Of a stretch of 64,000 nucleotides of DNA, positions 1 to 64,000 are shown one piece after another. Where the stretch lies: the IMG/VR virus record IMGVR_UViG_3300009158_000031, positions 186,001-250,000 of that record; one strand, written 5' to 3'. How positions within the stretch are numbered: the first letter of the stretch is position 1; each line of letters begins with the position of its first letter. The notes below the pieces were generated by a model. That model was not told the DNA's origin, searched no databases, and saw only the letters and a list, made by a program, of their open reading frames with translations. The position numbers and the translations under genes were made by a program.

Positions 1-957
1 AAGAAATCCGGTGCTGGTTTTGAAATCGATGTTGAAAAACTATCTAGTCAAGAACAAGATGATTTATTAAAATATTTACACTCACAAGATTATTTAGAAG
101 AATCTGTTAATGAAGCTTGGAGTAATATAGACACCGACAAAGCTGCCGATCTAATCAATAAAGAAATTGGAGTTAATCCTGGTTATTTCTTTATTGGCGA
201 TGAAGATTTATGCATCAAATTTGATAAATTATGGACTGAAAAGAAATACAAAGTAGCTCTTAATATGTTATTTTTTATTGAAAATCTAAAAGATCTTAAA
301 GACTTCATAAAACAAAACCAAAACGAATCGGTTAATGAAGCAGTATCACCAGAAGTACATCGTATGGTTAATAAATTTGTAACCGGTATGGCTGATAAAT
401 ATGATTATTCTTTACAAGATGCAGTTTATGCAATACTAGACGTTTTAAAAAGTCAAAAATATAAAGGATTAAAAGAATCTGTTAATGAAGGTGAAACTTT
501 AATATTTGATGAGATCGGAGAAAACCTAACCAAACTTCAGGATCAAATAGATGCAATGCTTAAATGGGAAATCACCGATCAAAAATGGATCGTTGCACTT
601 AAAACAATTCAATCTGCCTGTTCTAAATTGGAAGATACTGTCGCTAAAGCTGATCAGAAATTAGGTGCTATTGAATATAATGAATCCATTAGTGAAGGTC
701 TTTTAAAATTAGATGAAGGTGCTGTTAAACAATTTGAGATCGATTATAAAGACATGGAAAGTAGTATCAAACGAGGTATTGGTTGGATTGATCCTGAATA
801 TGTGGCTGAAACTTGGGAGAATTCTTCAGATACTATTGATTATGAAATAGTTAGAAATGAAATTCTTACTCGTCTAATTAAAGCCGATCTTCTTTATACA
901 TCACTAGATGGAGAAACTAAAGGTAAAAGAATTACCAACATAAGTCAAATTAAATAA
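1..957 (+). CDS. 5'-truncated putative virion polyprotein with repeated ESVNE-like protease sites
   Basis: Frame 1 is open from base 1 (KKSGAGFEID...), so the ORF begins upstream of the window. Repeats EESVNEA, NESVNEA, KESVNEG, NESISEG, LDEG separate short helical modules. Confidence 0.7.
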   Translation, partial: KKSGAGFEIDVEKLSSQEQDDLLKYLHSQDYLEESVNEAWSNIDTDKAADLINKEIGVNPGYFFIGDEDLCIKFDKLWTEKKYKVALNMLFFIENLKDLKDFIKQNQNESVNEAVSPEVHRMVNKFVTGMADKYDYSLQDAVYAILDVLKSQKYKGLKESVNEGETLIFDEIGENLTKLQDQIDAMLKWEITDQKWIVALKTIQSACSKLEDTVAKADQKLGAIEYNESISEGLLKLDEGAVKQFEIDYKDMESSIKRGIGWIDPEYVAETWENSSDTIDYEIVRNEILTRLIKADLLYTSLDGETKGKRITNISQIK

Positions 958-1859
958 TGCTAAAATTTAATCAATTTGTTAACCTGATTCTTAATGAAGG
1001 AGGTAATGCGATTGAGGATGCTCGTCCTATTTTGCAATCTGAAATAGATGCAACGTATGCATATGTTATTAAAAACATATATCCTCTTATTGGTCTTGCC
1101 GAAGATTTTGCTAAACCAATAGGATCTTTTAAGAAAAAAGCACCTGATCAAACATCTGGTGATATCGATATTGCCGTTCTTGCTGATAGAATTGCCGGAG
1201 AAAATGGAATTGATTTATCTCAGGTTCTTGAATTCATCGCATCTAAATTGAGTGATTATTCTCCGGTCGTTAGTAAAGGGTTTCAACAAGTTTCTATAGG
1301 TGTTCCAATTGAAGGTGATAAGAAAAAAGGTATTGCACAAATTGATTTGATGCTAACAGATAATCTGAATTTTTCCTCCTTCATGTATCATTCACCAGAC
1401 TTTACTCAAGCAGAATCCAAATATAAAGGACTTTACCGTAATATTCTACTAATGAATATCATTAGCAATTCGAAACGAGAAACTACCAAGCTAACCGACA
1501 AAGGTGAAATTGAAGAATATCGTTCATATGTACTTCGTCTAAATCAAGGTGTTGTTGCGGTAACCAAATCGTTTATAGGTAAGAAAGGGTTAGTTAAGAA
1601 TCCTACATTACTCAACGATCAAGATAAATTTATGTCTAATACTCCAGAAGTTATTGCGGAATTGGCATTCGGTCCGGATGTTCCCATTTCAGAAATAATG
1701 ACTTTTGAAGATACTTGGAGACATACAATGGATTCTAAATTTATTCACCAAGATAAATTAGATGCAATTCTAAAAGATTTCAGAACTAGATTACTTGCTG
1801 CTAAAGTTCCTTTCCCTATTGAATGTGTAGAACAATACCCAAATATATTTACATCATGA
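957..1859 (+). CDS. Pol-beta-superfamily nucleotidyltransferase with N-terminal capsid-targeting-like tag
   Basis: PIGS...SGDIDIAV and AQIDLM catalytic motifs; N-terminus MLKFNQFVNLILNE|GGNA. Confidence 0.75.
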   Translation: MLKFNQFVNLILNEGGNAIEDARPILQSEIDATYAYVIKNIYPLIGLAEDFAKPIGSFKKKAPDQTSGDIDIAVLADRIAGENGIDLSQVLEFIASKLSDYSPVVSKGFQQVSIGVPIEGDKKKGIAQIDLMLTDNLNFSSFMYHSPDFTQAESKYKGLYRNILLMNIISNSKRETTKLTDKGEIEEYRSYVLRLNQGVVAVTKSFIGKKGLVKNPTLLNDQDKFMSNTPEVIAELAFGPDVPISEIMTFEDTWRHTMDSKFIHQDKLDAILKDFRTRLLAAKVPFPIECVEQYPNIFTS

Positions 1860-3382
1860 TGTTAAAATACAATCAATTCGTTCAATGGTTAAATGAATCA
1901 GCTATGGCTCCAGTTGAATGGAATGAGAAGCCTAAATATCGAGTACAATTTCTTAGTTTCTTAGAAGATAAAAATAAAGAACTTATAATTGATGGTAAAT
2001 ACAAATCCTCATATCCATTTCTAACTTTCAAAGTTTCTGATATTTCTAATTTAGAAGATATACAATCGTTTATAAAAAGTGATAAAGCGGTTTCATCTAA
2101 AGAACCTTTAATGGATGTTGATGCAGTTAAAATACCATTAACACATTTGCTAAAAACTGGATTATTTACTAATCAATCAAAGACTTCAACTGATACCGAT
2201 ACTAAAGAAGGTATGGTTGTTTATTTCTACTACAATCAAGACGCAGACATTCTTTCTATAAAAAATTCAGAAGCAGTTGCATTAGTAGATAACATTCCGA
2301 ATGGAGATTTACATCCAAAAGCTATGGATAAAATTAGATTATGGTTATCTGATTTTGATAGAGAAAATGAAGAACAAATCGCTCAATGGAAATCTACCGG
2401 TAATGTAATGGCTGAATTTTTATCGAATGGATATCATTTAGACCGAAATGATATACTTATAAAAGTTAGAGATAGGGCAAGAATACTTTCTGGTTTAGCA
2501 CCGGATAATTGGTGTCCTGGAGACGTTTACTTAGTAGATCCTTCTGCTAAATCTACCATACTTGATTATGTAAATAATGCAAAAACCATAGGAGAATTAA
2601 ATTTATTATTCAATGATTCATTCACACCAAGAGAAACCTCAGCTGAACCTATGGGATCTCTTGTAGCGGTTTCTCTTAAACAACAAGTAGCTAGATTAGG
2701 TAGAGCAAAAGAATTCCTAAAAACAATATCCACAAAAGATTCAGTATATAACCTTACAAAAGAAGAATTGGTTAAATGTAAAACTGATGAATCTTGGGCA
2801 AAAGCAGAAATTTCTAATTATCAACAACTCTTAGGAACTATCGCTTCTAAATCAGAGATAACCGTTCATTATAACCCTGGAAGTGTAGATCGTATTAAAC
2901 CGGCTTTATTACCTAGTAAATTGGCTGCCATAAAATTAACTTATCATCTACTTACTTTACCAAAAGAATCACCGGAAGATCTTGATGATAATCTTCTAAG
3001 TGTTCTTCAATTTGGACTTAAGCAAGCCGACAAATCAACAAATCCTCCATATTTCAAAATCACCGGAAGTATAAAAGGTGAAGGTAGTTTAGAGTTCTTT
3101 CATGGAGGAGATACTTTAAAGTTATTAATTGGAGGAATTGGTAACAAAGAAGCCAAGCTAGTTATTTTAGATTTACCTAGTAGATTAGATATTGTTCTGT
3201 TTTATTACGTTTCAATTGGCGATACTGCATATGAAATTCGTTTAAGGTCGGCAACTACCAATAGTAAACAAGCCGGATTAGAATTTGAAAGAAAAGATAT
3301 TATCGGAAATCTTGTAGAAGATCCTCAAGGAACAACATCTAAAATAGATAAATTATTCCATCAAAGATCCTCGATGAAATAA
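1856..3382 (+). CDS. Tagged protein with PD-(D/E)XK restriction-endonuclease-like motif
   Basis: Start moved to ATGA overlap at 1856 (MMLKYNQFVQWLNE); DNWCPGDVYLV...VSLKQ motif. Confidence 0.55.
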   Translation: MMLKYNQFVQWLNESAMAPVEWNEKPKYRVQFLSFLEDKNKELIIDGKYKSSYPFLTFKVSDISNLEDIQSFIKSDKAVSSKEPLMDVDAVKIPLTHLLKTGLFTNQSKTSTDTDTKEGMVVYFYYNQDADILSIKNSEAVALVDNIPNGDLHPKAMDKIRLWLSDFDRENEEQIAQWKSTGNVMAEFLSNGYHLDRNDILIKVRDRARILSGLAPDNWCPGDVYLVDPSAKSTILDYVNNAKTIGELNLLFNDSFTPRETSAEPMGSLVAVSLKQQVARLGRAKEFLKTISTKDSVYNLTKEELVKCKTDESWAKAEISNYQQLLGTIASKSEITVHYNPGSVDRIKPALLPSKLAAIKLTYHLLTLPKESPEDLDDNLLSVLQFGLKQADKSTNPPYFKITGSIKGEGSLEFFHGGDTLKLLIGGIGNKEAKLVILDLPSRLDIVLFYYVSIGDTAYEIRLRSATTNSKQAGLEFERKDIIGNLVEDPQGTTSKIDKLFHQRSSMK

Positions 3383-3390
3383 GATAAATA
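3383..3390 (+). promoter_or_regulatory. Putative late promoter GATAAATA
   Basis: GATAAATAACATAA also precedes the endolysin (20911); resembles T4 late consensus TATAAATA. Confidence 0.5.
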
Positions 3391-3412
3391 ACATAACAAA
3401 AACAAACAAAAC

Positions 3413-4000
3413 ATGTATACTAGAGAACAGATAGAAGGAGCCGTAAAGGCTAAAGGATACGTTTGGTTTGAAGGGGAAAAAGATTACGATGTTAATATCG
3501 TGGGAGTTAGAAATTCAGCCACTGGCCAAAAAGTTACTAATGTATTTGATGATACATTAACACTATCCTATAAGATTGCCGGTCAATGGAAATTCCATAC
3601 CTGGATATGTACAACTGACCCTGGTAAAAAGGGTGTTATGGAATATCATAATGCTGCTGGTGTTGCAAGATTAGTCGAAGGACAATATCGTGGATCTCAT
3701 ACTATCAGATTACATCAAGGAAAATATGAAGCTTTAGGGCAAGCTAAAAACGTAAAAGTTTATAGAGATGCTAACCGAGATTTAACTTATAACGAAGATA
3801 AAATTCAAGAAGGAGTTTTTGGAATTAATATTCATAAAGCCGGTGCCGATTCAACATACGTCGAGAATTGGTCAGAAGGTTGCCAAGTATTTAAAAAATC
3901 AGCAGACTTTGAAGAATTTATGACTATAATCAGAAAATCAAGAGATATTCATGGTAATTCTTTTACCTATACTCTAATTGAATCTACTGATATCGCCTAA
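3413..4000 (+). CDS. L,D-transpeptidase (YkuD)-like peptidoglycan-active protein
   Basis: GINIHKAG...WSEGCQV matches H-x-x-G...S-x-G-C catalytic pattern. Confidence 0.6.
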   Translation: MYTREQIEGAVKAKGYVWFEGEKDYDVNIVGVRNSATGQKVTNVFDDTLTLSYKIAGQWKFHTWICTTDPGKKGVMEYHNAAGVARLVEGQYRGSHTIRLHQGKYEALGQAKNVKVYRDANRDLTYNEDKIQEGVFGINIHKAGADSTYVENWSEGCQVFKKSADFEEFMTIIRKSRDIHGNSFTYTLIESTDIA

Positions 4001-4014
4001 CAAATATATACATT

Positions 4015-4449
4015 ATGATACTAAACTACCAAGAATATCTTGCTTTAGAAGAAGCCGCTAAGTACTCAATCGATAAAAATCATTCTCTAATTGCCGTTCA
4101 TGGTCTTTCATTGAGAGATCAAATACACGTTTGGCATTGGCAAACCGAGGTTGGCGATCAACATAAAGCCTTAGGAGAATTTTACGAAAACTTATTAGAA
4201 ACTCTCGATCAATTAGTAGAAGCTATAATGGGAAAATACGGAAGAATTTCTGTTAAGACGGTTGGATCTCCTAAACCTCTTGTTGATCTACAAGATCTAA
4301 AAAACATTGACGCTTTTGTTGATGAATACATAAAACTTTTTGACAATTTCAGAAACACAACTTTCAAAAATGATACAGAAATTCAGAATATCATAGATGA
4401 AATCGTTGCAGAAGCTCTTAAATTGAAATATCTCCTAACAATGTCTTAA
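4015..4449 (+). CDS. Ferritin/Dps-like protein (DUF5856-like) with N-terminal tag
   Basis: HWQT...HKALGEFYE...LVEAIMG...KYLLT; N-terminus MILNYQEYLALEE. Confidence 0.7.
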   Translation: MILNYQEYLALEEAAKYSIDKNHSLIAVHGLSLRDQIHVWHWQTEVGDQHKALGEFYENLLETLDQLVEAIMGKYGRISVKTVGSPKPLVDLQDLKNIDAFVDEYIKLFDNFRNTTFKNDTEIQNIIDEIVAEALKLKYLLTMS

Positions 4450-4466
4450 AAATACTTAATTACAAA

Positions 4467-4850
4467 ATGTTTGTACCAAATCACATTCACGTCCTTATTA
4501 AAGGTTATGTCAAAAATCCACCTCGAACAGAGGAACATCTAAATGATTGGTTTCGACGATTGGTCGAACGTGTAAGAATGGTAGTAGTTGCTGGTCCAAC
4601 TTCTGTATATGTTAATGAACCCGGAAATGAAGGTTTAACTGGAACCGTTACATTAGCAACCTCACATGCATCTATTCATGTATGGGATAACATTGAACCT
4701 GCAATGTTCCAATTCGATCTATATTCATGTTCAGAATTTACTCCACAGGAAGTTATCGAACACTTAGAAGAATTCGATCTAGTTTCATGCGAATATATGT
4801 TCATCGATCGTAATACTGAAATGAAAGTCGTAGAAACTGGAAATGTTTAA
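4467..4850 (+). CDS. speD: S-adenosylmethionine decarboxylase proenzyme-like
   Basis: GLTGTVTLATSHASIHVW...FDLYSC pyruvoyl-enzyme motif. Confidence 0.75.
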   Translation: MFVPNHIHVLIKGYVKNPPRTEEHLNDWFRRLVERVRMVVVAGPTSVYVNEPGNEGLTGTVTLATSHASIHVWDNIEPAMFQFDLYSCSEFTPQEVIEHLEEFDLVSCEYMFIDRNTEMKVVETGNV

Positions 4851-5187
4851 AGCTCTAAAAAATAAATTACACATCATATCATGGGTGTTAACTGATATTG
4901 TCTGGTACTCAGGCAATTCTGATTTAACTCTGATTATGATTATACCTACGTTACTCTTAACCGGATATGCTCTAATAGCACAAAAGGATAAAAGAGAAGA
5001 AAACTTTGTACTTGCCTCATGGGTTCTTGCGAATACTATTTGGTTGTTACATGAAATACGAGATTGGTCTATTCTTCCAGTTTTTCTTTTCATGACGATT
5101 GGAGTCGTATTCTCTTTTCTCACTATGAGATCTTGTTTACATATCCAATGCAAAAAACCAACACCTATAAAAAATGGCAAAGTCTAG
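4843..5187 (+). CDS. Membrane protein
   Basis: Several hydrophobic segments. Confidence 0.6.
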   Translation: MFKALKNKLHIISWVLTDIVWYSGNSDLTLIMIIPTLLLTGYALIAQKDKREENFVLASWVLANTIWLLHEIRDWSILPVFLFMTIGVVFSFLTMRSCLHIQCKKPTPIKNGKV

Positions 5188-5303
5188 TACCAGCGAGGTT
5201 AGAAATTTCCACGCTAAAACTAAAAAGAAAAATCCTGGAGTACATTCGAAGACAAAATCTTCAAGAGCAAAAACTTCTAAGAATTACAGAAAAGCTTATG
5301 TAG
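5064..5303 (+). CDS. Hypothetical basic protein (start probably internal, MQKTN)
   Basis: ORF fills gap before ClpP-like gene. Confidence 0.4.
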   Translation: MVYSSSFSFHDDWSRILFSHYEILFTYPMQKTNTYKKWQSLVPARLEISTLKLKRKILEYIRRQNLQEQKLLRITEKLM

Positions 5304-5322
5304 GACAGGGGAAATAATCCCT

Positions 5323-5850
5323 ATGGCAAAACGTAGAATTCAAAACCGAACCATAATGTTTTTTGGTCAGGTTACAGAAAACAATGTATCTAAAGTCATC
5401 GATCAAATTGATGCCATTTTAGAAGAAGATCCGAATGACAATGGTCCCATCAAAATCATTCTGTCTAGTGAAGGTGGAGATGTGTATGATGGATTTGGCC
5501 TTATAGGTTATATGGAATCTATACCAATAAAATTCCATATTCATTGTGTAGGTAAAATCATGTCAATGGCATTACCAATCGCTCTATCAGGAGATTTAGT
5601 TACTGCATCTCCTTATTGTACTTTCATGTATCATGAAATATCCCATTCCGTACCATATCACGAGAAGATACAATATCACAAACAAGAATTAAAAGAATGT
5701 GACCGTCTACAGAAGATGTACGATGAGTATATAGTTAATCACACCAAGTTCGATAAAGTGTTCCTAGATGATATTAAGGATAAACGAGCAGAGTTCTATT
5801 TTTCACCGAAAGAAGCCATTAAATATGGTGTCATATCTAAAATAGTTTAG
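5323..5850 (+). CDS. clpP: ClpP-like protease
   Basis: LSSEGGDV, IMSMA (catalytic Ser), FMYHE, FSPKEAIKYG motifs. Confidence 0.8.
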   Translation: MAKRRIQNRTIMFFGQVTENNVSKVIDQIDAILEEDPNDNGPIKIILSSEGGDVYDGFGLIGYMESIPIKFHIHCVGKIMSMALPIALSGDLVTASPYCTFMYHEISHSVPYHEKIQYHKQELKECDRLQKMYDEYIVNHTKFDKVFLDDIKDKRAEFYFSPKEAIKYGVISKIV

Positions 5851-5875
5851 ATAGATATTAAAATCAAATTATCAA

Positions 5876-6157
5876 ATGGAAAACAAATCAAATACCGTCT
5901 TTGGAAAACTTAAATGGTTCTTTACCGAACTTATGAAAATGTACAGCAGTGAAAAATCATATTTCTCTAAGAAGAGAGTTGAATCTGGAATTGCTTTTGT
6001 CATATCTCAATGGGGTATGATTTGGTTCTTAATAAAGAAAATCGATGTACTAACTGCATCCGATATGTTAATTTGGGCAGGTATTGAATTTGCCGTTGCT
6101 GGATATATGATTAATCAAATCCAAAAAGAGAAGAAGACCGAAGATACTTCTAATTAA
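5876..6157 (+). CDS. Small two-TM membrane protein (holin-like)
   Basis: FSKKR followed by two hydrophobic helices and a charged C-terminus. Confidence 0.45.
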   Translation: MENKSNTVFGKLKWFFTELMKMYSSEKSYFSKKRVESGIAFVISQWGMIWFLIKKIDVLTASDMLIWAGIEFAVAGYMINQIQKEKKTEDTSN

Positions 6158-6163
6158 ATTTTA

Positions 6164-6171
6164 CATATAAT
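6164..6171 (+). promoter_or_regulatory. Recurrent intergenic CATATAAT motif (putative second promoter class; representative copy)
   Basis: CATATAA(T/A) shortly upstream of starts at 6164, 7615, 9011, 14265, 22797, 23879, 24935, 28809, 30962, 46319, 51052, 54233, 59777. Confidence 0.55.
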
Positions 6172-6195
6172 TACTATATTCTAAATAGTAATAAT

Positions 6196-6606
6196 ATGCA
6201 AACATCAGCCGGAATACTTTTCATATTAGACAACAAAGCGCTATTAGCACATTCAACTAATTCAAGATGGTGGAATTCATGGATGCCACCTAAAGGTCAT
6301 GTTGAAGACGGGGAGTCTTTACCACAAACAGCAGCCAGGGAAACCGAAGAAGAAATTGGTTGGCGAATAGATCCTAAATATCTTAAAGAAAGTTTTCTAG
6401 TAGAATATCAAAAATCTAATATGGTTTGGAAACAAATACACATATTTCCGATTTATCTAGATTCCATTAATGACGATAGATTAAAAATTGTAGGAGATCT
6501 TCAAAAAGAAGAAGTTGATGCTATTGAATGGATGGATCATGATATGATTATTAAAAGATCTAATCGAGGTTATGTTACACATATATTAAACGCAATAAAA
6601 AAATAA
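6196..6606 (+). CDS. NUDIX hydrolase
   Basis: Nudix box GHVEDGESLPQTAARETEEEIG. Confidence 0.9.
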   Translation: MQTSAGILFILDNKALLAHSTNSRWWNSWMPPKGHVEDGESLPQTAARETEEEIGWRIDPKYLKESFLVEYQKSNMVWKQIHIFPIYLDSINDDRLKIVGDLQKEEVDAIEWMDHDMIIKRSNRGYVTHILNAIKK

Positions 6607-6611
6607 AAATT

Positions 6612-7586
6612 ATGCACGAAACACGCATTCCTAAAGTTAAAGGTTTCATTGATTCACGAGAAGTAAAAGTACATGGAACATTCGTAAAAGGTTGGGTTTG
6701 TCCTCTTGATCGAAGAACTCCATACGAAATGAAGTTACTCGTTGATGGAATCGAAATGCCAATCGCATCAGGTATGGAAAGACCAGATGTATCAAAGGTA
6801 TATTACAAAAAAGAAAAACAATTTGGATTTCAAACCGTATTTCCTAATACTGCAAAAACCGCAATAGTACTTATTAAAAATGAATATGGTACATGGGATG
6901 AGGTATTCGATTTATTAGGAATTCCCGAAGCAGTAACTCCTAAAGCAGAAACCTCTAATGAAGATCTAGATAAAATATTTAAAACGACTAACGAATGGAA
7001 AACGTTCTTATGCGTTGATAATTTTTATGACGATCCTGATGCAGTTAGAGAATTTGCATTGAATCAAGATTTTCAAATACACAAAGATTATCATAAAGGA
7101 AGACGAACTGATGTAGTATATCGTCCTGAAGGTTTAAGAGAAAAATTCGAAAAGATCATTGGTAGAAAAATCACTTCATGGGACAAATATGGAGTTAATG
7201 GATGTTTTCAACATTGTATAGCCGAAGATCAAGTGGTTTATCATTTTGATTCGCAAAATTATGCAGGTGTAATTTATCTAACACCAGATGCACCACCCGA
7301 AAGTGGAACTACATTCTATCGCTCTAAGAAAAACAAACTAACAAAAATCATGGATAATCCTCATGCAACAGCAACCGGAAAATCATTTGATGAATTACAT
7401 AAGGAAACTTTCGAAAGAGGATTCTATGATTCTACTCAATTCGATGTAGTGGATGTTGTTGGTAACGTTTACAATCGATTAGTTATATGGGATGCATTAA
7501 CACTCCATGCAGCTACTAAATATTTTGGAACAGATCTACATAATTCCAGACTATTCCATCTATTCTTCTTCGACGTAGAGAAATAA
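6612..7586 (+). CDS. 2OG-Fe(II) oxygenase-like protein (DUF6445-like) with N-terminal accessory domain
   Basis: VDNFYDDPD, HFD, AGVIYLTP, YNRLVIW..LH..RLF motifs. Confidence 0.7.
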   Translation: MHETRIPKVKGFIDSREVKVHGTFVKGWVCPLDRRTPYEMKLLVDGIEMPIASGMERPDVSKVYYKKEKQFGFQTVFPNTAKTAIVLIKNEYGTWDEVFDLLGIPEAVTPKAETSNEDLDKIFKTTNEWKTFLCVDNFYDDPDAVREFALNQDFQIHKDYHKGRRTDVVYRPEGLREKFEKIIGRKITSWDKYGVNGCFQHCIAEDQVVYHFDSQNYAGVIYLTPDAPPESGTTFYRSKKNKLTKIMDNPHATATGKSFDELHKETFERGFYDSTQFDVVDVVGNVYNRLVIWDALTLHAATKYFGTDLHNSRLFHLFFFDVEK

Positions 7587-7642
7587 AATAGATATTCTTC
7601 ATTAATGCGTAGTTCATATAATTTAAAATACACATTAATCAA

Positions 7643-8338
7643 ATGAAAAAAGTAGAAGCTCTGTTTATATCAGATGTACATCTAGGAAGTAAAGGATCTA
7701 ATGCCGCAAAGTTATTAGAAACTTTAAAACAATATGAACCGGAGAAATTATTTATTGTCGGTGACTTCATTGATGGTTGGCTGCTAAAGAAGCGACATTA
7801 TTGGACACAGGATTATACTAACGTAATTCGTAAAATTTTATCATACTCAAAACGAGGAACTCAAGTGATTTATATAACAGGAAATCATGACGAGTTCCTT
7901 CGTCATTATGCACCAACCGATCTAGGTGACAATATACAAATTGCTGATGAATGGATTTGGAATGGATATTTCATAACACATGGAGATTTATACGATGGAG
8001 TTGTTAGCCTAAAATGGTTAGCTCATTTAGGATCTGCTGGTTACGAATTAGCAATTACCATTGATCGATTCATGAAACGTTTTGGTTATAAGAAATCTTT
8101 ATCTAAATGGGCTAAAGATTCAGTAAAAGATGCAGTAAAATTTATCACATCGTTCGAATCTCAATTAGCTTTTCAAGCAGATAAACGCAATTGTACTGGC
8201 GTAATTTGCGGACATATACATAAACCAGAGAATAAAATAATTGATGGTATACATTATCTCAATTGTGGAGATTGGATAGAAAACAATACATACATAGTAT
8301 ATGATAAAGGAACATTTGACAATCGTCATTCCGTGTAA
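7643..8338 (+). CDS. LpxH-like UDP-2,3-diacylglucosamine diphosphatase (metallophosphoesterase)
   Basis: SDVHLG, VGDFIDGW, GNHD, THGD, CGHIH, NCGDW motifs. Confidence 0.85.
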   Translation: MKKVEALFISDVHLGSKGSNAAKLLETLKQYEPEKLFIVGDFIDGWLLKKRHYWTQDYTNVIRKILSYSKRGTQVIYITGNHDEFLRHYAPTDLGDNIQIADEWIWNGYFITHGDLYDGVVSLKWLAHLGSAGYELAITIDRFMKRFGYKKSLSKWAKDSVKDAVKFITSFESQLAFQADKRNCTGVICGHIHKPENKIIDGIHYLNCGDWIENNTYIVYDKGTFDNRHSV

Positions 8339-9005
8339 AAACGAAGAGAATTACATATTAGAAACCCTATATTCAATAGAAAAACAGGAGTGGATCGTTG
8401 GAACTCGAGTAATTATTGCCGATGCAAATTCTACGGATTCTACTCGACAAAGAATAAAAGAATATCAAGAACATTCTTTACTTAATATTGAGGTAATTGA
8501 TGGAGGTTCCGTTTCATTTGGTAGAAATGCCGGTGCCAAATTATGCGATACTCAATACGTTCTTTTTATGGATGCAGATTCTCATCTTTTTGAAACGGAT
8601 ATTATATTCGAAGCCATCTTTCAAATATTACATTATGCAGATCTAGTAACATGCAAATTAAAATGTACACAAAAAATACTTAAAGCAAATATCATATACC
8701 GAACATTTAATATCATACAAAGTCTTATGCCAGAAACATTTTCGACTGGAGTTTTTATGATGGTTAATATGGATGAATATCGAAGAATTGGTGGATTCAA
8801 TGAAGATCTACATCAATCCGAAGATTATATCTTCTCTAGAAATATTCCTAAAAAGAGATTCCAGATTATAGATAGATTTACCGGACAAGACGATCGAAGA
8901 TTTAAGAAGACCGGATATTTAGGTATGTTAAAGCTGGTATTCAGTAATTACCTTAATCGTAATAACATAGAACACTTTAAGAAAGACGTAAATTATTGGA
9001 AATAA
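8301..9005 (+). CDS. Glycosyltransferase family 2
   Basis: IVIPCKNEE, DANSTD, GRNAGA, FMDAD, SED motifs. Confidence 0.9.
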   Translation: MIKEHLTIVIPCKNEENYILETLYSIEKQEWIVGTRVIIADANSTDSTRQRIKEYQEHSLLNIEVIDGGSVSFGRNAGAKLCDTQYVLFMDADSHLFETDIIFEAIFQILHYADLVTCKLKCTQKILKANIIYRTFNIIQSLMPETFSTGVFMMVNMDEYRRIGGFNEDLHQSEDYIFSRNIPKKRFQIIDRFTGQDDRRFKKTGYLGMLKLVFSNYLNRNNIEHFKKDVNYWK

Positions 9006-9036
9006 TGAATCATATAATAACTTTAAATTAATAAAC

Positions 9037-9897
9037 ATGAGTAAAGAAACAATCGGAATCATCGGTCAAGGCTTTGTTGGATCAGCCGTTCGAGAAGGAA
9101 TGCAAAATTATTTTGATATTTTAGCATTTGATAAAGATCCAAATAAATACAGCAATGTAGAATCAATATATCATATGATTGAATCTACCAGTATTGCTTT
9201 TCTTTGTGTACCTACTCCAATGAAAAAATCAGGTGAATGTGATTTATCAATCGTTAGAAATGCATTAACAGAAATCTCTAATATAGCAAAGTCGCTATCC
9301 GTTGAAGATTTTATCGTGGTTATGAAATCTACGGTTCCACCAGGAACAACTGATAAATTGAATAGTGAATATTCCAATTTAGATATCCTATTCAATCCTG
9401 AATTTCTAACAGAAGCTAATGCAACCGAAGATTACAAAAATCAAAATCGTATTATTGTAGGTGGTGAAAGACCTGGATCTACAAAAGTTAAAGCAATTTT
9501 CGCTAAAGCATTTCCGAAAGTGCCTATCATCAAAACATCTTCCACTATCGCGGAAACTATTAAGTATGTAACTAATACATTCTTGGCAATGAAGGTTTCG
9601 TATGCAAATGAAATCTTTCAAATGTGTCAAGCTCTTAATGTAGATTACGATAAAGTAATTGAATATGCTCGATACGATGACCGTTTAGGTAATTCACATT
9701 GGTCAGTACCCGGACCAGATGGTGATTATGGATTTGGTGGACATTGCTTCCCAAAAGATATTGCAGCACTACAATATGTTGCAAAAAACCTTAACGTAGA
9801 TTCCACTATGTTAACCGCTACAATTAATAAAAATAACCTTGTTCGCACTGATTTAGATTGGACTAAACAAATCGGTAGAGCAGTATCTGCAGAATAA
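9037..9897 (+). CDS. UDP-glucose/GDP-mannose dehydrogenase family (lacks C-terminal domain)
   Basis: GIIGQGFVG, CVPTP, KSTVPPG, NPEFL, GFGGHCFPKD. Confidence 0.9.
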   Translation: MSKETIGIIGQGFVGSAVREGMQNYFDILAFDKDPNKYSNVESIYHMIESTSIAFLCVPTPMKKSGECDLSIVRNALTEISNIAKSLSVEDFIVVMKSTVPPGTTDKLNSEYSNLDILFNPEFLTEANATEDYKNQNRIIVGGERPGSTKVKAIFAKAFPKVPIIKTSSTIAETIKYVTNTFLAMKVSYANEIFQMCQALNVDYDKVIEYARYDDRLGNSHWSVPGPDGDYGFGGHCFPKDIAALQYVAKNLNVDSTMLTATINKNNLVRTDLDWTKQIGRAVSAE

Positions 9898-9898
9898 T

Positions 9899-10156
9899 AT
9901 GAGTATATTAAAAGATCAAAAAGTAAATTGGATCCAATCTAAAGAAGATACCAAGAAAGTTGAAGATAAAAAAGCAATGAGTGGTAAAGAAAGACTTAAA
10001 ACCATCACTGCAATTATTACTGCTCAACAGACAATAAATGAAAAATGTAAGTTGGTATATGAAAGTAAACCAACTTCTGAATTGTATAGCATCATCATAA
10101 TGAACGATGTTAATTTAAGCGTATTAGAAAAAATAAAAGTACAAAATGAAGGTTAA
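9899..10156 (+). CDS. Hypothetical protein
   Basis: ORF in operon context. Confidence 0.55.
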   Translation: MSILKDQKVNWIQSKEDTKKVEDKKAMSGKERLKTITAIITAQQTINEKCKLVYESKPTSELYSIIIMNDVNLSVLEKIKVQNEG

Positions 10157-10496
10157 TACTAATAAGATTGATGGAATGGTTATTCGTGATAACGAAACCT
10201 ACATCGTAGAAGACAATCGTTTTTTGAAGAATATGGTTCTATCAAAAACTACATTACATCCTGGTAAAGATACTTCAGGACATTCACATCCTGGTCTCGA
10301 GGAAGTTTACTTCTTCAAAAAAGGAAGTGGTGTTATGCAATTAGATGAAGAATTTATCGATGTTGCTGAAGGCGATATTGTTCTAATTCCAGACGGTGCG
10401 TTTCATAAAGTATACAATTCAAAACATCCTTCAGGATGGAGTCAACATTCACTTGAATTTGTATGTGTATTTCAATCATACGAAAGAGAAGATTAA
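10146..10496 (+). CDS. Cupin domain protein
   Basis: HSHPGLEEVY...GDIVLIPDGAFH. Confidence 0.85.
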   Translation: MKVNTNKIDGMVIRDNETYIVEDNRFLKNMVLSKTTLHPGKDTSGHSHPGLEEVYFFKKGSGVMQLDEEFIDVAEGDIVLIPDGAFHKVYNSKHPSGWSQHSLEFVCVFQSYERED

Positions 10497-10508
10497 CAGA
10501 TAAAATAT

Positions 10509-10808
10509 ATGAACTTAACAAACGAATTTATGCCTATTCGAGAATGGGCAAAAGACAAAGGAATCTACGAGAAAGGCGATCCTCTAACACAATTCGCTAA
10601 GCTATCCGAAGAAATGGGTGAATTAGCTATGTCATTGCTAAAGAAGAATGATGCGGAATTTCAAGATGCTATTGGTGATTGTGTAGTGGTACTTACGAAT
10701 CTAGCAAAACTTAAAGGTTATAACATTGAGGATTGTATCAATGGATCTTATGAGGTTATTGCAAAACGTAAAGGACAAATGGTTAATGGAACTTTCGTAA
10801 AAGAATAA
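10509..10808 (+). CDS. MazG-like NTP pyrophosphohydrolase
   Basis: KLSEEMGEL...DAIGD...RKGQMVNGTFVK. Confidence 0.85.
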   Translation: MNLTNEFMPIREWAKDKGIYEKGDPLTQFAKLSEEMGELAMSLLKKNDAEFQDAIGDCVVVLTNLAKLKGYNIEDCINGSYEVIAKRKGQMVNGTFVKE

Positions 10809-10856
10809 TGTTAATAACTTTCAATAATTAAATTTTTTTATTCCGCAAAAAAGTAT
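10809..10856 (+). promoter_or_regulatory. Early-type promoter copy lacking the -7 element
   Basis: TGTTAATAACTTT...TTTTTTATTCC...AAAAAAGTAT followed directly by a coding ATG instead of TATATTT. Confidence 0.55.
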
Positions 10857-11079
10857 GACAAAAGAAAAATTAGATAAGGAATTACGAGAGCTTGCCGTGG
10901 GCGCAATCGATGCTGGAGACATAGACGATTCAATGGCATTCGATATTGCGGATGGCTGGCTAATGGATAATCCAACCGCGAATGCAGCGATCAAGAAGTA
11001 CTATGGCGCAAGCGATGCACAAGGCTTTGTGGCCAATCGAATCTGTTGGCCTAACGTCCGAAACTTACTTAACCCTTAA
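10855..11079 (+). CDS. Hypothetical protein, locally GC-richer
   Basis: ORF track; visibly more G/C-ending codons than neighbours. Confidence 0.55.
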   Translation: MTKEKLDKELRELAVGAIDAGDIDDSMAFDIADGWLMDNPTANAAIKKYYGASDAQGFVANRICWPNVRNLLNP

Positions 11080-11106
11080 AACCAATTAACATGACAACCC
11101 AGGAGA

Positions 11107-11706
11107 ATGATAGACAATCTAGAAATAATAAAGAGCATTCTTAATTTCCAGAAGCGAGGTGACTTCTATATGTTATACGTTTTCAAACGCAAGAAAGATC
11201 AACCTGAAGGAGAACGTAATAATCATCAATCAGTAAGAACTATTAAAACTTATTGCATCGAAAGTATCGATCATCTAGAAAGACGATACGATGAAATCCG
11301 TCAAATGTGCGAAATGTTTAAAGCCCGAGCATATATACATGTACAAAAGCAAAATCACTTTGATGTTTCTCTTAATATGATGGTTGCACTTGCTCAACGA
11401 ATTCAAGATGGAAACGTCAATCAAAAAGGTTTATTCGATTCGGTTGTTGGTCAAATCAAAACGCAAGAAAAACTTTGGATAGTCGATATCGATACACAAG
11501 ATCTACAAGAACTAAGAAACATTCAAGTAACTATTAATCAATGCAAACCAGAAGGACCAAAAACTAAATACATCGTTCCAACTAAAAACGGATGGCATTT
11601 AATTACTGATCGTTTCGACGTATTAGAATTTTCAAAGAAACATCCTGAAGTAGATATCCAAAAGAAGAACCCTACTTTATTATATTTACCTAATAGCTTA
11701 TCTTAA
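11107..11706 (+). CDS. Hypothetical protein, possible primase-polymerase (AEP)-like fold
   Basis: WIVDID and PTKNGWHLI motifs. Confidence 0.45.
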   Translation: MIDNLEIIKSILNFQKRGDFYMLYVFKRKKDQPEGERNNHQSVRTIKTYCIESIDHLERRYDEIRQMCEMFKARAYIHVQKQNHFDVSLNMMVALAQRIQDGNVNQKGLFDSVVGQIKTQEKLWIVDIDTQDLQELRNIQVTINQCKPEGPKTKYIVPTKNGWHLITDRFDVLEFSKKHPEVDIQKKNPTLLYLPNSLS

Positions 11707-11708
11707 AT

Positions 11709-11770
11709 TGTTAATAACTTTTTACGAAAACAGTTTTTTATTCCACAAAAAAGTATTATATTTATACTAT
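11709..11770 (+). promoter_or_regulatory. Early-type promoter with DnaA-box-like element
   Basis: TGTTAATAACTTT...TTTTTTATTCC...TATTATATTTATACTAT. Confidence 0.75.
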
Positions 11771-11787
11771 AATTAAATACTCAAAAT

Positions 11788-12078
11788 ATGAAAAACTTTC
11801 GAATCGTTATTAAATGTCAAGGTGGTTTCTTAACTATCATCGATAAAAAAACTGAATCCGTAATGGATATTATGAAATCTTTCGTAACACCAAAAACTAT
11901 TCTAACAATCGAACAAAAATCCGAAGCATCTGATAATTACTTTACGGTATTCGCAACTAAAGGTTCTAAAGTACATATCGCTTCAAAAGAAATTTACGAT
12001 TCAAACTATATTCAATCATATTGGCCAACAACCGATATGAACAGAATTGGTAAACCAGTAACCGAATGGAGAAACTAA
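11788..12078 (+). CDS. Hypothetical early protein
   Basis: First ORF after promoter. Confidence 0.6.
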   Translation: MKNFRIVIKCQGGFLTIIDKKTESVMDIMKSFVTPKTILTIEQKSEASDNYFTVFATKGSKVHIASKEIYDSNYIQSYWPTTDMNRIGKPVTEWRN

Positions 12079-12091
12079 AAACAAAACATAT

Positions 12092-12292
12092 ATGCTAAAA
12101 TTCGAAAATCTAAAAACCGGCGATCGCTTTACTGCGAACACAAATTTTGAAAGTAATGTTGTAAAAATCATTGAGGAATTAACCTATTATGGAATATCCG
12201 AAACTGGATTACATATAGGATTAACCAAAGATGGTGAACGAATGGGATTCTATGATTTTGACATTATTGATATTATTCACGTAGAAAAATAA
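12092..12292 (+). CDS. Hypothetical protein
   Basis: ORF in operon. Confidence 0.55.
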   Translation: MLKFENLKTGDRFTANTNFESNVVKIIEELTYYGISETGLHIGLTKDGERMGFYDFDIIDIIHVEK

Positions 12293-12296
12293 AAAT

Positions 12297-12521
12297 ATGA
12301 TATGTAAATGTAACTCGGAAATACATCCGAAAAGAATTGAATTAGGTTATAAAACGTGTACTGGATGTTCAACCGAAGAAATGAAAGCCGTTATACAAAT
12401 TAACAATCACAAGACCGGGAACGAAATCCAAATCGTTGATCAGGAAACAGCAAGACAATTTAATTTCTTAGCTAGCCGATCATCATTTGGCGTATCAACC
12501 GGTGTAAAAGGAAGAAGATAA
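12297..12521 (+). CDS. Small zinc-finger protein (DksA/TraR C4-like)
   Basis: CKC..EIHPKR.....CTGC. Confidence 0.55.
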   Translation: MICKCNSEIHPKRIELGYKTCTGCSTEEMKAVIQINNHKTGNEIQIVDQETARQFNFLASRSSFGVSTGVKGRR

Positions 12522-12525
12522 AACT

Positions 12526-13533
12526 ATGGAAAGAAAATTAGCAAGCATTCAAGTCATTCGAGACATTCGTCCTATTGAAGGAGCAGATGCAATCGAATTA
12601 GCAATCATTAATGATTGGCAAGTAGTAGTCGCAAAAAGCGTAGGTCATCAAGTTGGCGATCATGTTGTTTATTGTGAAATTGATTCATTCTTACCTATAA
12701 GAGAAGAATTCGAATTCTTGCGAAAAAGTTCTTATAGGAAGATGGATGATCTAGAAGGATTTCGTCTTAGGACTATAAAACTTCGAGGACAAATATCACA
12801 AGGACTTATCGTACCAATAAGTATATTTGGTGATTTTGGATGGACCGCATATGAAGGTCTTGATGTTACCGAAAGATTAGGAATTATAAAATACGAACCA
12901 CCTATCCCTGCAGAATTAGCCGGTAAAGTAAAAGGAAACTTTCCTTCATTTATACCAAAGACTGACGAAGAAAGAATTCAAAATCTAACTGACAAATATG
13001 AGACTTGGAAAACTCAACCATTTTATGTTACTGAAAAATTAGATGGATCATCCGCAACCTACTACTTCCGCAATGGAGAATTTGGAGTGTGTTCTAGAAA
13101 TCTAGATCTTGAAGAAACTGAAGGTAATACCTTTTGGAAGATTGCTCGAGAATTAAAGATAGAAGAATGGTTAGGAACACAATCAATTAATTATGCCATT
13201 CAAGGTGAGTTAATTGGTGAAGGTATTCAAGGAAATCCTTATAAGATCAAAGGACAAACGGTTCGCTTCTTTAACGCATTCAATATAGACAAATATGAAT
13301 ACTTAAGTTTAGAAGAATTCGAATCCCTAATCACTTCAATGAAGTTAAAAACCGTTCCAATTATCGATCGTGCATTTACTTTACCTAATACAATCGAAGA
13401 ACTTCTTAATTATGCCGATAAGAAAAGTGAATTGAATAATCAATTTGATCGTGAAGGTGTCGTTATTCGTAGTATCGATCGAAAAATCAGTTTCAAAGTA
13501 ATCAGTAACAAATTTCTACTAAACGAAAAATAA
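12526..13533 (+). CDS. RNA ligase, DRB0094 family
   Basis: N-terminal OB-like domain (IEGADAIE, KLRGQISQGL), PKTDEERIQN, TEKLDGSS, QGELIG, REGVV, FKVISNKFL. Confidence 0.9.
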   Translation: MERKLASIQVIRDIRPIEGADAIELAIINDWQVVVAKSVGHQVGDHVVYCEIDSFLPIREEFEFLRKSSYRKMDDLEGFRLRTIKLRGQISQGLIVPISIFGDFGWTAYEGLDVTERLGIIKYEPPIPAELAGKVKGNFPSFIPKTDEERIQNLTDKYETWKTQPFYVTEKLDGSSATYYFRNGEFGVCSRNLDLEETEGNTFWKIARELKIEEWLGTQSINYAIQGELIGEGIQGNPYKIKGQTVRFFNAFNIDKYEYLSLEEFESLITSMKLKTVPIIDRAFTLPNTIEELLNYADKKSELNNQFDREGVVIRSIDRKISFKVISNKFLLNEK

Positions 13534-13874
13534 TGAGAAACCTACTAATAGCACTCCTATGTATTGTTCTAGGACAATCAATTTCCTTTATACAACTACA
13601 AGGACAATTCATAAACGAATGGATGAAGAATAACATTTGGGCATCAGTTCTTCTTGGATTACCTATTAGTTGGTTGCTTATAACCTTTACTCGATATTGT
13701 AAAGACGCTTTCGATGGTCAAATATGGCCAGGGAGATTAATTGGATTTGCAATAGGTGCTATCGTATTTACGATAATGTCGCAAATTATTTTCAAAGAAA
13801 CATTAACTGCCAAAACCGTTTCCTGCTTATTTTTAGCAGTTTGTATTTTGGCAATTCAATTATTATGGAAATGA
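13533..13874 (+). CDS. Four-TM membrane protein (DMT/EamA-like)
   Basis: Hydrophobic helices, FKETLT..T..C pattern. Confidence 0.55.
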   Translation: MRNLLIALLCIVLGQSISFIQLQGQFINEWMKNNIWASVLLGLPISWLLITFTRYCKDAFDGQIWPGRLIGFAIGAIVFTIMSQIIFKETLTAKTVSCLFLAVCILAIQLLWK

Positions 13875-14245
13875 AATTAGAAGTATTTAAAGAGACGATC
13901 AACCGATTAAAGGAACAAAACGAATCTATTGATAGAGCTTACAAAGCTGGTATAGATTTGATAAATTTCTTAGATCCAATAGAAAGTGCAGTATCTCATT
14001 TGATTGGATCTATCTATGGTATTGAAGGTAAAGAAGTTTTTGATTGGTGGTGTTATGAAAAAGAATGGGGAACTAGAAAGGATTTTAATATGACAGATCG
14101 TGAAGGAAATGTAATGTGCGAAACTATAGAAGATCTACATACTTGGTTAGAAGAAAATGCATCAAATGATTATATTCTACCTAGAAGATTAAGTGATGAG
14201 GAGCGAGAAGAGGCAATAAAGATTGCATTCGGATTTGGTGCCTAA
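13871..14245 (+). CDS. Hypothetical protein
   Basis: Start moved to ATGA overlap at 13871; DWWCYEKEWG motif. Confidence 0.6.
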   Translation: MKLEVFKETINRLKEQNESIDRAYKAGIDLINFLDPIESAVSHLIGSIYGIEGKEVFDWWCYEKEWGTRKDFNMTDREGNVMCETIEDLHTWLEENASNDYILPRRLSDEEREEAIKIAFGFGA

Positions 14246-14291
14246 ATTAATAACATTCAACATACATATAATTAATAATAAAAACTCTCAC

Positions 14292-14519
14292 ATGAAAAAA
14301 CCATTATCTAAAATTGCTTATTTTCTACTACTATTTTTTGTTGCACATCAATTAGGTAGATTAGGATTTAATTGGATGGAATCCCATAATTCATTTTTAA
14401 GTTGGACTGGAGCTCTATCTATAATTGTTTCTATTACTACATGTCTTATATGTGGTTGGAATATTGGATCAAACTTGGCTGACATCGTAATCCATTGGAG
14501 ATCTAATAGAAAGAAGTAA
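14292..14519 (+). CDS. Membrane protein
   Basis: ATG at 14292 after CATATAAT; two hydrophobic helices. Confidence 0.55.
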   Translation: MKKPLSKIAYFLLLFFVAHQLGRLGFNWMESHNSFLSWTGALSIIVSITTCLICGWNIGSNLADIVIHWRSNRKK

Positions 14520-14521
14520 AA

Positions 14522-14584
14522 TGTTAATAACTTTTAGACTCGAAATTTTTTAATCTCAAGTTTTTGTATTATATTTGTTATATT
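14522..14584 (+). promoter_or_regulatory. Early-type promoter with DnaA-box-like element
   Basis: TGTTAATAACTTT...TATTATATTTGTTATAT (Bacteroidota -7 TAnnTTTG). Confidence 0.75.
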
Positions 14585-14606
14585 AAATTCATATAAAATA
14601 TACAAC

Positions 14607-14906
14607 ATGAAAAAATCATTAATTATTGCTTTATTAGCACTTCCTATTTTGAGTTACTCACAAACGGAAATGGGAAACTTTGCACAAGTAAACTCTAAAA
14701 AAGATACGCTATTTCTTTTAGAAAACGATCCATTAACGAAGTTAACTTTCAAAATTTGGAAATCCGATTCTACTTGGAATGGACAAAATCCCACTATCGT
14801 TTTCGTCAAAGCGAAAGAAATGGAAGAAATTAAATTTGCTTATTTTAGAAAATCTAATGAATTCGTAAGAATGAGAAAAACTCCCATCAAAACTAAAAAC
14901 AAATAA
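14607..14906 (+). CDS. Secreted hypothetical protein
   Basis: Signal peptide MKKSLIIALLALPILSYSQ. Confidence 0.6.
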   Translation: MKKSLIIALLALPILSYSQTEMGNFAQVNSKKDTLFLLENDPLTKLTFKIWKSDSTWNGQNPTIVFVKAKEMEEIKFAYFRKSNEFVRMRKTPIKTKNK

Positions 14907-14914
14907 ACCATACA

Positions 14915-15163
14915 ATGAAAAACTCAGCAATGTTAATAACTGGTCTAGTAACCGTAGTATTTACCATCCTATTCGTATCAGCAATCTTTGCATGGCCAAT
15001 TCAATTACTTTGGAATCACTGCTTAGTTGGTGCAGTAAATGGCGTTAACCCTATTGGTTTCTGGCAAGCGCTAGGAATTCTAATCTTATTTACTCTTTTA
15101 TTCACACCTAAAACCAGTCAAATAACCAAAGATGAAAAACCAAATACTCCAAAAAATAGCTAA
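14915..15163 (+). CDS. Membrane protein
   Basis: LWN...IGFWQALG motif between hydrophobic helices. Confidence 0.65.
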   Translation: MKNSAMLITGLVTVVFTILFVSAIFAWPIQLLWNHCLVGAVNGVNPIGFWQALGILILFTLLFTPKTSQITKDEKPNTPKNS

Positions 15164-15497
15164 TGTAATTGATACATTACCTAAAGATTTAGATAATTCT
15201 GAAATGATTAAACTTTTAGGTGATGCTCATTGGGAAATAGAAAACCTTTCTAAAGTATCCGATTCCTCTAAGAAAAATCAAAAAGTTATTATGAACTTCT
15301 TTGAAGAATATCAGAATATGGCTATTGATGCTGAATATATCTTGATGGATTATGTAGAAACTTCATGGTGGCATTTTTCTAAAAGACGTTCGCAAATGGC
15401 AAAGTATATTTGGTTAAGTAATAAACGAGTTTCTCTCTTTCAAGAATTGCTAATGAAAATCAAACCTGCAAGATTAGATGAAATGCTTAATAACTAA
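15132..15497 (+). CDS. Hypothetical protein
   Basis: ORF in operon. Confidence 0.55.
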   Translation: MKNQILQKIANVIDTLPKDLDNSEMIKLLGDAHWEIENLSKVSDSSKKNQKVIMNFFEEYQNMAIDAEYILMDYVETSWWHFSKRRSQMAKYIWLSNKRVSLFQELLMKIKPARLDEMLNN

Positions 15498-15909
15498 GGA
15501 AGATTTTCTAATTGCAGCAGAATTCGCAAATTCGGCTTATCAATACCATACTTCACACGGAAGAACGGATAAACAATTAATACATGATATTGTTATTGGT
15601 AAGCTCGGTGAAATTGCATACAAGAAAATTCTCGGCGATGCTATCAATGATACAGACTTAACGGTACATGAAGATCCCGATCCAGGTTGGGATTTTGAAT
15701 TGAAGAACGGTGATCGTATACAAGTAAAAACCGTTCAATCAAATTATCCATGGGTTTCCTTTGGTAATTTCTATTGGGATCGGTTAGCAATTATTCAAAT
15801 TGAAGGAAATGAATGTACTCTTATTCGAGATATGCATATAACAGAAGTTAAACCGATAGCAGAAAAATCTAAATTTAAAGGATGGTACATTCCATCATAT
15901 AAAATATAA
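15478..15909 (+). CDS. PD-(D/E)XK nuclease-like protein
   Basis: GKLGE...DPGWDF...IQVKT. Confidence 0.6.
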   Translation: MKCLITKEDFLIAAEFANSAYQYHTSHGRTDKQLIHDIVIGKLGEIAYKKILGDAINDTDLTVHEDPDPGWDFELKNGDRIQVKTVQSNYPWVSFGNFYWDRLAIIQIEGNECTLIRDMHITEVKPIAEKSKFKGWYIPSYKI

Positions 15910-15910
15910 T

Positions 15911-16162
15911 ATGAAAAAGAAATCTGAATTTTGCACATACGATTCATCAATGATTCGTACATCTCGTTATAACTTTGAAACTAAGGATTTAGAAGTAGAA
16001 TTTAATGGAGGTACCACTTACAAATTCGAAAATGTAGATACCGTAGATTATCTAGCATTTGCAAATAGTGAGGAATCTATCGGAAAATCATTCAATCAGC
16101 ACATTCGTAAATACGAAGGTAAAAAAACCTCAATAGAAAATCACTCACCAACACATGACTAA
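15911..16162 (+). CDS. KTSC domain protein
   Basis: SSMI...Y.....LEVEF.GGTTY...V......F...ESIGKSFN. Confidence 0.85.
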   Translation: MKKKSEFCTYDSSMIRTSRYNFETKDLEVEFNGGTTYKFENVDTVDYLAFANSEESIGKSFNQHIRKYEGKKTSIENHSPTHD

Positions 16163-16397
16163 AAAACGTAAAACCGTTAAAATGAAAAAGGTCGATATGG
16201 AAAATCGACTCAAATGGTACTTCCATAAAAGATGGAACACTATGTACAAAAAATTCTACATTATTCCTTCTTTGTCTTGGACTTGGAGTGCTAGTGGAGA
16301 TTTTATCGAACAAGGAGTATATGCTCCCATGTTTATTCTAAAATTAGAATGGTTGCATTTTGAAGTAGGTGTTTACAATTATCACGAAATGTACTAA
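16155..16397 (+). CDS. Hypothetical protein
   Basis: ORF in operon. Confidence 0.5.
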   Translation: MTKKRKTVKMKKVDMENRLKWYFHKRWNTMYKKFYIIPSLSWTWSASGDFIEQGVYAPMFILKLEWLHFEVGVYNYHEMY

Positions 16398-16400
16398 TCT

Positions 16401-16757
16401 ATGAAAAGACTAATAAAAGCTTGGTTGCAGAAAAAATTAAAATCTTGGGTCTTTGATAATAAGAGTCCTTATTATAAAGAGCATAGGGTTATACAAACTC
16501 CAACCGAAACTTTAAAACTTAGATCTACTGCTAGATGGTCGATTCAGGATTTACAAGAGATGCATACAGTACAAGGCTTAAGCGAAGCTCGTATAATAGA
16601 GATGATTAAAATGGATTTGATACAAGATCTATTTAATCATGTTAAAGATTCTGGTGCTATTGAGATTGTTCAATATGACGAGCCTCCTGGAATTTCAATG
16701 AATGGTCAAGGAATTCATTTTGACGCTAAATTAACAGTGGTAAAATCTAAACAATAA
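16401..16757 (+). CDS. Hypothetical protein
   Basis: ORF in operon. Confidence 0.55.
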   Translation: MKRLIKAWLQKKLKSWVFDNKSPYYKEHRVIQTPTETLKLRSTARWSIQDLQEMHTVQGLSEARIIEMIKMDLIQDLFNHVKDSGAIEIVQYDEPPGISMNGQGIHFDAKLTVVKSKQ

Positions 16758-16963
16758 TGGCAAACGTAATAATAAACATAACCTTAAATGATAAACAACA
16801 AAAGAGTTTAGATATTTGGGGTAAGCATTTAACGGCTATATTTAGATCACGAGGCGATCTAACTTGGACAGTATCATCATGTGGAATTGGAGATACCATC
16901 ACGGTAACCAGTTCGCATGCACCTAAACATCCTTTAGATTTAACAGATGTTGACTCATGGTAG
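16757..16963 (+). CDS. Hypothetical phage protein
   Basis: C-terminal LDLTDVDSW motif. Confidence 0.6.
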   Translation: MANVIINITLNDKQQKSLDIWGKHLTAIFRSRGDLTWTVSSCGIGDTITVTSSHAPKHPLDLTDVDSW

Positions 16964-16973
16964 AATTTAAGAT

Positions 16974-17225
16974 ATGATAAAGCCTAATCTAAATTTTTAC
17001 AACGAATATTATGCATTAATAGATGTTAAAGATCGTGAGAAACTTATATCATTAACAAATAAAATGTCGGAATCAAAACCGGGTTTGCTACAAGAATCTA
17101 AATTTGAGCTAAAGGATAGATTGAATGGCGATATAGAAGTTTGGATATCTAATACAGCAGCATTTGATTATGCAACAAAGAGAATAATTTTCAACTTCAT
17201 TAATGCTCTTAACAAGTTTTATTAA
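16974..17225 (+). CDS. Hypothetical protein
   Basis: ORF in operon. Confidence 0.5.
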   Translation: MIKPNLNFYNEYYALIDVKDREKLISLTNKMSESKPGLLQESKFELKDRLNGDIEVWISNTAAFDYATKRIIFNFINALNKFY

Positions 17226-17253
17226 TGATAATATCAAATCAGAAAAAGAAAAT

Positions 17254-18231
17254 ATGCAAAACAAACCAATTAAAATAATCGATGATGTTGAAGGACAGAT
17301 TAGATTTATAGTAGAAAATCCAGTAGATAAAACCTATACCATGTACGCTAGAGACGTAGCTACTGGTTTATTAAGAGGAAAAACCAAAATCGATTGTAGA
17401 ATAAAATCACCTGAAGGACATTGGGTATGGTGGAATCCGCATCCTGGAACAGGACAAAGTAAAAGAAAAAACCTAGGTGACATTATTGTAGAAATCAAAG
17501 ATGGTGATAAAATGATTCAAACCGAATATCTTTATCGTCATGGACCAGGAAAAAAATTAATCGTAAAAGACCGAGAGGTTAGATATCCCGGAAACCTTAC
17601 TGACATATATCCTACGGTTTGGGAAATATTCATGGTAGATGATTATTACTCTGAATTTTTAAACATTGACAAAGGTGGAATTGTTGTTGATATTGGATTT
17701 AATTACGGAATCTTCTCGCTATACGCAATAGACAATTTTGATCCCAAGAAAATATATGCGGTTGAACCAATGCCTTCTTGTGTAAAGATTGGAAAAAGAA
17801 TTATGAACGAACAATCTGTTTTAGTTGATATTACCGAAGCCGCAATAACGCTTGAAAATGGTACGGTTTTCATGGACAATTATGAAAATCAAACTAATTG
17901 TGCAACGGTAGTAGGTTCTAATATACGAACTGCAAAATTCTTAGAATCCGGACAAATACCAGTAAAAGGAATAAACATCAACGATTATCTAGCAACGATA
18001 TCCGAAGATGAAATTGAATTAATGAAGATTGATTGTGAAGGTGGTGAAGAATTCATATTTGATACTATCTCACGCCAAAACCTAAGACGAGTAAAGAATT
18101 ACATTATCGAATATCATAGTGAAGATATTTCCCAAAAGATTATTAATGTACTTAATTCGGTAGGATATTCAGTTTATCAAAGACCTTCTTGGAATAATCA
18201 TATAGGTACAATTGAAGCATATAAATTATAA
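17254..18231 (+). CDS. FkbM-family methyltransferase with N-terminal extension
   Basis: VVDIGFNYGIFS, AVEP, MKIDCEGGE, IIEYH; start moved to ATG 17254. Confidence 0.85.
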   Translation: MQNKPIKIIDDVEGQIRFIVENPVDKTYTMYARDVATGLLRGKTKIDCRIKSPEGHWVWWNPHPGTGQSKRKNLGDIIVEIKDGDKMIQTEYLYRHGPGKKLIVKDREVRYPGNLTDIYPTVWEIFMVDDYYSEFLNIDKGGIVVDIGFNYGIFSLYAIDNFDPKKIYAVEPMPSCVKIGKRIMNEQSVLVDITEAAITLENGTVFMDNYENQTNCATVVGSNIRTAKFLESGQIPVKGININDYLATISEDEIELMKIDCEGGEEFIFDTISRQNLRRVKNYIIEYHSEDISQKIINVLNSVGYSVYQRPSWNNHIGTIEAYKL

Positions 18232-18243
18232 TAACATGAAAAC

Positions 18244-18501
18244 ATGAAAACCCAACTACCTAAAATTGAACTTCTTAATTTTGAAGGACCGGTATTACAA
18301 GCCGTAAAACATAAAAACCTATACATCATTGTAGATGAATGGAAAGAAATTATTTCGGTTCTTCTAGAAGAAGAATTTCTTGAATTTTTCGATGGCGCAT
18401 TTTCCGTAATAGATTCTGATGGAAGAAATTGGAATATGAGCGAACATCATCGAGATGCCAAACAAACAGCAGAAAAAATACATAAATTTGTAAACTTATA
18501 A
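18244..18501 (+). CDS. Hypothetical protein
   Basis: ORF in operon. Confidence 0.55.
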   Translation: MKTQLPKIELLNFEGPVLQAVKHKNLYIIVDEWKEIISVLLEEEFLEFFDGAFSVIDSDGRNWNMSEHHRDAKQTAEKIHKFVNL

Positions 18502-18502
18502 T

Positions 18503-18712
18503 ATGCAAGACTTAATAGAATCTTTTGAATCGGTTAAGTATCGAATCAAAGCCGAAGGTATGGATTATTGCTTTAAGCATTACTCTAACTTCGAAGAAAT
18601 TGAAGATAAAGAATTTCATAAACTAAGAAAGGCTTATATAAAAGCATCAGAGAACATTGAAGAGTATGTGAATTGTAAAATACAAGAACTCCAAAACGAA
18701 GATGGCGAATAA
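18503..18712 (+). CDS. Hypothetical protein
   Basis: ORF in operon. Confidence 0.55.
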   Translation: MQDLIESFESVKYRIKAEGMDYCFKHYSNFEEIEDKEFHKLRKAYIKASENIEEYVNCKIQELQNEDGE

Positions 18713-19877
18713 CTCAATAATCAATTGGGAATTATATCAAAAGACTCTAAAACCTTCACATATACATATTGCAGAATTAGATTTTAAAATGAAAAACAAA
18801 TTAGATATACAATATCAAGAACTTTTACAAACCATATTAGAACACGGGATTGATAAAGCAGATCGAACCGGAACAGGAACTCGTTCAATATTCGGTTATA
18901 CTATTCGTCACAACATGTCAGATGGATTCCCTCTTCTCACAACCAAAAAGATGGCATGGAAATCTATCGTTACCGAGTTATTATGGTTCTTAAAAGGTGA
19001 TACTAATATCAAGTACTTAGTTGATAATGATTGTCATATTTGGGATGGTGATGCTTATAAGAATTATGACAAACTTTGTATTGACACAAAGTGGATGGAA
19101 CCGGTTAAAAAGGAACTAAATGGCGAAGTTTATGATATGGGAAGAAAATACGATCAAGAAGGGTTCATCAATCGTATCAAAACAGATGATGAATTTGCTA
19201 AACAATGGGGAGATCTAGGTCCAATCTATGGTAAACAATGGAGAAATTGGGTTAGAAAAACTACACGAGACGAAAAGATTGTTGAACCTGGAGTATATGA
19301 AACGAGTATAGATCAAATCACAAACCTAATCAATGACATTAAAACAAATCCTGATTCACGAAGATTAATGGTCACTGCATGGAATCCTGCCGAATTAGAT
19401 CAAATGGTTCTTCCACCTTGTCATTATGGGTTTCAAATGTATACAAGAGAATTAGATCAAACGGAAAGAGTTATTCTAATGGATAAAAAATTAGGCGTTA
19501 CGGAAAACCTTCCTGCATATTATACCGAAGATGAAATGATAAAACATAACATCCCAAAACGAGCAATCTCTCTTATGTGGAATCAACGAAGTGTAGATAC
19601 CCTTTTAGGTTTACCATTCAATATTGCAAGTTATGGTTTACTATTAATGATGATTGCCGATGAAGTTAATATGGTTCCTGATCAGCTAATAGGTAATCTT
19701 GGAGATACTCACATATACAACAATCACGTCGATCAAGTAAAAGAACAAATCACTAGAACTCCATTTGAACTACCAACCGTTCATGTTAGAGATGGTATTT
19801 TTTGTAGTTCTCATAATGATGTTATACTTCAAAATTACAATTCACATCCGGCAATCAAAGCACCTTTAAGTAATTAA
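18702..19877 (+). CDS. thyA: Thymidylate synthase
   Basis: DRTGTGT, FPLLTTKK, ELLWF, LPPCH, QRSVD.LLGLPFNIASY, GDTHIY; alternative start at 18789. Confidence 0.95.
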   Translation: MANNSIINWELYQKTLKPSHIHIAELDFKMKNKLDIQYQELLQTILEHGIDKADRTGTGTRSIFGYTIRHNMSDGFPLLTTKKMAWKSIVTELLWFLKGDTNIKYLVDNDCHIWDGDAYKNYDKLCIDTKWMEPVKKELNGEVYDMGRKYDQEGFINRIKTDDEFAKQWGDLGPIYGKQWRNWVRKTTRDEKIVEPGVYETSIDQITNLINDIKTNPDSRRLMVTAWNPAELDQMVLPPCHYGFQMYTRELDQTERVILMDKKLGVTENLPAYYTEDEMIKHNIPKRAISLMWNQRSVDTLLGLPFNIASYGLLLMMIADEVNMVPDQLIGNLGDTHIYNNHVDQVKEQITRTPFELPTVHVRDGIFCSSHNDVILQNYNSHPAIKAPLSN

Positions 19878-19881
19878 CCCA

Positions 19882-20097
19882 ATGCAAATAATTCGTAGTA
19901 TATTTCCATTTAAAATCGATCAACGAGTAGTAGATAGATTTATAGAAACCGGTGAAGTAGATGAACTTTACTTAAGAGTAATTTGCTTTAAGATTATAAA
20001 AAATAAAGAACTGAACGAATTTGAAGATGTAATATTTCGAGGAAAAACCAAAGAAATAAACGAACTTATAATAGACATATCAAATTCAATTGACTAA
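19882..20097 (+). CDS. Hypothetical protein
   Basis: ORF in operon. Confidence 0.5.
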   Translation: MQIIRSIFPFKIDQRVVDRFIETGEVDELYLRVICFKIIKNKELNEFEDVIFRGKTKEINELIIDISNSID

Positions 20098-20102
20098 TTA
20101 AT

Positions 20103-20738
20103 ATGGGATTTGTAACAAGAACACTCAGAAAAACAATGTTGGCTACCACAAATTACGTGGATCCAAAAGAATCAATTCTTTTAGAATTAGGAACTCAAAA
20201 CGCATTCAATGATTTGACTGAACCTGAGAAAATAGACAAATATCCTATACGAAATATACTACATCGATATTTCAAAGCCTATCATACACTAGATCTTCAA
20301 AAAGAAGATGGCGTAACAATCGTCGATTTATCCATATATCAACCTGGTTTATTTACAGCAAACATCATTACTAATATAGGAACAACAGAACATGTTGAAT
20401 ATGAACAAGGCCAATTGAATTGTTGGAAGAATATACATAGTTGGTTAAAGATCGGTGGAATTATGATACATGAACTTCCTGAACTTGGCAGTTGGCCTGG
20501 TCATGGTAGATATTATGCAACTCGAGAATTCTTTCAAAGTTTAGAAGATTATGGATATCAAATTCTAGAATTAGACGATCATAAATTTAACATAGGAAAT
20601 TCTTTATGGTGTGTAATCCGAAAGGTAGAAGATGTTCCTTTTATGGATTACGATACATTCTTCTCTACTATGGCATTCGATCAAAGTGTTCCTCCTGCTG
20701 GGGTAATATCAAGCAATAACCCAAAAAACCTAATATAA
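20103..20738 (+). CDS. SAM-dependent methyltransferase-like protein
   Basis: LLELG, NIGTTEHV, LKIGGIMIH. Confidence 0.65.
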   Translation: MGFVTRTLRKTMLATTNYVDPKESILLELGTQNAFNDLTEPEKIDKYPIRNILHRYFKAYHTLDLQKEDGVTIVDLSIYQPGLFTANIITNIGTTEHVEYEQGQLNCWKNIHSWLKIGGIMIHELPELGSWPGHGRYYATREFFQSLEDYGYQILELDDHKFNIGNSLWCVIRKVEDVPFMDYDTFFSTMAFDQSVPPAGVISSNNPKNLI

Positions 20739-20882
20739 ATGATACGACGTTTAACCGCATTTATCGTGCTACTATTTTCTTTATTTACCTTTTTTCCTGC
20801 GATTTTTTTGCTTATTGATGCAATGATTAATGGAGATAATTGCGTTGCTAGAAGATTGTTCCTAATAATAGCCGAAGATTGA
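20739..20882 (+). CDS. Small membrane peptide (47 aa, not in ORF track)
   Basis: MIRRLTAFIVLLFSLFTFFPAIFLL..., translated by eye. Confidence 0.4.
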   Translation: MIRRLTAFIVLLFSLFTFFPAIFLLIDAMINGDNCVARRLFLIIAED

Positions 20883-20910
20883 TATAATCATCAAGAAGAC
20901 AAAGTACGAA

Positions 20911-20918
20911 GATAAATA
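20911..20918 (+). promoter_or_regulatory. Putative late promoter GATAAATA
   Basis: Directly upstream of endolysin; same context as 3383. Confidence 0.55.
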
Positions 20919-20933
20919 ACATAAACGAATATT

Positions 20934-21758
20934 ATGTTATTGAAAAATGGATCTACTGGAGAAGACGTAAAAAAGCTTCAGACTAAATTAGGCTTAAATG
21001 CCGATGGTTCTTTTGGACCTGGAACAGAAGCTAAAGTTAAAGAATGGCAAAGTGCTAATGGTTTAACTGCCGATGGTATTGTTGGCGATGCTTCATGGGC
21101 TAAAATGTTTGGTACTACTCCGATTGCTTCTGCACCAATTGTTATACCGGCTTCTTCTTTTAAATTAGCCGCTCTTAAAGGACATGTTCCTGATGCAGTT
21201 ATTGCACAAATCCCTGATACGGCTGTAAAATTTAATATCACAACTCCTCTTCGTTTAGCTCATTTCTTAGCTCAATGCGGACATGAATCAGGTGGATTTA
21301 AAGCAGTTAATGAAAATCTAAATTATGGAGCAAAAGGTCTTCGAGGTACATTTGGTAAATACTTTCCAACCGATGCACTTGCTTCACAATATGAAAAAAA
21401 GCCAGAAAAAATAGCTAATCGAGTTTATTCATCTCGTATGGGTAATGGTGATGAGGCTTCTGGTGAAGGTTGGAAATATAAAGGTCGTGGATTTATTCAA
21501 TTGACTGGAAAATCTAATTATGCAGCATTCGATAAAACCGTGGATGAAGATATTATTGCTACTCCGGATTTAGTTGCTACTAAATACCCTTTAATGTCTG
21601 CAGCATTCTTCTTCAATAATAACTCTCTTTGGACTATATGTGATAAAGGTGCTGATGTTGCAACGGTAACTGCAGTTACTAAACGAGTGAATGGTGGTAC
21701 AATCGGTCTTGAAGATCGCATCAAACATTTCAACGAATACTATAACCTACTTAAATAA
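20934..21758 (+). CDS. Endolysin: peptidoglycan-binding domain + GH19 muramidase
   Basis: GEDVKKLQ..ADGSFGPGTE PG-binding repeat; AHFLAQCGHES, ENLNY, KGRGFIQLTG, VNGGTIGLEDR. Confidence 0.92.
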   Translation: MLLKNGSTGEDVKKLQTKLGLNADGSFGPGTEAKVKEWQSANGLTADGIVGDASWAKMFGTTPIASAPIVIPASSFKLAALKGHVPDAVIAQIPDTAVKFNITTPLRLAHFLAQCGHESGGFKAVNENLNYGAKGLRGTFGKYFPTDALASQYEKKPEKIANRVYSSRMGNGDEASGEGWKYKGRGFIQLTGKSNYAAFDKTVDEDIIATPDLVATKYPLMSAAFFFNNNSLWTICDKGADVATVTAVTKRVNGGTIGLEDRIKHFNEYYNLLK

Positions 21759-21760
21759 TT

Positions 21761-22045
21761 ATGGCAGACGAAAAAAATTCTACTTCAGGATTTACTGATA
21801 CCTTCTTTTCTAAATTAAAAGAGCAATCATTTACTATCATACTTATGATAGCCGTCATTTGGTATCAAGGTAAATTGATGGAAGAGAGAGTTGCGTATTG
21901 GCAAAAATTATATGAAGAGCAAAAAGCTTATACTGAGCAAAGTGTAAAAGAAGATAAACAAATTATGTTAGATCGAATTCGGTATCTTCAAGAACAACGA
22001 GATAAGTATGTTGAAGATGCAATAAACGAATTAAAAACAAAATAA
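21761..22045 (+). CDS. Single-TM coiled-coil protein (holin/spanin candidate)
   Basis: Directly after endolysin; TM followed by coiled coil. Confidence 0.45.
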   Translation: MADEKNSTSGFTDTFFSKLKEQSFTIILMIAVIWYQGKLMEERVAYWQKLYEEQKAYTEQSVKEDKQIMLDRIRYLQEQRDKYVEDAINELKTK

Positions 22046-22052
22046 TACTAAT

Positions 22053-22793
22053 ATGCAAACTTACAACAGTTTAAAAGAATTTCAAGATGCAGTATACGCA
22101 GCTGCGGTAGGAAAACAAAGCCTTAATGCAATGTGTTCTACTCAATGTAAAAAAGGAACGGTAAAATCTAAAGTTAGATCTTCCAATGATGATGGATCGT
22201 CGATGAATATGACTTCATCTAATCTAAGTTCAGTTGCACAAGATTATGTAGATAATCACCTTAAAGCAACTAAAAAAGTAAAACAAACTATTCAATTGAC
22301 TGGTGATACGGTATCATATACATTTCATAAAATAGATCAATCTAGTTCTAGAACAACTTGTAATATTTCTGTTGATCGAAGTTTTTCAATTACTGGTAAT
22401 GTACAATATGGTGCTGCGAGTGTTACAGCAACTGCAGCATACTCAGATCATACCGATACGACAACAGATGATTATGAAAGTCATTATTCCGAAGATACTT
22501 GTACAATGACATTCAGTGGTTCAACTGGTACTGCCATAATTTATTACAACGCTTATACATGTAGTGATGCACCGACATTAAATGTTACTTATACATTTGA
22601 TACCATCACAATTAAAGCATCATGTACTTACAAAGGTGATACTGGAATTCCATTTGATAATGGTAATGCTCGTCATGAAACAAGAACTTATAATCTAGCA
22701 GATCTAGGTTTTAGCGGACCAGTATGTATTAAAACTCCTACCGTTTTCGATGTTAGTTGTTCTGACGAATGGGTAAGTAAAGAAATGAAGTAG
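22053..22793 (+). CDS. Ser/Thr/Cys-rich beta protein, possibly aerolysin/ETX-MTX2-like
   Basis: Alternating polar/hydrophobic hairpin FSITGNVQYGAASVTATAAYS flanked by S/T-rich strands. Confidence 0.35.
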   Translation: MQTYNSLKEFQDAVYAAAVGKQSLNAMCSTQCKKGTVKSKVRSSNDDGSSMNMTSSNLSSVAQDYVDNHLKATKKVKQTIQLTGDTVSYTFHKIDQSSSRTTCNISVDRSFSITGNVQYGAASVTATAAYSDHTDTTTDDYESHYSEDTCTMTFSGSTGTAIIYYNAYTCSDAPTLNVTYTFDTITIKASCTYKGDTGIPFDNGNARHETRTYNLADLGFSGPVCIKTPTVFDVSCSDEWVSKEMK

Positions 22794-22808
22794 TAGCATA
22801 TAATAAAT

Positions 22809-23831
22809 ATGCAAATCTCTAATTATTTTAGTAAAGACAATCACCAAAGAGAAAGTAAACTCTTTGGTGAATTGTTATATTGTGGACACACTCAGCTAGT
22901 CCCACGAAATTTAGATTATTCAGTTTTAGCTAATACTGATAATCGATGGACTCTCATCAATAGAGATTATCAATATTTCATACAATCAAATGTTTGCTTA
23001 CATCGACAAGGTGAAATTTGTAGTGGAAGCGGAAGCGGTAAAACGATGATGTGTAAAGCTCATTGTTGGACATATGACGTTGATGGTAAAATAAAAGGAA
23101 CTCCTCATTTTGAAGAGAAGGTTGTTGGTGCACTAGAAAGAAAATCCCTAATCAATTTGAATGGTGCTCTTTTTTCAGGTCATGTGAATAATCTTATAGA
23201 TCTAAAAGAAACTGGAGTAGATCATCTTATAGACCTTCATAAATATGATTTTGATAGCTCATCAAAGACAGAATATGCATTTAATTGGAAAACTTTCGCT
23301 GAGGTTTATTTAGAAAATCTTCACATCTATGCAATGCATCCTGGATTACGTAAATTTGTAGATCCGCAAATACTCGAATGGCAATTTGGTCAACAATGGT
23401 CACTACAAAAAATTGGTATTCGTCCTGATCTAAATGGTAATGATTCTGCATCATATACTGATATGATAGACTCTCTTAAACGAGACGGTATCACACCGGA
23501 ATTTGGAGCAGTTTGGATTTACATATATCCTAATATCATGATTGAATGGTACCCTAAAACAATTGCCATCTCTACCATTTATTCACCTGAACCAGAAGTT
23601 ACCACCAATTATGTAGATCTTTTCTTTGAGAAAGGAACCACTGAAGAATTTAAAGAGATATTCAAACGAGTATACGCTGAAACGGCATTAGAAGACGAAG
23701 AAGCCTGTAGTATTATACATCGTGGTCGAAGAGCACTTTGGTTAAATGGAGAAACTGAAGGTGGACCCGTTCAACCTAAGCTAGAAGCCGGAGTAAAACA
23801 CTTTTGGGATTGGTATAGCGATCAATCATAA
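22809..23831 (+). CDS. Rieske ring-hydroxylating oxygenase alpha subunit-like
   Basis: CLHR...CKAH Rieske ligands; NWK...ENLHIYAMH; ED mononuclear Fe site. Confidence 0.85.
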   Translation: MQISNYFSKDNHQRESKLFGELLYCGHTQLVPRNLDYSVLANTDNRWTLINRDYQYFIQSNVCLHRQGEICSGSGSGKTMMCKAHCWTYDVDGKIKGTPHFEEKVVGALERKSLINLNGALFSGHVNNLIDLKETGVDHLIDLHKYDFDSSSKTEYAFNWKTFAEVYLENLHIYAMHPGLRKFVDPQILEWQFGQQWSLQKIGIRPDLNGNDSASYTDMIDSLKRDGITPEFGAVWIYIYPNIMIEWYPKTIAISTIYSPEPEVTTNYVDLFFEKGTTEEFKEIFKRVYAETALEDEEACSIIHRGRRALWLNGETEGGPVQPKLEAGVKHFWDWYSDQS

Positions 23832-23898
23832 CTTATTAACAATCAAATAAATAGTCGATCTTAATGATTGACTTTTGTCATATAAATAAAAAATCAAT

Positions 23899-24228
23899 AT
23901 GTATAATAACCGTAGAAAATCATCAATGAAGAATTTGTTACTAATTGGATTAGTCTTGTGGATTGCGTTGTTAGGGTTTGCTTGGTTTGCCGATCAAGGT
24001 GAATTAGTTATTATGAATCGTAAATATCTAAAAACTCAATTTACTTTGGATTCGATAAATATGGAACGCCAAAAATATATACAAACAATATCCGAATTAG
24101 AAGAAGATCTTCAAGATATACAAACTTCCATGAAAAAAACCGAAGATCAATTGATGCGATTGAATAAATTATATTGGATTGAAAAAAGTAAAAACGACAC
24201 AACTATAAAAACCGAAACAAATGAGTAG
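23899..24228 (+). CDS. Membrane-anchored coiled-coil protein
   Basis: N-terminal TM followed by heptad region. Confidence 0.55.
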   Translation: MYNNRRKSSMKNLLLIGLVLWIALLGFAWFADQGELVIMNRKYLKTQFTLDSINMERQKYIQTISELEEDLQDIQTSMKKTEDQLMRLNKLYWIEKSKNDTTIKTETNE

Positions 24229-24460
24229 ATACCAATCACAAAAAGACAATTTACAAATAGCCTATGGATTCGATCATGCATTAGGTTATTGGTACGACAT
24301 GTGGGATACCAACCAACGAGAATCCGATGGATCTCCTCGACATATAGAAGAAGGATCTTCTATGAGGCGAATGTCTAGAGATACATTCGCTAGTCGACTA
24401 ATGGAATTTCCCATATCACCTGATCATCTGCAAGCAATTGCACTAGATCTTCCCTTTTAA
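24221..24460 (+). CDS. Hypothetical protein
   Basis: AYGFDH motif; ORF in operon. Confidence 0.55.
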   Translation: MSRYQSQKDNLQIAYGFDHALGYWYDMWDTNQRESDGSPRHIEEGSSMRRMSRDTFASRLMEFPISPDHLQAIALDLPF

Positions 24461-24494
24461 CTCCTTCTCACCTTAAAAAATAAATACAACAAAA

Positions 24495-24884
24495 ATGGAA
24501 ACGACAACAATCGTAGTGTTAAGCGTAGCAAGCACTCTAGTAATCATTGGACTAATAGCAATGGTAAACGGGTTACGTAAGGCACACAAACAAATCACCC
24601 ACCTATTAGAAACTTCAAATTCAAGTATTCGCCATCATGAAGAAATTCACGATCGAATAAGTGAAGAGAATGAAAACCTGAATCGAATCATTTGCACTAT
24701 GGAAAATAACATCCATCGTCGTATAGATGAAACTCTACAACAAGCCGACCAGCAATATGCAAATATTTCTCGTCACGCTGAAGAAACCTGGAAAGAAAAT
24801 CAATCCGATTTAGATCGTCGATTTGATCGTCTTTATAATAAAATATACGAGGCATTACCTCAATTGAAAGAAAAAACTAATTAA
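24495..24884 (+). CDS. Membrane-anchored coiled-coil protein
   Basis: N-terminal TM, coiled coil ending LDRRFDRL. Confidence 0.65.
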   Translation: METTTIVVLSVASTLVIIGLIAMVNGLRKAHKQITHLLETSNSSIRHHEEIHDRISEENENLNRIICTMENNIHRRIDETLQQADQQYANISRHAEETWKENQSDLDRRFDRLYNKIYEALPQLKEKTN

Positions 24885-24905
24885 CAATTAATCGAGAAGG
24901 AGTTC

Positions 24906-24934
24906 AGAGAGGGTTCTAACGAACCCTCTCTTTT
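24906..24934 (+). terminator. Intrinsic terminator
   Basis: AGAGAGGGTTC-TAAC-GAACCCTCTCT then TTT. Confidence 0.8.
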
Positions 24935-24960
24935 CATATAAATTAAATATTCCTTATAAA

Positions 24961-25716
24961 ATGAAATCTATACTAATTGTAATTATGTTCTTGGCATCTA
25001 CTGCCTTTGCACAAGATACTTCAAAGATCAATCCAATCAAAATACAAATTGGTCTTGGCGGAAATTATACTGATGGAAATGCTAAAATACTTGGATTCAA
25101 TACCAACAATTCTATTACATATACCTCACTAAATCGTGAGTGGTCTTTGCTGCCATCATTTATTTACTCACAAGTACAACAAGATAATGAGTTCAAACCC
25201 AGACAGCGAGAACTATACATAACCGGTGCTGTTCAAGAAAGACGAGGTTCCGACAAAATTATTTCGGCTTTTGAACTAGAGACTTCATTAGTAAAACAAA
25301 TCCGATTAAGAACATCAATTGGTCTTGGATGGAGTTTCGATATAATTCGAACACCTAAAACTAAATTCATCATATCCGAAGCCGCTGTATATGAATCATA
25401 TTTATCAGATTTGATAATTGATAAAAACCTACAATCGCTTAGAGCATCTACTCGAATTAGATTTTCCACTAATGGGAAAGTCAATACCGATTTTGTAGCA
25501 CTTATACAACCTTCAATATGGAATGATCGAGGAGTTAGTGCAGCTAATAATACAAATTCTCGCATATCTGCAACGATTGCTATACCAGTTACCAAGAAAT
25601 TACAATTTGGAATAACCTCTACATTTATTGGATCTACCTATTCAAATTTCATTAATTCTGGAATCAATCCCGCTGACATAAATACAACTTTTTCACTCAT
25701 ATATAAAAATCTATAA
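24961..25716 (+). CDS. Outer-membrane beta-barrel protein (DUF481-like)
   Basis: Signal peptide (..STAFAQ), GGNYTDGN, alternating strands, aromatic near C-terminus. Confidence 0.7.
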   Translation: MKSILIVIMFLASTAFAQDTSKINPIKIQIGLGGNYTDGNAKILGFNTNNSITYTSLNREWSLLPSFIYSQVQQDNEFKPRQRELYITGAVQERRGSDKIISAFELETSLVKQIRLRTSIGLGWSFDIIRTPKTKFIISEAAVYESYLSDLIIDKNLQSLRASTRIRFSTNGKVNTDFVALIQPSIWNDRGVSAANNTNSRISATIAIPVTKKLQFGITSTFIGSTYSNFINSGINPADINTTFSLIYKNL

Positions 25717-25718
25717 AC

Positions 25719-25949
25719 ATGATAATATCAATAATTGGCTTAATCGCTACACTCATCACAATAGGATCATTCCTATTTAAAGAAATCAAAGACATTCGAA
25801 TGGTTAATTTCATTGGCTGTTTGGTTTGGTTATTATATGGATCGTTAAAGCTCGATTTTCCGGTCATAACGGTAAATTCTGCTATTGCTCTGATACACCT
25901 ATATTCATTTATAAAATCCGAAGATGATAACAATTCTATCGGTAGCTAA
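25719..25949 (+). CDS. Small membrane protein (YgjV/PQ-loop-like)
   Basis: IRMVNFIGCLVWLLYG...PVITVN. Confidence 0.6.
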   Translation: MIISIIGLIATLITIGSFLFKEIKDIRMVNFIGCLVWLLYGSLKLDFPVITVNSAIALIHLYSFIKSEDDNNSIGS

Positions 25950-26127
25950 TTTAGTTAATTATATTGTAATTGGTGCCATTTTGGCATTCATTTCCGATAT
26001 AACTATGAGATACATTATCAAAAAACCTGAACTAGAATTTACTAACGTCGAAAGATGTGCCATCATTGCGCTTTGGCCTATATACGTGGCAATCATTATA
26101 TTAGGAAATTCAAAATCAAAAAAATAG
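25924..26127 (+). CDS. Membrane protein
   Basis: Two TM helices, LWP motif. Confidence 0.55.
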   Translation: MITILSVANLVNYIVIGAILAFISDITMRYIIKKPELEFTNVERCAIIALWPIYVAIIILGNSKSKK

Positions 26128-26131
26128 AAAC

Positions 26132-26350
26132 ATGCTAAATTATTTCAAACAACCTAAAACCCGAGCTATCATTTCCACTATATTGGTAGTTGTGGGAACC
26201 ACTCTTTCCATCGAAGCTGCTCTATGGTTAGTATTCAATTATGGACGAGAGCTAATGGCCTTCACGGTTATTCTCGCTATGGCTTGGTTAAGTCGTAGTA
26301 TATACTTTTCGTATTTGGAAAAATATCGCAAAGAAAAAGAAACAAAATAG
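26132..26350 (+). CDS. Membrane protein
   Basis: Two TM helices. Confidence 0.55.
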   Translation: MLNYFKQPKTRAIISTILVVVGTTLSIEAALWLVFNYGRELMAFTVILAMAWLSRSIYFSYLEKYRKEKETK

Positions 26351-26356
26351 TCAATC

Positions 26357-26590
26357 ATGCAATATTATATAGGCATATTACCAGAAGATCGAGGTCGACT
26401 TAGATCCACGATAGAGTTTTTAAATGACAATCCCAATTGGCGATGGCAGGTTAAAGTCTTATCAGAATTTGACGATCCTGATGGATATTATACATTCCAA
26501 ATGGAAGGGAATGAGGAGACTTATCGACACTTTCTTCGACTCTCTACTAACGAAGGATTTGTCAAATCTCTTAATCATTATGAAGAGTAG
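26357..26590 (+). CDS. Hypothetical protein
   Basis: ORF in operon. Confidence 0.5.
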   Translation: MQYYIGILPEDRGRLRSTIEFLNDNPNWRWQVKVLSEFDDPDGYYTFQMEGNEETYRHFLRLSTNEGFVKSLNHYEE

Positions 26591-26837
26591 TTGGTTCGTT
26601 TATATAGTTCGTTGCTCTGATGGAACTCTGTATACCGGAATCACCGTTGACCTTCAAAAACGAGTGGCCTCTCACAACTCCAAGAAAGGAGCTAAATATA
26701 CTGCGACTCGAACTCCTGTCGAGTTAGTTTGGTCTCAACCTTCAGAAACGAGATCCACTGCCGCGAAAGAAGAGTGGAGAATAAAACAGCTTTCCCGTAC
26801 AGAAAAACTCGCCTTAATAGATAATCTTATATTATAA
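26580..26837 (+). CDS. GIY-YIG nuclease (UPF0213/YhbQ-like)
   Basis: WFVYIVRCSDGTLYTGIT...HNSKKGAKYT; start moved to ATG 26580. Confidence 0.9.
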   Translation: MKSSWFVYIVRCSDGTLYTGITVDLQKRVASHNSKKGAKYTATRTPVELVWSQPSETRSTAAKEEWRIKQLSRTEKLALIDNLIL

Positions 26838-26994
26838 TAATCTAGTACAGATCACTCCCTTGCAAGTAGAGTAAATAAAAAGTTTGCTCACTCTAAACAC
26901 ACTCTTCTAATATAATCTACTACATCTTATATAGGATAAACCGCTTTATATAGAAGGTAATACGCTATATAAGGTAATAATCTATATAGATAAC

Positions 26995-27240
26995 TCTCCT
27001 CCTCGTCTGACTAGTCGTGGTGTTGTGAGCGGAGAAATCCGGTAAGCCACGGAGGAAGCCGGTATTTGCAGATCCGCTTATAGTGACACCTTTTGTTTTC
27101 CGCATTCTCACAAAGATTTGCCGCATATACCAACGAGCCGTTAAGTACCGAGGAATCCATAATCGTAATGGCTCTCAATCACCCAGGGCTCGTTGCTAAC
27201 TCCCATCACCAAAGCTACTCCGTCCACAACCCGCCTACCC
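26995..27240. ncRNA. Putative structured non-coding element
   Basis: GC-rich intergenic island with several complementary stems (see findings). Confidence 0.4.
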
Positions 27241-27314
27241 TTATATAGTGATAATTGGATCCGGTGGTAATTCCGCCTTACCTTATATAAGGAATATTGA
27301 ATCCAGTAGCGATT
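27231..27314. repeat. Imperfect 42-bp tandem duplication
   Basis: CCGCCTACCCTTATATAGTGATAATTGGATCCGGTGGTAATT / CCGCCTTACCTTATATAAGGAATATTGAATCCAGTAGCGATT. Confidence 0.7.
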
Positions 27315-27318
27315 AAGA

Positions 27319-27380
27319 TGTTAATAACTTTCTCACAAAACATTTTTTTATTACAACCTTTTTTATTATATTTGTATATA
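27319..27380 (+). promoter_or_regulatory. Early-type promoter with DnaA-box-like element
   Basis: TGTTAATAACTTT...TTTTTTATT...TATTATATTTGTATAT. Confidence 0.75.
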
Positions 27381-27400
27381 CATAATAACTAATACACTAT

Positions 27401-27679
27401 ATGGAAGAACAAGAAGATTTTAATCAGGAACTCGATCCTGTACAAAAGGCCGAGTTAGAATTACAATATCAAGAAGAAATAGGAAAGGCCATGAGAAGTG
27501 CATTTGCTTATATAGAGGAAGATCTAGGCTGGGAGGCTTGGATCGAGAATCGAGTGATTGGTGACGCGGCCAAGAAGCGGAGAATCCTCGATAATATGAT
27601 GAAATGGTTTGCTTCTCCAGAGGTGGAGGAATATGAGAAATCCGCTCGCATCAAAAGGGCTATTGATACTCTCGTATAG
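27401..27679 (+). CDS. Acidic hypothetical protein with UVR-like EEYE motif
   Basis: EEYEKSARIK C-terminal motif. Confidence 0.6.
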   Translation: MEEQEDFNQELDPVQKAELELQYQEEIGKAMRSAFAYIEEDLGWEAWIENRVIGDAAKKRRILDNMMKWFASPEVEEYEKSARIKRAIDTLV

Positions 27680-27681
27680 GT

Positions 27682-27764
27682 TGTTAATAACTTTGTTAAT
27701 AAGTTTTGAAACAAATAGTAAAATAAATTTTTTTATTCCACAAATAAGTATTATATTTATATAT
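27682..27764 (+). promoter_or_regulatory. Early-type promoter with two DnaA-box-like elements
   Basis: TGTTAATAACTTTGTTAATAA...TTTTTTATTCCAC...TATTATATTTATATAT. Confidence 0.75.
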
Positions 27765-27791
27765 TATTTAATTAACTTAAAAAAGATCTAT

Positions 27792-28046
27792 ATGCAAATC
27801 AATCAAATTAAAACCGGTTCCTTTATTCGTAACAGCGGTGGATTTACCTTCCACGTAACACTTACCGAGAAGTTCGCTCACCTTCACCCTATCGATGATA
27901 ACACATCTACCTCAACGAAGGTACTACCTATAGCGGTATTCAATCAGTTAATTCGTAATCACAACTTCGTTACCGTTACCAATCCCAATAACGCACACGA
28001 AAGAATTCTTACTAAATCATATGGATCAAGATTATTAACACAATAA
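27792..28046 (+). CDS. Hypothetical early protein
   Basis: Start moved to ATG 27792, downstream of promoter. Confidence 0.55.
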   Translation: MQINQIKTGSFIRNSGGFTFHVTLTEKFAHLHPIDDNTSTSTKVLPIAVFNQLIRNHNFVTVTNPNNAHERILTKSYGSRLLTQ

Positions 28047-28108
28047 TGTTAATAACTTTCCCATCAAACATTTTTTTATACCAAAAAAAAGTATTATATT
28101 TATACTAT
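28047..28108 (+). promoter_or_regulatory. Early-type promoter with DnaA-box-like element
   Basis: TGTTAATAACTTT...TATTATATTTATACTAT; inverted copy TTATTAACA at 28032. Confidence 0.75.
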
Positions 28109-28142
28109 ATTTAAAAATCAAATAAAACAAAAAAAATCAATT

Positions 28143-28460
28143 ATGGCAAAATCATCTAGAGGCGGATTAACAGTTTACGATAAACAAGATGTGGTAATAT
28201 CACAATTCGCAAAAATCGTACGTAACGAACAATACAGAAAAGAACCAACATGGTTCGAACAACAGGTAATCGATTCTAAACAACGTACTGCGGATTATCA
28301 AAAACGTATGGTGAACAACCCACCTCAACCCCGTATCTCACACTATAATCCAGACAATATCTTAAATCGCACCAGACACTTATCTGCGGAAGATCGTAAA
28401 ATCGCAATCAAACAATTTCTTAAAGAAGAAAAGGCTGCTAATAATTTAATCAATCAGTAA
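28143..28460 (+). CDS. Hypothetical early protein
   Basis: First ORF after promoter. Confidence 0.6.
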   Translation: MAKSSRGGLTVYDKQDVVISQFAKIVRNEQYRKEPTWFEQQVIDSKQRTADYQKRMVNNPPQPRISHYNPDNILNRTRHLSAEDRKIAIKQFLKEEKAANNLINQ

Positions 28461-28480
28461 TCTCTAAATAAAAAAAACAT

Positions 28481-28804
28481 ATGTCAGCAAGACCACACTC
28501 CCTAAATGATGAATTACCTTCTAATCCAAATATTAGAAGAGATCAATACAAACGTATACTTGGTATTCTTAAAATACATCGTGATCGTCCTCAATTAGCT
28601 TTCGATCTTATAAGAGATTACGCTAAAGGTGTAGATAAGGTGAAAACCGTTTTCCTATACCCCAATGGTACTGGTGATATCCCAACCGAAATTCGAGTAG
28701 TTTCTGAAGGTTCACATACCGAATCTATGGCTACACAAATCATGACTACCGTTTATTCATTTCCTTTCGAACGTCCTGAAATCGTTGAACCACCCGTATT
28801 GTAG
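28481..28804 (+). CDS. Hypothetical protein
   Basis: ORF in operon. Confidence 0.55.
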   Translation: MSARPHSLNDELPSNPNIRRDQYKRILGILKIHRDRPQLAFDLIRDYAKGVDKVKTVFLYPNGTGDIPTEIRVVSEGSHTESMATQIMTTVYSFPFERPEIVEPPVL

Positions 28805-28866
28805 AATACATATAATAATAAACCACTCCACTCTCACACAGACGGTGGACTAAAAACAACCAATCA

Positions 28867-29955
28867 ATGACAATATCTCAAAAGCAATTTAGTGACTTCC
28901 GAGAAGACGCACTAAAAAATCAACCACTCCGCAAGGAAATCGCACTAGCCGATATTCGTTTCGTCACTATGGATGCAATCGAATATGCCGGTTTAAACTT
29001 TGGACTTGCTCGTCCTGCACTTAAAGATCTAATGCGTATATTAGGTGTAAACATGAATATCGAATCTCGCTTATCTGAATCTATCGGTGAGGATGGTGCG
29101 AGGAACTTCCTTAATGGTCTAAGATCTGCACTATCTAAATCAGCCGGATCTATTATCTTATCGGTTACACCAGATCGCATCATTCAACGTATCACTAAAG
29201 GTGGAAAAGAAACTTCACTCTTTACTGCACCTACCTACTTCAATACAGTAGATCGCTTTATGAATACCAACTCCGGTATGGAAATAAAGGATATGCACTT
29301 CAATCGCGAAACAGGTGGAATATCGCTCTCTGCGGCTTCACCCAAATCAGAATTTAACGTGGGTAACTTTAACGATGAGGTTTTCCATGGAGGATTAAAT
29401 CTCTCTATCACTGCCGATGGAATTAAAGCCGCTCCTTATCTACACCGTCTAGTGTGTACGAACGGAATGGTAACACGTTCTTTCGAGGAATCCTTTAATC
29501 TTAATCGCAACACCACTGAAAGTTGGACTTCCTTCTGGCAGAATCTAGAAAGAATCGAACACTCTGGATTTCAACCCATCGCCTTTACCAACAAGGTACT
29601 CGCTGCGAAAAACACTACTGCTTCTTTCGCTGAGATGGAAAGATCAATGAACCTCATCCTAGGTAATTCAAAATGTGATCTAGACAATCTACCCCAATTC
29701 ATCAATTACCGTCCGACCTTCAATCGTCTACACTCTACAGGAATCGATACCCTGAAGTTAACACCAGGACAGAAACGCAATCTACGTACTGGCTTAACCA
29801 TGTGGGATTGCATTAATGGAGTTACCGATTTTGCCTCACACAATTATGGTTTTGAAAAAACAGCTAACTGTGATCGCCACTTACAGTTACAAGCTGGTGA
29901 TATCCTCACTAAGGACTTCGACACACAAAACCTAATCCTGAATCAACCTTACTAA
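28867..29955 (+). CDS. DUF932-like phage protein
   Basis: RLVCTNGM motif and C-terminal TMWDCINGVTDFASH. Confidence 0.6.
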   Translation: MTISQKQFSDFREDALKNQPLRKEIALADIRFVTMDAIEYAGLNFGLARPALKDLMRILGVNMNIESRLSESIGEDGARNFLNGLRSALSKSAGSIILSVTPDRIIQRITKGGKETSLFTAPTYFNTVDRFMNTNSGMEIKDMHFNRETGGISLSAASPKSEFNVGNFNDEVFHGGLNLSITADGIKAAPYLHRLVCTNGMVTRSFEESFNLNRNTTESWTSFWQNLERIEHSGFQPIAFTNKVLAAKNTTASFAEMERSMNLILGNSKCDLDNLPQFINYRPTFNRLHSTGIDTLKLTPGQKRNLRTGLTMWDCINGVTDFASHNYGFEKTANCDRHLQLQAGDILTKDFDTQNLILNQPY

Positions 29956-30006
29956 GAGTAAGGAACTGCGAGTGGAGAAAACCACTCTAATTTGATAATA
30001 CCACTA

Positions 30007-30032
30007 AGGCTGCTCACTAGAGTGGCCTTTTT
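30007..30032 (+). terminator. Intrinsic terminator
   Basis: AGGCTGCTC-ACTA-GAGTGGCCT then TTTT. Confidence 0.65.
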
Positions 30033-30424
30033 GTGGTTTACACAGCGAGACTGCCCTATTACTCACCTTTACCACCTAGAAGAGACTAGATACCTTCTAG
30101 TCTCACCTAATAAGGGCCTGTACAGATCTAGACCAGCAAAACAACATCCTACTAGATCTAGATCTTAACAAGAAGAGCCTAGATAGACTAGATGAGTACT
30201 AGCAGTGTACTAGTAGGATCTATTAAGGCTAGAAGCAGACTAGAAGAGCTCAATATATCCACATATAGGACAGAAGAGTGCTATAAAGACTCATATATAC
30301 TCATTATATCACCGATAGATCATCTAGAAGCCGCTGAGGTGAGCTATAGGGACTAGAAAGTCAAAAAAAGGTCACAAAAAGCCAAAAAGGATCACTTTTA
30401 GCCAAAAAGGATCAAAAAGGCCAC
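30017..30424. repeat. CTAG-rich and A-tract repeat region (candidate origin/packaging/terminus)
   Basis: 15 CTAG in about 340 bp, several 9-11 bp apart; GCCAAAAAGGATCA twice (30381, 30401). Confidence 0.6.
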
Positions 30425-30976
30425 ATGTGCTCCTCGTAATCCATGTCTTGTCCGCGTTAACGTCCCGTGGAAGTCCAGTCCTGGCTAGGGCCCATGAAAT
30501 TCCGGACATTTTTGACCCTCGAAACTTTGGGCCGGAAATAAGGCGACGCACATCCCACTCTATACGGAAAGCCCTTTCTGGTAACGCGAGTAAGAGAAGC
30601 CCAAAGGCCTTTTTAAAAAAATTTTCCAGACTATATAGGATCTCTCGAAACTCATTGACTAATATATAGAGTAGCCGGTGAGTCTTTTTAAACCTTTCTG
30701 ACTCTTTGTTTTGCTCGAAGGAGAAGGTACTGACAGAGTGAAGACGGCTACTTTGTTTACAGTAATCTGTTAATAGTAAACTCTTACCCGACGCAAACGA
30801 CGAGGGGCCATCCAGACTTCTCTGATGGTTTATTTCGCATCCCTCTTTTATACTCTCGGTATAAATTCGAGACCTCGATTGAACTGCCGATACCGCGACT
30901 CGCATCTGATAACCACGATAAATAAACCATATACTCGATCTTACCGGCGAATCGTGTAAGTCATATAAAAACTAAT

Positions 30977-31303
30977 ATGGAAATGAAAACTGTAATGTAC
31001 TGTTCAACTATTGAAGATGCACGAGAGTGTATTGAAGATGATACGACGATATTTCCGCTTCTCGAAAGAGCTCTGATTACCATGTGGAAGACAACCTCTC
31101 ACTCTGAGGAAGTTCTAGAAATCCGTTGTATGGATGTAGGTGCTTCTATGTGGGTAACTCTCCGTCGAAGTGAGTGTGATGAAGTATGGGAGAAGATCAT
31201 CACTTGGAGAAGTGGAAGAGAAGAGTGGGAAGAACTGACGGTACTTAAAGATATTCGAGATGAGTGGTTCAACTCTAAGAAGGTTGTGGAGCCAGTCCAT
31301 TGA
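30977..31303 (+). CDS. Hypothetical protein
   Basis: ORF after CATATAA motif; EEWE motif. Confidence 0.6.
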   Translation: MEMKTVMYCSTIEDARECIEDDTTIFPLLERALITMWKTTSHSEEVLEIRCMDVGASMWVTLRRSECDEVWEKIITWRSGREEWEELTVLKDIRDEWFNSKKVVEPVH

Positions 31304-31409
31304 AAAAAAAAAGCCCTCCAGCGTTCAAACTCTGAGTTTCAGGAATAAATAGAAATATAAACGAACAAAAAAGCGCGCAGCGGCTTCCACCTCTGAGTAC
31401 CAAGAATAA

Positions 31410-31787
31410 ATGAAATCAATACCTACATATCACGAATTCCTTAATGAGACCGTCTCATTTAATACCGATACTACTGGTCGTGAAGATTGGGATGATGATC
31501 TAAAGAAACATTCTAGAGATTTTACTCAATCTATAGTAATAATGAGTCCGATGGATTTCTTGAAGAGAGTTCAATATCACCGATTTGAGATTAATAAATC
31601 TAAAGTGGCTAATTATGTTAAAGAATTTCGTGGTAATGTCAAAGGAATTCCAGCACCAACCATGTGGTTCTCTGATAAGTTTCAATACGATAAAGGACTT
31701 GCTCCTGCTTTTCATGATGGATCTCATCGCATGCTAGCTCTACAAGAAGTAGGGATACGAGAAGTTCCGGTTAAAATTATATACTAA
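31410..31787 (+). CDS. ParB/Srx-like domain protein with N-terminal tag
   Basis: MKSIPTYHEFLNE; MSPMDFL...HDGSHRMLALQEVGIREVPV. Confidence 0.7.
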   Translation: MKSIPTYHEFLNETVSFNTDTTGREDWDDDLKKHSRDFTQSIVIMSPMDFLKRVQYHRFEINKSKVANYVKEFRGNVKGIPAPTMWFSDKFQYDKGLAPAFHDGSHRMLALQEVGIREVPVKIIY

Positions 31788-31788
31788 G

Positions 31789-32409
31789 ATGAAAAACATT
31801 CAAACATACGAAAGCTTCTTAAATGAACTTCGACATTCAAAAGAGTTTTTAATAGACCTATTTTCTAAAATGGATATTTTAGATAATGATGTATACAAAA
31901 ACATTTTAATCCATTACATTGAACAACCACAAAATTTAGAAAAACAAGAGTTCATTGATTTAGTTTCATGGTTGATCCAGAATAAAAACAAGTACAGTGA
32001 AGTACTAAAGCCTAAAAATGGATATGCATACAGAGGAACTTCAATAACTCCTGATATGTTTCATAAATTAAAAAATGGATTATCAAAAAAAGAAGGTGGT
32101 ATAAGCATATTTAACTTTCCTTATACCAGCGAATCAGAAGCACAAAGTTGGACATATGATTATAAAGTAGCAATGAGGTTTGCGGATAAAGGTCTTTTAA
32201 ATAACCCTAGATTAGAAAAAGGAGCTAGACCAGCTATTTTAAGAGCTAAGATAGATGATACATTTGTAGGTAATCCTAAGTTGACTGGTCCCATAGCTGA
32301 CCGATTAAGTCTGAAGTCCGAAAAGGAAATATTTCATTTAGGGAATTCTATAAAAGATGCTGAATGGATGATATTCTCAGCCGATATAGAATTAGGAAAA
32401 TTTAATTAG
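31789..32409 (+). CDS. ADP-ribosyltransferase-like protein with N-terminal tag
   Basis: MKNIQTYESFLNE; R-S-E pattern AYRG...QSWTYDYKVAMRFA...SEKEI. Confidence 0.6.
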   Translation: MKNIQTYESFLNELRHSKEFLIDLFSKMDILDNDVYKNILIHYIEQPQNLEKQEFIDLVSWLIQNKNKYSEVLKPKNGYAYRGTSITPDMFHKLKNGLSKKEGGISIFNFPYTSESEAQSWTYDYKVAMRFADKGLLNNPRLEKGARPAILRAKIDDTFVGNPKLTGPIADRLSLKSEKEIFHLGNSIKDAEWMIFSADIELGKFN

Positions 32410-32419
32410 TATAAAGACT

Positions 32420-32818
32420 ATGAAATCAATATCGACATATGATGAATTCTTAAATGAGTCTATTCGTGCAGAAGAGGCTTATCGAGATACAGGAGCTATT
32501 CAAACCGTCATTGATGGAAAGAGAGATATGGGATTCATTACCATCAAATCATCGGTTGATGTGAGCGAAAAAGAATTCTGGACATTGGTGAAGATACACG
32601 ATCTGAGTACCATTCACCTATCTGGAAATGAATATGATGCCTATATCTATTATCATAAAGGAGCCGAGCGAGGTGCCAGAGAGCTAGCGAAGATTGCTAA
32701 CAAATACGGTGGATATCTATCACATGAAGCGACTGAACGAGAATCTCGTCGAATAGGCGAACTTCTAGGTTACGATCGACGAGACATAGATGATTATATA
32801 AAGAAAAACTACAAATAA
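32420..32818 (+). CDS. Tagged hypothetical protein
   Basis: MKSISTYDEFLNE; IGELLGY motif. Confidence 0.65.
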   Translation: MKSISTYDEFLNESIRAEEAYRDTGAIQTVIDGKRDMGFITIKSSVDVSEKEFWTLVKIHDLSTIHLSGNEYDAYIYYHKGAERGARELAKIANKYGGYLSHEATERESRRIGELLGYDRRDIDDYIKKNYK

Positions 32819-32975
32819 TGGATAATGGAAAACGTAATCAATTAAAACCTGTGAGAATCGCTGATGTTAATAAGTTGGTGGCTAATGATCCGAGGATTCT
32901 TATTAAAGTTAATCATAAAGGTGGAAGTGGAGTTTCTCTTATGAACACTAATAAAATTAAAGACCGAAAATAAGA

Positions 32976-33680
32976 ATGAGAAAGATAGCCTTATATGAGC
33001 AATGGATAAATGAAATTGGTGATTCATCAGCCAAGCCATTCAAATGGAGTAGTCCTGTTATCGCTGTTAATATGAAGAGATGGATAGATGATTGTATCGA
33101 AGGAGCTGCAGACAAGAAGATGAGTGGAACTCAAGAAGATATTTACTATAAAACTAAAACATTTAGATATGAATTCCGATCGGATGTGACTAATACAAAT
33201 TATCATGTACACATCGGTGGATTTGTTGGTAGAAATATCTGGATTGCCTTTCAAGGAGAAAAACCTAAAGATTGGGTTGGATATCATATAATTGCCGGAT
33301 TAGGATTTGGTGTTGAAGGAGATTTCGATAAAACTACTAATCTTAATGAACAATTCCGAGTAATGGCAACCGTTACCGAATGTGCCATTGATTTTCTACA
33401 ACGATTCTTGGATGATGGACGAATCAAGATTGATAAATTTCACATGAAACCTAAGGCCGATCACGAAGAACAAAAAGGAATAGATTCTCGTCGAGCTAAA
33501 CTATATGCCCCTTATATTAAAGCCGCATTCCGCAAACTCAAAACGAAGAAGGATTATTACATAGATCAAGAGGCAGATGGATTCGTTCTTCATTTCGGAA
33601 AGGTCATAATGAACTCTCCTTATTCCACTTCAGTATTAGCATCAACCTTTGAAAATGAAGAATCCAATGAAATCAATTAA
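32976..33680 (+). CDS. Tagged hypothetical protein
   Basis: MRKIALYEQWINE; FRVMATV...RRAKLY motif. Confidence 0.65.
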   Translation: MRKIALYEQWINEIGDSSAKPFKWSSPVIAVNMKRWIDDCIEGAADKKMSGTQEDIYYKTKTFRYEFRSDVTNTNYHVHIGGFVGRNIWIAFQGEKPKDWVGYHIIAGLGFGVEGDFDKTTNLNEQFRVMATVTECAIDFLQRFLDDGRIKIDKFHMKPKADHEEQKGIDSRRAKLYAPYIKAAFRKLKTKKDYYIDQEADGFVLHFGKVIMNSPYSTSVLASTFENEESNEIN

Positions 33681-34737
33681 GCTATATGAAGCCTTCTTAA
33701 CAGAAGGAGGCTGGGCAACAACCAAAACACAAGGAACCGTTCTGACTCCAGCTGTTATCGCTGAGGTTGTGAAGGTTATGGATCTGATCAATACGGGATT
33801 CAATGGACATTTGAGAGAGCTTGAACTTCCCACTCTAGATATTCTAAAACCTATTGGCAGTGGAACTTGGTGGAGTGAAGATGTGACCGAACAACCAGAC
33901 AAAACTTATGGAGATGTCGATTACATGGTTGCCTATCCCACTTTGAAGCTCACTGCTGGTCGTGATAGAGAAGATGAGATTGCTACGGTGAAGCTATACA
34001 ATACCGAGCTGCTCATGTGGTTAGAGGAAGAAGGTATCACCGATGTAGATATTGATGAGACGAAGAAAATATCTTCGGATGTTTCTCTTAAGTTAATTGC
34101 GATCGTTCCCTTTAATGGAACTGATGCATATGTTCAGGTTGATATGGTTGTTACTCACAAAGAGTATAGTGATTGGGCAGTATTCCGTATGACTCCTATT
34201 CGTAACGTTAAAGGTTTTGTGCTAGGAAATCTCTACTCTTCATTTGGTGAAGTTCTAGATTTGTCTATTCAGGCAAGAGGAGTAAGAGCTAAATTTGAAG
34301 GTCAGGTTATGAAGCCTTATTCTAAACGAGCTAATGTTGAGGATCGCATCATCTCACAAAATGCTGAATCATTCATGACCGATATCGCTCGTTTCTTTTG
34401 GGAACAGAGCGGAACAGATATTCCATTCACCGCTACTCCTATCGAATCTTGGAAGGGAATGGATCGCAACTCTCCTCGATTCGAAGATCTAGCCGAAGGA
34501 ATTCGTCTGGTTGCCGAGACACTAGGTCAGCTAGACGAATTTGGAACTACTATTAAATACAAATCAGCTGCTGATCTACTAAATGCAGTGATTGCTCAAT
34601 ATACGAAGAAGATGATGGAAGCTTATAATTCTGCTAAATTTGATAAGGCAGAAACTCCAGCAGCAAAAGCCATTATCACTAAAGTTAGAGCAACCATTGA
34701 CGAATATATCAGTCTGGCTAAATCACTACTTACATAA
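33667..34737 (+). CDS. Pol-beta-superfamily nucleotidyltransferase with N-terminal tag
   Basis: Start moved to 33667 (MKSIKLYEAFLTE|GG); KPIGSG...YGDVDY...VQVDMV. Confidence 0.7.
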   Translation: MKSIKLYEAFLTEGGWATTKTQGTVLTPAVIAEVVKVMDLINTGFNGHLRELELPTLDILKPIGSGTWWSEDVTEQPDKTYGDVDYMVAYPTLKLTAGRDREDEIATVKLYNTELLMWLEEEGITDVDIDETKKISSDVSLKLIAIVPFNGTDAYVQVDMVVTHKEYSDWAVFRMTPIRNVKGFVLGNLYSSFGEVLDLSIQARGVRAKFEGQVMKPYSKRANVEDRIISQNAESFMTDIARFFWEQSGTDIPFTATPIESWKGMDRNSPRFEDLAEGIRLVAETLGQLDEFGTTIKYKSAADLLNAVIAQYTKKMMEAYNSAKFDKAETPAAKAIITKVRATIDEYISLAKSLLT

Positions 34738-34744
34738 AAGTAAT

Positions 34745-35119
34745 ATGTTATACTATTCACCAAAAATTGCAGTCGGAGAATCGACTGTAGCAGGCAGAGG
34801 TGTATTTGCCATAGCCGATATAGAGGCTGGAGAGGTACTTGAAGAGTGCCACTTCTTTTTACTAACTAATGGTAATCATTCAGCTATGGATGATACTTTA
34901 AAAGAGATGGTATTCGCATGGCCGGCATATAATGATGTTCATCAATTTGCTGTTGTACTAGGCAGTGGAACTGTTTATAATCATTCATATGAAAACAATG
35001 CAACCTGGGATACTGATGAAGCTAAATGCTGTTTCAGATTTTCTTCTACTCGAGACATAAAGGCCGGTGAAGAGATATTCACAAATTATAACCGAAGCGG
35101 AGGAAATCACTTTGATTGA
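34745..35119 (+). CDS. SET domain protein-lysine methyltransferase
   Basis: GRGVFAIADIEAGE...YNHSYENNA...RDIKAGEEIFTNY; start at 34745. Confidence 0.9.
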   Translation: MLYYSPKIAVGESTVAGRGVFAIADIEAGEVLEECHFFLLTNGNHSAMDDTLKEMVFAWPAYNDVHQFAVVLGSGTVYNHSYENNATWDTDEAKCCFRFSSTRDIKAGEEIFTNYNRSGGNHFD

Positions 35120-35145
35120 TAAATATAAAAACACACAAAAGCTAA

Positions 35146-36063
35146 ATGGCTAATTCAACATACACAGATCTTCAAGTTCTTATTCAACGAATAAGAGGTA
35201 AGCGAGTTCTTCTTCTTACAACATCTAATAGATGGAGTGGTGATGAAGGAGGAAAACCTAAATCTACTCAATTGGCTGAGTTAATAGCCAGATCTTTATA
35301 CGACGATTCAACGGATTCTACTCTTTGTAAAGTAATAGATATTCCATCTCTCAATATTCACAACTGTGAAGGTAATGTATCTTCCGGAAGTGGTAATGGT
35401 TGTGGAGTTAAGGCTGCTGCCCTAAAGGATACCACTAAAAATCCTACTGGTAATCTTCGTTGTTGGGCTTCTATTAATAATGCCGATGATGAGTTATGGA
35501 AAGTTAGTAATGCTATATTCGAATCAGATGTAGTCCTCTTCTTTGCTTCTACAAGATGGGGTCAGGCAAATGCATTCTATCAAAAACTTATCGAACGTCT
35601 AACTTGGTTAGAGAATCGTCACACTACTCTTGGTGAATCTAATCTACTAGGAAATATTGAAGCTGGTGGATTCTTCATTGGACACAATTGGAATGTAGAA
35701 GATGTAATGAATACTCAAAGAACGGTACTTCAGTATTTCGGATTTCAAGTTCCACCTCAACTTTTTCTTCACTGGCAATGGACTAATAGTGATACTAACG
35801 AAACTCAGAAAGGATATGAAGCTGATGCTAAAGACTTCAAAGAGGTTTGGAAAGTTGGAACATATCCTTTAGAGGAAAGTTTTAATCGTTGGTTGAATGA
35901 AGCTGGTTATGATGCTGGTTCTAGAAAACCTACTCCGGAAGAGGTTGAAATGTGCAAATCTCCAGAAGGATTTAATCAGATAAACCACTGCAAAGCTTTA
36001 GGACTTACTCCTCGTGAAGATGGAACCAAAGCCAAATCTAAAAAATATGGTGGTGACGCATAA
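35146..36063 (+). CDS. Flavodoxin-fold NADPH-dependent FMN reductase/Fe-S flavoprotein-like, with C-terminal tagged extension
   Basis: TTSNR, HNCEGNVS, RCWAS, ESDVVLF..STRWG...YQKLIERL; internal EESFNRWLNE. Confidence 0.7.
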   Translation: MANSTYTDLQVLIQRIRGKRVLLLTTSNRWSGDEGGKPKSTQLAELIARSLYDDSTDSTLCKVIDIPSLNIHNCEGNVSSGSGNGCGVKAAALKDTTKNPTGNLRCWASINNADDELWKVSNAIFESDVVLFFASTRWGQANAFYQKLIERLTWLENRHTTLGESNLLGNIEAGGFFIGHNWNVEDVMNTQRTVLQYFGFQVPPQLFLHWQWTNSDTNETQKGYEADAKDFKEVWKVGTYPLEESFNRWLNEAGYDAGSRKPTPEEVEMCKSPEGFNQINHCKALGLTPREDGTKAKSKKYGGDA

Positions 36064-36845
36064 TGAAACCGATAAAACTTTTTGAAGATTTTATTAATGA
36101 ATTCGATACAGGTAAAGTATTACTAGGTGATCCTTCTTTATTGGGTAGACCTAATAAATGGGAAGATCTCGGAATAGAGTTTGAACCTAATACTGCTGAC
36201 AAAACTCAATTAATACAATTGATAAAAGATTGGATTTTTAAAGTAAAGGCAGATCCAAAGATGGGACATATCCTTAAAGAATTGCTGCCCTTAAAAAAGA
36301 AGTTTCCGAAAATATTAGAACCATCTGAAGGTAGATCCGTCTATGAAGGTACTTCTCTTTATAGAGGAACTATAATACCATTTAAAGAAGTGTTATCACT
36401 AAAGGGTAAATGGAAACGTAACGACGCGGTTGATATTTTTGGTGGTAGCCTAAATCTCAGTACATCATATAATTGGGAAAGTATTAATAGAAAGGGATTC
36501 ACTTCGTTTACACCATCTATCGAAATAGCGGCCACTTTTGCAGGAAGCCTTAGTTCAGAAAATTATAACGAAATTGTAGCATCTAAAACGGTTGTTAAAA
36601 GATTATTAGATGGATCCATTGATGGTATGATTCCGATGATTATTAAAATTAAAGACACACATCCCTTAGCAATTATGAATCCGGTGTTTACTCAATCAAT
36701 TCACGAATTCATGAATGAATTTGAGGTATTTGTTGTTGGAAATAAAATCCGGGTTGATGAAGTTATAATTCCAGGATGGCATTACTACGAAAGAGATGCT
36801 AAAGAATTAGGAGTAGATCTTACAAAATATTTTAACATACAATGA
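36063..36845 (+). CDS. ADP-ribosyltransferase-like protein with N-terminal tag
   Basis: MKPIKLFEDFINE; LYRG...FTSFT..IEIAATFA...NEFEV. Confidence 0.55.
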   Translation: MKPIKLFEDFINEFDTGKVLLGDPSLLGRPNKWEDLGIEFEPNTADKTQLIQLIKDWIFKVKADPKMGHILKELLPLKKKFPKILEPSEGRSVYEGTSLYRGTIIPFKEVLSLKGKWKRNDAVDIFGGSLNLSTSYNWESINRKGFTSFTPSIEIAATFAGSLSSENYNEIVASKTVVKRLLDGSIDGMIPMIIKIKDTHPLAIMNPVFTQSIHEFMNEFEVFVVGNKIRVDEVIIPGWHYYERDAKELGVDLTKYFNIQ

Positions 36846-37450
36846 AACATATCCAAGGTTTTAATACATTCCTTAATGAAGGCGAAGGTTTATTTGCTGA
36901 TGCCGGTAAAGGATCTACTAAAGGAATTGGATATGGAACGCCAGAAAAAGCTAAAGAGACTATTAAGATCGCTGACAAAATGAAGGCAGACGATCCAGGA
37001 AAAGCCGTTCAAATCGTTAATGCCATGCTCAATCGAGCTAAATACTCAAATGGTCAGAATGATGGCATGAGAGCAGCAATTCCCATCTTTCAAAAATGGT
37101 TAAAGGCCAATCAAGCATCTGAATCATTTTTAGGAGTTGATGAATTCATTCTAGAAAAACTTTGGCAAAAGGAAGTAGAATCTTCTCACCTTAACGAAAT
37201 TGAATATGACTCATCAACTGAAGAACTAACTATTACTTTTAACAATGGAGACCGCTACAGATATTATGAAGTTCCTAAATCCATCTTCCGAGAATTTGCC
37301 AATGAGAAAACTATTCTAGGAAAGATTGGTGGAGGAATTGTCAAAGGAGCCAAGAAGCTATTTGGTAAGGATATTGACGAAGGTACATATGGTAAAAAAT
37401 TCTGGTCACTCATTCGTCGAGGTGGCTATCAATACGAAAAACTCTCATGA
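36842..37450 (+). CDS. Tagged two-domain protein with C-terminal KTSC domain
   Basis: MKHIQGFNTFLNE; VESSHLNEIEYD....LTITFNNGDRYRYYEVP. Confidence 0.7.
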   Translation: MKHIQGFNTFLNEGEGLFADAGKGSTKGIGYGTPEKAKETIKIADKMKADDPGKAVQIVNAMLNRAKYSNGQNDGMRAAIPIFQKWLKANQASESFLGVDEFILEKLWQKEVESSHLNEIEYDSSTEELTITFNNGDRYRYYEVPKSIFREFANEKTILGKIGGGIVKGAKKLFGKDIDEGTYGKKFWSLIRRGGYQYEKLS

Positions 37451-38112
37451 AAGAAATAAAATTATATGAGCAATGGCTCAATGAAATCGATGGTCCTGCA
37501 GATGGATCTCTATTCGGTACATCCGGAGTAGATTTTGGATTCATCGGTCTGCAAGATCCAGGAGACACACCAAATTCGTTTGAACCTAATATGGTTGAAT
37601 CCTTTATTATTGATCTTCTTCAAAGACACAATAATACCGTTCCTTCTCCTGGCACACTTACCGTCGAGTATCTTGAAGATATCGAAAAGGTACAAACCGG
37701 AATGAGTGATAAAGATCGATCATTTGTTCAGGCAGTTAATAATAATCCTATGGCTTTTCATGTTGAAGATGCCAAGAAAGCTGGTATTGATCTAGATGGT
37801 AAATGGTTAACTGAATGTTGGGATTATGCTACCAGTGTAGCAGGTACTGCAAAAGATATTTGGAAAGTAAAACGTCCATTTGAATTAAGCTCAAAAGTCA
37901 AGGGGTTGGTTCCTACTAAATCCTTCTCATTTCCTTCAACTAATGCGGCCGGATCTTTTTATGTAGCAAAAAAGGTTGCAGAGAAATATCCTCAATTGAA
38001 AGAATCTCAAATGGAAGTGGCTACTCAAATAGCAAATTCACGAGTTGTTGCCGGTGTGCATCATCCATTAGATATTGCCGTTGGAAAAATGTTAGCCTTA
38101 GGCTTATTATAA
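37447..38112 (+). CDS. PAP2/acid phosphatase-family protein with N-terminal tag
   Basis: MKEIKLYEQWLNE; K......RP, PSTN (for PSGH), SRVVAGVHHPLD. Confidence 0.75.
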   Translation: MKEIKLYEQWLNEIDGPADGSLFGTSGVDFGFIGLQDPGDTPNSFEPNMVESFIIDLLQRHNNTVPSPGTLTVEYLEDIEKVQTGMSDKDRSFVQAVNNNPMAFHVEDAKKAGIDLDGKWLTECWDYATSVAGTAKDIWKVKRPFELSSKVKGLVPTKSFSFPSTNAAGSFYVAKKVAEKYPQLKESQMEVATQIANSRVVAGVHHPLDIAVGKMLALGLL

Positions 38113-38666
38113 TGTTCAAGAAATTTAGACAATTCATTAATGAAGATATTCATATACCTTCCGGTAAATGGATAGACACTGACCTTAAAGGTCAGGATGA
38201 TGATATGATGCAACTCATATGGACAATGTATACTGACACATACTCTAAACAAGGATTAGATTTCTCTGCCGATGATTATGCTGAACTTAAAACTAAATAC
38301 CAAGCAACATTCTTAAAGGATGTTGACCATGATCGTATTCCAGATGCCTTTATTATATACAAGAAAACGAAGTATGGAAATAAGATTGCTCTTCTAGGAA
38401 CTAATGATAAGAAGACTGCAAAACGAGATCTTCTAGAAAAAACTATTTCATTACTTAAAAATCCTGGTTGGTTGTTAGAGGCCTCTCGTAAAATGGAAGA
38501 GATTCTTTCAAATTCAAATGTTCCTTATATTGAAGATCCTGAAATCATTGCTGATATTGTCGGTAAAGACAAGAAACCTGAAATGGTTAAACATGGATAT
38601 TATACAAGACTTCTTTCAAAAACACCAAAGCGTATCTTAAAACGCATGTATGGTAAGGTCAAATAG
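38112..38666 (+). CDS. Tagged hypothetical protein
   Basis: MFKKFRQFINE. Confidence 0.65.
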   Translation: MFKKFRQFINEDIHIPSGKWIDTDLKGQDDDMMQLIWTMYTDTYSKQGLDFSADDYAELKTKYQATFLKDVDHDRIPDAFIIYKKTKYGNKIALLGTNDKKTAKRDLLEKTISLLKNPGWLLEASRKMEEILSNSNVPYIEDPEIIADIVGKDKKPEMVKHGYYTRLLSKTPKRILKRMYGKVK

Positions 38667-38750
38667 ACCAAAATGACCTAGTAGTTATTCGGCGGATCCC
38701 GTCGGTTATTAAGTAAACCCACTTTTAGGAGATATGTTCTTATAAATAAT

Positions 38751-41700
38751 ATGAGAAACAAACATATGAAAAATCCTATTTTAATTTGCCTGTTACTATT
38801 TAATTTAATTGTAATTGGACAAACAACACCTAAAGAAAGATACATAAACAATTCTGATTATCTTTCTAAAAACTCCTTAGTCGATTACAAAAGCTATTAC
38901 GGAGATTCCATACAAGGATTCGACGAAGCAGCTATGAAAGTTGAACTACTAAGACGAAACGTTTTTGGTTCAGAATACATCAACTACATTGCTCTTGTAA
39001 AAAGAGAATGGGTAAATCAAAAGTACGGTATCAAACCTGTACTACCTATCAATTCAAACAACCGACCTATTGGAGGTCCTAACTCAGTTAATTCACCTGG
39101 TAATGCTTGTGTGAATGAAGACTTTGAGCTTACTGCACCTGGAGCTTATAATGGAATGAATTCTGTTTTAGGATGGACAATTCAAAGTGGACAAAATACT
39201 TCCAATATCTGTTGTGGAAATCCTACATATGGTGCTGGCTGTGTTGCTAATCCTATTGCTAATTGGAATGCAGGTAGTCCTGAATTTTCTATTGTTGCTA
39301 CTCCAATACTACCTGCTCCTAGTTGTGCTAATCCTCCTGGATTTAGTATTGACAATGTATCAATACCTAATTCACCTCTTGGCGGTAACCGAGTTGCAAG
39401 ACTACAAAACTCATGTCCAACCGGTTTGATGACTCGAATTATGACACAATTTCCTGTTTCAAATTCTAATACCTTATTTCAATTTTGTTATGCTGGTTCA
39501 TGGGATGGTGTTCATGAATGTTGTGGACAACCTGCTTTTAGAATCGATATGTATAATTGTACAGGTTCATTAATCCCAATACCATGTGCCAATGTAAGCC
39601 TAACTCCTTCCGGACAATCTTGTCAAAGTGGAGTTCCTGGATATCAGGTAACCAGTGGAGTTTCATGGGTTAATTGGCAAACAAAATATATTGACTTAAC
39701 TCCTTATATTGGTCAGTGTATTAGAATTGTGGTAACTTGCTCAGATTGTTCTTATTCTGGACATCATGGAACTGCTTATTTTGATGCAAGATGCGGTGGT
39801 CAATTAGTTGGAGTTGGATTAGGTGGAGTTGGTGGAAACATTGCAGGACCTGTTAGTTATTGTGCTGGTTCAAATCAAGCTATTATTGCCGCACCATTGG
39901 GATACTCGTCATATCAATGGATATCTCCTATCACAGGAACAATTCCTGCTAATGCAGGAGGTACAGCTCCAGTATTAACCATAAGTCCAGTAGTTGCAGG
40001 TTTAGTGTATACAGTTCAGTTAAACTCACCATCAGGGTGTTCTTATATTGCAACCAATACAATCATGCCTACTCTTGTAAACATTGCAGGTATTGGTTCA
40101 GGCACAAGTTGTGCAGGAGGATCAAGTGGAACGGGTACTGTTCAAGGTAATGGCAGTGGCACAGGATACAATTATACTTGGGTAAATTCAAATAATGCTG
40201 TAGTTGGTACCTCAGCAACAGTAAGTGGACTGCTTCCAGGAACATATAGCGTAACTATAACTGGTCTTGGCGCTGCAGGATGTGGTTCAGCAACATCAAC
40301 TATATCAATAGGAGTTGGAATACCTCAAATGCAAAATCTATTAAAACCGTATTGTGGTTCTCAAGCCTATTTAAGTGTAACGGGTAATAGTGTTCAGTGG
40401 TCTACCAACAATACAGCTATCTCCGCTCCATTAGGAGTGGCAATGGGATACACAGTAAACAATCCAGTACAGGCTTCAGTATACACAGTTACCTATACTT
40501 CATTACAAAATTGTAATGAAGCAGCTTCATTCACCCTAATACCATCTCCGCCGGGCAGTATATCATTACTAACTACTTCTGTTTGTTTAAACTCGACAAA
40601 TGGCAGTGGAACTATTAATCTAACTCCTGCATCTGGTTCTCCTCCTGGAGCTAATTCATATTCAGTATGGAATTCTAATAATACTCCGGTTTACAATTCA
40701 TCATTGTCTCCTACTAATCAAAATAATTATTTGTTTGGAAACATGGGAACCGGTAGTTATCAAGTAAGAGTATTTGATGGTTCCTGTGCATACACAACTT
40801 CCTTTATTATACCTACTCATGTATTTTCTCCTACATTAAGTCCAACCTCAACAACTCTATGTCCTGGTGGAGGTATTGCAGCCGGAGTAGTATTTAGTAT
40901 TCCACCATCATTATCTCAATACACTTACTCTTGGACACCTAATATCTTTTTAGCAGGAAACACTCAACAATCAACGATTATCATACCAAATCTTGCAGTA
41001 GGTACGCAATCAAATATAACTTACTCAGTTGTAATTACTCCTACTGCTATTAATTGTCCGATGACTCGTACATTAAATTTATGGGCAATCAATCCACCAA
41101 TTCCAACTATTACTGCAATACCTAATATGTGTAACAATATGCTTCCATATCAAGTATTGGCTAATCCCAGTGGTGGTATCTTTACCGGAGTTGGAATGAG
41201 TACATTAGGTTTAATCTCTCCGACTGCTTCACTATTAGGAATCAATAACTTTACATATGCCATTTCAATTAGTACTTGCGCATCATCTAATACTGGAAGT
41301 TATCAGGTATCATATTTCAATACTTCATCATTAAGCTCTTCAATAAATCCTATATGTTCTACTAATTCAACAATAAATCTTATGACTATTGTTCAGAATA
41401 CCTTAGGATCTTGGTCAGGTAATTATATAACGAATAACATATTCAATCCAGCAAATCTAAATGGAGTATACTCATTAACCTACAATAATTTATCAACACC
41501 AAATCCTACAGTATGTCCTTCATCTACTCAAATGAATATATCGGTTACTAATACAATAATTCCGACTATTGCAAATTCCAATCCATTCTGTACGAATGCC
41601 TCCTCTTTTGTATTGATCGCTAATCCAAATGGAGGAATCTGGTCTAACAATTCTGCAGTGAGCGGTTTAGGTATTGTAACTCCTTCATTGACATCTCCTA

Positions 41701-43718
41701 CAAATACAACGGTTAATTATGTCGTTAATGTTGGTCCATGTATAAACACAAACACATTCAACATATATCCATCAACTTTCAATACGGCTTCTTTAACTGG
41801 ATCTATCCCTAATTTATGCGTAACGAGCTCATCAATAAATCTAATGTCAATCGTACAAAATACGACTGGATCTTGGTCAGGAATGAATGTTACTCAAAAC
41901 ATATTCAACCCTTCAGGATTACCGACCGGAAATTATACTTTAACATACAATACCAACTCGGCTCCTAATGTTACTCTATGTCCAGATAACCGAACAATAA
42001 ACATATCGGTTCTTAATCCGGCATCTCCGAACATTACTACATTCGGACCTATATGTAGCAAAGATGCTATTATGCAAATGACCGTTACTCCTAATTCTGG
42101 TAGTTGGATTTCTACTCCATATCTAAACATTAATGGAATATTAAATCCTTCGCTATGTCCTATTGGAATTAATGCCATTCAATATGTAATAGGAACTAAT
42201 ACTTGTTCGGCTCAACAAACAAAAACCTTTGTGGTTGAGATGTTCATTCCATCAACGATAACAAATCAAATACCTGACTTGTGTAATACCAGCTCTCCCA
42301 TAAATCTTAATTCATATTCTGGTTTTCCTGGATCTTGGTCAGGATTAGGAATCAATGGTTCAATGTTTACTCCATCGAATTCAGGAACATTAATTCTAGT
42401 ACATACCACATCATCATCTAGTGGTTTATGTCCTAGTACGTCAAGCATATCAGTTAGAGTATATTCATTACAATCTCCAGTAATAATCAAGCCAAATTCT
42501 GTATGTAACACATATGCGCCTTTCCAATTACAAGTAAATCCAATCGGTGGTATATTCGGAGGTAATGGATCTAATACTAACGGAATTTTTAATCCAGCAT
42601 ATGGAGCGATAGGAAACAATATAATTAATTACAGCATTTCTGCCGGTCCTTGTATAGCATATGCACAGACTACTGTTAATATTGAGAAATTTATATCGGC
42701 TGATCTAGATCGATACCCTAAAACCGTTTATTGTAAAGGTACTGAATATCCTTTTAATCTGAATTCGTTAGTCAAAAATCCAAATTATAATTGGTCTGGT
42801 CCTGGAGTAAATGGTTATATGTTCGATCCACAAATGGCAAACATCGGAAACAACCTAATATATTATCGAACGCATTCTGCACCAACGGCTTCATTATGTC
42901 CGGATGAAAAATCATTTAACATAAGGGTTGCTCAAATAAGTAAACCCATCATATCGCTATCTGATTCAATTGGTTGTGTTCCTCTTAGAGTAATTCTCAA
43001 TTCAAACGAAAATACTGGATTATCTTCTTGGAAATTTAGTAATGGATATTCTAGTGAAGCCAATTCTCTTGCATATACATTTACTTCAAGCGGAATACAT
43101 TCAATAATATTCTCATATATCAATGATGAAGGTTGTGTATCGCCAAATCAAATGATTACTCTTATTAGAGTTGATGAGGTACCTTTTCCCAAGTTTCAAT
43201 TACCAAAATCCATTTATGCAGGAGATTCAGAAATCCAAGCAATAAATCTAACTCCTAATGTAGGAAGTTACACTTACACATGGATGGTATCTAATGGATA
43301 TTCAGTAAACACAATTAATCTTGCATACGATCCCAAGAAAATAGGCAAGTACGAAATAACATTAATTGCAAAGACGGTTAATGGATGCACGGCATCTACT
43401 AGAAAAATGATAGAGATACAAAACGAATTTGAAGTACATATCCCAAATACTTTCACTCCTAATAGAGATGGTCTCAACGATTATTTTCTTCCAGTATTTT
43501 CTGACTATGGAGTTGAGTTATCTTTTTATACACTAGAGATTTTCGATCGATGGGATCACTTAATTTATAGATCAATCGATCCTAAAAAAGGATGGGATGG
43601 AAAAGCCAAAAATGAATTATGTCAACAAGGATCCTATGTATACAGACTTAAGTTTTCTGATAAAGAGAAGAATGTGTATGAGAAGATTGGACATGTTCTC
43701 CTTTTAGGATCCGATTAA
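38751..43718 (+). CDS. Large secreted adhesin-like protein with T9SS type-B (gliding-motility-associated) C-terminal domain
   Basis: Signal peptide (likely start MKNPIL); repeated Ig/SprB/PKD-like modules (GSWSG...FNP); IPNTFTPNRDGLNDYF...IFDRW...WDG...YVY...GHVLL CTD. Confidence 0.85.
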   Translation: MRNKHMKNPILICLLLFNLIVIGQTTPKERYINNSDYLSKNSLVDYKSYYGDSIQGFDEAAMKVELLRRNVFGSEYINYIALVKREWVNQKYGIKPVLPINSNNRPIGGPNSVNSPGNACVNEDFELTAPGAYNGMNSVLGWTIQSGQNTSNICCGNPTYGAGCVANPIANWNAGSPEFSIVATPILPAPSCANPPGFSIDNVSIPNSPLGGNRVARLQNSCPTGLMTRIMTQFPVSNSNTLFQFCYAGSWDGVHECCGQPAFRIDMYNCTGSLIPIPCANVSLTPSGQSCQSGVPGYQVTSGVSWVNWQTKYIDLTPYIGQCIRIVVTCSDCSYSGHHGTAYFDARCGGQLVGVGLGGVGGNIAGPVSYCAGSNQAIIAAPLGYSSYQWISPITGTIPANAGGTAPVLTISPVVAGLVYTVQLNSPSGCSYIATNTIMPTLVNIAGIGSGTSCAGGSSGTGTVQGNGSGTGYNYTWVNSNNAVVGTSATVSGLLPGTYSVTITGLGAAGCGSATSTISIGVGIPQMQNLLKPYCGSQAYLSVTGNSVQWSTNNTAISAPLGVAMGYTVNNPVQASVYTVTYTSLQNCNEAASFTLIPSPPGSISLLTTSVCLNSTNGSGTINLTPASGSPPGANSYSVWNSNNTPVYNSSLSPTNQNNYLFGNMGTGSYQVRVFDGSCAYTTSFIIPTHVFSPTLSPTSTTLCPGGGIAAGVVFSIPPSLSQYTYSWTPNIFLAGNTQQSTIIIPNLAVGTQSNITYSVVITPTAINCPMTRTLNLWAINPPIPTITAIPNMCNNMLPYQVLANPSGGIFTGVGMSTLGLISPTASLLGINNFTYAISISTCASSNTGSYQVSYFNTSSLSSSINPICSTNSTINLMTIVQNTLGSWSGNYITNNIFNPANLNGVYSLTYNNLSTPNPTVCPSSTQMNISVTNTIIPTIANSNPFCTNASSFVLIANPNGGIWSNNSAVSGLGIVTPSLTSPTNTTVNYVVNVGPCINTNTFNIYPSTFNTASLTGSIPNLCVTSSSINLMSIVQNTTGSWSGMNVTQNIFNPSGLPTGNYTLTYNTNSAPNVTLCPDNRTINISVLNPASPNITTFGPICSKDAIMQMTVTPNSGSWISTPYLNINGILNPSLCPIGINAIQYVIGTNTCSAQQTKTFVVEMFIPSTITNQIPDLCNTSSPINLNSYSGFPGSWSGLGINGSMFTPSNSGTLILVHTTSSSSGLCPSTSSISVRVYSLQSPVIIKPNSVCNTYAPFQLQVNPIGGIFGGNGSNTNGIFNPAYGAIGNNIINYSISAGPCIAYAQTTVNIEKFISADLDRYPKTVYCKGTEYPFNLNSLVKNPNYNWSGPGVNGYMFDPQMANIGNNLIYYRTHSAPTASLCPDEKSFNIRVAQISKPIISLSDSIGCVPLRVILNSNENTGLSSWKFSNGYSSEANSLAYTFTSSGIHSIIFSYINDEGCVSPNQMITLIRVDEVPFPKFQLPKSIYAGDSEIQAINLTPNVGSYTYTWMVSNGYSVNTINLAYDPKKIGKYEITLIAKTVNGCTASTRKMIEIQNEFEVHIPNTFTPNRDGLNDYFLPVFSDYGVELSFYTLEIFDRWDHLIYRSIDPKKGWDGKAKNELCQQGSYVYRLKFSDKEKNVYEKIGHVLLLGSD

Positions 43719-43721
43719 AAT

Positions 43722-43782
43722 TGTTAATAACTTTCCCGTAATAAATTTTTTTATTCCAAAAAGTTTTATTATATTTGTATAT
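43722..43782 (+). promoter_or_regulatory. Early-type promoter with DnaA-box-like element
   Basis: TGTTAATAACTTT...TTTTTTATTCC...TATTATATTTGTATAT. Confidence 0.75.
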
Positions 43783-43802
43783 ACAATTTAAACAAATATA
43801 CT

Positions 43803-43997
43803 ATGGAAAATAATTTTGAAGTATCCGATCTTGAATTACTCACAACATCGGAATTAAAAACTCTACTAATCGATTTATTCGATGGTAATGCAGGTGAAAT
43901 TCTTTATGGTTTTCGAGAAATGGGAATTACCAAAGATGCTAATCTTAAATCGGCAATAATCCGATACATCATTCGTAAACAACCCATCAATGCATAA
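43803..43997 (+). CDS. Hypothetical early protein
   Basis: First ORF after promoter. Confidence 0.55.
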   Translation: MENNFEVSDLELLTTSELKTLLIDLFDGNAGEILYGFREMGITKDANLKSAIIRYIIRKQPINA

Positions 43998-44310
43998 ACG
44001 AAGAAGCGATCGTAACCATCTCATCTACAAAATAGAAAATCTCTCAACCGGAGAATTCTATATAGGAGTTACAGTCGTAACCGGTAGAGCATATCTTAAA
44101 TCTCTTAAATCTCGATGGAAGCGACATATCTATAAAGCAATGGTGCTTCGTGAAGAATGGTTATTTCCAAAAGCGATTCGCGAATATGGCGAATCTCAAT
44201 TTAAACCTGAGATTATCGAAATTGTACGTGGTAAATCTACCGCATTCGGAAGAGAATCTCAACTTATTAACGAAATCCGACCAGCATACAACACACGAAT
44301 GAAATGTTAA
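43990..44310 (+). CDS. GIY-YIG nuclease-like protein
   Basis: LIYKIEN...FYIGVT...RWKRH...AIREYG...E..LI...P.YN. Confidence 0.8.
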   Translation: MHKRRSDRNHLIYKIENLSTGEFYIGVTVVTGRAYLKSLKSRWKRHIYKAMVLREEWLFPKAIREYGESQFKPEIIEIVRGKSTAFGRESQLINEIRPAYNTRMKC

Positions 44311-44387
44311 TAACTTTTTTACATTTAGCCAAAAATAAGTTTCAAAAAATTTTTTTATTCCAATAAAAAGTATTATATTTGTTATAT
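44305..44387 (+). promoter_or_regulatory. Early-type promoter with DnaA-box-like element
   Basis: TGTTAATAACTTT...TTTTTTATTCC...TATTATATTTGTTATAT. Confidence 0.75.
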
Positions 44388-44420
44388 CAATTTAATATTA
44401 ATCTTTTAAACTCAAAAAAT

Positions 44421-44732
44421 ATGAAATCTAAATCAAGTATCGAAAAAATTGCTGCAATTCAATCATTAGTATCGAAATCATTTAACATCGAACTACCTAA
44501 ATTACTTTCACCATCTCGTACTGGTGAAATTGCATACATTCGCCAAATATCAATGTATCTATGCAGATTCAACACAACCGCTTCTCTTAAAATAATTGCG
44601 GCCGAACATAATCGTACTAATCACGGTACCGTTATCCATGCTTCCGAAGTAATTGGATTCGATTATCGCAAAAACGAAAAAGTACGTAATCAAATCATCG
44701 CATTAGAAACCCAAATTAAAACAATAGCATAA
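44421..44732 (+). CDS. Stand-alone DnaA C-terminal (domain IV) helix-turn-helix protein
   Basis: LLSPSRTGEIAYIRQISMYLCR...SLKIIAAEHNRTNHGTVIHA matches DnaA domain IV (R.....RQ.AMYL...SL..IG..F..RDHTTV.HA); start at 44421. Confidence 0.85.
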   Translation: MKSKSSIEKIAAIQSLVSKSFNIELPKLLSPSRTGEIAYIRQISMYLCRFNTTASLKIIAAEHNRTNHGTVIHASEVIGFDYRKNEKVRNQIIALETQIKTIA

Positions 44733-44734
44733 TC

Positions 44735-44989
44735 ATGAAAGTACACGAAAAAGCAAAATTATACGATTCACTCATAAAAGATTATGAGGAACTTATCACC
44801 GAAATGCAAAATCATTCAAACTCTATTAAAGAAATTGAAACTCGAGAAGATCTTAAAGAAATGAAGGAAAATAACGTTTCAACTTATTATCCTCTTTTAG
44901 CCGGAACCTATCAAGGTTCTAACTTTGGTTTAGATCTTAAAATCTCAAGAGCTCAATCTAATCTTAAATGGTATAAAGGCATAAAATAA
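44735..44989 (+). CDS. Hypothetical protein
   Basis: ORF in operon. Confidence 0.55.
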   Translation: MKVHEKAKLYDSLIKDYEELITEMQNHSNSIKEIETREDLKEMKENNVSTYYPLLAGTYQGSNFGLDLKISRAQSNLKWYKGIK

Positions 44990-44991
44990 AT

Positions 44992-46194
44992 ATGGCAACA
45001 TTAGTTTGGTTAACCCATTCATTTCGTACAGACTCTAGGCTAACATCTAAATTATCCGGTCCTTGTACATTCGTATATTATTCACCATACTACTTTGCTG
45101 GTGATCGGGAAAAACAAATTCTGAAACAATGTTCAACGGCTAATCTTGAAGCATTTTACGAATCCCTTGATATTATGCGTAAATCGCTTAAGGCTATTGG
45201 CCACGAGTTTTACGTCTTCAAACAATCAAATCCTATTGAACATATCAATAGCCTAATTGATAAACATGGATTTGATCGAGTTGTAATAGATCTTCCTCTT
45301 TTTGGAATGTGGAAAACAACCGATCCAATGCAAATCAAAGTTCCTTTTGAATTAATCGATTCTGATCTTGTCGACGATACTTGTTTTAATATGACGGCTA
45401 AATCTAGGTGGATGTCACATACTCGCAAAATATCTACACACAAACCAAATCAATGGAATTCTGAAATTGTACCAAATCCTATTAATGAAGCAATCAAAAG
45501 TTATCCGCAATACACTAAGAATAACTTGATTATGCCTCACATCATAACATCTCGTGCATCGGCTATGGCTCCTACATATGCTCAAACTCGAGATAAACAT
45601 AATGGCCAAACTCGTTTATCTACTGCATTTCAAAATGGTACGGTAGATCCTTGCAATATGTTCTATAGCATCGCAAACGATTTTCTAAAATCTGGCGCAG
45701 ACTTCTCGATAAATGAAGGTGCCCATGCTGCAATGCTTCGTCAATTTGCTTTTCGTGAAATGACAATCATTCAAACTCGTCGAGCTAACCTAACCATGGA
45801 AGATTCCCCAATGCAATGGGCACAACAATTTATAACAGCAACCTCTCTACAAAATCTAAAGAGTCAAACAAATCCAGATAGCACTTTAACATTTGAACAA
45901 ATCAAAACGGCTAGTACCAGCGATACATTAATAAATACAATTCTCGCTGAATCGTTTCAAGTTGGTGTAATGCCAAATCGTGCTAGAATGTTCTTTGCCG
46001 GATGGATGTTTTACAATGCACCAACTGGTCAACAAGCACTTGAATGGTTAATCGATACATTTGATCTTCTTCTCTTAGATGGTCAATGTCCTACAAATTA
46101 TACACAATGTACATCCGCTATGAATATGCAATATGGTAAAGTAATGTTGCTTAATCGTCATAACGTTAAAGCATTACTTGCCTACGAAAATTAA
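44992..46194 (+). CDS. Divergent photolyase/cryptochrome-family protein
   Basis: VWLTHSFRTD, TRLS, LRQFAFRE, GVMPNRARMFFA, LLDG..PTN. Confidence 0.65.
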   Translation: MATLVWLTHSFRTDSRLTSKLSGPCTFVYYSPYYFAGDREKQILKQCSTANLEAFYESLDIMRKSLKAIGHEFYVFKQSNPIEHINSLIDKHGFDRVVIDLPLFGMWKTTDPMQIKVPFELIDSDLVDDTCFNMTAKSRWMSHTRKISTHKPNQWNSEIVPNPINEAIKSYPQYTKNNLIMPHIITSRASAMAPTYAQTRDKHNGQTRLSTAFQNGTVDPCNMFYSIANDFLKSGADFSINEGAHAAMLRQFAFREMTIIQTRRANLTMEDSPMQWAQQFITATSLQNLKSQTNPDSTLTFEQIKTASTSDTLINTILAESFQVGVMPNRARMFFAGWMFYNAPTGQQALEWLIDTFDLLLLDGQCPTNYTQCTSAMNMQYGKVMLLNRHNVKALLAYEN

Positions 46195-46369
46195 TCAAGC
46201 AACCTTTATTACTGAATCTGACCTGTGATTTTTAACATATAACCTTTATCTAAGGTGATCGAGGAAATAATATAGTTCTTCAGGCAGATTAGGTAATTCA
46301 AGGTTACTCCATCATACTCATATAATTTATACATTTATCTATAGAATTACGACTAATCAAAAACAAAAT

Positions 46370-46834
46370 ATGGCAAAGACTAAAAAACAAATCGTTGAGC
46401 TTACTCCGGTTGAACGAGTATTCGCTGCATTCATGGAAGATTTCAATGATACTGAATTACAAGAAAGACTAGATGGATTTGAAAGAACTCTTAAATCTCT
46501 AAAGGCTCGTTACAATGAATTAGTTCCTAATTTGAATGATGCTTTGAGAGATCAAACAATTTTAAACAAAATGATTTTGGATTCGGCTAAAATGAGTTTC
46601 ATTAATAACGATGCTTTCAAGAGACTTAAGATTGTGGATTCATATCTAGACGAGAACATGGAACTTGCCAATGATCTTAAAAGTAAAATACAATCCGAAG
46701 AAGATCTTATCCGAAAATATAAAGAGAATTCACATGATCGTCTTTTTCGATGGTGGCAATCTATTAAAGCCGTAGAACCTAACACTATCCCTTGGTTAGA
46801 ATGGAAAATCATGTATGATTCCAAGATAATTTAA
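46370..46834 (+). CDS. Coiled-coil hypothetical protein
   Basis: Heptad-rich ORF after CATATAAT. Confidence 0.6.
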   Translation: MAKTKKQIVELTPVERVFAAFMEDFNDTELQERLDGFERTLKSLKARYNELVPNLNDALRDQTILNKMILDSAKMSFINNDAFKRLKIVDSYLDENMELANDLKSKIQSEEDLIRKYKENSHDRLFRWWQSIKAVEPNTIPWLEWKIMYDSKII

Positions 46835-46837
46835 AAA

Positions 46838-46898
46838 TGTTAATAACTTTCCATCAATAAATTTTTTTATTCCACTTATTTGTTTTATATTTGTATAT
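46838..46898 (+). promoter_or_regulatory. Early-type promoter with DnaA-box-like element
   Basis: TGTTAATAACTTT...TTTTTTATTCCAC...TTATATTTGTATAT. Confidence 0.75.
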
Positions 46899-46917
46899 AC
46901 AATTTAAAACAATATAT

Positions 46918-47178
46918 ATGCGAACACATGCTTCAACAACTTACTTCGAAACGCAATCATCCGCTTTAAACGAAGCATTTCAACACGTTCAATCTCGAGG
47001 TTATTTGGTAAACGAACCCGATAATCTATGGACTGAACATGTTTCATACGGAACAACCGTTCACTATAATCTTCCTCTTATTCTCGAACGAACAGGTAAT
47101 CCTGCTCGTAAATGGTTGCATGTAAATCTTCATCGTATGGATTCAGGAAGATATGAATTAAACTACTACTTAAATTAA
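46918..47178 (+). CDS. Hypothetical early protein
   Basis: Start moved to ATG 46918; RMDSGRYELNYY motif. Confidence 0.6.
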   Translation: MRTHASTTYFETQSSALNEAFQHVQSRGYLVNEPDNLWTEHVSYGTTVHYNLPLILERTGNPARKWLHVNLHRMDSGRYELNYYLN

Positions 47179-47184
47179 TAAATC

Positions 47185-47412
47185 ATGATAAGAAAAAAAG
47201 AAGAACAAACCGGACCTATCGTTATCGATCTTACTGGTCCTGATGGTAATGCATTCGCCATAATCTCATATGCAAATCGTTTCGCAAAACAAATGGAAAT
47301 GCAACCAAACGATCGAGCACAAATGAATACCGATCTTATGTCTGGAGATTATGAACATCTCCTTCAAGTATTCGATAAGCACTTTGGTGAATTCGTTATT
47401 CTTGAACGATAA
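47185..47412 (+). CDS. Conserved phage hypothetical protein
   Basis: IDLTGPDGNAF...MSGDYEHLL motif. Confidence 0.7.
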   Translation: MIRKKEEQTGPIVIDLTGPDGNAFAIISYANRFAKQMEMQPNDRAQMNTDLMSGDYEHLLQVFDKHFGEFVILER

Positions 47413-47417
47413 AAAAA

Positions 47418-47479
47418 TGTTAATAACTTTTTGTCAAAATATTTTTTTATTCCACAAATTTGTTTTATATTTGTTATAT
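47418..47479 (+). promoter_or_regulatory. Early-type promoter with DnaA-box-like element
   Basis: TGTTAATAACTTT...TTTTTTATTCCAC...TTATATTTGTTATAT. Confidence 0.75.
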
Positions 47480-47503
47480 CAAATTAATTAAAAAATCATA
47501 TAC

Positions 47504-48598
47504 ATGGAAGCAATCCAATTAACAAATGCTCAAATCCTCAAAGCTGAAAAACGTCATGAACGTTCGAGATTTGCAGATAAGTATCAGCTAAAAAACCCAT
47601 ACAATGGAACTGAATATTTGTTCCGTGGAATATGGCGTTCAAATCGAGAATTTATTATTTCTCGAGGAACAGAAACTTATTTGGTACCATTTGATAATGT
47701 GAATCCAAATCCAACAAACGCAAAAATCGAATCTGCTGAGAATCGCAAAATCGAATTGGTACTTATTGATGATCTACATTATGATGATCGTATCTTTCAA
47801 CCAATGCGAACCGGAACCCCAATCGATTACATGTTTTCAAACGATGGTGGAATTTATCCGGCTACAAATTACATGGTTATCGGTGATCCTGGCATTGGGA
47901 AATCTACACAAACACTTGATCTCCTTGCAAAAATCAAAAAGAACGAACCTCATCGAAAAATACTTTTCATCTCTGGCGAAATGAATCAAATCGATATGTA
48001 TGGTTATGTTAAACGTTATCCATCATTCGGTAAAATACCTACTCTCTTCCTTTGTGATTATCTAGACGAGGATCCTAAAGAAATCATCGAACAAACATTT
48101 AATCAAGGTTGGGATATCATCCTTATCGATTCATTTATCGAAGTTCAAGAATCCGTTCAAGCTTCTTCAAATATGACAAGAACTGCAGCAGAAAAATGGT
48201 TAATCGATATGATGGTCACTCAAAATAAAGGAAACAATGAAGCAAATCTATTTACATCCGTACTTGCAATTCAACAAGTAACTAAGGGTGGTAATTTCGT
48301 TGGTTCCAATAAATTAAAACATAATACAACCGGTATGATCGAATTAAGATACTCATCCGAATTTACCGGTGATCGTTATGCTAAGGTAACTAAAAATCGT
48401 CGAGGTTTCAAATACGAAAAAATATACTTCTCTCTTGATAATCCACTCGAAGTAGAATACGATCAAAAACGACTTGAACGAGATGAAGAAATTCGTAAAC
48501 GTTTACAACGTGAAAAAGAAACTCTTCTTTCCGAGGAAGAGAAATTCAATAAGATTTTCGGTATCATACAACCGGAATTAACCGAAACAGAAAATTAA
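47504..48598 (+). CDS. RadA/Sms-like RecA-family ATPase
   Basis: GDPGIGKST Walker A, FISGE, ILIDS Walker B, VTKGG.F.G...LKH, KNR. Confidence 0.8.
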   Translation: MEAIQLTNAQILKAEKRHERSRFADKYQLKNPYNGTEYLFRGIWRSNREFIISRGTETYLVPFDNVNPNPTNAKIESAENRKIELVLIDDLHYDDRIFQPMRTGTPIDYMFSNDGGIYPATNYMVIGDPGIGKSTQTLDLLAKIKKNEPHRKILFISGEMNQIDMYGYVKRYPSFGKIPTLFLCDYLDEDPKEIIEQTFNQGWDIILIDSFIEVQESVQASSNMTRTAAEKWLIDMMVTQNKGNNEANLFTSVLAIQQVTKGGNFVGSNKLKHNTTGMIELRYSSEFTGDRYAKVTKNRRGFKYEKIYFSLDNPLEVEYDQKRLERDEEIRKRLQREKETLLSEEEKFNKIFGIIQPELTETEN

Positions 48599-48638
48599 TC
48601 AATAATCCATAAACAAACAAAATCAAAAATAAATAATT

Positions 48639-49151
48639 ATGCAAGCTACAAAAGCAACACCAGTAAGAAAAGATCGCGATCTAATGCGTCAAAAATCTAA
48701 TGCCAGTCCTGTTCTCCTTAAACATTGGGAAGCTAATTACACACATTTTCATCGTAATGTAATTAATCCATCATTGTTAAAACAGGAAGATCTTGGCCTT
48801 GAATTTAAACATAAAGAAAGAACTTTTAAAATTATCGGAATGACTTCTATTTGGACAATGATCGTCGAAGAGATTCGCGAACCAGGAATGAAACCGGTGT
48901 ATTGGGAATGTTCTCGACATTTTGTTCAATTCGCATTAGGCCGTAAAATTCAAGAGTACTTCAAAATTAAAGGAAAGATACATGAACGTCCTAGAGATTA
49001 TGATGCAGTGCAATTATATCTTCCACCAATTTCCGTTCTTAGAAAATTGAAAATTGATAAGGATGAAGATGAAATTCAAGAAACTAAACCTAAATTCGAG
49101 ATCTTTCAAGAAGACAACACAAAGGACGATTACAATAACGAATACGAATAA
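48639..49151 (+). CDS. Hypothetical protein with acidic tail
   Basis: ORF in operon. Confidence 0.6.
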   Translation: MQATKATPVRKDRDLMRQKSNASPVLLKHWEANYTHFHRNVINPSLLKQEDLGLEFKHKERTFKIIGMTSIWTMIVEEIREPGMKPVYWECSRHFVQFALGRKIQEYFKIKGKIHERPRDYDAVQLYLPPISVLRKLKIDKDEDEIQETKPKFEIFQEDNTKDDYNNEYE

Positions 49152-49152
49152 T

Positions 49153-49794
49153 ATGAAATATCTATCAATCGACATAGAAACATCTGGCTTAGATCCGGAA
49201 AACAATCAGATACTTTCAATCGGAGCAATCATTGAAGATACGGAAAACCGGCTACCATTCGATGAGATTCCTAAATTTCATGTATGCATATTGACTGATC
49301 AATTAACCGGATCTCCATTTGCACTCGACATGAATCGTGAACTCATCGAATCAATGGTTCATTATCAAACTGCCGAGGATCAAGATGAAAAGAATGATTT
49401 AGTAAACATGACTGGCATGCAATTCTTACAACGAGATAATGTGGTTGAATCTTTCTACGATTTCTTATTTCGTAATGGAGTCGTGGAAAATGTTGATTTT
49501 CCTATTAATCCAGGATTAAGTTCTAAAATGAAACCGGTAACAATCAATGTAGCCGGTAAGAATTTCGGTACATTCGACAAGTTATTTCTTGAACGTTTAC
49601 CTCGTTGGAAACAAGCAATCCGAATCCGTCAACGAATTATCGATCCATCAATACTTTTCATTGATTGGAAAGCCGATAATGCAATGCCTTCATTAAACAC
49701 CTGCAAAGTTCGAGCAAAAATTGGTGGTATCGTAACTCATAATGCTATCGAAGATGCATGGGATGTAATTCAATTATTAAGAACTCAATATTAA
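49153..49794 (+). CDS. DnaQ-like 3'-5' exonuclease
   Basis: SIDIETSGL, N..FD, HNAIEDA (DEDDh); start at 49153. Confidence 0.85.
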   Translation: MKYLSIDIETSGLDPENNQILSIGAIIEDTENRLPFDEIPKFHVCILTDQLTGSPFALDMNRELIESMVHYQTAEDQDEKNDLVNMTGMQFLQRDNVVESFYDFLFRNGVVENVDFPINPGLSSKMKPVTINVAGKNFGTFDKLFLERLPRWKQAIRIRQRIIDPSILFIDWKADNAMPSLNTCKVRAKIGGIVTHNAIEDAWDVIQLLRTQY

Positions 49795-49816
49795 TTAAAC
49801 CTTAAATAAAATCAAA

Positions 49817-50158
49817 ATGGAAATCTACACTGAAAAAAACGAAAAAACTGCATTTAAAAATCTATTGGAGCCAACTCGTAAATTCTTCCTACAATTAGGA
49901 AATTACCTACTAATCATCATTGCAATTACTGCCGGTTTTTTTATTGGAAAGTATTATGATGAAGTGTTCTCTAAGGATAAACCTGATGCACAAAAGTTAA
50001 TCATTACTCAATCAAAAAATGTATCCGTTGCAATCTCACAAAACAGCGAATTGATTATTCTTGATCGTAACACCGGAAGCATCGCAATGTTCTCGGATAC
50101 GGTAGGAATAAATATATTCAAGTTATATGCGAATCAAATCGCTGGTTCTATAAAGTAA
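49817..50158 (+). CDS. Membrane-anchored protein
   Basis: Single TM; upstream of SLT gene. Confidence 0.6.
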   Translation: MEIYTEKNEKTAFKNLLEPTRKFFLQLGNYLLIIIAITAGFFIGKYYDEVFSKDKPDAQKLIITQSKNVSVAISQNSELIILDRNTGSIAMFSDTVGINIFKLYANQIAGSIK

Positions 50159-50192
50159 ATTAATTCATAAAATCTAAAAAAACGTAAGTAAT

Positions 50193-50729
50193 ATGAAGAA
50201 GCTAAAATTTTTAACCGTTATTGTACTAGGTCTTATCGTTGGCCTAATCCATTTAAGAATGGAAAGTAAAATGTACCCAAAAAACGAAAGCCTATCTCTA
50301 CTTGATTCTGCTAAATCTCTAGGAATTCCACGGAATGCGGATTGCATTCAAATGTTTGAATCTATCGAGAAATGGTCAGAATTCTATAAGATACCTAAAA
50401 GTTACGCTTATGGAATTGCTTACGAAGAAACTAGATACGAAGGACCCTTTCATTGGAACTATCAATCGGAAAGAATTAGTCCAGTAGGTGCAGTTGGTCC
50501 TATGCAAATTATGATTGCAACTGGAAAATCTATGGATCCATCTGCAAATCGCAAAAGACTTCTAACTGATATTGATTTCAATGTTAGATTATCAATGAAA
50601 TTACTTCGCCATTTACATGATCGTTATGGTGATTGGCACAAGGTATTCGGTTGCTACAATACCGGTAGACCTATGGTAAATCAATATTCAAAAAATGTAG
50701 CATCACACAAAATAGATTGGTCATTATGA
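50193..50729 (+). CDS. Lytic transglycosylase (SLT domain)
   Basis: EET, SPVGAVGPMQIM, N......LL, YNTG; N-terminal TM. Confidence 0.85.
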   Translation: MKKLKFLTVIVLGLIVGLIHLRMESKMYPKNESLSLLDSAKSLGIPRNADCIQMFESIEKWSEFYKIPKSYAYGIAYEETRYEGPFHWNYQSERISPVGAVGPMQIMIATGKSMDPSANRKRLLTDIDFNVRLSMKLLRHLHDRYGDWHKVFGCYNTGRPMVNQYSKNVASHKIDWSL

Positions 50730-50953
50730 AAATTAAAATGTTAAGAATAACAGTCGATCAAGCATCAACAATGGCTTGGTTGCATTCATTCATTAAAGAA
50801 TCTACCCAAAACAAAGTAGATACTAGAAATGATTACTTAGAGATATACTCTGAGAAGGAATTAGAAATCATAGTTCATACTACTGAAAAGATTGATTTAG
50901 CTTTATGGCGAAAAAACCTTAATATAGTAATTAAAGAGATACCTTCTGCATAA
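50717..50953 (+). CDS. Hypothetical protein
   Basis: ORF in operon. Confidence 0.5.
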   Translation: MVIMKIKMLRITVDQASTMAWLHSFIKESTQNKVDTRNDYLEIYSEKELEIIVHTTEKIDLALWRKNLNIVIKEIPSA

Positions 50954-50967
50954 CAAAGATAGCCGCC

Positions 50968-51040
50968 TGTTGATGTGTATATTACCTTATTAGGAATCTA
51001 TTATATGTGATATGCACATCAACACTGGTCTTCTTTTTTT
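50968..51040 (+). terminator. Long hairpin with downstream U-tract
   Basis: TGTTGATGTGTATATTAC / GTGATATGCACATCAACA 18-bp stem with two G-U pairs, then T-run. Confidence 0.6.
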
Positions 51041-51063
51041 AATTCATCTTACATATAATAAAT

Positions 51064-51828
51064 ATGAAAACATTAACGATAGGGGATATTCATGGTAGAC
51101 GAGATTGGAAGAAATTCTTATTCGGAAGCAATGATTTATACCGAGAATGGCGAAGAGCCGCAGATATTGGTAAAGTAGATATTGTAAAGAATTTACTTCC
51201 TTTATATGATTATGATAAAGTTATCTTTGTCGGTGATTATGTAGATTCTTTCACGATAGAAAATATTGATATGAAGGAAAATCTACAGGATATCATTAAC
51301 CTAGCTAGATTTGAAAGAGATCGAGTTGTTCTTCTTTTAGGAAATCATGATGTTCAATATTTCATACCTAAGGTTTCTGGATGTTCCGGATTTAGACCGG
51401 AAATGATGTGGGATTTTCAAGAGTTATTTCAAAGAGATCGAGACCTATTTCATTTAGCATTTCAATACAAAGATTGGTTATGGACGCATGCCGCAATTAA
51501 CGAAAGATTCTATTCAGATCATATGGAAAACCGACCTCGTCATGGAACAGACGATTGGGCTCAAGTACTCAATGATATGATGATGAGAGAAGAGCCTCAA
51601 GTATTTCAAGTGTCTTTATATCGAGGAGGTGCATCTCTTTATAGCGGTCCTTTATGGACTGATCGAAAAGAATTAGAAAAGGAACCTATGCCTGGAATCA
51701 ATCAGATTGTTGGTCATACTCCAGTAGATGATATTATTGAGATTGAAACTCCTAATGCAAACCTAGTATTTGTTGATACTCTAGAAAGAGGATCTAATCG
51801 ACCATTCGAGAAAGTTTTTGATTATTAA
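51064..51828 (+). CDS. Calcineurin-like metallophosphoesterase
   Basis: GDIHG, GDYVD, GNHD, THA, VGHT. Confidence 0.9.
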   Translation: MKTLTIGDIHGRRDWKKFLFGSNDLYREWRRAADIGKVDIVKNLLPLYDYDKVIFVGDYVDSFTIENIDMKENLQDIINLARFERDRVVLLLGNHDVQYFIPKVSGCSGFRPEMMWDFQELFQRDRDLFHLAFQYKDWLWTHAAINERFYSDHMENRPRHGTDDWAQVLNDMMMREEPQVFQVSLYRGGASLYSGPLWTDRKELEKEPMPGINQIVGHTPVDDIIEIETPNANLVFVDTLERGSNRPFEKVFDY

Positions 51829-52662
51829 ATGGATAGAATTAAAGTTTGGGCATATTGTTTAGCTTGGAATGAGGAGAAGATGCTCACTTATTATTTGAGA
51901 CATTACACCACTTTCTGTGAGCGAGTAATTGTATATGATAATGAATCAACCGATAATTCTAGAGAAATTTGTTCACGATTCCCTAATGTAGAATTCCGAA
52001 CATTTAGCACAAATAATACATTCGACGATTTTGCACACATTGAAATTAAAACTCGATGTGTGCATGAAGCTCGTAATAAAGCAGATTTTGTTATTGTCAC
52101 GGATTGCGATGAATTCGTCTATCATGAAAATATATTGGAATTCTTAAATGCAGCTAAAGGGAAATATTCGGTACTCTATCCTGCAGGTTTCGATATGGTA
52201 TCTGATAAATTTCCTACAACTACTGGATCTATATTCGATGAGGTTAAATCTGGAGTTCCTAATCCCTGGTATTCAAAACCTGTTATACTAGATCCTAATT
52301 CAGTTTTCGAATTTTCTTGGGTTGAAGGCTGTCATGAATTAGTTAATGATACTCTAATATCATTTGGTGATATTCATCATGTCGTTGAAGAACATGAGAT
52401 ACCTACAGAAAAACCTTACCGAGGACATATGTGGCCTAGATATAAAAAACAATTTGAGATTCTCGATCGATTCTTTGACCATCCTCTTAAATTACTACAT
52501 TGCAAATTCTTAGGTATTGATTATGTTGCTGAAAGGCACGAGGCATATTCTGCTAGATTGAGTGACGTGAATATTAAGTCAGAGTTAGCAAATCATTATT
52601 CAGATGATCTTCAAAATAAATTTAATGAGTTGAATTCTCAAGTTAAGTCTATTTTAAATTAG
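51829..52662 (+). CDS. Glycosyltransferase family 2-like
   Basis: WNEE, YDNESTD, DCDEF. Confidence 0.8.
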   Translation: MDRIKVWAYCLAWNEEKMLTYYLRHYTTFCERVIVYDNESTDNSREICSRFPNVEFRTFSTNNTFDDFAHIEIKTRCVHEARNKADFVIVTDCDEFVYHENILEFLNAAKGKYSVLYPAGFDMVSDKFPTTTGSIFDEVKSGVPNPWYSKPVILDPNSVFEFSWVEGCHELVNDTLISFGDIHHVVEEHEIPTEKPYRGHMWPRYKKQFEILDRFFDHPLKLLHCKFLGIDYVAERHEAYSARLSDVNIKSELANHYSDDLQNKFNELNSQVKSILN

Positions 52663-52680
52663 ATCTCGGTAATAATTAAA

Positions 52681-52741
52681 TGTTAATAACTTTTTTCAAA
52701 AAGATTTTTTTATTCCGCAAAGATTTATTATATTTGTATAT
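52681..52741 (+). promoter_or_regulatory. Early-type promoter with DnaA-box-like element
   Basis: TGTTAATAACTTT...TTTTTTATTCC...TATTATATTTGTATAT. Confidence 0.75.
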
Positions 52742-52760
52742 ACCATTTAATAATAAACAT

Positions 52761-53012
52761 ATGAAAATCAAAAACCAAACCAAAACCGTAATCAAATCTG
52801 AAATTTTATCAATCGCCGAAGAAATGTCTGCTAATGATTTTATCAACGAATTTAGTAGTCTATTAACATTTGAAGATATTGATAATTTACTCGATGTAAA
52901 TGAAGGATTTACTAATGTTTCTATCGAAGTAAAAGATGGTAAAAAATATTTAAAAAATGAAACCATCTTCATCTTATTTTGCGATGGTAAATTCGATTCA
53001 TACTCAAATTAA
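52761..53012 (+). CDS. Hypothetical early protein
   Basis: Start moved to ATG 52761, downstream of promoter. Confidence 0.6.
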   Translation: MKIKNQTKTVIKSEILSIAEEMSANDFINEFSSLLTFEDIDNLLDVNEGFTNVSIEVKDGKKYLKNETIFILFCDGKFDSYSN

Positions 53013-53117
53013 TAATCTAAACTCGAAAAAAATGAAAAAGTTAAAACAAAACTGGCCAATAGTAGCTATACTAATTTGGTTTACTTTAATTGGCATAATT
53101 GCAGTTAAATTAGGATA

Positions 53118-54221
53118 ATGGAATTAACAAAAGAAATACTAATCCAATACGAAGAAGAAGGATGGATTCGTTCACAATCGCATCCTACTCTCCCATTGAG
53201 AATTCTTAACTATACTCAGAAAACTCAGTATGAATCTCATTGGGATGAAGTAACTCTCAGTTGTCGAGGACTTATCATCGATTCAGAATATAAGGTAATC
53301 GTTCAGCCATTCGGTAAATTCTTCAATTATGAAGAGGTCGAAAACAAAGGAGAAATTCCTTTGTCTGGTGATTATGTCTATGTCCAAGATAAAATGGATG
53401 GTTCTCTTGGTATTTTATTTTGGTATGAATCCGAATGGATAATGGCTACTCGAGGATCTTTCACTTCAGATCAAGCAATCCGAGGATTAGAAATTGCAAA
53501 TCGTCTATTTAATTTAGAGGCTTGGGAAAAATCCATTGCTTATGCATGTGAAATCATTTATCCGGAAAATCGAATTGTAGTTGATTATGGAATTGATGAG
53601 AAACTCATTTTTCTTAGTGCCTTTTATAACCGTGCATTTTATAATAACAATACAAAAGATTCAGAATTACATTGGACTACTGCAAAAGCATTCTTCAATG
53701 TAAATGGAATTCCTTACAAGTACATCGTTCACACCGAACAGCATTTCGTATTTGGAACTTCTCTTTATAAAGCACTAAAGGAAATGAATCAACGAAATTC
53801 TGAAGGTTTCATTCTTCGATTCCATCCTTCTAATTATCGAATGAAAATCAAATTTGAAGATTATGTTAGACTTCATCGAATAATCACCAGCATCTCATCA
53901 TATGACGTTTGGGAAAACCTAATGAATACTGGTGAAATGTCTGAAAAGGTTTTAGTCGAAGTTCCTGATGAATTTTATTCATGGGTTCGTAAAACAGAAG
54001 AGGATATTCGTTTAGCATATTCCAAATTAGAAACCGAGTATCTAGATCATTTTGATTCCATCAAACGTTTAGGAACTCGAAAGCTATTTGCTCAATCCGC
54101 CAGAAACTTTAGTTATCCTGGAATTTTGTTCAATATGCTAGATGGTCAAGATTATTCAAAAGGAATTTGGTTAATAATCAAACCTAAATATGAGAAGCCT
54201 TTTAGTAATAATGAATCTTGA
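53118..54221 (+). CDS. T4 Rnl1-like RNA ligase
   Basis: CRGLI, KFFN, KMDGSLG, ATRGSF, EIIYPENRIVVDY, EGFIL, KIKFEDY. Confidence 0.9.
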   Translation: MELTKEILIQYEEEGWIRSQSHPTLPLRILNYTQKTQYESHWDEVTLSCRGLIIDSEYKVIVQPFGKFFNYEEVENKGEIPLSGDYVYVQDKMDGSLGILFWYESEWIMATRGSFTSDQAIRGLEIANRLFNLEAWEKSIAYACEIIYPENRIVVDYGIDEKLIFLSAFYNRAFYNNNTKDSELHWTTAKAFFNVNGIPYKYIVHTEQHFVFGTSLYKALKEMNQRNSEGFILRFHPSNYRMKIKFEDYVRLHRIITSISSYDVWENLMNTGEMSEKVLVEVPDEFYSWVRKTEEDIRLAYSKLETEYLDHFDSIKRLGTRKLFAQSARNFSYPGILFNMLDGQDYSKGIWLIIKPKYEKPFSNNES

Positions 54222-54260
54222 TAAATGAACATCATATAATATTAAACTAATTAACACAAA

Positions 54261-54476
54261 ATGGAAAAACGATACGATAGAGTAATAATCGAATTTCAGA
54301 AAGATGATAAATGCGTAATATCTGCTGCATTATCTGATGCCGATTTAGATTTGCTGCAAAATATGCATGGTCAAGAAAAACATGTTGTTGTTGCAATGAT
54401 ATTTCAAGAGATGGAAGAATCTTTAAAAGAAATGGATCAAAAAAATAGTGTCTCGGTACGCTCTGACGAAAGTTAA
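54261..54476 (+). CDS. Hypothetical protein
   Basis: ORF after CATATAAT. Confidence 0.5.
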   Translation: MEKRYDRVIIEFQKDDKCVISAALSDADLDLLQNMHGQEKHVVVAMIFQEMEESLKEMDQKNSVSVRSDES

Positions 54477-54521
54477 CGATGAGGTCTCAGTAGGCAGAAG
54501 GCCTCTGATCCTACTCAACAT

Positions 54522-54601
54522 GCCCTTATGGTGGAATTGGTAGACATGCCAGACTTAGGATCTGGTGCTTAGGCGTGTAGGTTCGAGTCCTACTAAGGGT
54601 A
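54522..54601 (+). tRNA. tRNA-Leu(TAG), CCA not encoded
   Basis: Acceptor GCCCTTA/TAAGGGT, anticodon arm CCAGA-CTTAGGA-TCTGG, T arm GTAGG-TTCGAGT-CCTAC. Confidence 0.95.
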
Positions 54602-54618
54602 CTTAAAATAACTATATT

Positions 54619-54933
54619 ATGAAAAACCAATTAATGATTGCCGGACTTATACTAACTCTAGGGAGTTGTTCAGTCGATAAAGAAATTATCAGCAAAGCTG
54701 AATTTGTAAAATGGTCAACAAAAAATGATACCATCTTTTATAACATTAATCCAGTTGCTTATTATGACCATTCAGAATATGAGTTAAATCCAGGTCACGG
54801 TAAGTATGCTAAACCAATTCAGGAATTATCCATAACGCAATTGCGTTTTGATGTTAAGACCGATGAACTAATTAAATATATACATACAATACATCTTAGA
54901 CAAAAGGTAGAAATTGTAGTACCTCGTCATTAA
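54619..54933 (+). CDS. Lipoprotein
   Basis: Lipobox LGSC. Confidence 0.65.
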   Translation: MKNQLMIAGLILTLGSCSVDKEIISKAEFVKWSTKNDTIFYNINPVAYYDHSEYELNPGHGKYAKPIQELSITQLRFDVKTDELIKYIHTIHLRQKVEIVVPRH

Positions 54934-54941
54934 AAATATAT

Positions 54942-55013
54942 TGCGGGATAGAGCAGTGGTAGCTCGGCGGGCTCATAACCCGTAGGTCGCAGGTTCGAAT
55001 CCTGCTCCCGCTA
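54942..55013 (+). tRNA. Initiator tRNA-fMet(CAT), CCA not encoded
   Basis: TGCGGGA/TCCCGCT acceptor with 1:72 mismatch, GGG-CTCATAA-CCC anticodon arm, GCAGG-TTCGAAT-CCTGC T arm. Confidence 0.95.
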
Positions 55014-55015
55014 CT

Positions 55016-55090
55016 AAAGATGTAGCTCAGTGACATTAATGAGAGCAATCCGTGAGGACGTGACGGTAGGTTGGATTCCTCCCATCTTTT
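55016..55090 (+). ncRNA. tRNA-like RNA lacking an anticodon loop
   Basis: AAAGATG/CATCTTT acceptor, TA, GCTC/GAGC D stem, TCC-GTGA-GGA mini arm, T-like arm with TTGGATT loop. Confidence 0.6.
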
Positions 55091-55096
55091 ATTTTG

Positions 55097-55241
55097 GCTA
55101 CCTTAATATGTCCCTGGCCAGGAATCGTAAACCCGAGATGCCTATCGCCCGAAGCACACTAGCTCGTTTGGATCGTAAGCCAACAAAGTTTTTGCCGAGT
55201 TTCCTTAAGGGTAGTATCATCTAAATAAACTCGGCTTTTTT
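55097..55241 (+). ncRNA. Putative attenuator/riboswitch-like structured leader ending in a terminator
   Basis: GCCGAGTTT/AAACTCGGC + T6; competing pairings GCTACCTTAA/TTAAGGGTAGT and AGCTCG/CGAGTT. Confidence 0.45.
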
Positions 55242-55246
55242 GAATT

Positions 55247-56011
55247 ATGAATATACTAATTAACTATGCTGCATTAGGAAGTAACTATGCAAGAAACCAA
55301 CCTAATGGAGGATATTTCGAATCTCAAAGAAGGAACACTCAAACTGGATTAGATGTTGGTGGATTTGATCGATGTATTAATTATGGATCTCATTCTTTAC
55401 CCGAAGATTTTTTTAACAAACACAAAGAACATTTTCAATATACTAGAGGAGCAGGATATTGGATTTGGAAACCTTATATAATTTTAGATGCATTATCTAA
55501 AATGGGACCTAATGATTTCTTAATGTATTCTGATTCAGGGTGTTATTTCATAGATAAAATAGATCCAGTAATAGATCTAGTAAATTCTACAAAATATGGT
55601 GTTGCTGTTTGTGAAATGCCTCATATAGAAAAATTTTGGACTAAACGAGATAGTTTTATCCAAATGAATTGTGATGAACCAGAATTTACCGACACTACTC
55701 AAAGATCCTCTTCGTTTTTCTTTTGTAGAAAGACAGAATTTGCTCATCATATTGCTAGTGAATGGTATCGTTGGATGTCTCATATTAATTTAGTAGCTGA
55801 TGAATTCGTTGCACCATCAAAGAAACCATGTTATCCTGAATTTATCGAACATCGACACGATCAATCTATTCTTAGTTTAGTTTGTAAATTAAATGGAGTT
55901 GAGGCAATACCTGATCTTGCTTCATTTGATGAAGGCGGTCATCCAGTGATAGATAATACATATAATAGAAAATTTCCTCAAGTAATTTTCCATAACCGAA
56001 CACAACATTAA
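55247..56011 (+). CDS. Glycosyltransferase-like protein
   Basis: RGAGYWIWKPYII, YSDSG, HRHDQSILS. Confidence 0.7.
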   Translation: MNILINYAALGSNYARNQPNGGYFESQRRNTQTGLDVGGFDRCINYGSHSLPEDFFNKHKEHFQYTRGAGYWIWKPYIILDALSKMGPNDFLMYSDSGCYFIDKIDPVIDLVNSTKYGVAVCEMPHIEKFWTKRDSFIQMNCDEPEFTDTTQRSSSFFFCRKTEFAHHIASEWYRWMSHINLVADEFVAPSKKPCYPEFIEHRHDQSILSLVCKLNGVEAIPDLASFDEGGHPVIDNTYNRKFPQVIFHNRTQH

Positions 56012-56013
56012 AT

Positions 56014-56694
56014 ATGAAAGCCACTAAAATTTTTACCGATACTATAAATGGTATTGATTTGTCTATAATTGATGAGGAAAATTCAGAAACTCCTATTTGT
56101 GTATTCCGAGAGCTAAAGGAAGATTTATTCTATGGAATATCTAATTTAGATATTAAACCTGAAGATACTATAATTGATGTAGGTGCAAATACCGGAATCT
56201 TTTCAATATATGCAAAAAAACTATATGGCTGCAAAATAATTGCATTCGAACCAGTTCCTGCAAATTTCGAGAATTTCAAAAAGAATATTGTTTTGAACGG
56301 ATTTTCCCTAGAAGATTTTGAAATACATCAGGTAGCAATAACCGGTAAAGATGGAGATATTATAAACATAGGAACTCCAACAAATAATAGCGGAGCATCT
56401 TCCACGTTTATTCAATCTGATTCAAGTCATTTTTCTATAGGTTATACATCTGAATGTGTTACCGAAACTTTAGGTAAATATATCAATTCTACCTGTGTTT
56501 ATTTAAAAATGGATTGTGAAGGAGGAGAATATGATATTATTCCGACAATCCTAGACAAGCTGAATTTCTTTAAATGGATTGGTGCCGAAATTCATATATA
56601 CAATCCTAATCAAGATCCAGGAGGATTAATAAACTTGATTAATACAAATTTCAATGGTAAATTATTCTACGGAGTAATTATACCTGGACAATAA
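56014..56694 (+). CDS. FkbM-family methyltransferase
   Basis: IDVGANTG, AFEP, LKMDCEGGE, EIH. Confidence 0.9.
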   Translation: MKATKIFTDTINGIDLSIIDEENSETPICVFRELKEDLFYGISNLDIKPEDTIIDVGANTGIFSIYAKKLYGCKIIAFEPVPANFENFKKNIVLNGFSLEDFEIHQVAITGKDGDIINIGTPTNNSGASSTFIQSDSSHFSIGYTSECVTETLGKYINSTCVYLKMDCEGGEYDIIPTILDKLNFFKWIGAEIHIYNPNQDPGGLINLINTNFNGKLFYGVIIPGQ

Positions 56695-56710
56695 TTTAAT
56701 AAACCTCAAT

Positions 56711-58288
56711 ATGCCAGAAATTACTGCTCAAAAGACATTAGTTATATATGGATCTCATGATGCATCCGTTACCTTCATAGATAAAAATAATGAACTTCGA
56801 GTTTTTGAATATGAAAGATTTGTTAAACGAAGATATTCTATGCTTTCTTCATCTTTCGATTCTCGAGAATATCTAGGATCTAATGAAGATGAGCGTAAAC
56901 AATTCTTTACCTTAATAAAAGAGAATTTAGCAGATCCAGAAATAACAAATATCTTCTATTTAGAACTAGATGGAAAAGATCTAGATTTCATTCGAGGATT
57001 TTTTCCTTTAGCACAATTCTCTACATTCCCTCATCATTTAGCACACGCAAATGGAGCTTATCATCTATCCAAATTTGATAATGCTCTAATTTTTTCAGTT
57101 GATGGAGGTGGAATAGATTACGAAGCAGTAAGTACAATTAATGTTTATCTAGCAAATCACGGAGAGATATCCGGCATACATAAAACATCTATTGATTATG
57201 GAAGAGCCTATCAATCGATTGGTGATGTGTTATCTGATATAAGGAAAGATTCTACTCATATGACATATGCTGGTAAAATCATGGGTCTGTGTGCATATGG
57301 AAAAATTAGAGAAGAATGGTTACATCATTCAATAGAGTATTTTACGAGCGGTGCCGGTGCTGGATTAGAATCATATATCAGTAATCTTGGTCTTCCTCAA
57401 GGAGATCTATCCGGAAATGATGCATGGGATTTAGCCGCAACGCATCAGAAAGCTTTTGAAATGGTAATGATGGACTTGATAAAGACCTATTATAATGTTT
57501 ATCCAATGGATATTGTTTTAACTGGTGGATGTGCTTTAAATGTTTTATTCAATCAAAAAATATCAATGGATATCGCTGCAAGAAATCACTCAGTTTTCGT
57601 TCCGCCAAATCCCAATGACTGTGGTTTAACTCATGGATGGTTCCTTCATTTATTTCCTGAATATAAAAATCAAGAATCCGTGTATTCCGGCATGCATATC
57701 TTAGATGAGCTAGAATTAGGAAAATATCTAAACGAATATACTCATGAAGAAGCAACCATTGAAAGGCTAACGGATCTTCTTCTCGAAGGTAAGATTTTAG
57801 GATTCATTACAAACAATTCAGAAATTGGTCCTAGAGCTTTAGGCAATCGAAGTATTGTTTGTTATCCAGCATTCGAAGGAATGAAGGATACTCTAAACGC
57901 AAAGGTTAAATTTAGAGAATGGTATCGACCTTTTGCACCAGTATGTAAAATGGAAGATATGCATACATTTTTTGATGATGCTATCGAATCTCCATACATG
58001 AGTTATGCGCCAATAGTTAAAACTGAATACATCAAAGATCTTTCTGCAATCGTTCATGTTGATAATACTGCTAGATTGCAAACCGTAACTTCAGAAAGTC
58101 ATGAAAGATTTTACGATATCTTAACTGAAATAAATTCAAGATCAAAAATACCGGTAATCCTAAATACATCTTTTAACATTAGAGGAAATCCAATCTTAAC
58201 CACATATGAGGATGCATTCTATGTATTAGATACCACTCAATTAGATTGTGTCGTTACTGAGAATTACATATTCTATAAAAAATCATAG
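56711..58288 (+). CDS. Carbamoyltransferase (NodU/CmcH family)
   Basis: HDAS, HHLAHA, DGGG, GKIMGL, GGCALN, EIGPRALGNRS, KFREWYRPFAP, LNTSFN. Confidence 0.92.
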   Translation: MPEITAQKTLVIYGSHDASVTFIDKNNELRVFEYERFVKRRYSMLSSSFDSREYLGSNEDERKQFFTLIKENLADPEITNIFYLELDGKDLDFIRGFFPLAQFSTFPHHLAHANGAYHLSKFDNALIFSVDGGGIDYEAVSTINVYLANHGEISGIHKTSIDYGRAYQSIGDVLSDIRKDSTHMTYAGKIMGLCAYGKIREEWLHHSIEYFTSGAGAGLESYISNLGLPQGDLSGNDAWDLAATHQKAFEMVMMDLIKTYYNVYPMDIVLTGGCALNVLFNQKISMDIAARNHSVFVPPNPNDCGLTHGWFLHLFPEYKNQESVYSGMHILDELELGKYLNEYTHEEATIERLTDLLLEGKILGFITNNSEIGPRALGNRSIVCYPAFEGMKDTLNAKVKFREWYRPFAPVCKMEDMHTFFDDAIESPYMSYAPIVKTEYIKDLSAIVHVDNTARLQTVTSESHERFYDILTEINSRSKIPVILNTSFNIRGNPILTTYEDAFYVLDTTQLDCVVTENYIFYKKS

Positions 58289-58290
58289 CA

Positions 58291-59184
58291 ATGGATTTTG
58301 ACTTAATACACATAACTGAAACAACTGGTGAAAATCCAATTAATCCAATAGATGGAATATATCTGTCATTGAGAAGTGACTTGAAAGATGCTGATATAAC
58401 AACCATAATACCATCAAAGGGTAGACATGGACAATTAAGAGCAACGATCGATTCGTTAAGAGATTCGGTTGCAATTACTTCTGATTATAAGGTGTCTATT
58501 ATTGTAGTTGAGATATCTGTTAATATGGAACATCTTAATATTTGTAGAGAAAAATCATGTTCATATATTTGGATAAAGGAAAATTCTCCAAGATTCAATA
58601 AATGCTTAGCTCATAATATAGGCTATTGTTTTTCGGATTCAACGATTTTACATTTTCATGATTCAGATATATTAGTTAATGATTCATTTTACTCGAATAT
58701 CAAAAATCGTAAAATTGATTCTATTAGTGCAGTTCATTGTTTACGAGAAAGATGCGTTAGATCTATGAGCGAAGGAGATGCTAATAGAATTATGGTTGAT
58801 GGAGCACATATCAAAGATGTTATTAGCGAAACAAATCCTCCTATGCCAGAAGAATTTCAAAGAAAAGCTCCTGGAGGATCAATAATCGTAGGAAGATCTT
58901 TGTTTGAATTAATCGGTGGTTTTGATTCGCATTTATTCGATGGATATTCCGTAGAAGATCAATTCTTCTGGGATAAACTTTCATCAATCGTAGAAATCCC
59001 TTCAATGAATGAAAATGATCTAGTACATATTTGGCATGAGGCAGAAAGATCTCATAATAATCAAGATCACATGATTCCGATACAGGCTTTTAAAAATCTA
59101 GAAGCTAGGGGAAAATACTTTGCCGCGGCCAAGAAACTTCTCTTTAAATTAAAATCTAAGGTGAATGAACTTCAAGGACTTTAA
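58291..59184 (+). CDS. Glycosyltransferase (GT2/GT7-like)
   Basis: IIP, FNKC...NIG, FHDSD, GGFD..F.GYSVED, HIWH. Confidence 0.8.
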   Translation: MDFDLIHITETTGENPINPIDGIYLSLRSDLKDADITTIIPSKGRHGQLRATIDSLRDSVAITSDYKVSIIVVEISVNMEHLNICREKSCSYIWIKENSPRFNKCLAHNIGYCFSDSTILHFHDSDILVNDSFYSNIKNRKIDSISAVHCLRERCVRSMSEGDANRIMVDGAHIKDVISETNPPMPEEFQRKAPGGSIIVGRSLFELIGGFDSHLFDGYSVEDQFFWDKLSSIVEIPSMNENDLVHIWHEAERSHNNQDHMIPIQAFKNLEARGKYFAAAKKLLFKLKSKVNELQGL

Positions 59185-59767
59185 TATTTATTGCATATCA
59201 CTTAAGCGTAGAGAAGATCGTAGATCTTCCATCAAAAATCATCTAAATTCTCTAGGAATCGAATTCGAATTTGTGGATGCCATCGATTCACGAGATATTG
59301 AAGGAGAATTCACAATACCTAAAGGAGCTATCGGTTGTAATTTATCTCATCTAAAAATCTACAAACAGATTATAGGATCCGATAAGCCTGTACTTATTTT
59401 AGAAGACGATGTTGAATTTTCTTCGGATGTTATCGATAAAATAAGAGACATTCAAATCCCTGAAGATTGGGCTCTTCTCTATTTTGGAGGAAATCACAAT
59501 GAACAAGAATTAGATATGATTGATTCTAATCTACATCGTCTAAAGAAAACCTTTACCACTCATTGCTTTGCAATCAATCCTAAAATCATAGCAGAAATAA
59601 TAGAGAAGTTTTCTCTCTGTTACGATCGATTTGTTATTGATGAATTTCTAGCATATGAGATACAAACCAAATACCCTTGCTATGGAATTCATCCTCATTT
59701 AGCTTGGCAAACTACTGGCTTCTCAGATATACAGAATGCTAATGTAGATTATGGCTTTCTAAAGTAA
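59165..59767 (+). CDS. Glycosyltransferase family 25
   Basis: ISLKRREDRR, GC.LSH, ILEDD, LLYFG. Confidence 0.88.
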   Translation: MNFKDFNIYCISLKRREDRRSSIKNHLNSLGIEFEFVDAIDSRDIEGEFTIPKGAIGCNLSHLKIYKQIIGSDKPVLILEDDVEFSSDVIDKIRDIQIPEDWALLYFGGNHNEQELDMIDSNLHRLKKTFTTHCFAINPKIIAEIIEKFSLCYDRFVIDEFLAYEIQTKYPCYGIHPHLAWQTTGFSDIQNANVDYGFLK

Positions 59768-59800
59768 TATGTCATTCATATAATTACTAAATCGTAATTA

Positions 59801-60781
59801 ATGAAAAAGGCTCTTATTACCGGGATCAACGGTCAAGATGGATCTTATCTCGCATCTTTTCTTTTAGATAAAGGGTATGAGGTATGGGGTACTCTTAAAC
59901 GTAATTCGGTTGCAGAAAATCAAACCGTTCGTATTGAACATATATTCGACAAATTAAATCTAGAGTATTGTGACGTTACGGATTTAGCTTCGATTATAAG
60001 CGTGGTTTCTAAAGTTCGACCGGATGAAATTTACCATTTGGCAGCGCAATCGCATGTTCGTATCTCATTCGATCAACCTATCTACACAGCAAATGCAACT
60101 GGTATTGCATCTCTAAATATTTTTGAAGCGGTTAGATTGATCGATCCAAAAATCAAAATTTATCAAGCATCATCTTCAGAGATGTTTGGAAATTCAATTG
60201 ATCCTGATGGATTTCAACGAGAAACAACTCCGCTAAATCCTGTATCACCTTATGGTTGTGCTAAAGTATTTGCATATAACATTGCAAGAAATTACCGAAA
60301 CTCATATGGAATGTTTATCTCTAATGGAATTCTATTTAATCATGAATCTCCTTTTAGAGGAACTAACTTTGTAACCAACAAAGTATGTAAGGAAGCCGTT
60401 AAAATTAAAATGGGATTATCAAACAAATTAAAATTAGGAAATTTAGATGCATCAAGAGATTGGGGCCACGCAAAAGATTATGTTAAAGCAATGTGGGCGA
60501 TTCTTCAAAATAACAAAGCAGACGATTTCGTTTTTGCTACCGGAATATCACATACAGTTAGAGATCTTGTGGAATATGTATTTGGAAGCCTTGATTTGGA
60601 CTGGAATCAATACGTTGAAGTCGATGAAAAATTCCTTCGTCCGGAAGAGTTACATCACCTCAAAGGCGATCCAACGAAAATTCAAAGCATAATTAAATGG
60701 GAGAAAGAGTATACATTTGAAACAATGTTAGATGAAATGATCGAGTACTGGGAAAATTATTATTCTCCAAAAAGCTTATAA
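59801..60781 (+). CDS. gmd: GDP-mannose 4,6-dehydratase
   Basis: ALITGINGQDGSYL, LAAQSHV, QASSSEMFG, SPYGCAK, FNHES, RDWGHAKDYV. Confidence 0.95.
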   Translation: MKKALITGINGQDGSYLASFLLDKGYEVWGTLKRNSVAENQTVRIEHIFDKLNLEYCDVTDLASIISVVSKVRPDEIYHLAAQSHVRISFDQPIYTANATGIASLNIFEAVRLIDPKIKIYQASSSEMFGNSIDPDGFQRETTPLNPVSPYGCAKVFAYNIARNYRNSYGMFISNGILFNHESPFRGTNFVTNKVCKEAVKIKMGLSNKLKLGNLDASRDWGHAKDYVKAMWAILQNNKADDFVFATGISHTVRDLVEYVFGSLDLDWNQYVEVDEKFLRPEELHHLKGDPTKIQSIIKWEKEYTFETMLDEMIEYWENYYSPKSL

Positions 60782-60801
60782 TAAATATAAATCTAAAAAT
60801 A

Positions 60802-61026
60802 ATGAGTTTTAATAAACGATACCTAAGCGAAGATTCTATTAGATCTCATGCAAAATCAAATCCAGATTCATTCCATTGGTTTGAAAGATACATGGTTTAT
60901 GCCGATGCATATATCATTGATACCACTAAAGGAGATTTTGCCGAAAAGATATACGAGAAATTCGGTGAAGGAAATGAAGAAGTAAGAAGAGAAATACACA
61001 GACAATTAGTAAATGACGAAATATGA
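60802..61026 (+). CDS. Hypothetical protein
   Basis: MSFNKRY N-terminal motif; ORF in operon. Confidence 0.55.
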   Translation: MSFNKRYLSEDSIRSHAKSNPDSFHWFERYMVYADAYIIDTTKGDFAEKIYEKFGEGNEEVRREIHRQLVNDEI

Positions 61027-61781
61027 AAATAACAAAACCTATCGTATTCTTCGATATCGAATCAACCGGAATTAATACTACCCGTGATCGTATTGTAGAA
61101 TTACAAATGATTAAAGTTACTGCCAATGGTGAAGAGGAATGGTATTCTAAATTCAATCCTCATCCAGTAGTAATTTCTGATGAAGCTGCATCTGTTCATG
61201 GTATCTCAAATGAAGATGTTATGGATGCTCCTAAATTCGAAGAACGAGCAAAAGATATTTTAGCCTTTATTGAAGGTTGTGATTTAGCTGGATATAACAT
61301 TCAGAATTTTGACATTCCTATGTTATTCGAAGAATTTTGTAGAGCTAATACTTTATTCGATTGGAAGAAACATCGTCTTCTAGATTCATATGCACTTTGG
61401 ACTTATTTCGAACCTCGAACTTTGACTGGTGCAGTTGAACGTTTTCTCGGTGAGAAATTTGAAAATGCTCACTCTGCAAAATGGGACGTGGATGCAACTA
61501 AACGAGTATTCTTTAAACAAATGGAAACTTACAAATTTACTGAATCGGATTTCGACGACGTTATTGAAAAATCTAAAAAAGACAATCGAATAGATTTGAC
61601 CGGTAAATTCGTTAAGAAAGATAATAACGTATTCTATGGATTTGGTAAATATAATGGAAAATCCGTAATGGAAATTAATAAAGTAGATCCAGGATATCTT
61701 GATTGGATTGCCAATAAATCTGAGTTATCTATGGATTGTAAAATGATTGCTAAAAAATTAATCACTCACATAAACAAATAA
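61023..61781 (+). CDS. dnaQ: DNA polymerase III epsilon-like 3'-5' exonuclease
   Basis: FFDIESTG, VHGIS, GYN..FD, AHSA..D, C-terminal FGKY.G...DPGY..W. Confidence 0.85.
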   Translation: MKITKPIVFFDIESTGINTTRDRIVELQMIKVTANGEEEWYSKFNPHPVVISDEAASVHGISNEDVMDAPKFEERAKDILAFIEGCDLAGYNIQNFDIPMLFEEFCRANTLFDWKKHRLLDSYALWTYFEPRTLTGAVERFLGEKFENAHSAKWDVDATKRVFFKQMETYKFTESDFDDVIEKSKKDNRIDLTGKFVKKDNNVFYGFGKYNGKSVMEINKVDPGYLDWIANKSELSMDCKMIAKKLITHINK

Positions 61782-61782
61782 T

Positions 61783-62148
61783 ATGGAAGATATACAATTA
61801 TCAAAATCCTTTTCAGATGATGGAAATACTCCTAATGCATCTAAAGCTCTTAGCTCATACTTGAGTATATGGGTTACCAGTGAACCAATTGGAATTAAAA
61901 TTATTCCTTCAGGTTGGACCGATCCTAGAATGTATCATGTTCTAGTTGAATGGGGTGATACAAACGAAACGGATTATCATTTTCTAGATGCGGATCAAAT
62001 CAAAGAACAAATGGGTATTGATATATCCGAAAATGATTTTGTTTCGTATATAGTAACAAATGATGAGCTATTAGAAAACTCAAATGATTATGACTTAGGA
62101 TCGAAAATTAGAAGCACTCTATATAAAAATGATAAAACCGGTAAATAA
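61783..62148 (+). CDS. Hypothetical protein
   Basis: ORF in operon. Confidence 0.55.
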   Translation: MEDIQLSKSFSDDGNTPNASKALSSYLSIWVTSEPIGIKIIPSGWTDPRMYHVLVEWGDTNETDYHFLDADQIKEQMGIDISENDFVSYIVTNDELLENSNDYDLGSKIRSTLYKNDKTGK

Positions 62149-63202
62149 TATAAGACGTAGCATTGAACTCACTAATCTCTATGATATGGGTGAAAAAATG
62201 TGGTGGAAAGATAATGACCATATGTTTTCCAATTGGAGACGTAAGAATTTCATAGTAAATGAAAAGGTCTGGAATGATTGGGTAGATAAAAATGTCGATA
62301 TTGAATGTTGTGAATTGAAGACTCGTGATGTCGTAGAGAATTATGCCGGTAGAACTAAAACCGTAAATTCTACAATTTTTACATGTGGAGTTTCTACTCC
62401 AAGTGAAGGTGAAATCGAAATTGAATATGTTCATCTTCGTTGGGATTTGAAGAGAGGAAACGATGCAGTTAAGAAAATGATTACGGAAATAGAAGATATG
62501 TGTATTATACACAAAGAAAAATCTTCTGTTCAATTGCTAGTTAAAGATAATGGAGATCTTGATCTTCGAGCTTTTGAAATTCATAAACCGAATATCGATC
62601 TAAAAATGAATTATGATGATGAATGGAATGATAAACATAATTATCTCATGAATCAACTTAACATGAAGGAAAAAAAAGGAATTGTTCTTCTTCATGGACA
62701 TCCTGGAACTGGAAAGACAATGTATATTCGACACCTTATTTCTTTGTTATCTGAAAAGAGAACCGTCATATATCTTCCTAATCAGCTAATCGATTCATTA
62801 ACAGATCCTTCATTTATTCCTTTGTTATCTGATTATAGTGGATCTATTATAATTATTGAAGATGCCGATGAAGCTATTCGATCTAGAAAAACTGGTGGTG
62901 CATCAGTTGATAAATTACTTAATCTAGCCGATGGTATACTTTCAGATTTTCTAGGCATTCAATTTATCTGTACATTTAATTGCCCTATTACTACAATCGA
63001 TGATGCTCTACTTCGTAAAGGTCGCCTAATCTTCCGACATGAATTTGATAAACTTCCAATCGCGAAAGCTCAGGCATTAAGCGATCATTTAGGTTTTGAT
63101 ACTAAAATTGACAAAGCCATGACACTTGCCGAAATCTATAATCAAGAGAAGAAATTTAGCGAAGAAGATAAATTAGATAAAAAACGAATAGGCTTTTATT
63201 AA
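62129..63202 (+). CDS. AAA+ ATPase
   Basis: LLHGHPGTGKT, IIIEDAD, LLNLADG, DDALLRKGRL. Confidence 0.9.
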   Translation: MIKPVNNIRRSIELTNLYDMGEKMWWKDNDHMFSNWRRKNFIVNEKVWNDWVDKNVDIECCELKTRDVVENYAGRTKTVNSTIFTCGVSTPSEGEIEIEYVHLRWDLKRGNDAVKKMITEIEDMCIIHKEKSSVQLLVKDNGDLDLRAFEIHKPNIDLKMNYDDEWNDKHNYLMNQLNMKEKKGIVLLHGHPGTGKTMYIRHLISLLSEKRTVIYLPNQLIDSLTDPSFIPLLSDYSGSIIIIEDADEAIRSRKTGGASVDKLLNLADGILSDFLGIQFICTFNCPITTIDDALLRKGRLIFRHEFDKLPIAKAQALSDHLGFDTKIDKAMTLAEIYNQEKKFSEEDKLDKKRIGFY

Positions 63203-63203
63203 T

Positions 63204-63265
63204 TGTTAATAACTTTTTGTCAATAAAGTTTTTTATTCCACAAATTTTTATTATATTTGTTATAT
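63204..63265 (+). promoter_or_regulatory. Early-type promoter with DnaA-box-like element
   Basis: TGTTAATAACTTT...TTTTTTATTCCAC...TATTATATTTGTTATAT. Confidence 0.75.
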
Positions 63266-63284
63266 CAAATTAATTAATACATCT

Positions 63285-63611
63285 ATGGAAAATCAAAAAA
63301 CTTTTATTGATGGTAGAATTCCATCTAACCATCCTGATCTAGAAATTCTTGCCAAGAATTGCGAATGTGAAAATTTCTTAAGATCTTCAATGGGAAATTA
63401 TGAAACTCATAGTTACGAAGGACATTACTTCCGAGTAAACTATCTTCGAGATTGGTCAAACGATTCGGTTGAAGGACTTAAAAATTCCTTTGCAAAAACT
63501 AACGAACAAACTTCTGAATATCGTTTCGAATTACTTCATGTATCTGATTGGGAATCCGATGATGATCGATATTGGGAAGCTTCATTTACATTTTTAGCGC
63601 ATATAAAATAA
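63285..63611 (+). CDS. Hypothetical early protein
   Basis: First ORF after promoter. Confidence 0.6.
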   Translation: MENQKTFIDGRIPSNHPDLEILAKNCECENFLRSSMGNYETHSYEGHYFRVNYLRDWSNDSVEGLKNSFAKTNEQTSEYRFELLHVSDWESDDDRYWEASFTFLAHIK

Positions 63612-63614
63612 AAT

Positions 63615-64000
63615 ATGGAAATTCATAAACGAATAGGTTATTGTTGTATTAATCTCGAGCTACAAGGTAGTGAAGGAATTTCTACCAATCGTCACATGAT
63701 TAAGAAAACGTTTGAAGCTCAACGTTCAACTCTCGAAGGTGTATCAAAACTTGCTCTTGCAAACGTACAAGATCTAGTAAAAATCATTCAATGGAATGAA
63801 CGTCGTGGTATCAAATTCTTTCGTATGTCTTCTAACATGTTTCCATGGATGTCTGAATATGAATTAACCGATCTACCAAATTGGCCAATTATCGAAAAGA
63901 CTCTTCTACTTGGTGGTACTCTTGCAACCAACTATGGTCAACGTTTAGAAATGCATCCCGGCCCTTTTAATGTTCTTGCATCTCTAAATGGTTTTGTTGT
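63615..64000 (+). CDS. uvsE: UV-damage endonuclease, 3'-truncated (not in ORF track)
   Basis: Translated by eye: RIGYCCIN...IKFFRMSSNMFPW...QRLEMHPGPFNVLAS. Confidence 0.9.
   Translation, partial: MEIHKRIGYCCINLELQGSEGISTNRHMIKKTFEAQRSTLEGVSKLALANVQDLVKIIQWNERRGIKFFRMSSNMFPWMSEYELTDLPNWPIIEKTLLLGGTLATNYGQRLEMHPGPFNVLASLNGFV

Follow-up and report, generated by a model that had tools for sequence, protein, structure and literature searches.

Two tagged PolX-like nucleotidyltransferases as probable capsid cargo of a marine jumbo phage

A 254-kb marine jumbo phage encodes two proteins, NT1 and NT2, in which an N-terminal tag resembling a T4 capsid targeting signal precedes the motifs of a nucleotidyltransferase. 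This arrangement raises the question of whether such enzymes travel in the phage head, and on what they would act after delivery. Both genes lie within the window, the 64,000-nucleotide stretch of the genome that was analysed (Table 1). The initial annotation had recognized two tagged reading frames here, and their coordinates, plus strand and motifs are all borne out by both translations. The motifs follow a common order: a tag ending in L-[NT]-E, then GG, KPIGS, GD[IV]D, Q[IV]D[LM] and KG. In the NT1 family alignment G56, S57, D69, D71, Q128, D130, K157 and G158 are invariant or nearly so, as are G64, S65, G82, D83, D85, Q157, D159, K182 and G183 in that of NT2; the NT1 GDID motif is invariant in alignment A1 and at least 90% conserved in alignment A4.

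Table 1. Positions of NT1, NT2 and surrounding features (window coordinates, with genome coordinates where so marked; functions and cuts are predicted)
Feature	Coordinates	Strand	Description
507-aa tagged protein, C-terminal part	1..957 (genome 185434-186957)	+	starts MKPIKNYNEFINE then A; directly upstream of NT1
NT1 gene	957..1859	+	ORF call, 300 aa; PolX-like Pol-beta-fold nucleotidyltransferase precursor
NT1 N-terminal tag MLKFNQFVNLILNE, residues 1-14	957..998	+	prohead-protease cut after E14, before G15-G16
NT1 KPIGS, residues 53-57	1113..1127	+	G-S motif closing strand 52-56; G56, S57 invariant
NT1 GDID, residues 68-71	1158..1169	+	first two catalytic carboxylates D69, D71; strand 70-75
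NT1 QIDL, residues 128-131	1338..1349	+	third carboxylate D130, mid-strand 126-134; invariant in A1
NT1 K157-G158	1425..1430	+	inside invariant SKYKGLYRN, start of helix 157-172, thumb-like part
508-aa tagged protein	1856..3382	+	MMLKYNQFVQWLNE then S; directly downstream of NT1; no Pfam family
Four consecutive tagged genes upstream of NT2	31410..33680	+	125, 206, 132, 234 aa
NT2 gene	33667..34737	+	ORF call, 356 aa; distant NT1 paralogue, PolX-like nucleotidyltransferase precursor
NT2 N-terminal tag MKSIKLYEAFLTE, residues 1-13	33667..33705	+	cut before G14-G15; E13, G14, G15 invariant
NT2 KPIGS, residues 61-65	33847..33861	+	after strand 58-63; P62, G64, S65 invariant
NT2 GDVD, residues 82-85	33910..33921	+	strand 84-90; G82, D83, D85 invariant
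NT2 QVDM, residues 157-160	34135..34146	+	third carboxylate D159; strand 152-164; Q157, D159 invariant
NT2 K182-G183	34210..34215	+	invariant in NT2 family alignment
Three consecutive tagged genes downstream of NT2	36063..38112	+	260 aa; 202 aa with KTSC; 221 aa with PAP2
Two tRNAs	54522-54602 and 54942-55014		next bases TTA and TAA

Neither protein has a Pfam hit at E≤1 or belongs to a PHROG family, and A1 and A4, run as profile HMMs against PDB sequences, gave chance hits only (L10, CWC2). Structure prediction gave AF2 models with pLDDT values of 78.8 for NT1 and 86.3 for NT2. Foldseek comparison with the PDB yielded 97 hits at E≤1e-3, and VIA-align of the two models returned dozens of members of the Pol-beta-like superfamily. 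In both models the G-S pair closes or follows a strand, the paired carboxylates are located at a second strand and the third carboxylate lies within another (Table 1), as in the superfamily motif. The models thus support for NT1 and NT2 a nucleotidyltransferase fold of Pol-beta type, in which the GS / DxD / D triad is conserved.

Within this superfamily, the best PDB structure matches of NT1 are family X DNA polymerases. The palm leads into a C-terminal thumb (nucleotide-selection) subdomain that superposes on PolX, and the structural alignment of NT1 to pol beta runs through residue ~251. The pol beta segments GSFRRG..SGDMDVL and YFTGS are similar to GSFKKK..SGDIDIA and MYHSP of these phage proteins. 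The palm would lie ~5-10 residues from the mature N-terminus, pol beta is matched from residue ~142 onwards, and the 8-kDa lyase domain and helix-hairpin-helix fingers are not present. ASFV Pol X, a minimal enzyme of 174 aa with palm and C-terminal subdomain only, also has no 8-kDa or helix-hairpin-helix domains, and NT1 and NT2 share with it the GS...DxD...D triad on canonical strands. Unlike family X members, however, NT1 and NT2 have no significant match to any PolX Pfam model, including those of palm (PF14792) and thumb (PF14791), or to a PolX PDB chain, and they add a conserved N-terminal GG segment, a phage-specific distribution and ~50-85 residues of extra C-terminal helices; polymerase activity is a prediction. 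When 51 family members were scanned against Pfam without applying the family cut-off, the commonest hit was PF14792 DNA_pol_B_palm, with weak matches in 8 of 51 (best E 7.4e-5).

Other classes of the superfamily fit less well. NT1 and NT2 display neither the head and neck/body domains of CCA-adding enzymes (PF01743 for class II), nor the cGAS/DncV-like bilobed fold with C-terminal helical lobe and nearby effector gene of the CBASS CD-NTases, nor the organization of MNT/MenT proteins, which consist of a core of ~100-190 aa only and are paired with a HEPN or antitoxin gene. Structures of all three groups aligned over a ~100-residue core only, with lower Z than family X. Of the original Pol-beta nucleotidyltransferase assignment the fold was upheld by structure prediction, Foldseek and VIA-align, but family X proved to be the closest group, rather than the CCA-adding enzymes, CD-NTases and MNT proteins named there as sharing the signature.

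The two proteins had also been called very divergent outside their motifs, and indeed BLASTP between them aligns just the GS...DxD stretch (E 0.005). HMMER searches of the genome with the profile of either family did not find the other paralogue. Among the comparisons run (BLASTP, HMMER and hhalign), only hhalign connects the two: profiles of close homologues gave a homology probability of 81%, and a 51-sequence NT1 profile matched NT2 at 96.7% (E 4.3e-10), with 143 aligned columns reaching from the tag as far as the strand of the third Asp. On the strength of the latter comparison, chance likeness can be set aside. The NT1 family comprises 1077 cluster representatives at 50% identity (HMMER) and is almost wholly viral and phage-specific. 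Relatives retrieved by tblastn include Atu_ph07 AUZ94877.1, Phosso XYS97604.1 and Lak phage homologues (E 2e-25 to 2e-5); the same search with NT2 against phage records gave no match, nor did megablast with the first 12 kb of the window. The best reading is that NT1 and NT2 are two old paralogues in a large phage-specific family of minimal family-X-like nucleotidyltransferases.

The tags are modelled with low confidence by AF2 (pLDDT <50 at NT1 residues 1-15 and NT2 residues 1-14). That of NT1 resembles the N-termini of the T4 internal proteins IPIII and IPII, MKTYQEFIAE↓A, where the arrow denotes the cut. The T4 capsid targeting signal is an N-terminal propeptide of 10-19 residues, of which residues 4 and 7 determine targeting and residues 8 and 10 processing, and gp21 cleaves after L/I-X-E (PMC9026906). 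NT1 and NT2 both carry aromatic residues at T4 positions 4 and 7 and an L/I-X-E end. Throughout the genome, the consensus MKxIxT[FY]xEF[LI]NE↓[GAS] heads 36 ORFs of unrelated families, amounting to ~7,500 residues of coding, and has few internal matches. The same genome encodes a gp21-type prohead protease (genome 101664-103583; Peptidase_S77, PF03420, E 2e-14) and a gp23-type capsid protein (Gp23, PF07068, E 5.5e-37), both over the cut-off, the latter closest to its counterparts in an uncultured 462-kb phage, pT24, PAU and Lak phages. The T4 late promoter TATAAATA was considered as well and rejected, as it showed no enrichment and was not found upstream of tagged genes.

The tag behaves as a portable element: it occurs on unrelated proteins, and NT1 relatives devoid of it start with MGG at the cut. 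Of 270 proteins compared in the NT1 family, 209 show GG behind an x-E↓ site that is preceded by further sequence, and in at least 20 it forms an MGG start, so that GG is retained after short tags, after long pro-regions, inside polyproteins and as an MGG start. The cut predicted by the initial annotation between tag and GG agrees with this family pattern, with the T4-like signal and with the gp21-type protease in the genome. The sequences therefore indicate that NT1 and NT2 carry a signal for capsid targeting and cleavage like that of T4. Given such a tag and a gp21-type protease in the same phage, delivery of both enzymes with the genome, as had been proposed, can reasonably be supposed; both probably enter the head during assembly and pass into the cell along with the DNA. 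Membership of the NT1 family does not by itself imply a virion protein, since its homologues in the cultured phages Atu_ph07 and Phosso (both beginning MGG) and Lak-A1 (beginning MSG) have no tag.

Our best explanation of the locus as a whole, to which we assign a probability of roughly 55%, is that NT1 and NT2 are PolX-like enzymes that mature by proteolysis, are loaded into the capsid and act on the 3' ends of nucleic acids. From tag, protease, fold and motifs we infer the following course of cleavage, packaging, ejection and activity. NT1 and NT2 would be made as precursors, each with a T4-type capsid targeting sequence of 13-14 residues that carries it into the prohead core. The gp21-type (Peptidase_S77) protease would cut the precursor after L-[NT]-E, and the mature enzyme, now beginning Gly-Gly, would remain in the head with the DNA and be injected into the next cell alongside some 35 further tagged proteins. 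There its GS / DxD / D two-metal site may extend the 3' ends of nucleic acids by adding nucleotides; the most likely role is fill-in or tailing within an end-repair set that acts before phage genes are expressed.

The retention of GG with or without a tag would also be expected if NT1 and NT2 were unpackaged zymogens, inhibited by their N-terminal extension until the prohead protease frees an essential Gly-Gly late, and working in the producing cell. Protease control of Pol-beta-fold enzymes is known, since cleavage by a gp21-type prohead protease switches on host CD-NTases (Hobbs and Kranzusch preprint, PMC12991175). Those are host enzymes cut in an internal loop that make an immune-signal product, whereas here a phage enzyme with a fold nearer PolX would be cut at its N-terminus. 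The family member P0278 has an LNE↓GG junction but no N-terminal tag, which fits protease activation without packaging equally well. Yet the tag is more than a cut site, for the aromatic-x-x-aromatic-[LI]-x-E pattern, in which the T4 targeting determinants lie, is kept. Moreover, it occurs on 36 proteins without relation to one another, the majority of which cannot all depend on activation at the N-terminus, and in T4 cleavage takes place inside the prohead (PMC9026906). We consider zymogens of this kind unlikely, though worth keeping in mind.

The genes around NT1 and NT2 bear on the substrate. The 507-aa protein upstream of NT1 has repeated SVNE↓A/G sites and no Pfam or PHROG family, and two genes upstream of NT1 lies a CTP_transf_like gene with a tag-like N-terminus. 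Of the tagged proteins beside NT2, the 132-aa one gives a sub-threshold NleE hit, and a RimK ATP-grasp protein is tagged elsewhere in the genome. Together with the PAP2 protein near NT2, these modifier-like proteins, as well as the common catalytic core, would suit injected enzymes that modify proteins or small molecules against host defence, by AMPylation as in MNT, GlnE and DrrA or by antibiotic-type nucleotidylation. No finding here points to nucleotidylation of defence proteins, however, and we regard this alternative as rather improbable.

Fusions within the NT1 family lead in another direction. Single ORFs join the NT1 domain to a HIGH-type CTP_transf_like domain in seven representatives and to DUF6267 in three. 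P0278 (1636 aa, open in code 11), encoded near a T4-type portal gene, carries class II CCA/PolyA_pol, AAA_33 kinase and HD domains beside NT1; in P0282 the NT1 domain is likewise fused to a class II CCA-type enzyme, kinase and HD domain. The latter two fusions place the NT1 family near tRNA/RNA end repair, and they would agree with NT1 and NT2 being CCA-adding or tRNA 3'-end repair enzymes. The claim that the two phage tRNAs lack an encoded CCA proved correct, as judged from the bases at their 3' ends (Table 1). The argument for tRNA-end repair drawn from it is weak, though, because the phage has a separate, untagged class II PolyA_pol/CCA-type gene of its own and tRNA genes without encoded CCA are the norm; we hold such a role to be very unlikely. 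Enzymes of CD-NTase/OAS type, producing cyclic or linear oligonucleotides as decoy or interfering signals on entry, are hardly to be expected either, given that hits of this type span ~90-130 residues, with nine PolX entries ranked above them, that a CD-NTase Pfam hit occurs in 0 of 51 family members, and that neither an effector or sponge-like partner nor any other finding here points to decoy signal nucleotides.

For capsid-loaded enzymes acting on 3' ends, the nature of the nucleic acid is indicated differently by different data: the domains fused to NT1 suggest RNA, but the fold and the gene context in Atu_ph07 suggest DNA. In Atu_ph07 and Phosso the NT1 homologue lies downstream of a primase/helicase gene. 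The Atu_ph07 protein, a member of a family of uncharacterized phage proteins, superposes with a Foldseek TM of 0.72, and the AFDB cluster representatives A0A0F9EJV6 and A0A2D6MGQ0, auto-named nucleotidyltransferases, with 0.67 and 0.76. The Atu_ph07 and Phosso proteins differ from NT1 and NT2 in their MGG start, the absence of a tag and their replication-gene neighbourhood.

As head cargo, NT1 and NT2 would share with the T4 internal proteins and Alt the aromatic-x-x-aromatic-[LI]-x-E tag (13-14 residues here), the gp21-type protease, the gp23-type capsid protein and the diversity of unrelated cargo families. Alt is a packaged and ejected enzyme (PMC9026906). The present phage is only distantly T4-like, however, and its cargo would include Pol-beta-fold nucleotidyltransferases. 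Its 36 tagged proteins far exceed the handful in T4, which counts against packaged enzymes, as does the absence from NT1 and NT2 of the DNA-binding 8-kDa and helix-hairpin-helix parts. Tentatively, and with more doubt than conviction, we suggest that this lineage expanded T4 capsid-targeting to ~36 cargoes and injects a ready-made end-repair or end-modification set for nucleic acids, at the core of which stand two minimal PolX-like polymerases that require for activity the Gly-Gly N-terminus exposed by the protease.

If NT1 and NT2 are packaged and active, the cell would receive a polymerase or repair activity for nucleic acids before any gene is expressed. To our knowledge, polymerase delivery by phages has been described only for RNA polymerases, in N4, phiKZ-like and crAss-like phages. 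Our literature search found no description of a nucleotidyltransferase bearing a CTS or of a phage that packages a PolX, nor any earlier account of Pol-beta-fold nucleotidyltransferases as phage head cargo, which NT1 and NT2 appear to be from their tags. ASFV virions package the minimal Pol X with other base-excision-repair enzymes (PMC6505686), and the phage system, if real, would be the first phage counterpart of this repair system. It would also define a previously unnamed polymerase family with more than 1000 cluster representatives; as this large viral family has no Pfam model and no studied member, one biochemical characterization would annotate thousands of genes. The E↓GG / MGG rule makes a testable prediction of maturation and hints that the free N-terminus belongs to the mechanism, and the 36-gene tag set may allow the proteins that an uncultured jumbo phage injects to be read from sequence alone, which would help in the search for counter-defence proteins.

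A ligase partner for NT1 was also considered. The segment EKTDGQQISISWKDGKLIAARNK of a tagged 437-aa protein (genome 182865-184178) had been read as ligase motif I; this found no support in Pfam, in PDB profile searching, in an hhalign comparison with the DUF6267 portion of P0262, or when the genome was scanned with PF19782, PF01068 and PF09414, and no paper mentioning DUF6267 was found. Upstream of the Atu_ph07 homologue lies a gene with only a weak RNA_ligase hit (E 0.002) that resembles neither the 437-aa protein nor DUF6267. In the ESM Atlas the 437-aa protein lies near DUF6267 clusters (0.97), and we retain it as a lead only. Downstream of NT1, a relative has an ORF of ~479 aa in the position of the 508-aa gene, a correspondence by position only.

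Both open reading frames of the initial annotation, the nucleotidyltransferases NT1 and NT2, exist as described, and the motif order KPIGS, GD[IV]D, Q[IV]D[LM], KG is common to both. For either protein, metagenomes yield roughly 200 or more homologues, in which the motif residues are invariant. Direct comparison of NT1 and NT2 by BLASTP aligns only the GS...DxD stretch (E 0.005), and an HMM built from either family fails to detect the other; when profiles are compared with each other, the match reaches 81% with shallow ones and 96.7% (E 4.3e-10, 143 columns) with a 51-sequence NT1 profile. The two are thus genuine, very old paralogues, and chance does not account for the motifs they share.

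AlphaFold2 yielded usable models (pLDDT 78.8 for NT1 and 86.3 for NT2) with disordered tags. In these models one strand ends at GS, the strand after it carries DxD, and the third Asp is mid-way along a later strand, as is canonical for Pol-beta nucleotidyltransferases. The Foldseek search is in line with this fold (match to pol beta, E 3e-5). The full-length matches in AFDB and BFVD (TM 0.67-0.79) are uncharacterised phage or metagenome proteins, and giant-virus PolX proteins rank lower. One BFVD entry with an NT2-like domain (A0A6J5TD12, TM 0.79) is a 1096-aa phage protein named ParB/Sulfiredoxin. Thin as it is, the sequence evidence points the same way as the structure: among 51 family members, the pol beta palm is the commonest Pfam match (8 members, best E 7.4e-5), followed by Polbeta and NTP_transf_2 (3 members each), and the clusters that neighbour them in a language model are viral ones carrying NTP_transf_2 or, less strongly, the palm and thumb of pol beta. 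Since NT1 and NT2 themselves match nothing in Pfam, PHROG or PDB sequences, they are here termed PolX-like in architecture rather than members of family X.

The N-terminal tags resemble those of T4 head cargo. In T4, propeptides of 10-19 residues direct cargo into the core of the prohead; targeting depends on residues 4 and 7, processing on residues 8 and 10. The protease gp21 cleaves behind L/I-X-E, and cargo proteins, the enzyme Alt among them, pass into the host by ejection (PMC9026906; PMC3012670). The N-termini are MKTYQEFIAE/A in IPIII and IPII and MKTFKEFTSTTTPVSTITE/A in IPI (the slash marks the cut). In the present genome, 36 ORFs open with the tag MKxIxT[FY]xEF[LI]NE and have G, A or S as the next residue (modal tag length 13 residues; about 7,500 residues of coding altogether). 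A strict pattern search gave about 37 matches right at a start Met and about 8 at other places within long ORFs. Several tags contain two consecutive cut sites (LNESINE, LNEVRLNE). NT1 and NT2 each lie within runs of tagged genes, and the tagged proteins are mutually unrelated: besides NT1 and NT2, they comprise a RimK-type ATP-grasp ligase, a GT2 glycosyltransferase, PAP2, KTSC and a sub-threshold NleE-like protein, and many belong to no family. As a predicted set of injected proteins, it looks very large for a T4-like phage. For head cargo, the RimK-type ligase and the glycosyltransferase would be unusual. The match to the NleE cysteine methyltransferase effector family (PF20798, E 7e-5) reaches 22.9 bits, the cut-off being 27. 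The 507-aa tagged protein, without a family match, repeats ESVNE/A, ESVNE/G and NESISE/G and would be cut into several pieces, in the manner of a scaffold or of a polyprotein that releases small internal peptides.

Coordinates of the features discussed
Feature	Position	Length	Remarks
S77 protease ORF	genome 101664-103583	639 residues	protease domain N-terminal
RimK-type ligase, tagged	genome 109121-110626		PF08443 E 2e-34; Zn_protease-like C-terminus
SmpB-like to PolyA_pol/CCA locus	genome 116216-117813
Class II PolyA_pol/CCA-type nucleotidyltransferase, untagged	genome 117079-117813	244 aa
Tagged ORF clusters	genome 133-137.6 kb, 182.9-189.4 kb, 217.4-224.1 kb		first cluster, 11 in a row
GT2 glycosyltransferase, tagged	genome 141685-142566
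Tagged protein	genome 182865-184178	437 aa	just upstream of window
HIGH-type CTP_transf_like nucleotidyltransferase	genome 184830-185417	195 aa	tag-like N-terminus
Tagged protein, repeated cut sites	genome start 185434; window 1-957	507 aa
NT1	window 957-1859 (+)	300 aa
Tagged ORFs in the window	window starts 1856, 31410, 31789, 32420, 32976, 33667, 36063, 36842, 37447		also the gene ending at 957
DUF5856 protein	window 4015-4449		PF19174 E 3e-16; tag-like N-terminus MILNYQEYLALEE
RNA-ligase-family gene, untagged	window 12526-13533		PF09414 E 2e-28
NleE-like protein, tagged	window 32420-32818	132 aa	gene intact
NT2	window 33667-34737 (+)	356 aa
SET-domain protein, untagged	window 34640-35119		PF00856 E 4.6e-14; directly 3' of NT2, overlapping its end
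KTSC and PAP2 phosphatase-superfamily proteins, tagged	window 36842-38112		PF13619, PF01569; in NT2's tagged-gene run
ORF	window 38751-43718	1655 aa	just 3' of NT2 tagged-gene cluster
RNA-ligase-family gene, untagged	window 53118-54221		PF09414 E 3e-6; just upstream of tRNA-Leu(TAG)
tRNA-Leu(TAG)	window 54522-54602
Small ORF between the tRNAs	window 54619-54933

The strongest new point concerns the cut itself. The tag ends in L-N-E/GG in NT1 and L-T-E/GG in NT2, and GG directly follows the Glu of an x-E site in 209 of 270 NT1-family proteins, after a short tag in 166 and after a longer pro-region or another domain in 43; in the NT2 family E/GG is likewise invariant. At least 20 of the 270 simply start with MGG. 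The homologues of Agrobacterium phage Atu_ph07 and Sinorhizobium phage Phosso, encoded downstream of the primase/helicase gene, do so too. The predicted cut is thus the natural N-terminus of untagged members, a coincidence that supports cleavage at the E/GG bond. This comparison shows the tag to be an add-on to the enzyme and suggests that a free Gly-Gly N-terminus is important to it. Tag and cut might constitute a protease-gated activation switch without packaging, the main rival reading, which is suggested by the conserved GG end and by the protein P0278, where LNE/GG forms the junction to the NT1 domain and an N-terminal tag is lacking. Against it, the tag has a T4-like targeting pattern and is spread over 36 unrelated proteins, which argues for packaging. 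With Pol-beta fold and tag both supported, NT1 and NT2 come closest to minimal enzymes of PolX-like type that travel as T4-type head cargo; that they are packaged and active, and on what substrate, we infer. They would be a variant of two known kinds, capsid-targeted cargo and Pol-beta-fold transferases, and belong to a large, unstudied family.

The catalytic triad is conserved family-wide, down to 25% identity, and both proteins are thus very likely active enzymes. Given their PolX-like thumb, addition of nucleotides to the 3' end of a nucleic acid is more likely than synthesis of cyclic nucleotides or modification of proteins or small molecules. A CD-NTase-like or MNT-like role ranks lower on structure, and no partner genes indicate either. 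The target may be DNA, given the fold, the replication-gene context in Atu_ph07 and the precedent of ASFV, which packages its repair Pol X in virions (PMC6505686). Alternatively, the fusion partners suggest that it may be RNA. In single ORFs the NT1 domain is joined to HIGH-type CTP_transf_like (7 representatives) or DUF6267 (3 representatives), and in P0278 and P0282 to a CCA/poly(A)-polymerase domain of class II. P0278, a genuine ORF of 1636 residues in code 11 with a T4-type portal gene nearby, additionally contains an AAA_33 P-loop kinase and an HD phosphohydrolase; kinase, phosphoesterase, CCA enzyme and polymerase-like transferase together have, we infer, the content of an end-healing and repair set. 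In the metagenomic NT1 homologue P0247 (589 aa), the fusion partner is a Druantia DruA-like domain (PF14236, E 3e-9).

The initial annotation had also suggested, as one example, that packaged enzymes could repair tRNA ends. The two tRNAs indeed lack an encoded CCA, but alongside untagged RNA ligases the phage already encodes an untagged PolyA_pol-type enzyme of class II, so that a packaged CCA enzyme is neither needed nor indicated. Two genes upstream of the PolyA_pol-type gene lies an ORF that reads as SmpB-like (KAKFDYHFIEQYEAGIVLFGTEVKSIK).

Around NT1, the CTP_transf_like gene two genes upstream is a possible addition to the tagged set. The 437-aa tagged protein lies beside DUF6267 clusters in the ESM Atlas (0.97), and HMMs give no support for DUF6267. 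DUF6267 and CTP_transf_like are both families fused to NT1 in other phages (P0262, P0274, P0277, P0270 and others). In a 308-kb relative, NT1 is flanked by ORFs of matching size and DUF5856 again lies further downstream, suggesting that gene order is kept.

The source record is a single virus sequence of 254,393 bp (33% G+C, CheckV completeness 83%), and the window covers bases 186001-250000 of it. Among its genes is one for a prohead protease of T4 type (Peptidase_S77, E 2e-14). The long C-terminal remainder of this ORF is acidic, repetitive and rich in [LIV]-x-E sites, so that it looks like a protease-scaffold fusion. The Gp23-type major capsid protein (E 5.5e-37) is closest to that of an uncultured 462-kb phage (55% identity), with remoter matches in Tenacibaculum phage pT24, Sphingomonas phage PAU, Chryseobacterium phages and Lak megaphages; by these genes, the virus is a jumbo phage distantly related to T4. 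Many homologues come from marine metagenomes, Tara samples included. The 40 bases upstream of tagged genes are A/T-rich and contain no obvious Shine-Dalgarno sequence, and upstream regions genome-wide show no enrichment of the T4 late promoter TATAAATA. Taken with the pT24, Chryseobacterium and Lak capsid relatives, these features hint at a host among the Bacteroidota. The start of the small ORF between the tRNAs, MKNQLMIAGLILTLGSCS, resembles a lipoprotein signal peptide.

What the first reader, a model, noticed from the sequence alone, without database searches (positions are those of the whole stretch)
957..4449. First cluster of capsid-targeting-tagged cargo genes
Seen: 957 MLKFNQFVNLILNE, 1856 MMLKYNQFVQWLNE and 4015 MILNYQEYLALEE share the [YF]-x-x-[FWY]...L-x-E tag found in the 31-38 kb cluster, on a nucleotidyltransferase, a nuclease-like protein and a ferritin-like protein. 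Inference: the tagging system spans separate loci, so the tag is a portable address rather than a local duplication.
Basis: partly seen in the sequence, partly recalled or inferred. Interest (0 to 1): 0.6.

Follow-up and report, generated by a model that had tools for sequence, protein, structure and literature searches.

The report
T4-style capsid-targeting tags on cargo genes
Three genes here begin with a short peptide that closely resembles the phage T4 signal for loading proteins into the virus head, and about 45 unrelated genes of this uncultured 254-kb lake phage carry it, which suggests an unusually large set of proteins delivered along with the DNA.

Summary
The three N-termini at 957, 1856 and 4015 are as described. 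Genome-wide, 40 of 344 crude gene calls match the tag pattern, against 0.26 expected from shuffled N-termini. With two corrected starts and three near-variants that makes about 45 genes in 11 loci.

The tag has the anatomy of the T4 capsid targeting sequence (CTS). It is 10-17 residues long, with two aromatic residues three apart, then an aliphatic residue, one more residue, and Glu. These are the positions that determine targeting and processing in T4 IPIII.

The genome encodes T4-type portal, gp21-family prohead protease (fused to a coiled-coil scaffold) and gp23-type capsid protein. The capsid protein and scaffold carry the same aliphatic-Asn-Glu sites.

Mature parts of 43 tagged proteins fall into 41 BLAST families. 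Distant kin of two of the three cargoes start untagged, for the nucleotidyltransferase exactly at the predicted cleavage point. Tag codons vary synonymously.

Cargo identities:
- 957: Pol-beta/PolX-like nucleotidyltransferase (supported).
- 1856: restriction-endonuclease-like (weak).
- 4015: DUF5856, four-helix and ferritin/Dps-like (family supported).

Packaging and cleavage are inferred, not shown. This is a known mechanism in a new lineage, at unusual scale.

The parts
1..957 (+). C-terminal 318 aa of a 507-aa tagged modular polyprotein. Its true start, with a canonical tag, lies 566 nt upstream of the window. It has four internal Glu-Ser-Val-Asn-Glu sites followed by Ala or Gly, plus one Ser-Ile-Ser-Glu|Gly site.
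   Evidence: It has the highest density of the aliphatic-Asn-Glu-small motif in the genome: 5 sites, against 4 in the protease-scaffold. A 93%-identical relative has a 315-aa version with the same end modules and different middle modules.
957..998 (+). 14-residue tag of the nucleotidyltransferase (extended variant). The aromatic pair is followed by one extra helical turn before Leu-Asn-Glu.
   Evidence: In about 100 homologues the N-terminus keeps the aromatic pair and a final x-Glu, while the conserved domain starts right after it at Gly-Gly-Asn-Ala. The region has low pLDDT and a short helix at residues 4-9 in the model.
957..1859 (+). Pol-beta superfamily nucleotidyltransferase, closest in fold to the palm-thumb of family X DNA polymerases.
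   Evidence: AlphaFold model with pLDDT 90. Foldseek gives Pol beta at E 2e-5. VIA-align gives Z 8.8-9.4 to PolX enzymes, including the ASFV minimal PolX, and all 50 rows are NTases. G56, S57, D69, D71 and D130 are invariant. No Pfam hit.
1856..1897 (+). 14-residue tag of the 508-aa protein. It fits the canonical heptad Phe-x-x-Trp-Leu-Asn-Glu.
   Evidence: Homologues start at this Met and often carry a second x-Leu-Tyr/Phe-Glu site before the conserved Ser-Ala-Met start of the domain.
1856..3382 (+). 508-aa viral protein of unknown family, possibly a PD-(D/E)xK restriction-endonuclease-like core followed by a C-terminal beta-sheet domain.
   Evidence: Model pLDDT 83. No Foldseek PDB hit. VIA-align gives Z 4.3 to HinP1I and 4.0 to MspI over residues 105-480. 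The nearest named Atlas clusters are HpaII and HaeIII endonucleases at 0.87 and 0.85, which count as leads only. E118, D223, S273 and K275 are invariant.
3413..4000 (+). Untagged 195-aa gene inside the cluster, cell-wall-hydrolase-like. It is not part of the tag system.
   Evidence: phrog_3000 at E 4e-35 and an endolysin PHROG at 3e-12. DNA similarity to Bacteroides and crAss-like phage genes. Its N-terminus does not match the tag.
4015..4053 (+). 13-residue divergent tag of the DUF5856 protein, ending Leu-Glu-Glu instead of Leu-Asn-Glu.
   Evidence: The two closest relatives have the canonical Tyr-x-x-Phe-Leu-Asn-Glu joined to the same Ala-Ala-Lys-Tyr mature start.
4015..4449 (+). DUF5856 four-helix (ferritin/Dps-like) protein.
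   Evidence: Pfam DUF5856 at E 2.6e-16 over residues 41-141, and phrog_858 at 4.7e-18. Weak similarity to Dps-family NapA in the PDB, E 0.18-0.21.
31410..38666 (+). Second array, with nine genes carrying the canonical tag, interrupted by untagged genes that include a SET-domain protein.

Best explanation
The tags are capsid targeting sequences of the T4 type.

**Proposed mechanism.** Each tagged protein is made with a 10-17-residue N-terminal propeptide. Its two aromatic residues, three positions apart on a short helix, bind the scaffolding core of the assembling prohead. The prohead protease is a gp21-family serine protease, here fused to the coiled-coil scaffold. It then cuts after the Glu of the aliphatic-Asn-Glu motif. 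That releases the mature protein inside the head, from where it can leave with the DNA at infection.

**The genes in 957-4449.** They encode three such cargoes: a PolX-like nucleotidyltransferase, a possibly restriction-endonuclease-like protein, and a DUF5856 ferritin-like protein. They sit in a six-gene tagged operon-like cluster, one of 11 such loci in a freshwater jumbo phage with T4-type head genes.

**Shown:** the motif, its extreme N-terminal position, its statistics, its presence on unrelated proteins, its absence from distant homologues, the protease, and matching sites in capsid protein and scaffold.

**Inferred:** binding to the core, cleavage, retention in the head and ejection.
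For: 1. **Match to the T4 CTS.** T4 IPII and IPIII begin with a 10-residue CTS and IPI with a longer one. According to the review PMC9026906, targeting depends on residues 4 and 7 and processing on residues 8 and 10, and gp21 cuts after L/I-x-E. The tag here has aromatic residues at the equivalent of 4 and 7, an aliphatic residue at 8 and Glu at 10. P3 is L/I/V/M in 45 of 45 tags, P2 is Asn in 37 of 45, and P1' is Ala/Ser/Gly in 31 of 45.
2. **T4-type head genes.** Peptidase_S77, Gp23 and Portal_T4 are all above the Pfam cut-offs. The capsid protein starts with a 6-residue peptide ending Ile-Asn-Glu|Ser. The protease-scaffold has four aliphatic-Asn-Glu-small sites.
3. **The conservation boundary falls at the Glu.** This holds in all three cargo families. 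Untagged distant homologues of the nucleotidyltransferase start exactly there, and untagged DUF5856 kin also lack the tag.
4. **Unrelated cargo.** 41 unrelated families among 43 tagged proteins.
5. **Selection acts on the peptide.** Tag codons vary synonymously at roughly genomic frequencies, and upstream DNA is not conserved.
6. **Related uncultured phages.** They carry the same system at high density, up to 14 of 36 genes in 20 kb.
7. **Phage PAU.** It has an analogous Met-Lys-Thr-Leu-x-x-Leu-Tyr-Glu tag on at least 15 genes around its head module. These include two that its GenBank record calls internal capsid protein, and the scaffolding protein.
8. **Structure models.** AlphaFold models show the tags as short, low-confidence helices detached from the folded domains.
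Against: - There is no virion proteome, no N-terminal sequencing and no cultured host, so nothing here shows cleavage or packaging.
- The three tags of this cluster are the less canonical ones: two have extra residues before the cleavage motif, and one ends Leu-Glu-Glu.
- Forty-five cargoes, several of 300-500 aa and with housekeeping-like enzyme folds (ATP-grasp, cytidylyltransferase-like, glycosyltransferase), are far more than in T4. Some tags may be vestigial or serve only to bring proteins transiently to the assembly site.
- A loose late-promoter-like motif is not enriched before tagged genes: 13 of 40 tagged, against 87 of 334 overall.
- The head-gene regions of the nearest cultured or long relatives examined, pT24 and LR756500, show no canonical tags.
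Confidence: 0.75

Rival explanations
1. The shared N-termini are footprints of recombination or gene-shuffling cassettes, or a translation-initiation element acting at the DNA/RNA level. They have no role as a protein address.
For: - Tagged genes sit in tandem arrays with very short or overlapping gene junctions.
- Arrays differ in gene content between relatives that are 93% identical.
- Tags within one phage are slightly more alike than between phages in some lineages: L007 is 0.57 within, against 0.36-0.50 between.
Against: - Conserved positions use synonymous codons freely (Phe TTT/TTC, Leu with four codons, Ile/Val/Leu interchange).
- The 40 nt upstream of the start share no sequence.
- What is kept is an amino-acid pattern with a fixed distance to Glu.
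- The pattern persists in homologues at 45-60% identity, while the tag's own sequence drifts.
- For the window's genome, within-phage tag identity (0.46) is no higher than between-phage identity.
Confidence: 0.05
2. The tags are propeptides recognised by the head protease or scaffold, but most tagged proteins are assembly accessories or scaffold-like core fillers. They would be degraded or expelled during maturation, not delivered as cargo.
For: [quoted passage not shown]
- The 507-aa protein ending at window 957 has five internal sites and would be cut into pieces of 50-150 residues.
- PAU's scaffolding protein carries the tag.
- Many tagged proteins are small (63-130 aa mature) with no recognisable domain.
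Against: - The three cargoes of this finding are folded, conserved domains with a single N-terminal site.
- The nucleotidyltransferase has an invariant catalytic Gly-Ser/Asp-x-Asp/Asp set, which points to an enzyme kept intact.
- T4 Alt and the IPs, which have the same kind of propeptide, stay in the head and are ejected.
Confidence: 0.15
3. The tag is a different kind of signal: a degron for the phage ClpP-like protease at window 5323-5850, or a localisation signal to the membrane or another compartment.
For: A ClpP-family gene lies 900 nt downstream of the cluster. It matches Pfam CLP_protease at E 6e-20, and also PHROG head-maturation-protease families.
Against: - The tag is amphipathic and acidic at its end. 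It has no hydrophobic span or lipobox, unlike the genuine signal peptides seen on other genes of this genome.
- It ends in the same motif as the capsid protein's N-terminal peptide and the scaffold sites.
- It matches the T4 CTS residue for residue at the functional positions.
- The gp21-family protease sits in the canonical place between portal and capsid genes.
Confidence: 0.04

Closest known systems
Phage T4 capsid targeting sequence (CTS) of internal proteins IPI, IPII, IPIII and Alt, removed by prohead protease gp21 (Mullaney and Black 1996, as reviewed in PMC9026906 and PMC5694885)
   Same: - N-terminal 10-20-residue propeptide.
- Aromatic residues at the equivalents of T4 positions 4 and 7, aliphatic at 8, Glu at 10, cut after Glu.
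- A gp21-family protease, a gp20-type portal and a gp23-type capsid protein in the genome.
- The tag is shared by otherwise unrelated proteins, and arrays turn over between relatives.
   Different: - About 45 tagged genes (13% of gene calls), against a handful in T4.
- The consensus is longer (mode 13 residues, with a conserved Ile/Leu four residues before the first aromatic), and P2 is almost always Asn.
- Many cargoes are large, enzyme-like proteins rather than small basic proteins. Median pI of mature parts is 5.8, the same as the rest of the proteome.
- The protease is fused to the scaffold.
- Some cargoes have two successive sites, and one is a multi-site polyprotein.
- The phage is only distantly related to T4: the gp23 match is at Pfam level, and the best cultured relatives are at 33-35% identity.
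Sphingomonas phage PAU head-module genes with a shared N-terminus (GenBank JQ362498: gp142 and gp154 'internal capsid protein', gp152 'scaffolding')
   Same: - Capsid protein 33% identical to this phage's.
- At least 15 genes around portal, protease and capsid genes start with one shared short peptide ending aromatic-Glu, often followed by Lys-Leu-Asn-Glu.
- The capsid protein has a Lys-Leu-Asn-Glu|Ser site.
   Different: - The PAU tag is Leu-x-x-Leu-Tyr-Glu rather than aromatic-x-x-Phe-Leu-Asn-Glu.
- Within the one 41-kb stretch of PAU examined here, the tagged genes lie around the head genes. Here they occupy 11 loci over 220 kb.
- I found no paper in the library describing the PAU tags, only the record's annotation.
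Long N-terminal propeptides of ejection and inner-body proteins of phiKZ-like giant phages (phiKZ, 201phi2-1, SPN3US)
   Same: A gp21-related protease cuts after Glu at a three-residue motif. Propeptides are thought to target proteins into the prohead, and they contain redundant multiple sites.
   Different: Those propeptides are mostly more than 100 residues long and are not a short shared tag. Their motif is Ser/Ala-x-Glu, and those phages lack a T4-type scaffold.

Membership tests
T4-type CTS / internal-protein system | A gp21-family (Peptidase S77) prohead protease is encoded by the same genome | tested here: met
   PF03420 at 50.7 and 49.1 bits, against a cut-off of 27. It is the N-terminal domain of a 633-aa protein lying between portal and capsid genes.
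T4-type CTS / internal-protein system | T4-type portal (gp20) and major capsid protein (gp23) | tested here: met
   Portal_T4 at E 5e-71 and Gp23 at E 4e-36.
T4-type CTS / internal-protein system | N-terminal propeptide of 10-20 residues ending in aliphatic-x-Glu | tested here: met
   Tag lengths are 10-17 with a mode of 13. P3 is L/I/V/M in 45 of 45. All three tags of the finding fit.
T4-type CTS / internal-protein system | Targeting determinants: aromatic residues three apart, equivalent to T4 IPIII residues 4 and 7 | tested here: met
   T4 IPII, IPIII and IPI N-termini were read from NC_000866. The roles of the residues come from PMC9026906. The pattern is present in all tags.
T4-type CTS / internal-protein system | The same tag on otherwise unrelated proteins | tested here: met
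   41 BLAST families among 43 mature parts. Untagged homologues exist for two of the three cargoes.
T4-type CTS / internal-protein system | The tag is necessary and sufficient for incorporation into proheads, and is cleaved off by the protease | not testable with these tools
   This needs virion proteomics or reporter fusions. One complex prediction gave no verdict (see Tried and rejected).
Pol-beta superfamily nucleotidyltransferase (gene 957-1859) | NTase fold with helix, Gly-Ser, then Asp-x-Asp, then a third Asp on the next strands | tested here: met
   Z 8.8-9.4 to family X polymerases, and all 50 listed matches are NTases. Foldseek E 2e-5. G56, S57, D69, D71 and D130 are invariant in 34 sequences.
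Pol-beta superfamily nucleotidyltransferase (gene 957-1859) | Match to a curated Pfam NTase model | tested here: not met
   No Pfam family at E <= 0.01. A neighbouring Atlas cluster has PF01909 in 33% of its members.
PD-(D/E)xK restriction-endonuclease-like (gene 1856-3382) | Restriction-endonuclease-like alpha/beta core with a catalytic acidic residue and an x-Lys motif | tested here: inconclusive
   VIA Z 4.3 (HinP1I) and 4.0 (MspI), below the level the tool calls reliable. Atlas feature scores of 0.87 and 0.85 to HpaII and HaeIII clusters are leads only. No Foldseek, Pfam or PDB sequence hit. Invariant E118, D223 and S273-x-K275 are compatible.
DUF5856 / ferritin-like four-helix proteins (gene 4015-4449) | Match to Pfam DUF5856 above its gathering score | tested here: met
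   60.9 bits against a cut-off of 34.6, over residues 41-141. phrog_858 at E 4.7e-18.
DUF5856 / ferritin-like four-helix proteins (gene 4015-4449) | Ferritin/Dps di-iron or ferroxidase ligands | not tested
   Only weak sequence similarity to Dps-family NapA, E 0.18-0.21. No model was made and no ligand check was done.

The most novel reading that the evidence does not exclude
A lineage of freshwater and marine jumbo phages with T4-type heads uses the CTS principle on an industrial scale.

- More than a tenth of the genes (about 45 here; up to 14 of 36 genes in 20 kb of a relative) encode head-targeted cargo. The cargo includes a PolX-like nucleotidyltransferase, a restriction-endonuclease-like protein, an NMNAT-like cytidylyltransferase, an ATP-grasp ligase, a PAP2 phosphatase and a ferritin-like protein.
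- There are also multi-module polyproteins that the head protease would cut into separate small proteins.
- The virion would then inject a whole enzymatic take-over kit.
- The cargo arrays would be a fast-evolving arsenal that can be read straight from sequence, by tag.
Probability: 0.4. Interest if true: 0.7.

Novelty: new member of a known kind. Interest (0 to 1): 0.5.

Why it matters
If the tags work as in T4, the proteins this phage lineage loads into its head, and probably injects, can be listed from sequence alone. That is rare for uncultured viruses.

The list is much longer and more enzyme-rich than in T4. It points to candidate early-acting effectors, such as a PolX-like transferase, a possible endonuclease and a ferritin-like protein, that act before any phage gene is expressed.

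It also supplies a natural series of tag variants and double-site or polyprotein designs. These would be useful to anyone who uses CTS fusions to package foreign proteins in phage heads.

The mechanism itself is not new.

Tried and rejected
- **Complex prediction.** I ran the protease-scaffold (633 aa) with the DUF5856 protein. It gave no verdict (score 0.00, controls not run) and is not evidence either way.
- **Structure and sequence searches for the 508-aa protein.** Foldseek against the PDB found nothing at E <= 0.001. Sequence and profile searches of the PDB for the 957 and 1856 proteins found only chance-level hits.
- **Late-promoter test.** A loose ATATAA-type motif precedes 13 of 40 tagged genes against 87 of 334 genes overall, so it is not enriched. 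The stricter ATATATAA motif precedes the protease-scaffold, several tail-type genes and 7-9 tagged genes. That is suggestive only, and none lies in front of the genes of this finding.
- **Lineage-specific homogenisation of tags** (co-evolution with a receptor). Within-phage identity exceeds between-phage identity in some relatives (L007, L011, L019) but not in the window's genome, so this is inconclusive.
- It was redone from the stored files.
- **Relatives without tags.** The head-module regions of Tenacibaculum phage pT24 and of the closest long relative, LR756500, show no canonical tags. The system is therefore not universal in the wider clade.
- **Charge of mature parts.** Tagged mature proteins are not more basic than the rest of the proteome, unlike T4 IPs.
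- **RNA evidence.** Metatranscriptome contigs from lakes cover parts of the region. DNA carry-over cannot be excluded, and contigs say nothing about timing.
- **Not used.** The large profile search (search of protein representatives) was not needed.

Full report
**What the window is.**
- The window is bases 186001-250000 of a single 254,393-bp virus record (IMG/VR, about 83% complete, 32-39% G+C across 2-kb windows).
- Nearly all genes are on one strand.
- The genome encodes a T4-type portal, a gp21-family prohead protease and a gp23-type major capsid protein, all above Pfam cut-offs.
- The protease is the N-terminal domain of a 633-aa protein. The rest of that protein is a long helical, scaffold-like region.
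- The capsid protein's nearest relatives are an uncultured 462-kb phage (55% identity), Lak megaphages (39% over 81%), Tenacibaculum phage pT24, Sphingomonas phage PAU and Chryseobacterium phages (32-35%).
- DNA of this region is found in freshwater and lake metagenomes.

**Checking the observation.**
- The 1856 start is the second ATG of its ORF. Homologues begin there, so it is the real start.
- The 31-38 kb cluster holds nine genes with a very regular tag.
- A crude gene call of the whole genome (344 genes) shows the same N-terminus again and again.
- 40 genes match a strict or extended pattern. Shuffled N-termini give a mean of 0.26 and a maximum of 3 in 1000 shuffles. Only 5 of 1474 internal Met contexts match.
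- Two of those five are the second Met of a double-Met start. Two are mis-called starts, one of them the ORF that fills window 1-957.
- With three near-variants the count is about 45 genes in 11 loci. Tag length is 10-17 residues with a mode of 13.
- The cluster of this finding really runs from 3.1 kb upstream of the window to 4449 and holds six tagged genes.

**Anatomy of the tag.**
- Anchored on the final Glu, the consensus is Met-Lys-x-Ile-x-Thr-[Phe/Tyr]-x-x-Phe-[Leu/Ile/Val]-Asn-Glu.
- The residue three before the cut is aliphatic in 45 of 45 tags. The one before Glu is Asn in 37 of 45. The residue after Glu is Ala, Ser or Gly in 31 of 45.
- The tags at 957 and 4015 are extended or divergent versions. 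In the 957 tag one more helical turn separates the aromatic pair from Leu-Asn-Glu. The 4015 tag ends Leu-Glu-Glu.
- The 1856 tag contains a canonical heptad (Phe-x-x-Trp-Leu-Asn-Glu).

**Protein-level or DNA-level conservation?** The conserved positions use synonymous codons at roughly genomic frequencies, Leu/Ile/Val interchange freely, and the 40 nt upstream of the start codons share no sequence. Selection therefore acts on the peptide.

**Comparison with T4.**
- I read the N-termini of T4 ipII, ipIII and ipI from NC_000866.
- IPII and IPIII start with the known 10-residue CTS. IPI starts with a related, longer one.
- According to the review PMC9026906, amber-suppression experiments placed targeting at residues 4 and 7 and processing at residues 8 and 10. 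gp21 cuts after Glu at L/I-x-E.
- In T4 those four positions are Tyr, Phe, Ile and Glu. In the present tags the equivalent positions are aromatic, aromatic, aliphatic and Glu.
- One gene of this genome (at 63300) starts almost exactly like T4 IPI.
- The same cleavage motif occurs where it should if the head protease uses it. The capsid protein begins with a 6-residue peptide ending Ile-Asn-Glu followed by Ser. The closest relative's capsid protein has the same arrangement. The protease-scaffold has four such sites.

**Portability.**
- After removal of the tags, 43 tagged proteins fall into 41 BLAST families.
- Most have no Pfam domain. Those that do are diverse: RimK-type ATP-grasp with a zinc-protease-like tail, DUF5824, glycosyltransferase 2, cytidylyltransferase-like, PAP2, KTSC and DUF5856.
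- The three cargo families of this finding were followed into other genomes.
  - *Nucleotidyltransferase.* It has more than 200 metagenomic homologues. Nearly all keep an aromatic-x-x-Phe-Val start and a final x-Glu, while length and sequence between them drift. Many have two successive sites, and some have a 100-residue insert after the first site. The conserved domain always begins right after the last Glu, at Gly-Gly-Asn-Ala.
  - *Nucleotidyltransferase, untagged kin.* Distant homologues in Lak-A1 and in Sinorhizobium phage Phosso have no tag and start with Met directly at that point.
  - *508-aa protein.* Its homologues show the same picture, often with a second Leu-Tyr/Phe-Glu site before a conserved Ser-Ala-Met start.
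  - *DUF5856 protein.* It has two close relatives with a canonical tag joined to the same mature start. Dozens of distant phage homologues of about 120 aa have no tag.

The tag is thus a separable module placed in front of otherwise independent proteins.

**Relatives.**
- Twenty-kilobase loci from related uncultured phages carry 3-14 tagged genes each.
- A 93%-identical relative has two extra small tagged genes in this very cluster, and a different tagged gene after the 508-aa gene. This kind of turnover is described for T4 IP loci.
- Phage PAU has an analogous but differently spelled tag on at least 15 genes around its head module. These include two genes its GenBank record calls internal capsid protein, and its scaffolding protein.
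- The head regions of pT24 and of LR756500 show no canonical tags.

**The cargoes.**
- *Gene 957-1859.* It folds with high confidence (pLDDT 90; the tag itself is low-confidence with a short helix) into a Pol-beta-type nucleotidyltransferase. The eight best matches are family X DNA polymerases, including the minimal ASFV enzyme (Z 8.8-9.4), and every listed match is a nucleotidyltransferase. The Gly-Ser, Asp-x-Asp and third Asp are invariant. A second tagged protein, at 33667-34734, shares the Gly-Ser/Asp-x-Asp region.
- *Gene 1856-3382.* It models at pLDDT 83 but has no clear structural neighbour. Two weak and independent leads point to MspI/HinP1I/HpaII-type restriction endonucleases, and the invariant Glu, Asp and Ser-x-Lys are compatible. 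I rate 'nuclease-like' as possible, not shown.
- *Gene 4015-4449.* It is a DUF5856 protein with faint similarity to Dps-family proteins.
- *Gene 3413-4000.* It is untagged and looks like a cell-wall hydrolase.

**The upstream neighbour.**
- The ORF ending at 957 starts with a canonical tag 566 nt before the window.
- It contains four internal Glu-Ser-Val-Asn-Glu sites followed by Ala or Gly, and a fifth related site. That is the highest density in the genome.
- A close relative has a 315-aa version with the same first and last modules and different middle modules, each bounded by the same site.
- It looks like a string of small modules meant to be cut apart by the head protease.

**Mechanism and confidence.** The best explanation is a T4-type capsid targeting system (confidence 0.75). 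The aromatic pair docks the protein on the scaffolding core. The gp21-like protease then cuts after Glu, and the mature protein stays in the head and may be ejected.
- Shown: the sequence anatomy, statistics, portability, and the presence of the protease and of matching sites in head proteins.
- Inferred: docking, cleavage, retention and ejection.

**Main rival.** Many tagged proteins may be transient core components rather than delivered cargo (0.15). DNA-level cassette or other-signal explanations fit poorly (0.05 or less each).

**Novelty.**
- The mechanism is textbook T4.
- New here is the lineage (freshwater jumbo phages related to PAU, pT24 and Lak phages), the scale (about 13% of genes), the enzyme-like cargo, and the double-site and polyprotein designs.
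- I found no paper in the searchable library that describes this. The PAU GenBank annotation shows that its annotators recognised internal capsid proteins there.

Noticed in passing
window 1-957 (gene starts 566 nt upstream of the window; genome 185434-186957): Tagged 507-aa protein with four internal Glu-Ser-Val-Asn-Glu|Ala/Gly sites plus one related site. A 93%-identical relative has a 315-aa version with the same end modules and different middle modules. It looks like a modular polyprotein cut by the head protease.
   Followed up: partly
window 3413-4000: Untagged 195-aa gene inside the tagged cluster. It matches phrog_3000 and an endolysin PHROG, and has 67-73% DNA similarity to genes of Bacteroides and crAss-like phages. 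By eye it has a His...Ser-x-Gly-Cys motif like YkuD-type L,D-transpeptidase folds.
   Followed up: partly
window 4467-4850 and 5323-5850: An S-adenosylmethionine decarboxylase-like gene and a ClpP-family protease gene lie just downstream of the cluster. The ClpP-like protein also matches PHROG head-maturation-protease families, although the genome has a canonical gp21-type protease elsewhere.
   Followed up: no
whole genome, upstream regions (for example genome 101656, 128883, 5068): There are three promoter-like motif classes. ATATATAA lies about 25 nt before the protease-scaffold, tail-type genes and some tagged genes. CATATAA[A/T] lies before replication-type genes. TTATTCCACAAA lies about 50 nt before 16 genes, including window 3413.
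   Followed up: partly
window 34745-35119: An untagged SET-domain (lysine methyltransferase-like) protein sits inside the 31-38 kb tagged array.
   Followed up: no
genome 109121-110626 (outside the window, just after the head module): A tagged 501-aa protein has a RimK-type ATP-grasp domain (E 2e-34) and a C-terminal match to the 'putative ATP-dependent zinc protease' family.
   Followed up: no
genome 133186-137603 (outside the window): This is the densest array: ten consecutive tagged genes of 76-276 aa, the first four with nearly identical 14-residue tags.
   Followed up: no
window 1-5900: Contigs from four lake metatranscriptome libraries cover parts of the region. One run has pieces identical to the window at 267-417, 1308-1463, 2486-2636 and 4056-4264, and the others hold 90-99% relatives. 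In relatives a separate tagged gene start appears at window position 107.
   Followed up: partly
L119 (Sphingomonas phage PAU, record 100-121 kb): At least 15 PAU genes around portal, protease, scaffold and capsid genes share the N-terminus Met-Lys-Thr-Leu-x-x-Leu-Tyr/Phe-Glu, often followed by Lys-Leu-Asn-Glu. Two are annotated internal capsid protein and one scaffolding.
   Followed up: partly

What the first reader, a model, noticed from the sequence alone, without database searches (positions are those of the whole stretch)
30017..30640. Helically phased CTAG array, A-tract repeats and a GC-rich core in a 1-kb non-coding gap
Seen: 15 CTAG in 30017-30356, with runs spaced 9-11 bp (30076/86/97; 30179/88/99/210; 30229/40). 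Also a near DnaA box ATATCCACA (30255), then repeated CAAAAAG(G) units including GCCAAAAAGGATCA twice, then an unusually GC-rich stretch and TTTTTAAAAAAATTTT. Inference: bent, protein-wrapped site such as a replication origin, pac/terminus or injection-control signal, or an array of decoy sites for a CTAG-recognising host enzyme. It separates an early cluster from the tagged-cargo cluster.
Basis: partly seen in the sequence, partly recalled or inferred. Interest (0 to 1): 0.6.

Follow-up and report, generated by a model that had tools for sequence, protein, structure and literature searches.

The report
Conserved repeat-bend-core DNA module in huge phage
A 1-kb non-coding gap in an uncultivated 254-kb freshwater phage holds a conserved DNA module (a short-repeat array rich in CTAG/GACTAG, a strongly bent A-tract block and an invariant 90-bp core) with no RNA detected over it at low depth, which looks like a protein-assembly site such as a replication origin, though its function is untested.

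Summary
There are 15 CTAG in 340 bp, against about 0.9 expected, and no other cluster like it in the 254-kb genome. The gap is 1,021 bp with no conserved ORF. The A-tract block is the most curved DNA predicted in the 64-kb window.

The near-DnaA box occurs at chance frequency and is not conserved. Helical phasing is only locally significant (p about 0.02) and is absent in two relatives. The first CTAG sits in the terminator of the upstream gene.

The same layout recurs in five phage lineages whose flanking proteins are 47-89% identical:
- DUF932-like gene and terminator
- fast-evolving short-repeat array
- phased A/T tracts
- invariant unique core
- A/T box
- CATATAAT-type promoter and the next gene

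The array motif differs by lineage (GACTAG, CTAGTA, GACTGT). One lineage lacks the upstream array but keeps the core. The core has no conserved RNA fold and no conserved ORF. In three lake metatranscriptomes, RNA contigs stop at the terminator and resume at the next gene.

Best reading: a cis-acting nucleoprotein assembly site, most likely an iteron-type replication origin of this phage, which has a T4-like replisome (about 0.35). Rivals are a packaging or terminus site, a long-range regulatory region, and an RNA gene. A CTAG decoy array is unlikely.

The parts
28867..29955 (+). Upstream flanking gene, 362 aa, a distant DUF932-like protein. It is conserved next to the module in every relative.
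   Evidence: ORF. 122 homologues at 27-94% identity. 17 of 23 homologues give weak PF06067 hits. RNA contigs cover it in three metatranscriptomes. The model has pLDDT 83 and no PDB fold match by Foldseek.
29969..30039 (+). Two 3'-end hairpins of the upstream transcript: 29969-29986, and the terminator hairpin 30006-29 followed by a T tract. The first CTAG (30017) sits in the second hairpin.
   Evidence: Terminator scan. RNA contigs of three runs end at 29988, 29994 and 30037, and a circular unitig joins 30037 to 29697. Hairpin 1 keeps pairing through two compensatory changes in L018.
30076..30356 (.). Short-repeat array with 14 CTAG, mostly WCTAGW, including 5 GACTAG/CTAGTC. It contains runs at 9-11-bp spacing and the inverted repeat 30082-30104 (9-bp arms, 5-nt loop).
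   Evidence: The sequence is poorly conserved but the motif density is kept in L007, L018, L009 and L020/L038.
30262..30270 (+). CATATAGGA motif inside the array, conserved in position 130-190 bp upstream of the core. A second copy lies at 30631-30639.
   Evidence: Alignment. The motif is rare in the genome: 5 TATATAGG, of which 3 are intergenic. It is present in the L038 array.
30357..30420 (.). Phased A/T-tract block (A7, A5, A5, T4, A5, A5 at about 10-11-bp spacing), forming an intrinsic bend.
   Evidence: Tract positions and the curvature maximum of the whole window. Equivalent A/T-tract blocks precede the core in L007, L018, L009, L020/L038, L035 and L036.
30440..30535 (.). Invariant GC-rich core, single copy in the genome. 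It includes the palindrome CGTTAACG (30455-62), CCCATG..TTCCGGACA (30491-30508) and GACCCTCGAAAC (30514-25).
   Evidence: Nearly 100% identical in L007 and L018, and its invariant blocks are kept in L009, L010, L016, L020, L035 and L036. Unique in the genome. No conserved ORF. No consensus RNA fold on either strand. Fold z-scores are +1.0 and +1.1.
30598..30640 (.). Conserved A/T box: a short GGCC palindrome, then an A-run/T-run followed by CCAGAC and TATATAGG.
   Evidence: Unique in the genome. Conserved in L007, L018, L009 (two copies), L010, L035 and L038, with a variant in L036.
30672..30750 (+). Two-hairpin element resembling the Rfam CyVA-1 sRNA motif, with a GAAGGAGAA loop. It is found only in the window, L007 and L018 lineage.
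   Evidence: RF02965 scores 37.3 bits against a gathering score of 41.4, E 1.7e-6. Hairpin 2 keeps pairing through changes on both sides in L007. It is absent from L009, L010, L035 and L036. No RNA contig covers it.
30776..30803 (.). Further block conserved with L007, function unknown.
   Evidence: Alignment.
30962..30969 (+). CATATAAA, a class-2 promoter-like motif 8 nt upstream of the start codon of the next gene.
   Evidence: The same CATATAAT/W motif precedes many genes of this genome, including the upstream 362-aa gene. It also precedes the homologous downstream gene in L009, L010, L035, L036 and L038.
30977..31303 (+). Downstream flanking gene, 108 aa, unknown function. It is syntenic in relatives.
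   Evidence: ORF. Homologues at about 30% identity lie directly after the gap in L009, L010 and L038. RNA contigs resume at 31008.

Best explanation
The gap carries a cis-acting DNA module that works as double-stranded DNA, not as a gene or a stable RNA. It has three parts. The first is an array of short degenerate binding sites: GACTAG and other WCTAGW units in this phage, and other short motifs in its relatives. The second is a block of phased A-tracts that bends the DNA. The third is a unique invariant core of about 90 bp.

The most likely mechanism is this. A sequence-specific protein, not identified here, coats the array. The static bend folds that complex onto the core. The core is the site where the actual event takes place. 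I think that event is most likely initiation of replication, making this an iteron-type origin for the phage's T4-like replisome, comparable to T4 oriE.

Shown: the anatomy, its uniqueness, its conservation across lineages, the turnover of the array, the absence of a coding or RNA-fold signal, and the absence of RNA contigs over it.

Inferred: that a protein binds the array, that the bend juxtaposes array and core, and that the outcome is replication initiation.

My confidence that it is a protein-bound cis-acting DNA element of some kind is about 0.7. My confidence that it is specifically an origin is about 0.35, and that is the figure in the confidence field.
For: - **Density and uniqueness.** 15 CTAG lie in 340 bp against about 0.9 expected, and the cluster is unique in 254 kb. 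All 7 intergenic GACTAG copies of the genome lie in this array (5) or in the neighbouring gap (a GACTAGTC palindrome counted on both strands).
- **Conserved architecture.** The order terminator, array, A/T tracts, core, A/T box, promoter, next gene is kept in five lineages whose flanking protein is 47-89% identical.
- **Iteron-like turnover.** Array sequence turns over while motif density is kept. GACTAG is the top enriched hexamer in four lineages.
- **Bend.** The A-tract block is the most curved DNA predicted in the window.
- **Core.** It is nearly invariant and single copy. It has no conserved ORF, no consensus fold, and folds worse than shuffled sequence.
- **RNA.** In three metatranscriptomes, RNA contigs cover the upstream gene, end at the terminator, and resume only in the next gene. 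A DNA run covers the array continuously.
- **Phage type.** The phage encodes split PolB, UvsX, a DnaB-like helicase, SbcCD and topoisomerase II. T4 oriE has evenly spaced iterons that are conserved in related phages (PMC3016281).
- **Gap size.** This is one of the two largest non-coding gaps in a tightly packed genome.
- **Skew.** GC skew of the flanking genes changes sign at the gap. This is weak evidence, because skew is noisy genome-wide.
Against: - There is no AT-rich unwinding element. The gap is GC-richer than the genome, and its only pure A/T stretch is 16 bp.
- The near-DnaA box is a chance match.
- No initiator protein was identified. The genes just downstream are not conserved between lineages.
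- One lineage (L010, L016) lacks the upstream array and the A-tract block. It keeps the core and has two or three 40-bp repeats, some carrying GACTAG, downstream of it.
- Helical phasing is not general.
- GC3 skew is too noisy to map an origin.
- The RNA evidence comes from low-depth assembled contigs, which show presence and not absence. Short or transient RNAs would be missed.
- There are no marker-frequency or binding data.
Confidence: 0.35

Rival explanations
1. Packaging recognition site or genome terminus (pac, cos or repeat boundary). The small terminase subunit would bind the repeat array, the bend would wrap the DNA, and the conserved core would be cut.
For: The layout resembles lambda cosB-I1-cosN, SPP1 pacL with its phased A-tracts, and the P1 pac site with its clustered short palindrome-containing hexamers. 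That comparison rests on my own knowledge, not on a test. Short metagenomic contigs of relatives that carry the upstream gene all end inside the gap (L007, L008, L016, L020 and two ENA contigs). My rough estimate of the joint chance is about 0.01.
Against: The large terminase gene lies about 88 kb away, at genome 127-129 kb. Five assemblies of the window's own strain span the gap, as does the 246-kb contig of the L020 lineage. Contig breaks are expected anyway at a hypervariable array bordered by conserved blocks. Contig ends of G000 and G001 fall in collagen-like repeats and say nothing about termini. No read-end data could be obtained.
Confidence: 0.12
2. Long-range transcriptional control region, acting as an enhancer, silencer or insulator. 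A regulator would bind the array, the bend would loop it onto a promoter in or after the core, and this would time expression of the downstream gene block.
For: The module sits between a working terminator and the promoter of the next gene. No class-1 promoter occurs between 28.05 kb and 43.7 kb of the window, so the downstream 13-kb block depends on signals at or after the gap. An upstream site array followed by a bend and a promoter is a known layout, for example in enhancer-dependent promoters (my own knowledge).
Against: The downstream gene has its own CATATAAT-type motif right at its start. Dozens of other genes with that motif have no such apparatus. The core lies about 500 bp from that promoter in this phage. 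No RNA contig starts in or after the core. The core shows no sigma-54 or class-1 or class-2 promoter consensus.
Confidence: 0.18
3. One or more non-coding RNA genes. The GC-rich island would encode a stable RNA, and the CyVA-1-like hairpins an sRNA. The array would be promoter-upstream or transcribed repeat RNA.
For: GC-rich islands in AT-rich phage genomes are often RNA genes. Relatives carry tRNA genes a few kb upstream in the same region. The CyVA-1 match has E 1.7e-6, and L007 shows compensatory changes. The stretch 30640-30980 folds slightly better than shuffles (z -1.65).
Against: The core has no consensus structure and its fold z-scores are positive. The CyVA-1 match is below Rfam's gathering score and is confined to one lineage. 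No RNA contig covers 30038-30943 in three RNA runs that do cover both flanking genes.
Confidence: 0.15
4. Decoy or methylation-sensing array for an enzyme that recognises CTAG, such as a restriction enzyme, a methyltransferase or a SeqA-like reader.
For: The repeated unit contains a 4-bp palindrome with A/T on both sides in 85% of copies. Clusters of methylatable palindromes are known at E. coli oriC and the P1 pac site (my own knowledge).
Against: CTAG is not counter-selected elsewhere in the genome (observed/expected 1.01). The recurring unit is the asymmetric GACTAG. Lineages L035 and L036 keep the module with only 4-6 CTAG and use other motifs. No DNA methyltransferase of families PF01555, PF02086 or PF00145 is present in the record, which is estimated 83% complete.
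Confidence: 0.03
5. No function for the array itself. It would be a hypervariable, slippage-prone leftover of tandem repeats lying next to a functional core.
For: The array sequence diverges fast. One lineage lacks it. The 10-11-bp spacing could come from a degenerate tandem unit.
Against: Independent lineages keep 12-17 copies of related motifs at the same place, upstream of the same bend and core, despite sequence turnover. The genome is otherwise tightly packed, at about 8% non-coding.
Confidence: 0.07

Closest known systems
Bacteriophage T4 oriE iteron cluster
   Same: It is a cluster of evenly spaced short direct repeats in a non-coding stretch of a phage with the same type of replisome. 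It is conserved at syntenic positions in relatives, and its role is still unproven (PMC3016281).
   Different: The T4 repeats are 12-nt direct repeats next to an early promoter and the repEA/repEB genes. Here the units are shorter (6-8 bp), occur in both orientations, and are followed by a strong A-tract bend and an invariant GC-rich core. No promoter or rep gene was found next to them.
Iteron-type origins of plasmids and lambdoid phages (lambda ori, R6K gamma, P1 oriR)
   Same: They combine an array of initiator-binding repeats, intrinsic or protein-induced bending, and an adjacent unique initiation region. Iteron sequences co-vary with lineage.
   Different: Those origins have a clearly AT-rich unwinding element and an adjacent or overlapping initiator gene. 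This gap is GC-richer than its genome, and no initiator is identified.
Packaging sites: lambda cosB/cosN, SPP1 pacL, P1 pac
   Same: They have repeated terminase-binding sites, bent DNA and a conserved cleavage core. P1 pac is built from clustered hexamers that contain a 4-bp palindrome.
   Different: Those sites lie in or beside the small terminase gene. Here the terminase gene is 88 kb away, and long contigs run through the site.
Centromere-like and operator arrays bound by ribbon-helix-helix proteins (TP228 parH, pSM19035 omega sites, MetJ boxes)
   Same: They are arrays of very short (4-8 bp) degenerate boxes in direct and inverted orientation, read cooperatively.
   Different: No partition genes or ribbon-helix-helix protein could be tied to the array. 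A weak Arc-like hit at 31789-32409 (E 0.003) is not conserved in relatives.
Rfam CyVA-1 sRNA motif (RF02965)
   Same: The element at 30672-30750 matches the whole 77-position model, with both hairpins and the conserved GAAGGAGA loop. CyVA-1 was itself found by scanning large intergenic regions (PMC5737381).
   Different: The score is below the gathering threshold. It covers only a small, lineage-restricted part of the gap and is not the CTAG array. No expression was seen.

Membership tests
Iteron-type replication origin | Array of repeated short binding sites, conserved as a feature among relatives | tested here: met
   GACTAG/CTAG-type units are enriched 50-100-fold and kept in five lineages.
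Iteron-type replication origin | Adjacent AT-rich DNA unwinding element | tested here: not met
   The gap is 45-65% A+T in a 67% A+T genome, and the only pure A/T run is 16 bp.
Iteron-type replication origin | Cognate initiator protein that binds the repeats | tested here: inconclusive
   No candidate emerged from Pfam or PHROGs scans of the neighbours. The upstream DUF932-like protein is always adjacent but has no known fold or function.
Iteron-type replication origin | Replication starts there (copy-number peak, autonomous replication) | not testable with these tools
   Only assembled contigs of public runs were available.
DnaA-dependent origin | Clustered, conserved DnaA boxes | tested here: not met
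   There is one 8-of-9 match, at chance frequency, and it is not conserved in L007 or L018.
pac/cos packaging site or genome terminus | Physical DNA ends or read-start pile-ups at the site | not testable with these tools
   No raw reads were available. Long contigs span the site, and short contigs of relatives break in it. Both patterns are ambiguous.
pac/cos packaging site or genome terminus | Location in or beside the terminase genes | tested here: not met
   TerL lies at genome 127,064-128,854, and the site at 216,017-216,640.
Structured non-coding RNA (for the GC-rich core) | Conserved secondary structure with covariation, and transcription | tested here: not met
   RNAalifold gives -1.2 and -3.0 kcal/mol. 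Fold z-scores are +1.0 and +1.1. There is no Rfam hit on the core and no RNA contig.
Rfam CyVA-1 (for 30672-30750 only) | Score at or above the family gathering threshold | tested here: not met
   37.3 bits against 41.4. The match spans the full model length, and L007 shows compensatory changes.
Methylation-site cluster (oriC GATC / P1 pac type) | A cognate methyltransferase, and the same palindrome kept in relatives | tested here: not met
   No DNA methyltransferase families are present in the genome. L035 and L036 keep the module with little CTAG. A host enzyme is not testable.

The most novel reading that the evidence does not exclude
The module is a dedicated wrapping site. Phased kinkable CTAG steps together with phased A-tracts would spool about 350 bp of DNA around a phage-encoded oligomer or histone-like protein and present the invariant core. 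This would mark a single landmark on a genome of about 250 kb, one that nucleates an event not yet described for huge phages. Examples would be a unique origin that works without an AT-rich unwinding element, a genome-anchoring or segregation site, or the start point of ordered genome processing. It would be a new class of cis-element shared by a clade of freshwater huge phages.
Probability: 0.1. Interest if true: 0.75.

Novelty: new member of a known kind. Interest (0 to 1): 0.42.

Why it matters
Cis-acting sites such as origins, packaging signals and regulatory landmarks are essentially unmapped in uncultivated huge phages. Those genomes are known only from metagenomes. This module is easy to recognise, single copy, and conserved across several lineages. 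If it is the origin or a packaging signal, it gives a handle for three things: following replication in coverage data, building shuttle or reporter constructs once a host is found, and finding the protein that reads the repeats. The lineage-specific motif turnover next to an invariant core is also a clean natural experiment on how a binding-site array co-evolves with its reader. If it proves to be an ordinary origin, the result is useful annotation rather than new biology.

Tried and rejected
- **Public phage genomes.** Megablast and blastn of the region found nothing. The only tblastn hit, LR756508 at 23% identity, has no gap or array.
- **Rfam.** At gathering thresholds only two distant tRNAs appeared. 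The permissive scan gave only the sub-threshold CyVA-1 match and nothing in relatives.
- **ORFs in the gap.** The 177-aa minus-strand ORF and the 80-aa plus-strand ORF are rejected as genes, because stops interrupt them in relatives.
- **A/T box as a general promoter.** Rejected, because it is unique in the genome. TATATAGG is also too rare for that role.
- **Second CTAG cluster at genome 61 kb.** It is coding and only mildly enriched.
- **GC3 skew as an origin mapper.** Too noisy to use.
- **Genome ends.** The 'direct terminal repeat' of record G001 is a 69-bp overlap inside collagen-like repeats. G000 also begins and ends in such repeats.
- **Metagenome records behind L009, L010, L018 and L019.** They are not held for genome searches.
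- **Pattern scan of metagenome contigs.** Three unrelated GC-rich contigs (L017, L021, L022) came up as chance matches and were not used further.
- **Upstream DUF932-like protein.** Foldseek against the PDB found no significant match, and a profile search of PDB sequences found nothing.
- **Literature.** A search for CTAG arrays in phage origins gave nothing relevant.
- **Unavailable DNA.** Two look-ups of close relatives and two of distant ones returned no DNA because the sample files are too large.

Full report
**Context**

The window is bases 186,001-250,000 of a 254,393-bp IMG/VR virus record. The record has 33% G+C, and about 297 of 304 ORF-based gene calls lie on the plus strand.

PHROGs scans show a contractile-tailed phage with a T4-like replication and recombination set:
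- split family-B DNA polymerase, UvsX, a DnaB-like helicase, SbcCD, topoisomerase II, NAD ligase and ribonucleotide reductase
- portal, protease, major head protein and tail sheath
- the large terminase at 127-129 kb

Identical copies occur in several lake metagenomes. No cultivated relative exists in the phage collection.

Two promoter-like motif classes are spread over the genome. Class 1 is a 65-bp element present about 27 times. It contains a TAnnTTTG box, which I read, from my own knowledge, as a Bacteroidota-type -7 element. Class 2 is a short CATATAAT/W motif just upstream of many start codons.

**The observation**

All 15 CTAG positions and the quoted spacings are correct. CTAG is at expectation in the window as a whole (165 observed, 164 expected), so 15 in 340 bp is about 17-fold over expectation. 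No other palindromic tetramer is enriched there. No other place in the genome comes close.

The gap between the 362-aa gene (28867-29955) and the 108-aa gene (30977-31303) is 1,021 bp. It is one of the two largest non-coding stretches in a genome that is about 92% coding. The two ORFs inside it are not conserved.

The A-tract block is real.

Four corrections are needed:
- The CTAG at 30017 belongs to the terminator hairpin of the upstream gene.
- The near-DnaA box is a chance-level match (24 found, 23.8 expected) and is not conserved.
- Helical phasing is only modestly significant here and in the close relative L007 (p about 0.02 each). It is absent in two more distant arrays.
- The enriched unit is more specific than CTAG. 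Positions -1 and +1 are A or T in 85% of copies. The asymmetric hexamer GACTAG or its complement occurs five times in the array, against 0.06 expected. All seven intergenic copies of that hexamer in the genome lie in this array or in the neighbouring gap. The copy at 27009 forms the palindrome GACTAGTC and is counted on both strands.

**Comparative anatomy**

The upstream protein has 122 homologues in metagenomes. I fetched their contexts and scanned for the conserved core. This gave five lineages with the same layout:
- the window with L007 and L018 (flank protein 89% identical)
- L020/L038 (54%)
- L009 (53%)
- L035 (51%)
- L036 (47%)

The order of elements is always the same:
1. DUF932-like gene
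2. terminator
3. an array of short repeats, 250-550 bp long
4. a block of phased A/T tracts
5. an invariant core of about 90 bp
6. a variable spacer
7. an A-run/T-run box ending in CCAGA
8. a CATATAAT-type motif
9. a homologue of the 108-aa gene

Between the window and L007 or L018, the core and the stretch 30600-30805 are nearly identical. The array has diverged almost completely in sequence but keeps its motif density.

The array motif differs by lineage. GACTAG dominates in the window, L007, L018, L009 and L036. CTAGTA dominates in L020/L038, which carries 17 CTAG. GACTGT dominates in L035, which has only four CTAG.

A sixth lineage (L010, L011, L016) has no upstream array and no A-tract block. 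Its terminator is followed almost at once by the core, and in L010 a GIY-YIG-like ORF is inserted between them. This lineage has two or three 40-bp repeats downstream of the core, some containing GACTAG.

More distant homologues of the flanking gene (42% identity and below) have no gap at all.

**What the core is not**

No reading frame is open across the lineages. RNAalifold finds essentially no shared structure on either strand. The sequence folds worse than its shuffles. Its defining words are single copy in the genome. The conservation is therefore at the level of primary sequence, including the palindrome CGTTAACG. That is what a protein-recognised DNA site looks like.

**Transcription**

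Contigs of three lake metatranscriptomes were laid on 28000-33500. They cover the upstream gene and end at 29988, 29994 and 30037, which is at the terminator. One run contains a circular unitig joining 30037 back to 29697, which marks an RNA 3' end there.

None of the three runs has any contig between 30038 and 30943. RNA contigs reappear inside the downstream gene. A DNA run from another sample covers 29394-30767 at 100% identity.

These are low-depth assembled contigs, which show presence rather than absence. Short or transient RNAs cannot be excluded. Within that limit, the array, the bend and the core are not part of an abundant transcript.

**Interpretation**

Together these features describe a cis-acting nucleoprotein assembly site:
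- a conserved, rapidly turning-over array of short sites in both orientations
- a strong static bend
- a unique invariant core, unstructured as RNA and with no detected transcript

I rank a replication origin first (about 0.35). The phage has a T4-type replisome that needs origins early in infection. The gap is one of the few places with room for one. Iteron arrays whose motif drifts with lineage are typical of origins. T4 oriE offers a direct precedent: evenly spaced short repeats, conserved in relatives, and still of unproven role. The sign of the GC skew of the flanking genes also changes at the gap, but skew is too noisy across this genome to count for much.

The main weaknesses are three. 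There is no AT-rich unwinding element. No initiator has been identified. One lineage lacks the array.

**Rivals**

*Packaging or terminus site (0.12).* It fits the layout of repeats, bend and core, and it fits the tendency of short contigs of relatives to end in the gap. Against it, the terminase gene is 88 kb away, and long contigs span the site in six assemblies. Breaks at a hypervariable stretch are expected in any case. Contig ends of the long records fall in collagen-like repeats and are uninformative.

*Long-range regulatory region (0.18).* This is possible because the module lies between a terminator and the next promoter, and no class-1 promoter serves the following 13 kb. However, the next gene has its own ordinary class-2 motif, and no transcript start was seen.

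*RNA gene (0.15).* This survives mainly for the stretch 30640-30800. There, a full-length but sub-threshold match to the CyVA-1 sRNA motif shows compensatory changes in L007. That element is restricted to one lineage and is not the array.

*CTAG decoy or methylation switch (0.03).* This is unlikely. CTAG is not avoided elsewhere, the conserved unit is asymmetric, relatives use other motifs, and no DNA methyltransferase is encoded.

*Functionless repeat debris next to a functional core (0.07).* This cannot be fully excluded.

**Novelty and verdict**

The feature is real and highly non-random. It is conserved as an architecture across a clade of uncultivated freshwater huge phages, and it matches nothing in Rfam or the phage collection.

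Its kind is familiar: repeats, a bend and a core forming a protein-assembly site. I therefore class it as a new member of a known kind. Its exact function is open, and the decisive data are read-level coverage and read ends, 5'-end mapping and binding assays. I could not obtain any of these.

Noticed in passing
window 27318-27399, 27677-27784, 28042-28127, 43722, 44305, 46838, 47418, 52681, 63204 and about 18 more places in the genome: A highly conserved promoter-like element of about 65 bp (TGTTAATAACTTT, a spacer, an A/T run, then TATTATATTTGTATATAC) precedes about 27 genes. It contains TAnnTTTG, the Bacteroidota-type -7 box, which hints that the host is a Bacteroidota bacterium.
   Followed up: partly
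many starts, e.g. window 28805-28866, 30962-30969; genome 7572, 83829, 128909, 165672: A second promoter-like motif, CATATAAT/W, lies 10-40 nt before many start codons, including structural genes. It may be the counterpart of the T4 late promoter TATAAATA.
   Followed up: partly
window 26838-27400: A sister non-coding gap lies 3 kb upstream. It has four TATATAG-type motifs at about 20-bp spacing, the palindrome GACTAGTC at 27009, a GC-rich stretch of about 300 bp and a 42-bp tandem duplication (27231-27314). Relatives carry tRNA genes in the equivalent region. There is no Rfam or tRNA hit here.
   Followed up: partly
window 30672-30750: A full-length but sub-threshold match to the Rfam CyVA-1 sRNA motif (37.3 against 41.4 bits), with a Shine-Dalgarno-like GAAGGAGAA loop. 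L007 shows compensatory changes. It would be a phage copy of a motif described from cyanobacteria.
   Followed up: partly
window 29697-30037: One metatranscriptome contains a circular 341-nt unitig joining the terminator 3' end (30037) back to 29697 inside the upstream gene. It could be a circularised RNA fragment or a library artefact. The phage encodes an RNA ligase at 53118-54221.
   Followed up: no
L010 7132-7710 (ENA scaffold, relative at 50% identity): A GIY-YIG-like homing-endonuclease ORF is inserted between the terminator and the conserved core in one relative. A sister contig (L016) lacks it.
   Followed up: no
window 32420-32818: A 132-aa protein gives a weak, sub-threshold match to the NleE cysteine-methyltransferase effector family (PF20798, E 7e-5, 22.9 bits against a cut-off of 27).
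   Followed up: no
window 38751-43718: A 1,655-aa protein has no PHROG match at E <= 0.001 (Pfam not scanned). It closes the 13-kb gene block that follows the gap.
   Followed up: no
genome 1-350 and 252002-254393; G001 ends (L039, L040): The long contigs of two lineages both begin and end in collagen-like Gly-X-Y repeat genes. The 'direct terminal repeat' assigned to G001 is a 69-bp overlap inside such repeats and not a real terminal repeat.
   Followed up: yes
window 28867-29955: The DUF932-like protein next to the module has an enzyme-like set of invariant residues (E171, R194, C197, N199, D321, H325). It gives a confident model (pLDDT 83) with no PDB fold match by Foldseek, and it is among the better-covered phage genes in lake metatranscriptomes.
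   Followed up: partly
window 24000-31000 and 40000-50000: Two stretches have negative GC skew although their genes are on the plus strand like the rest. The first ends exactly at the gap.
   Followed up: partly
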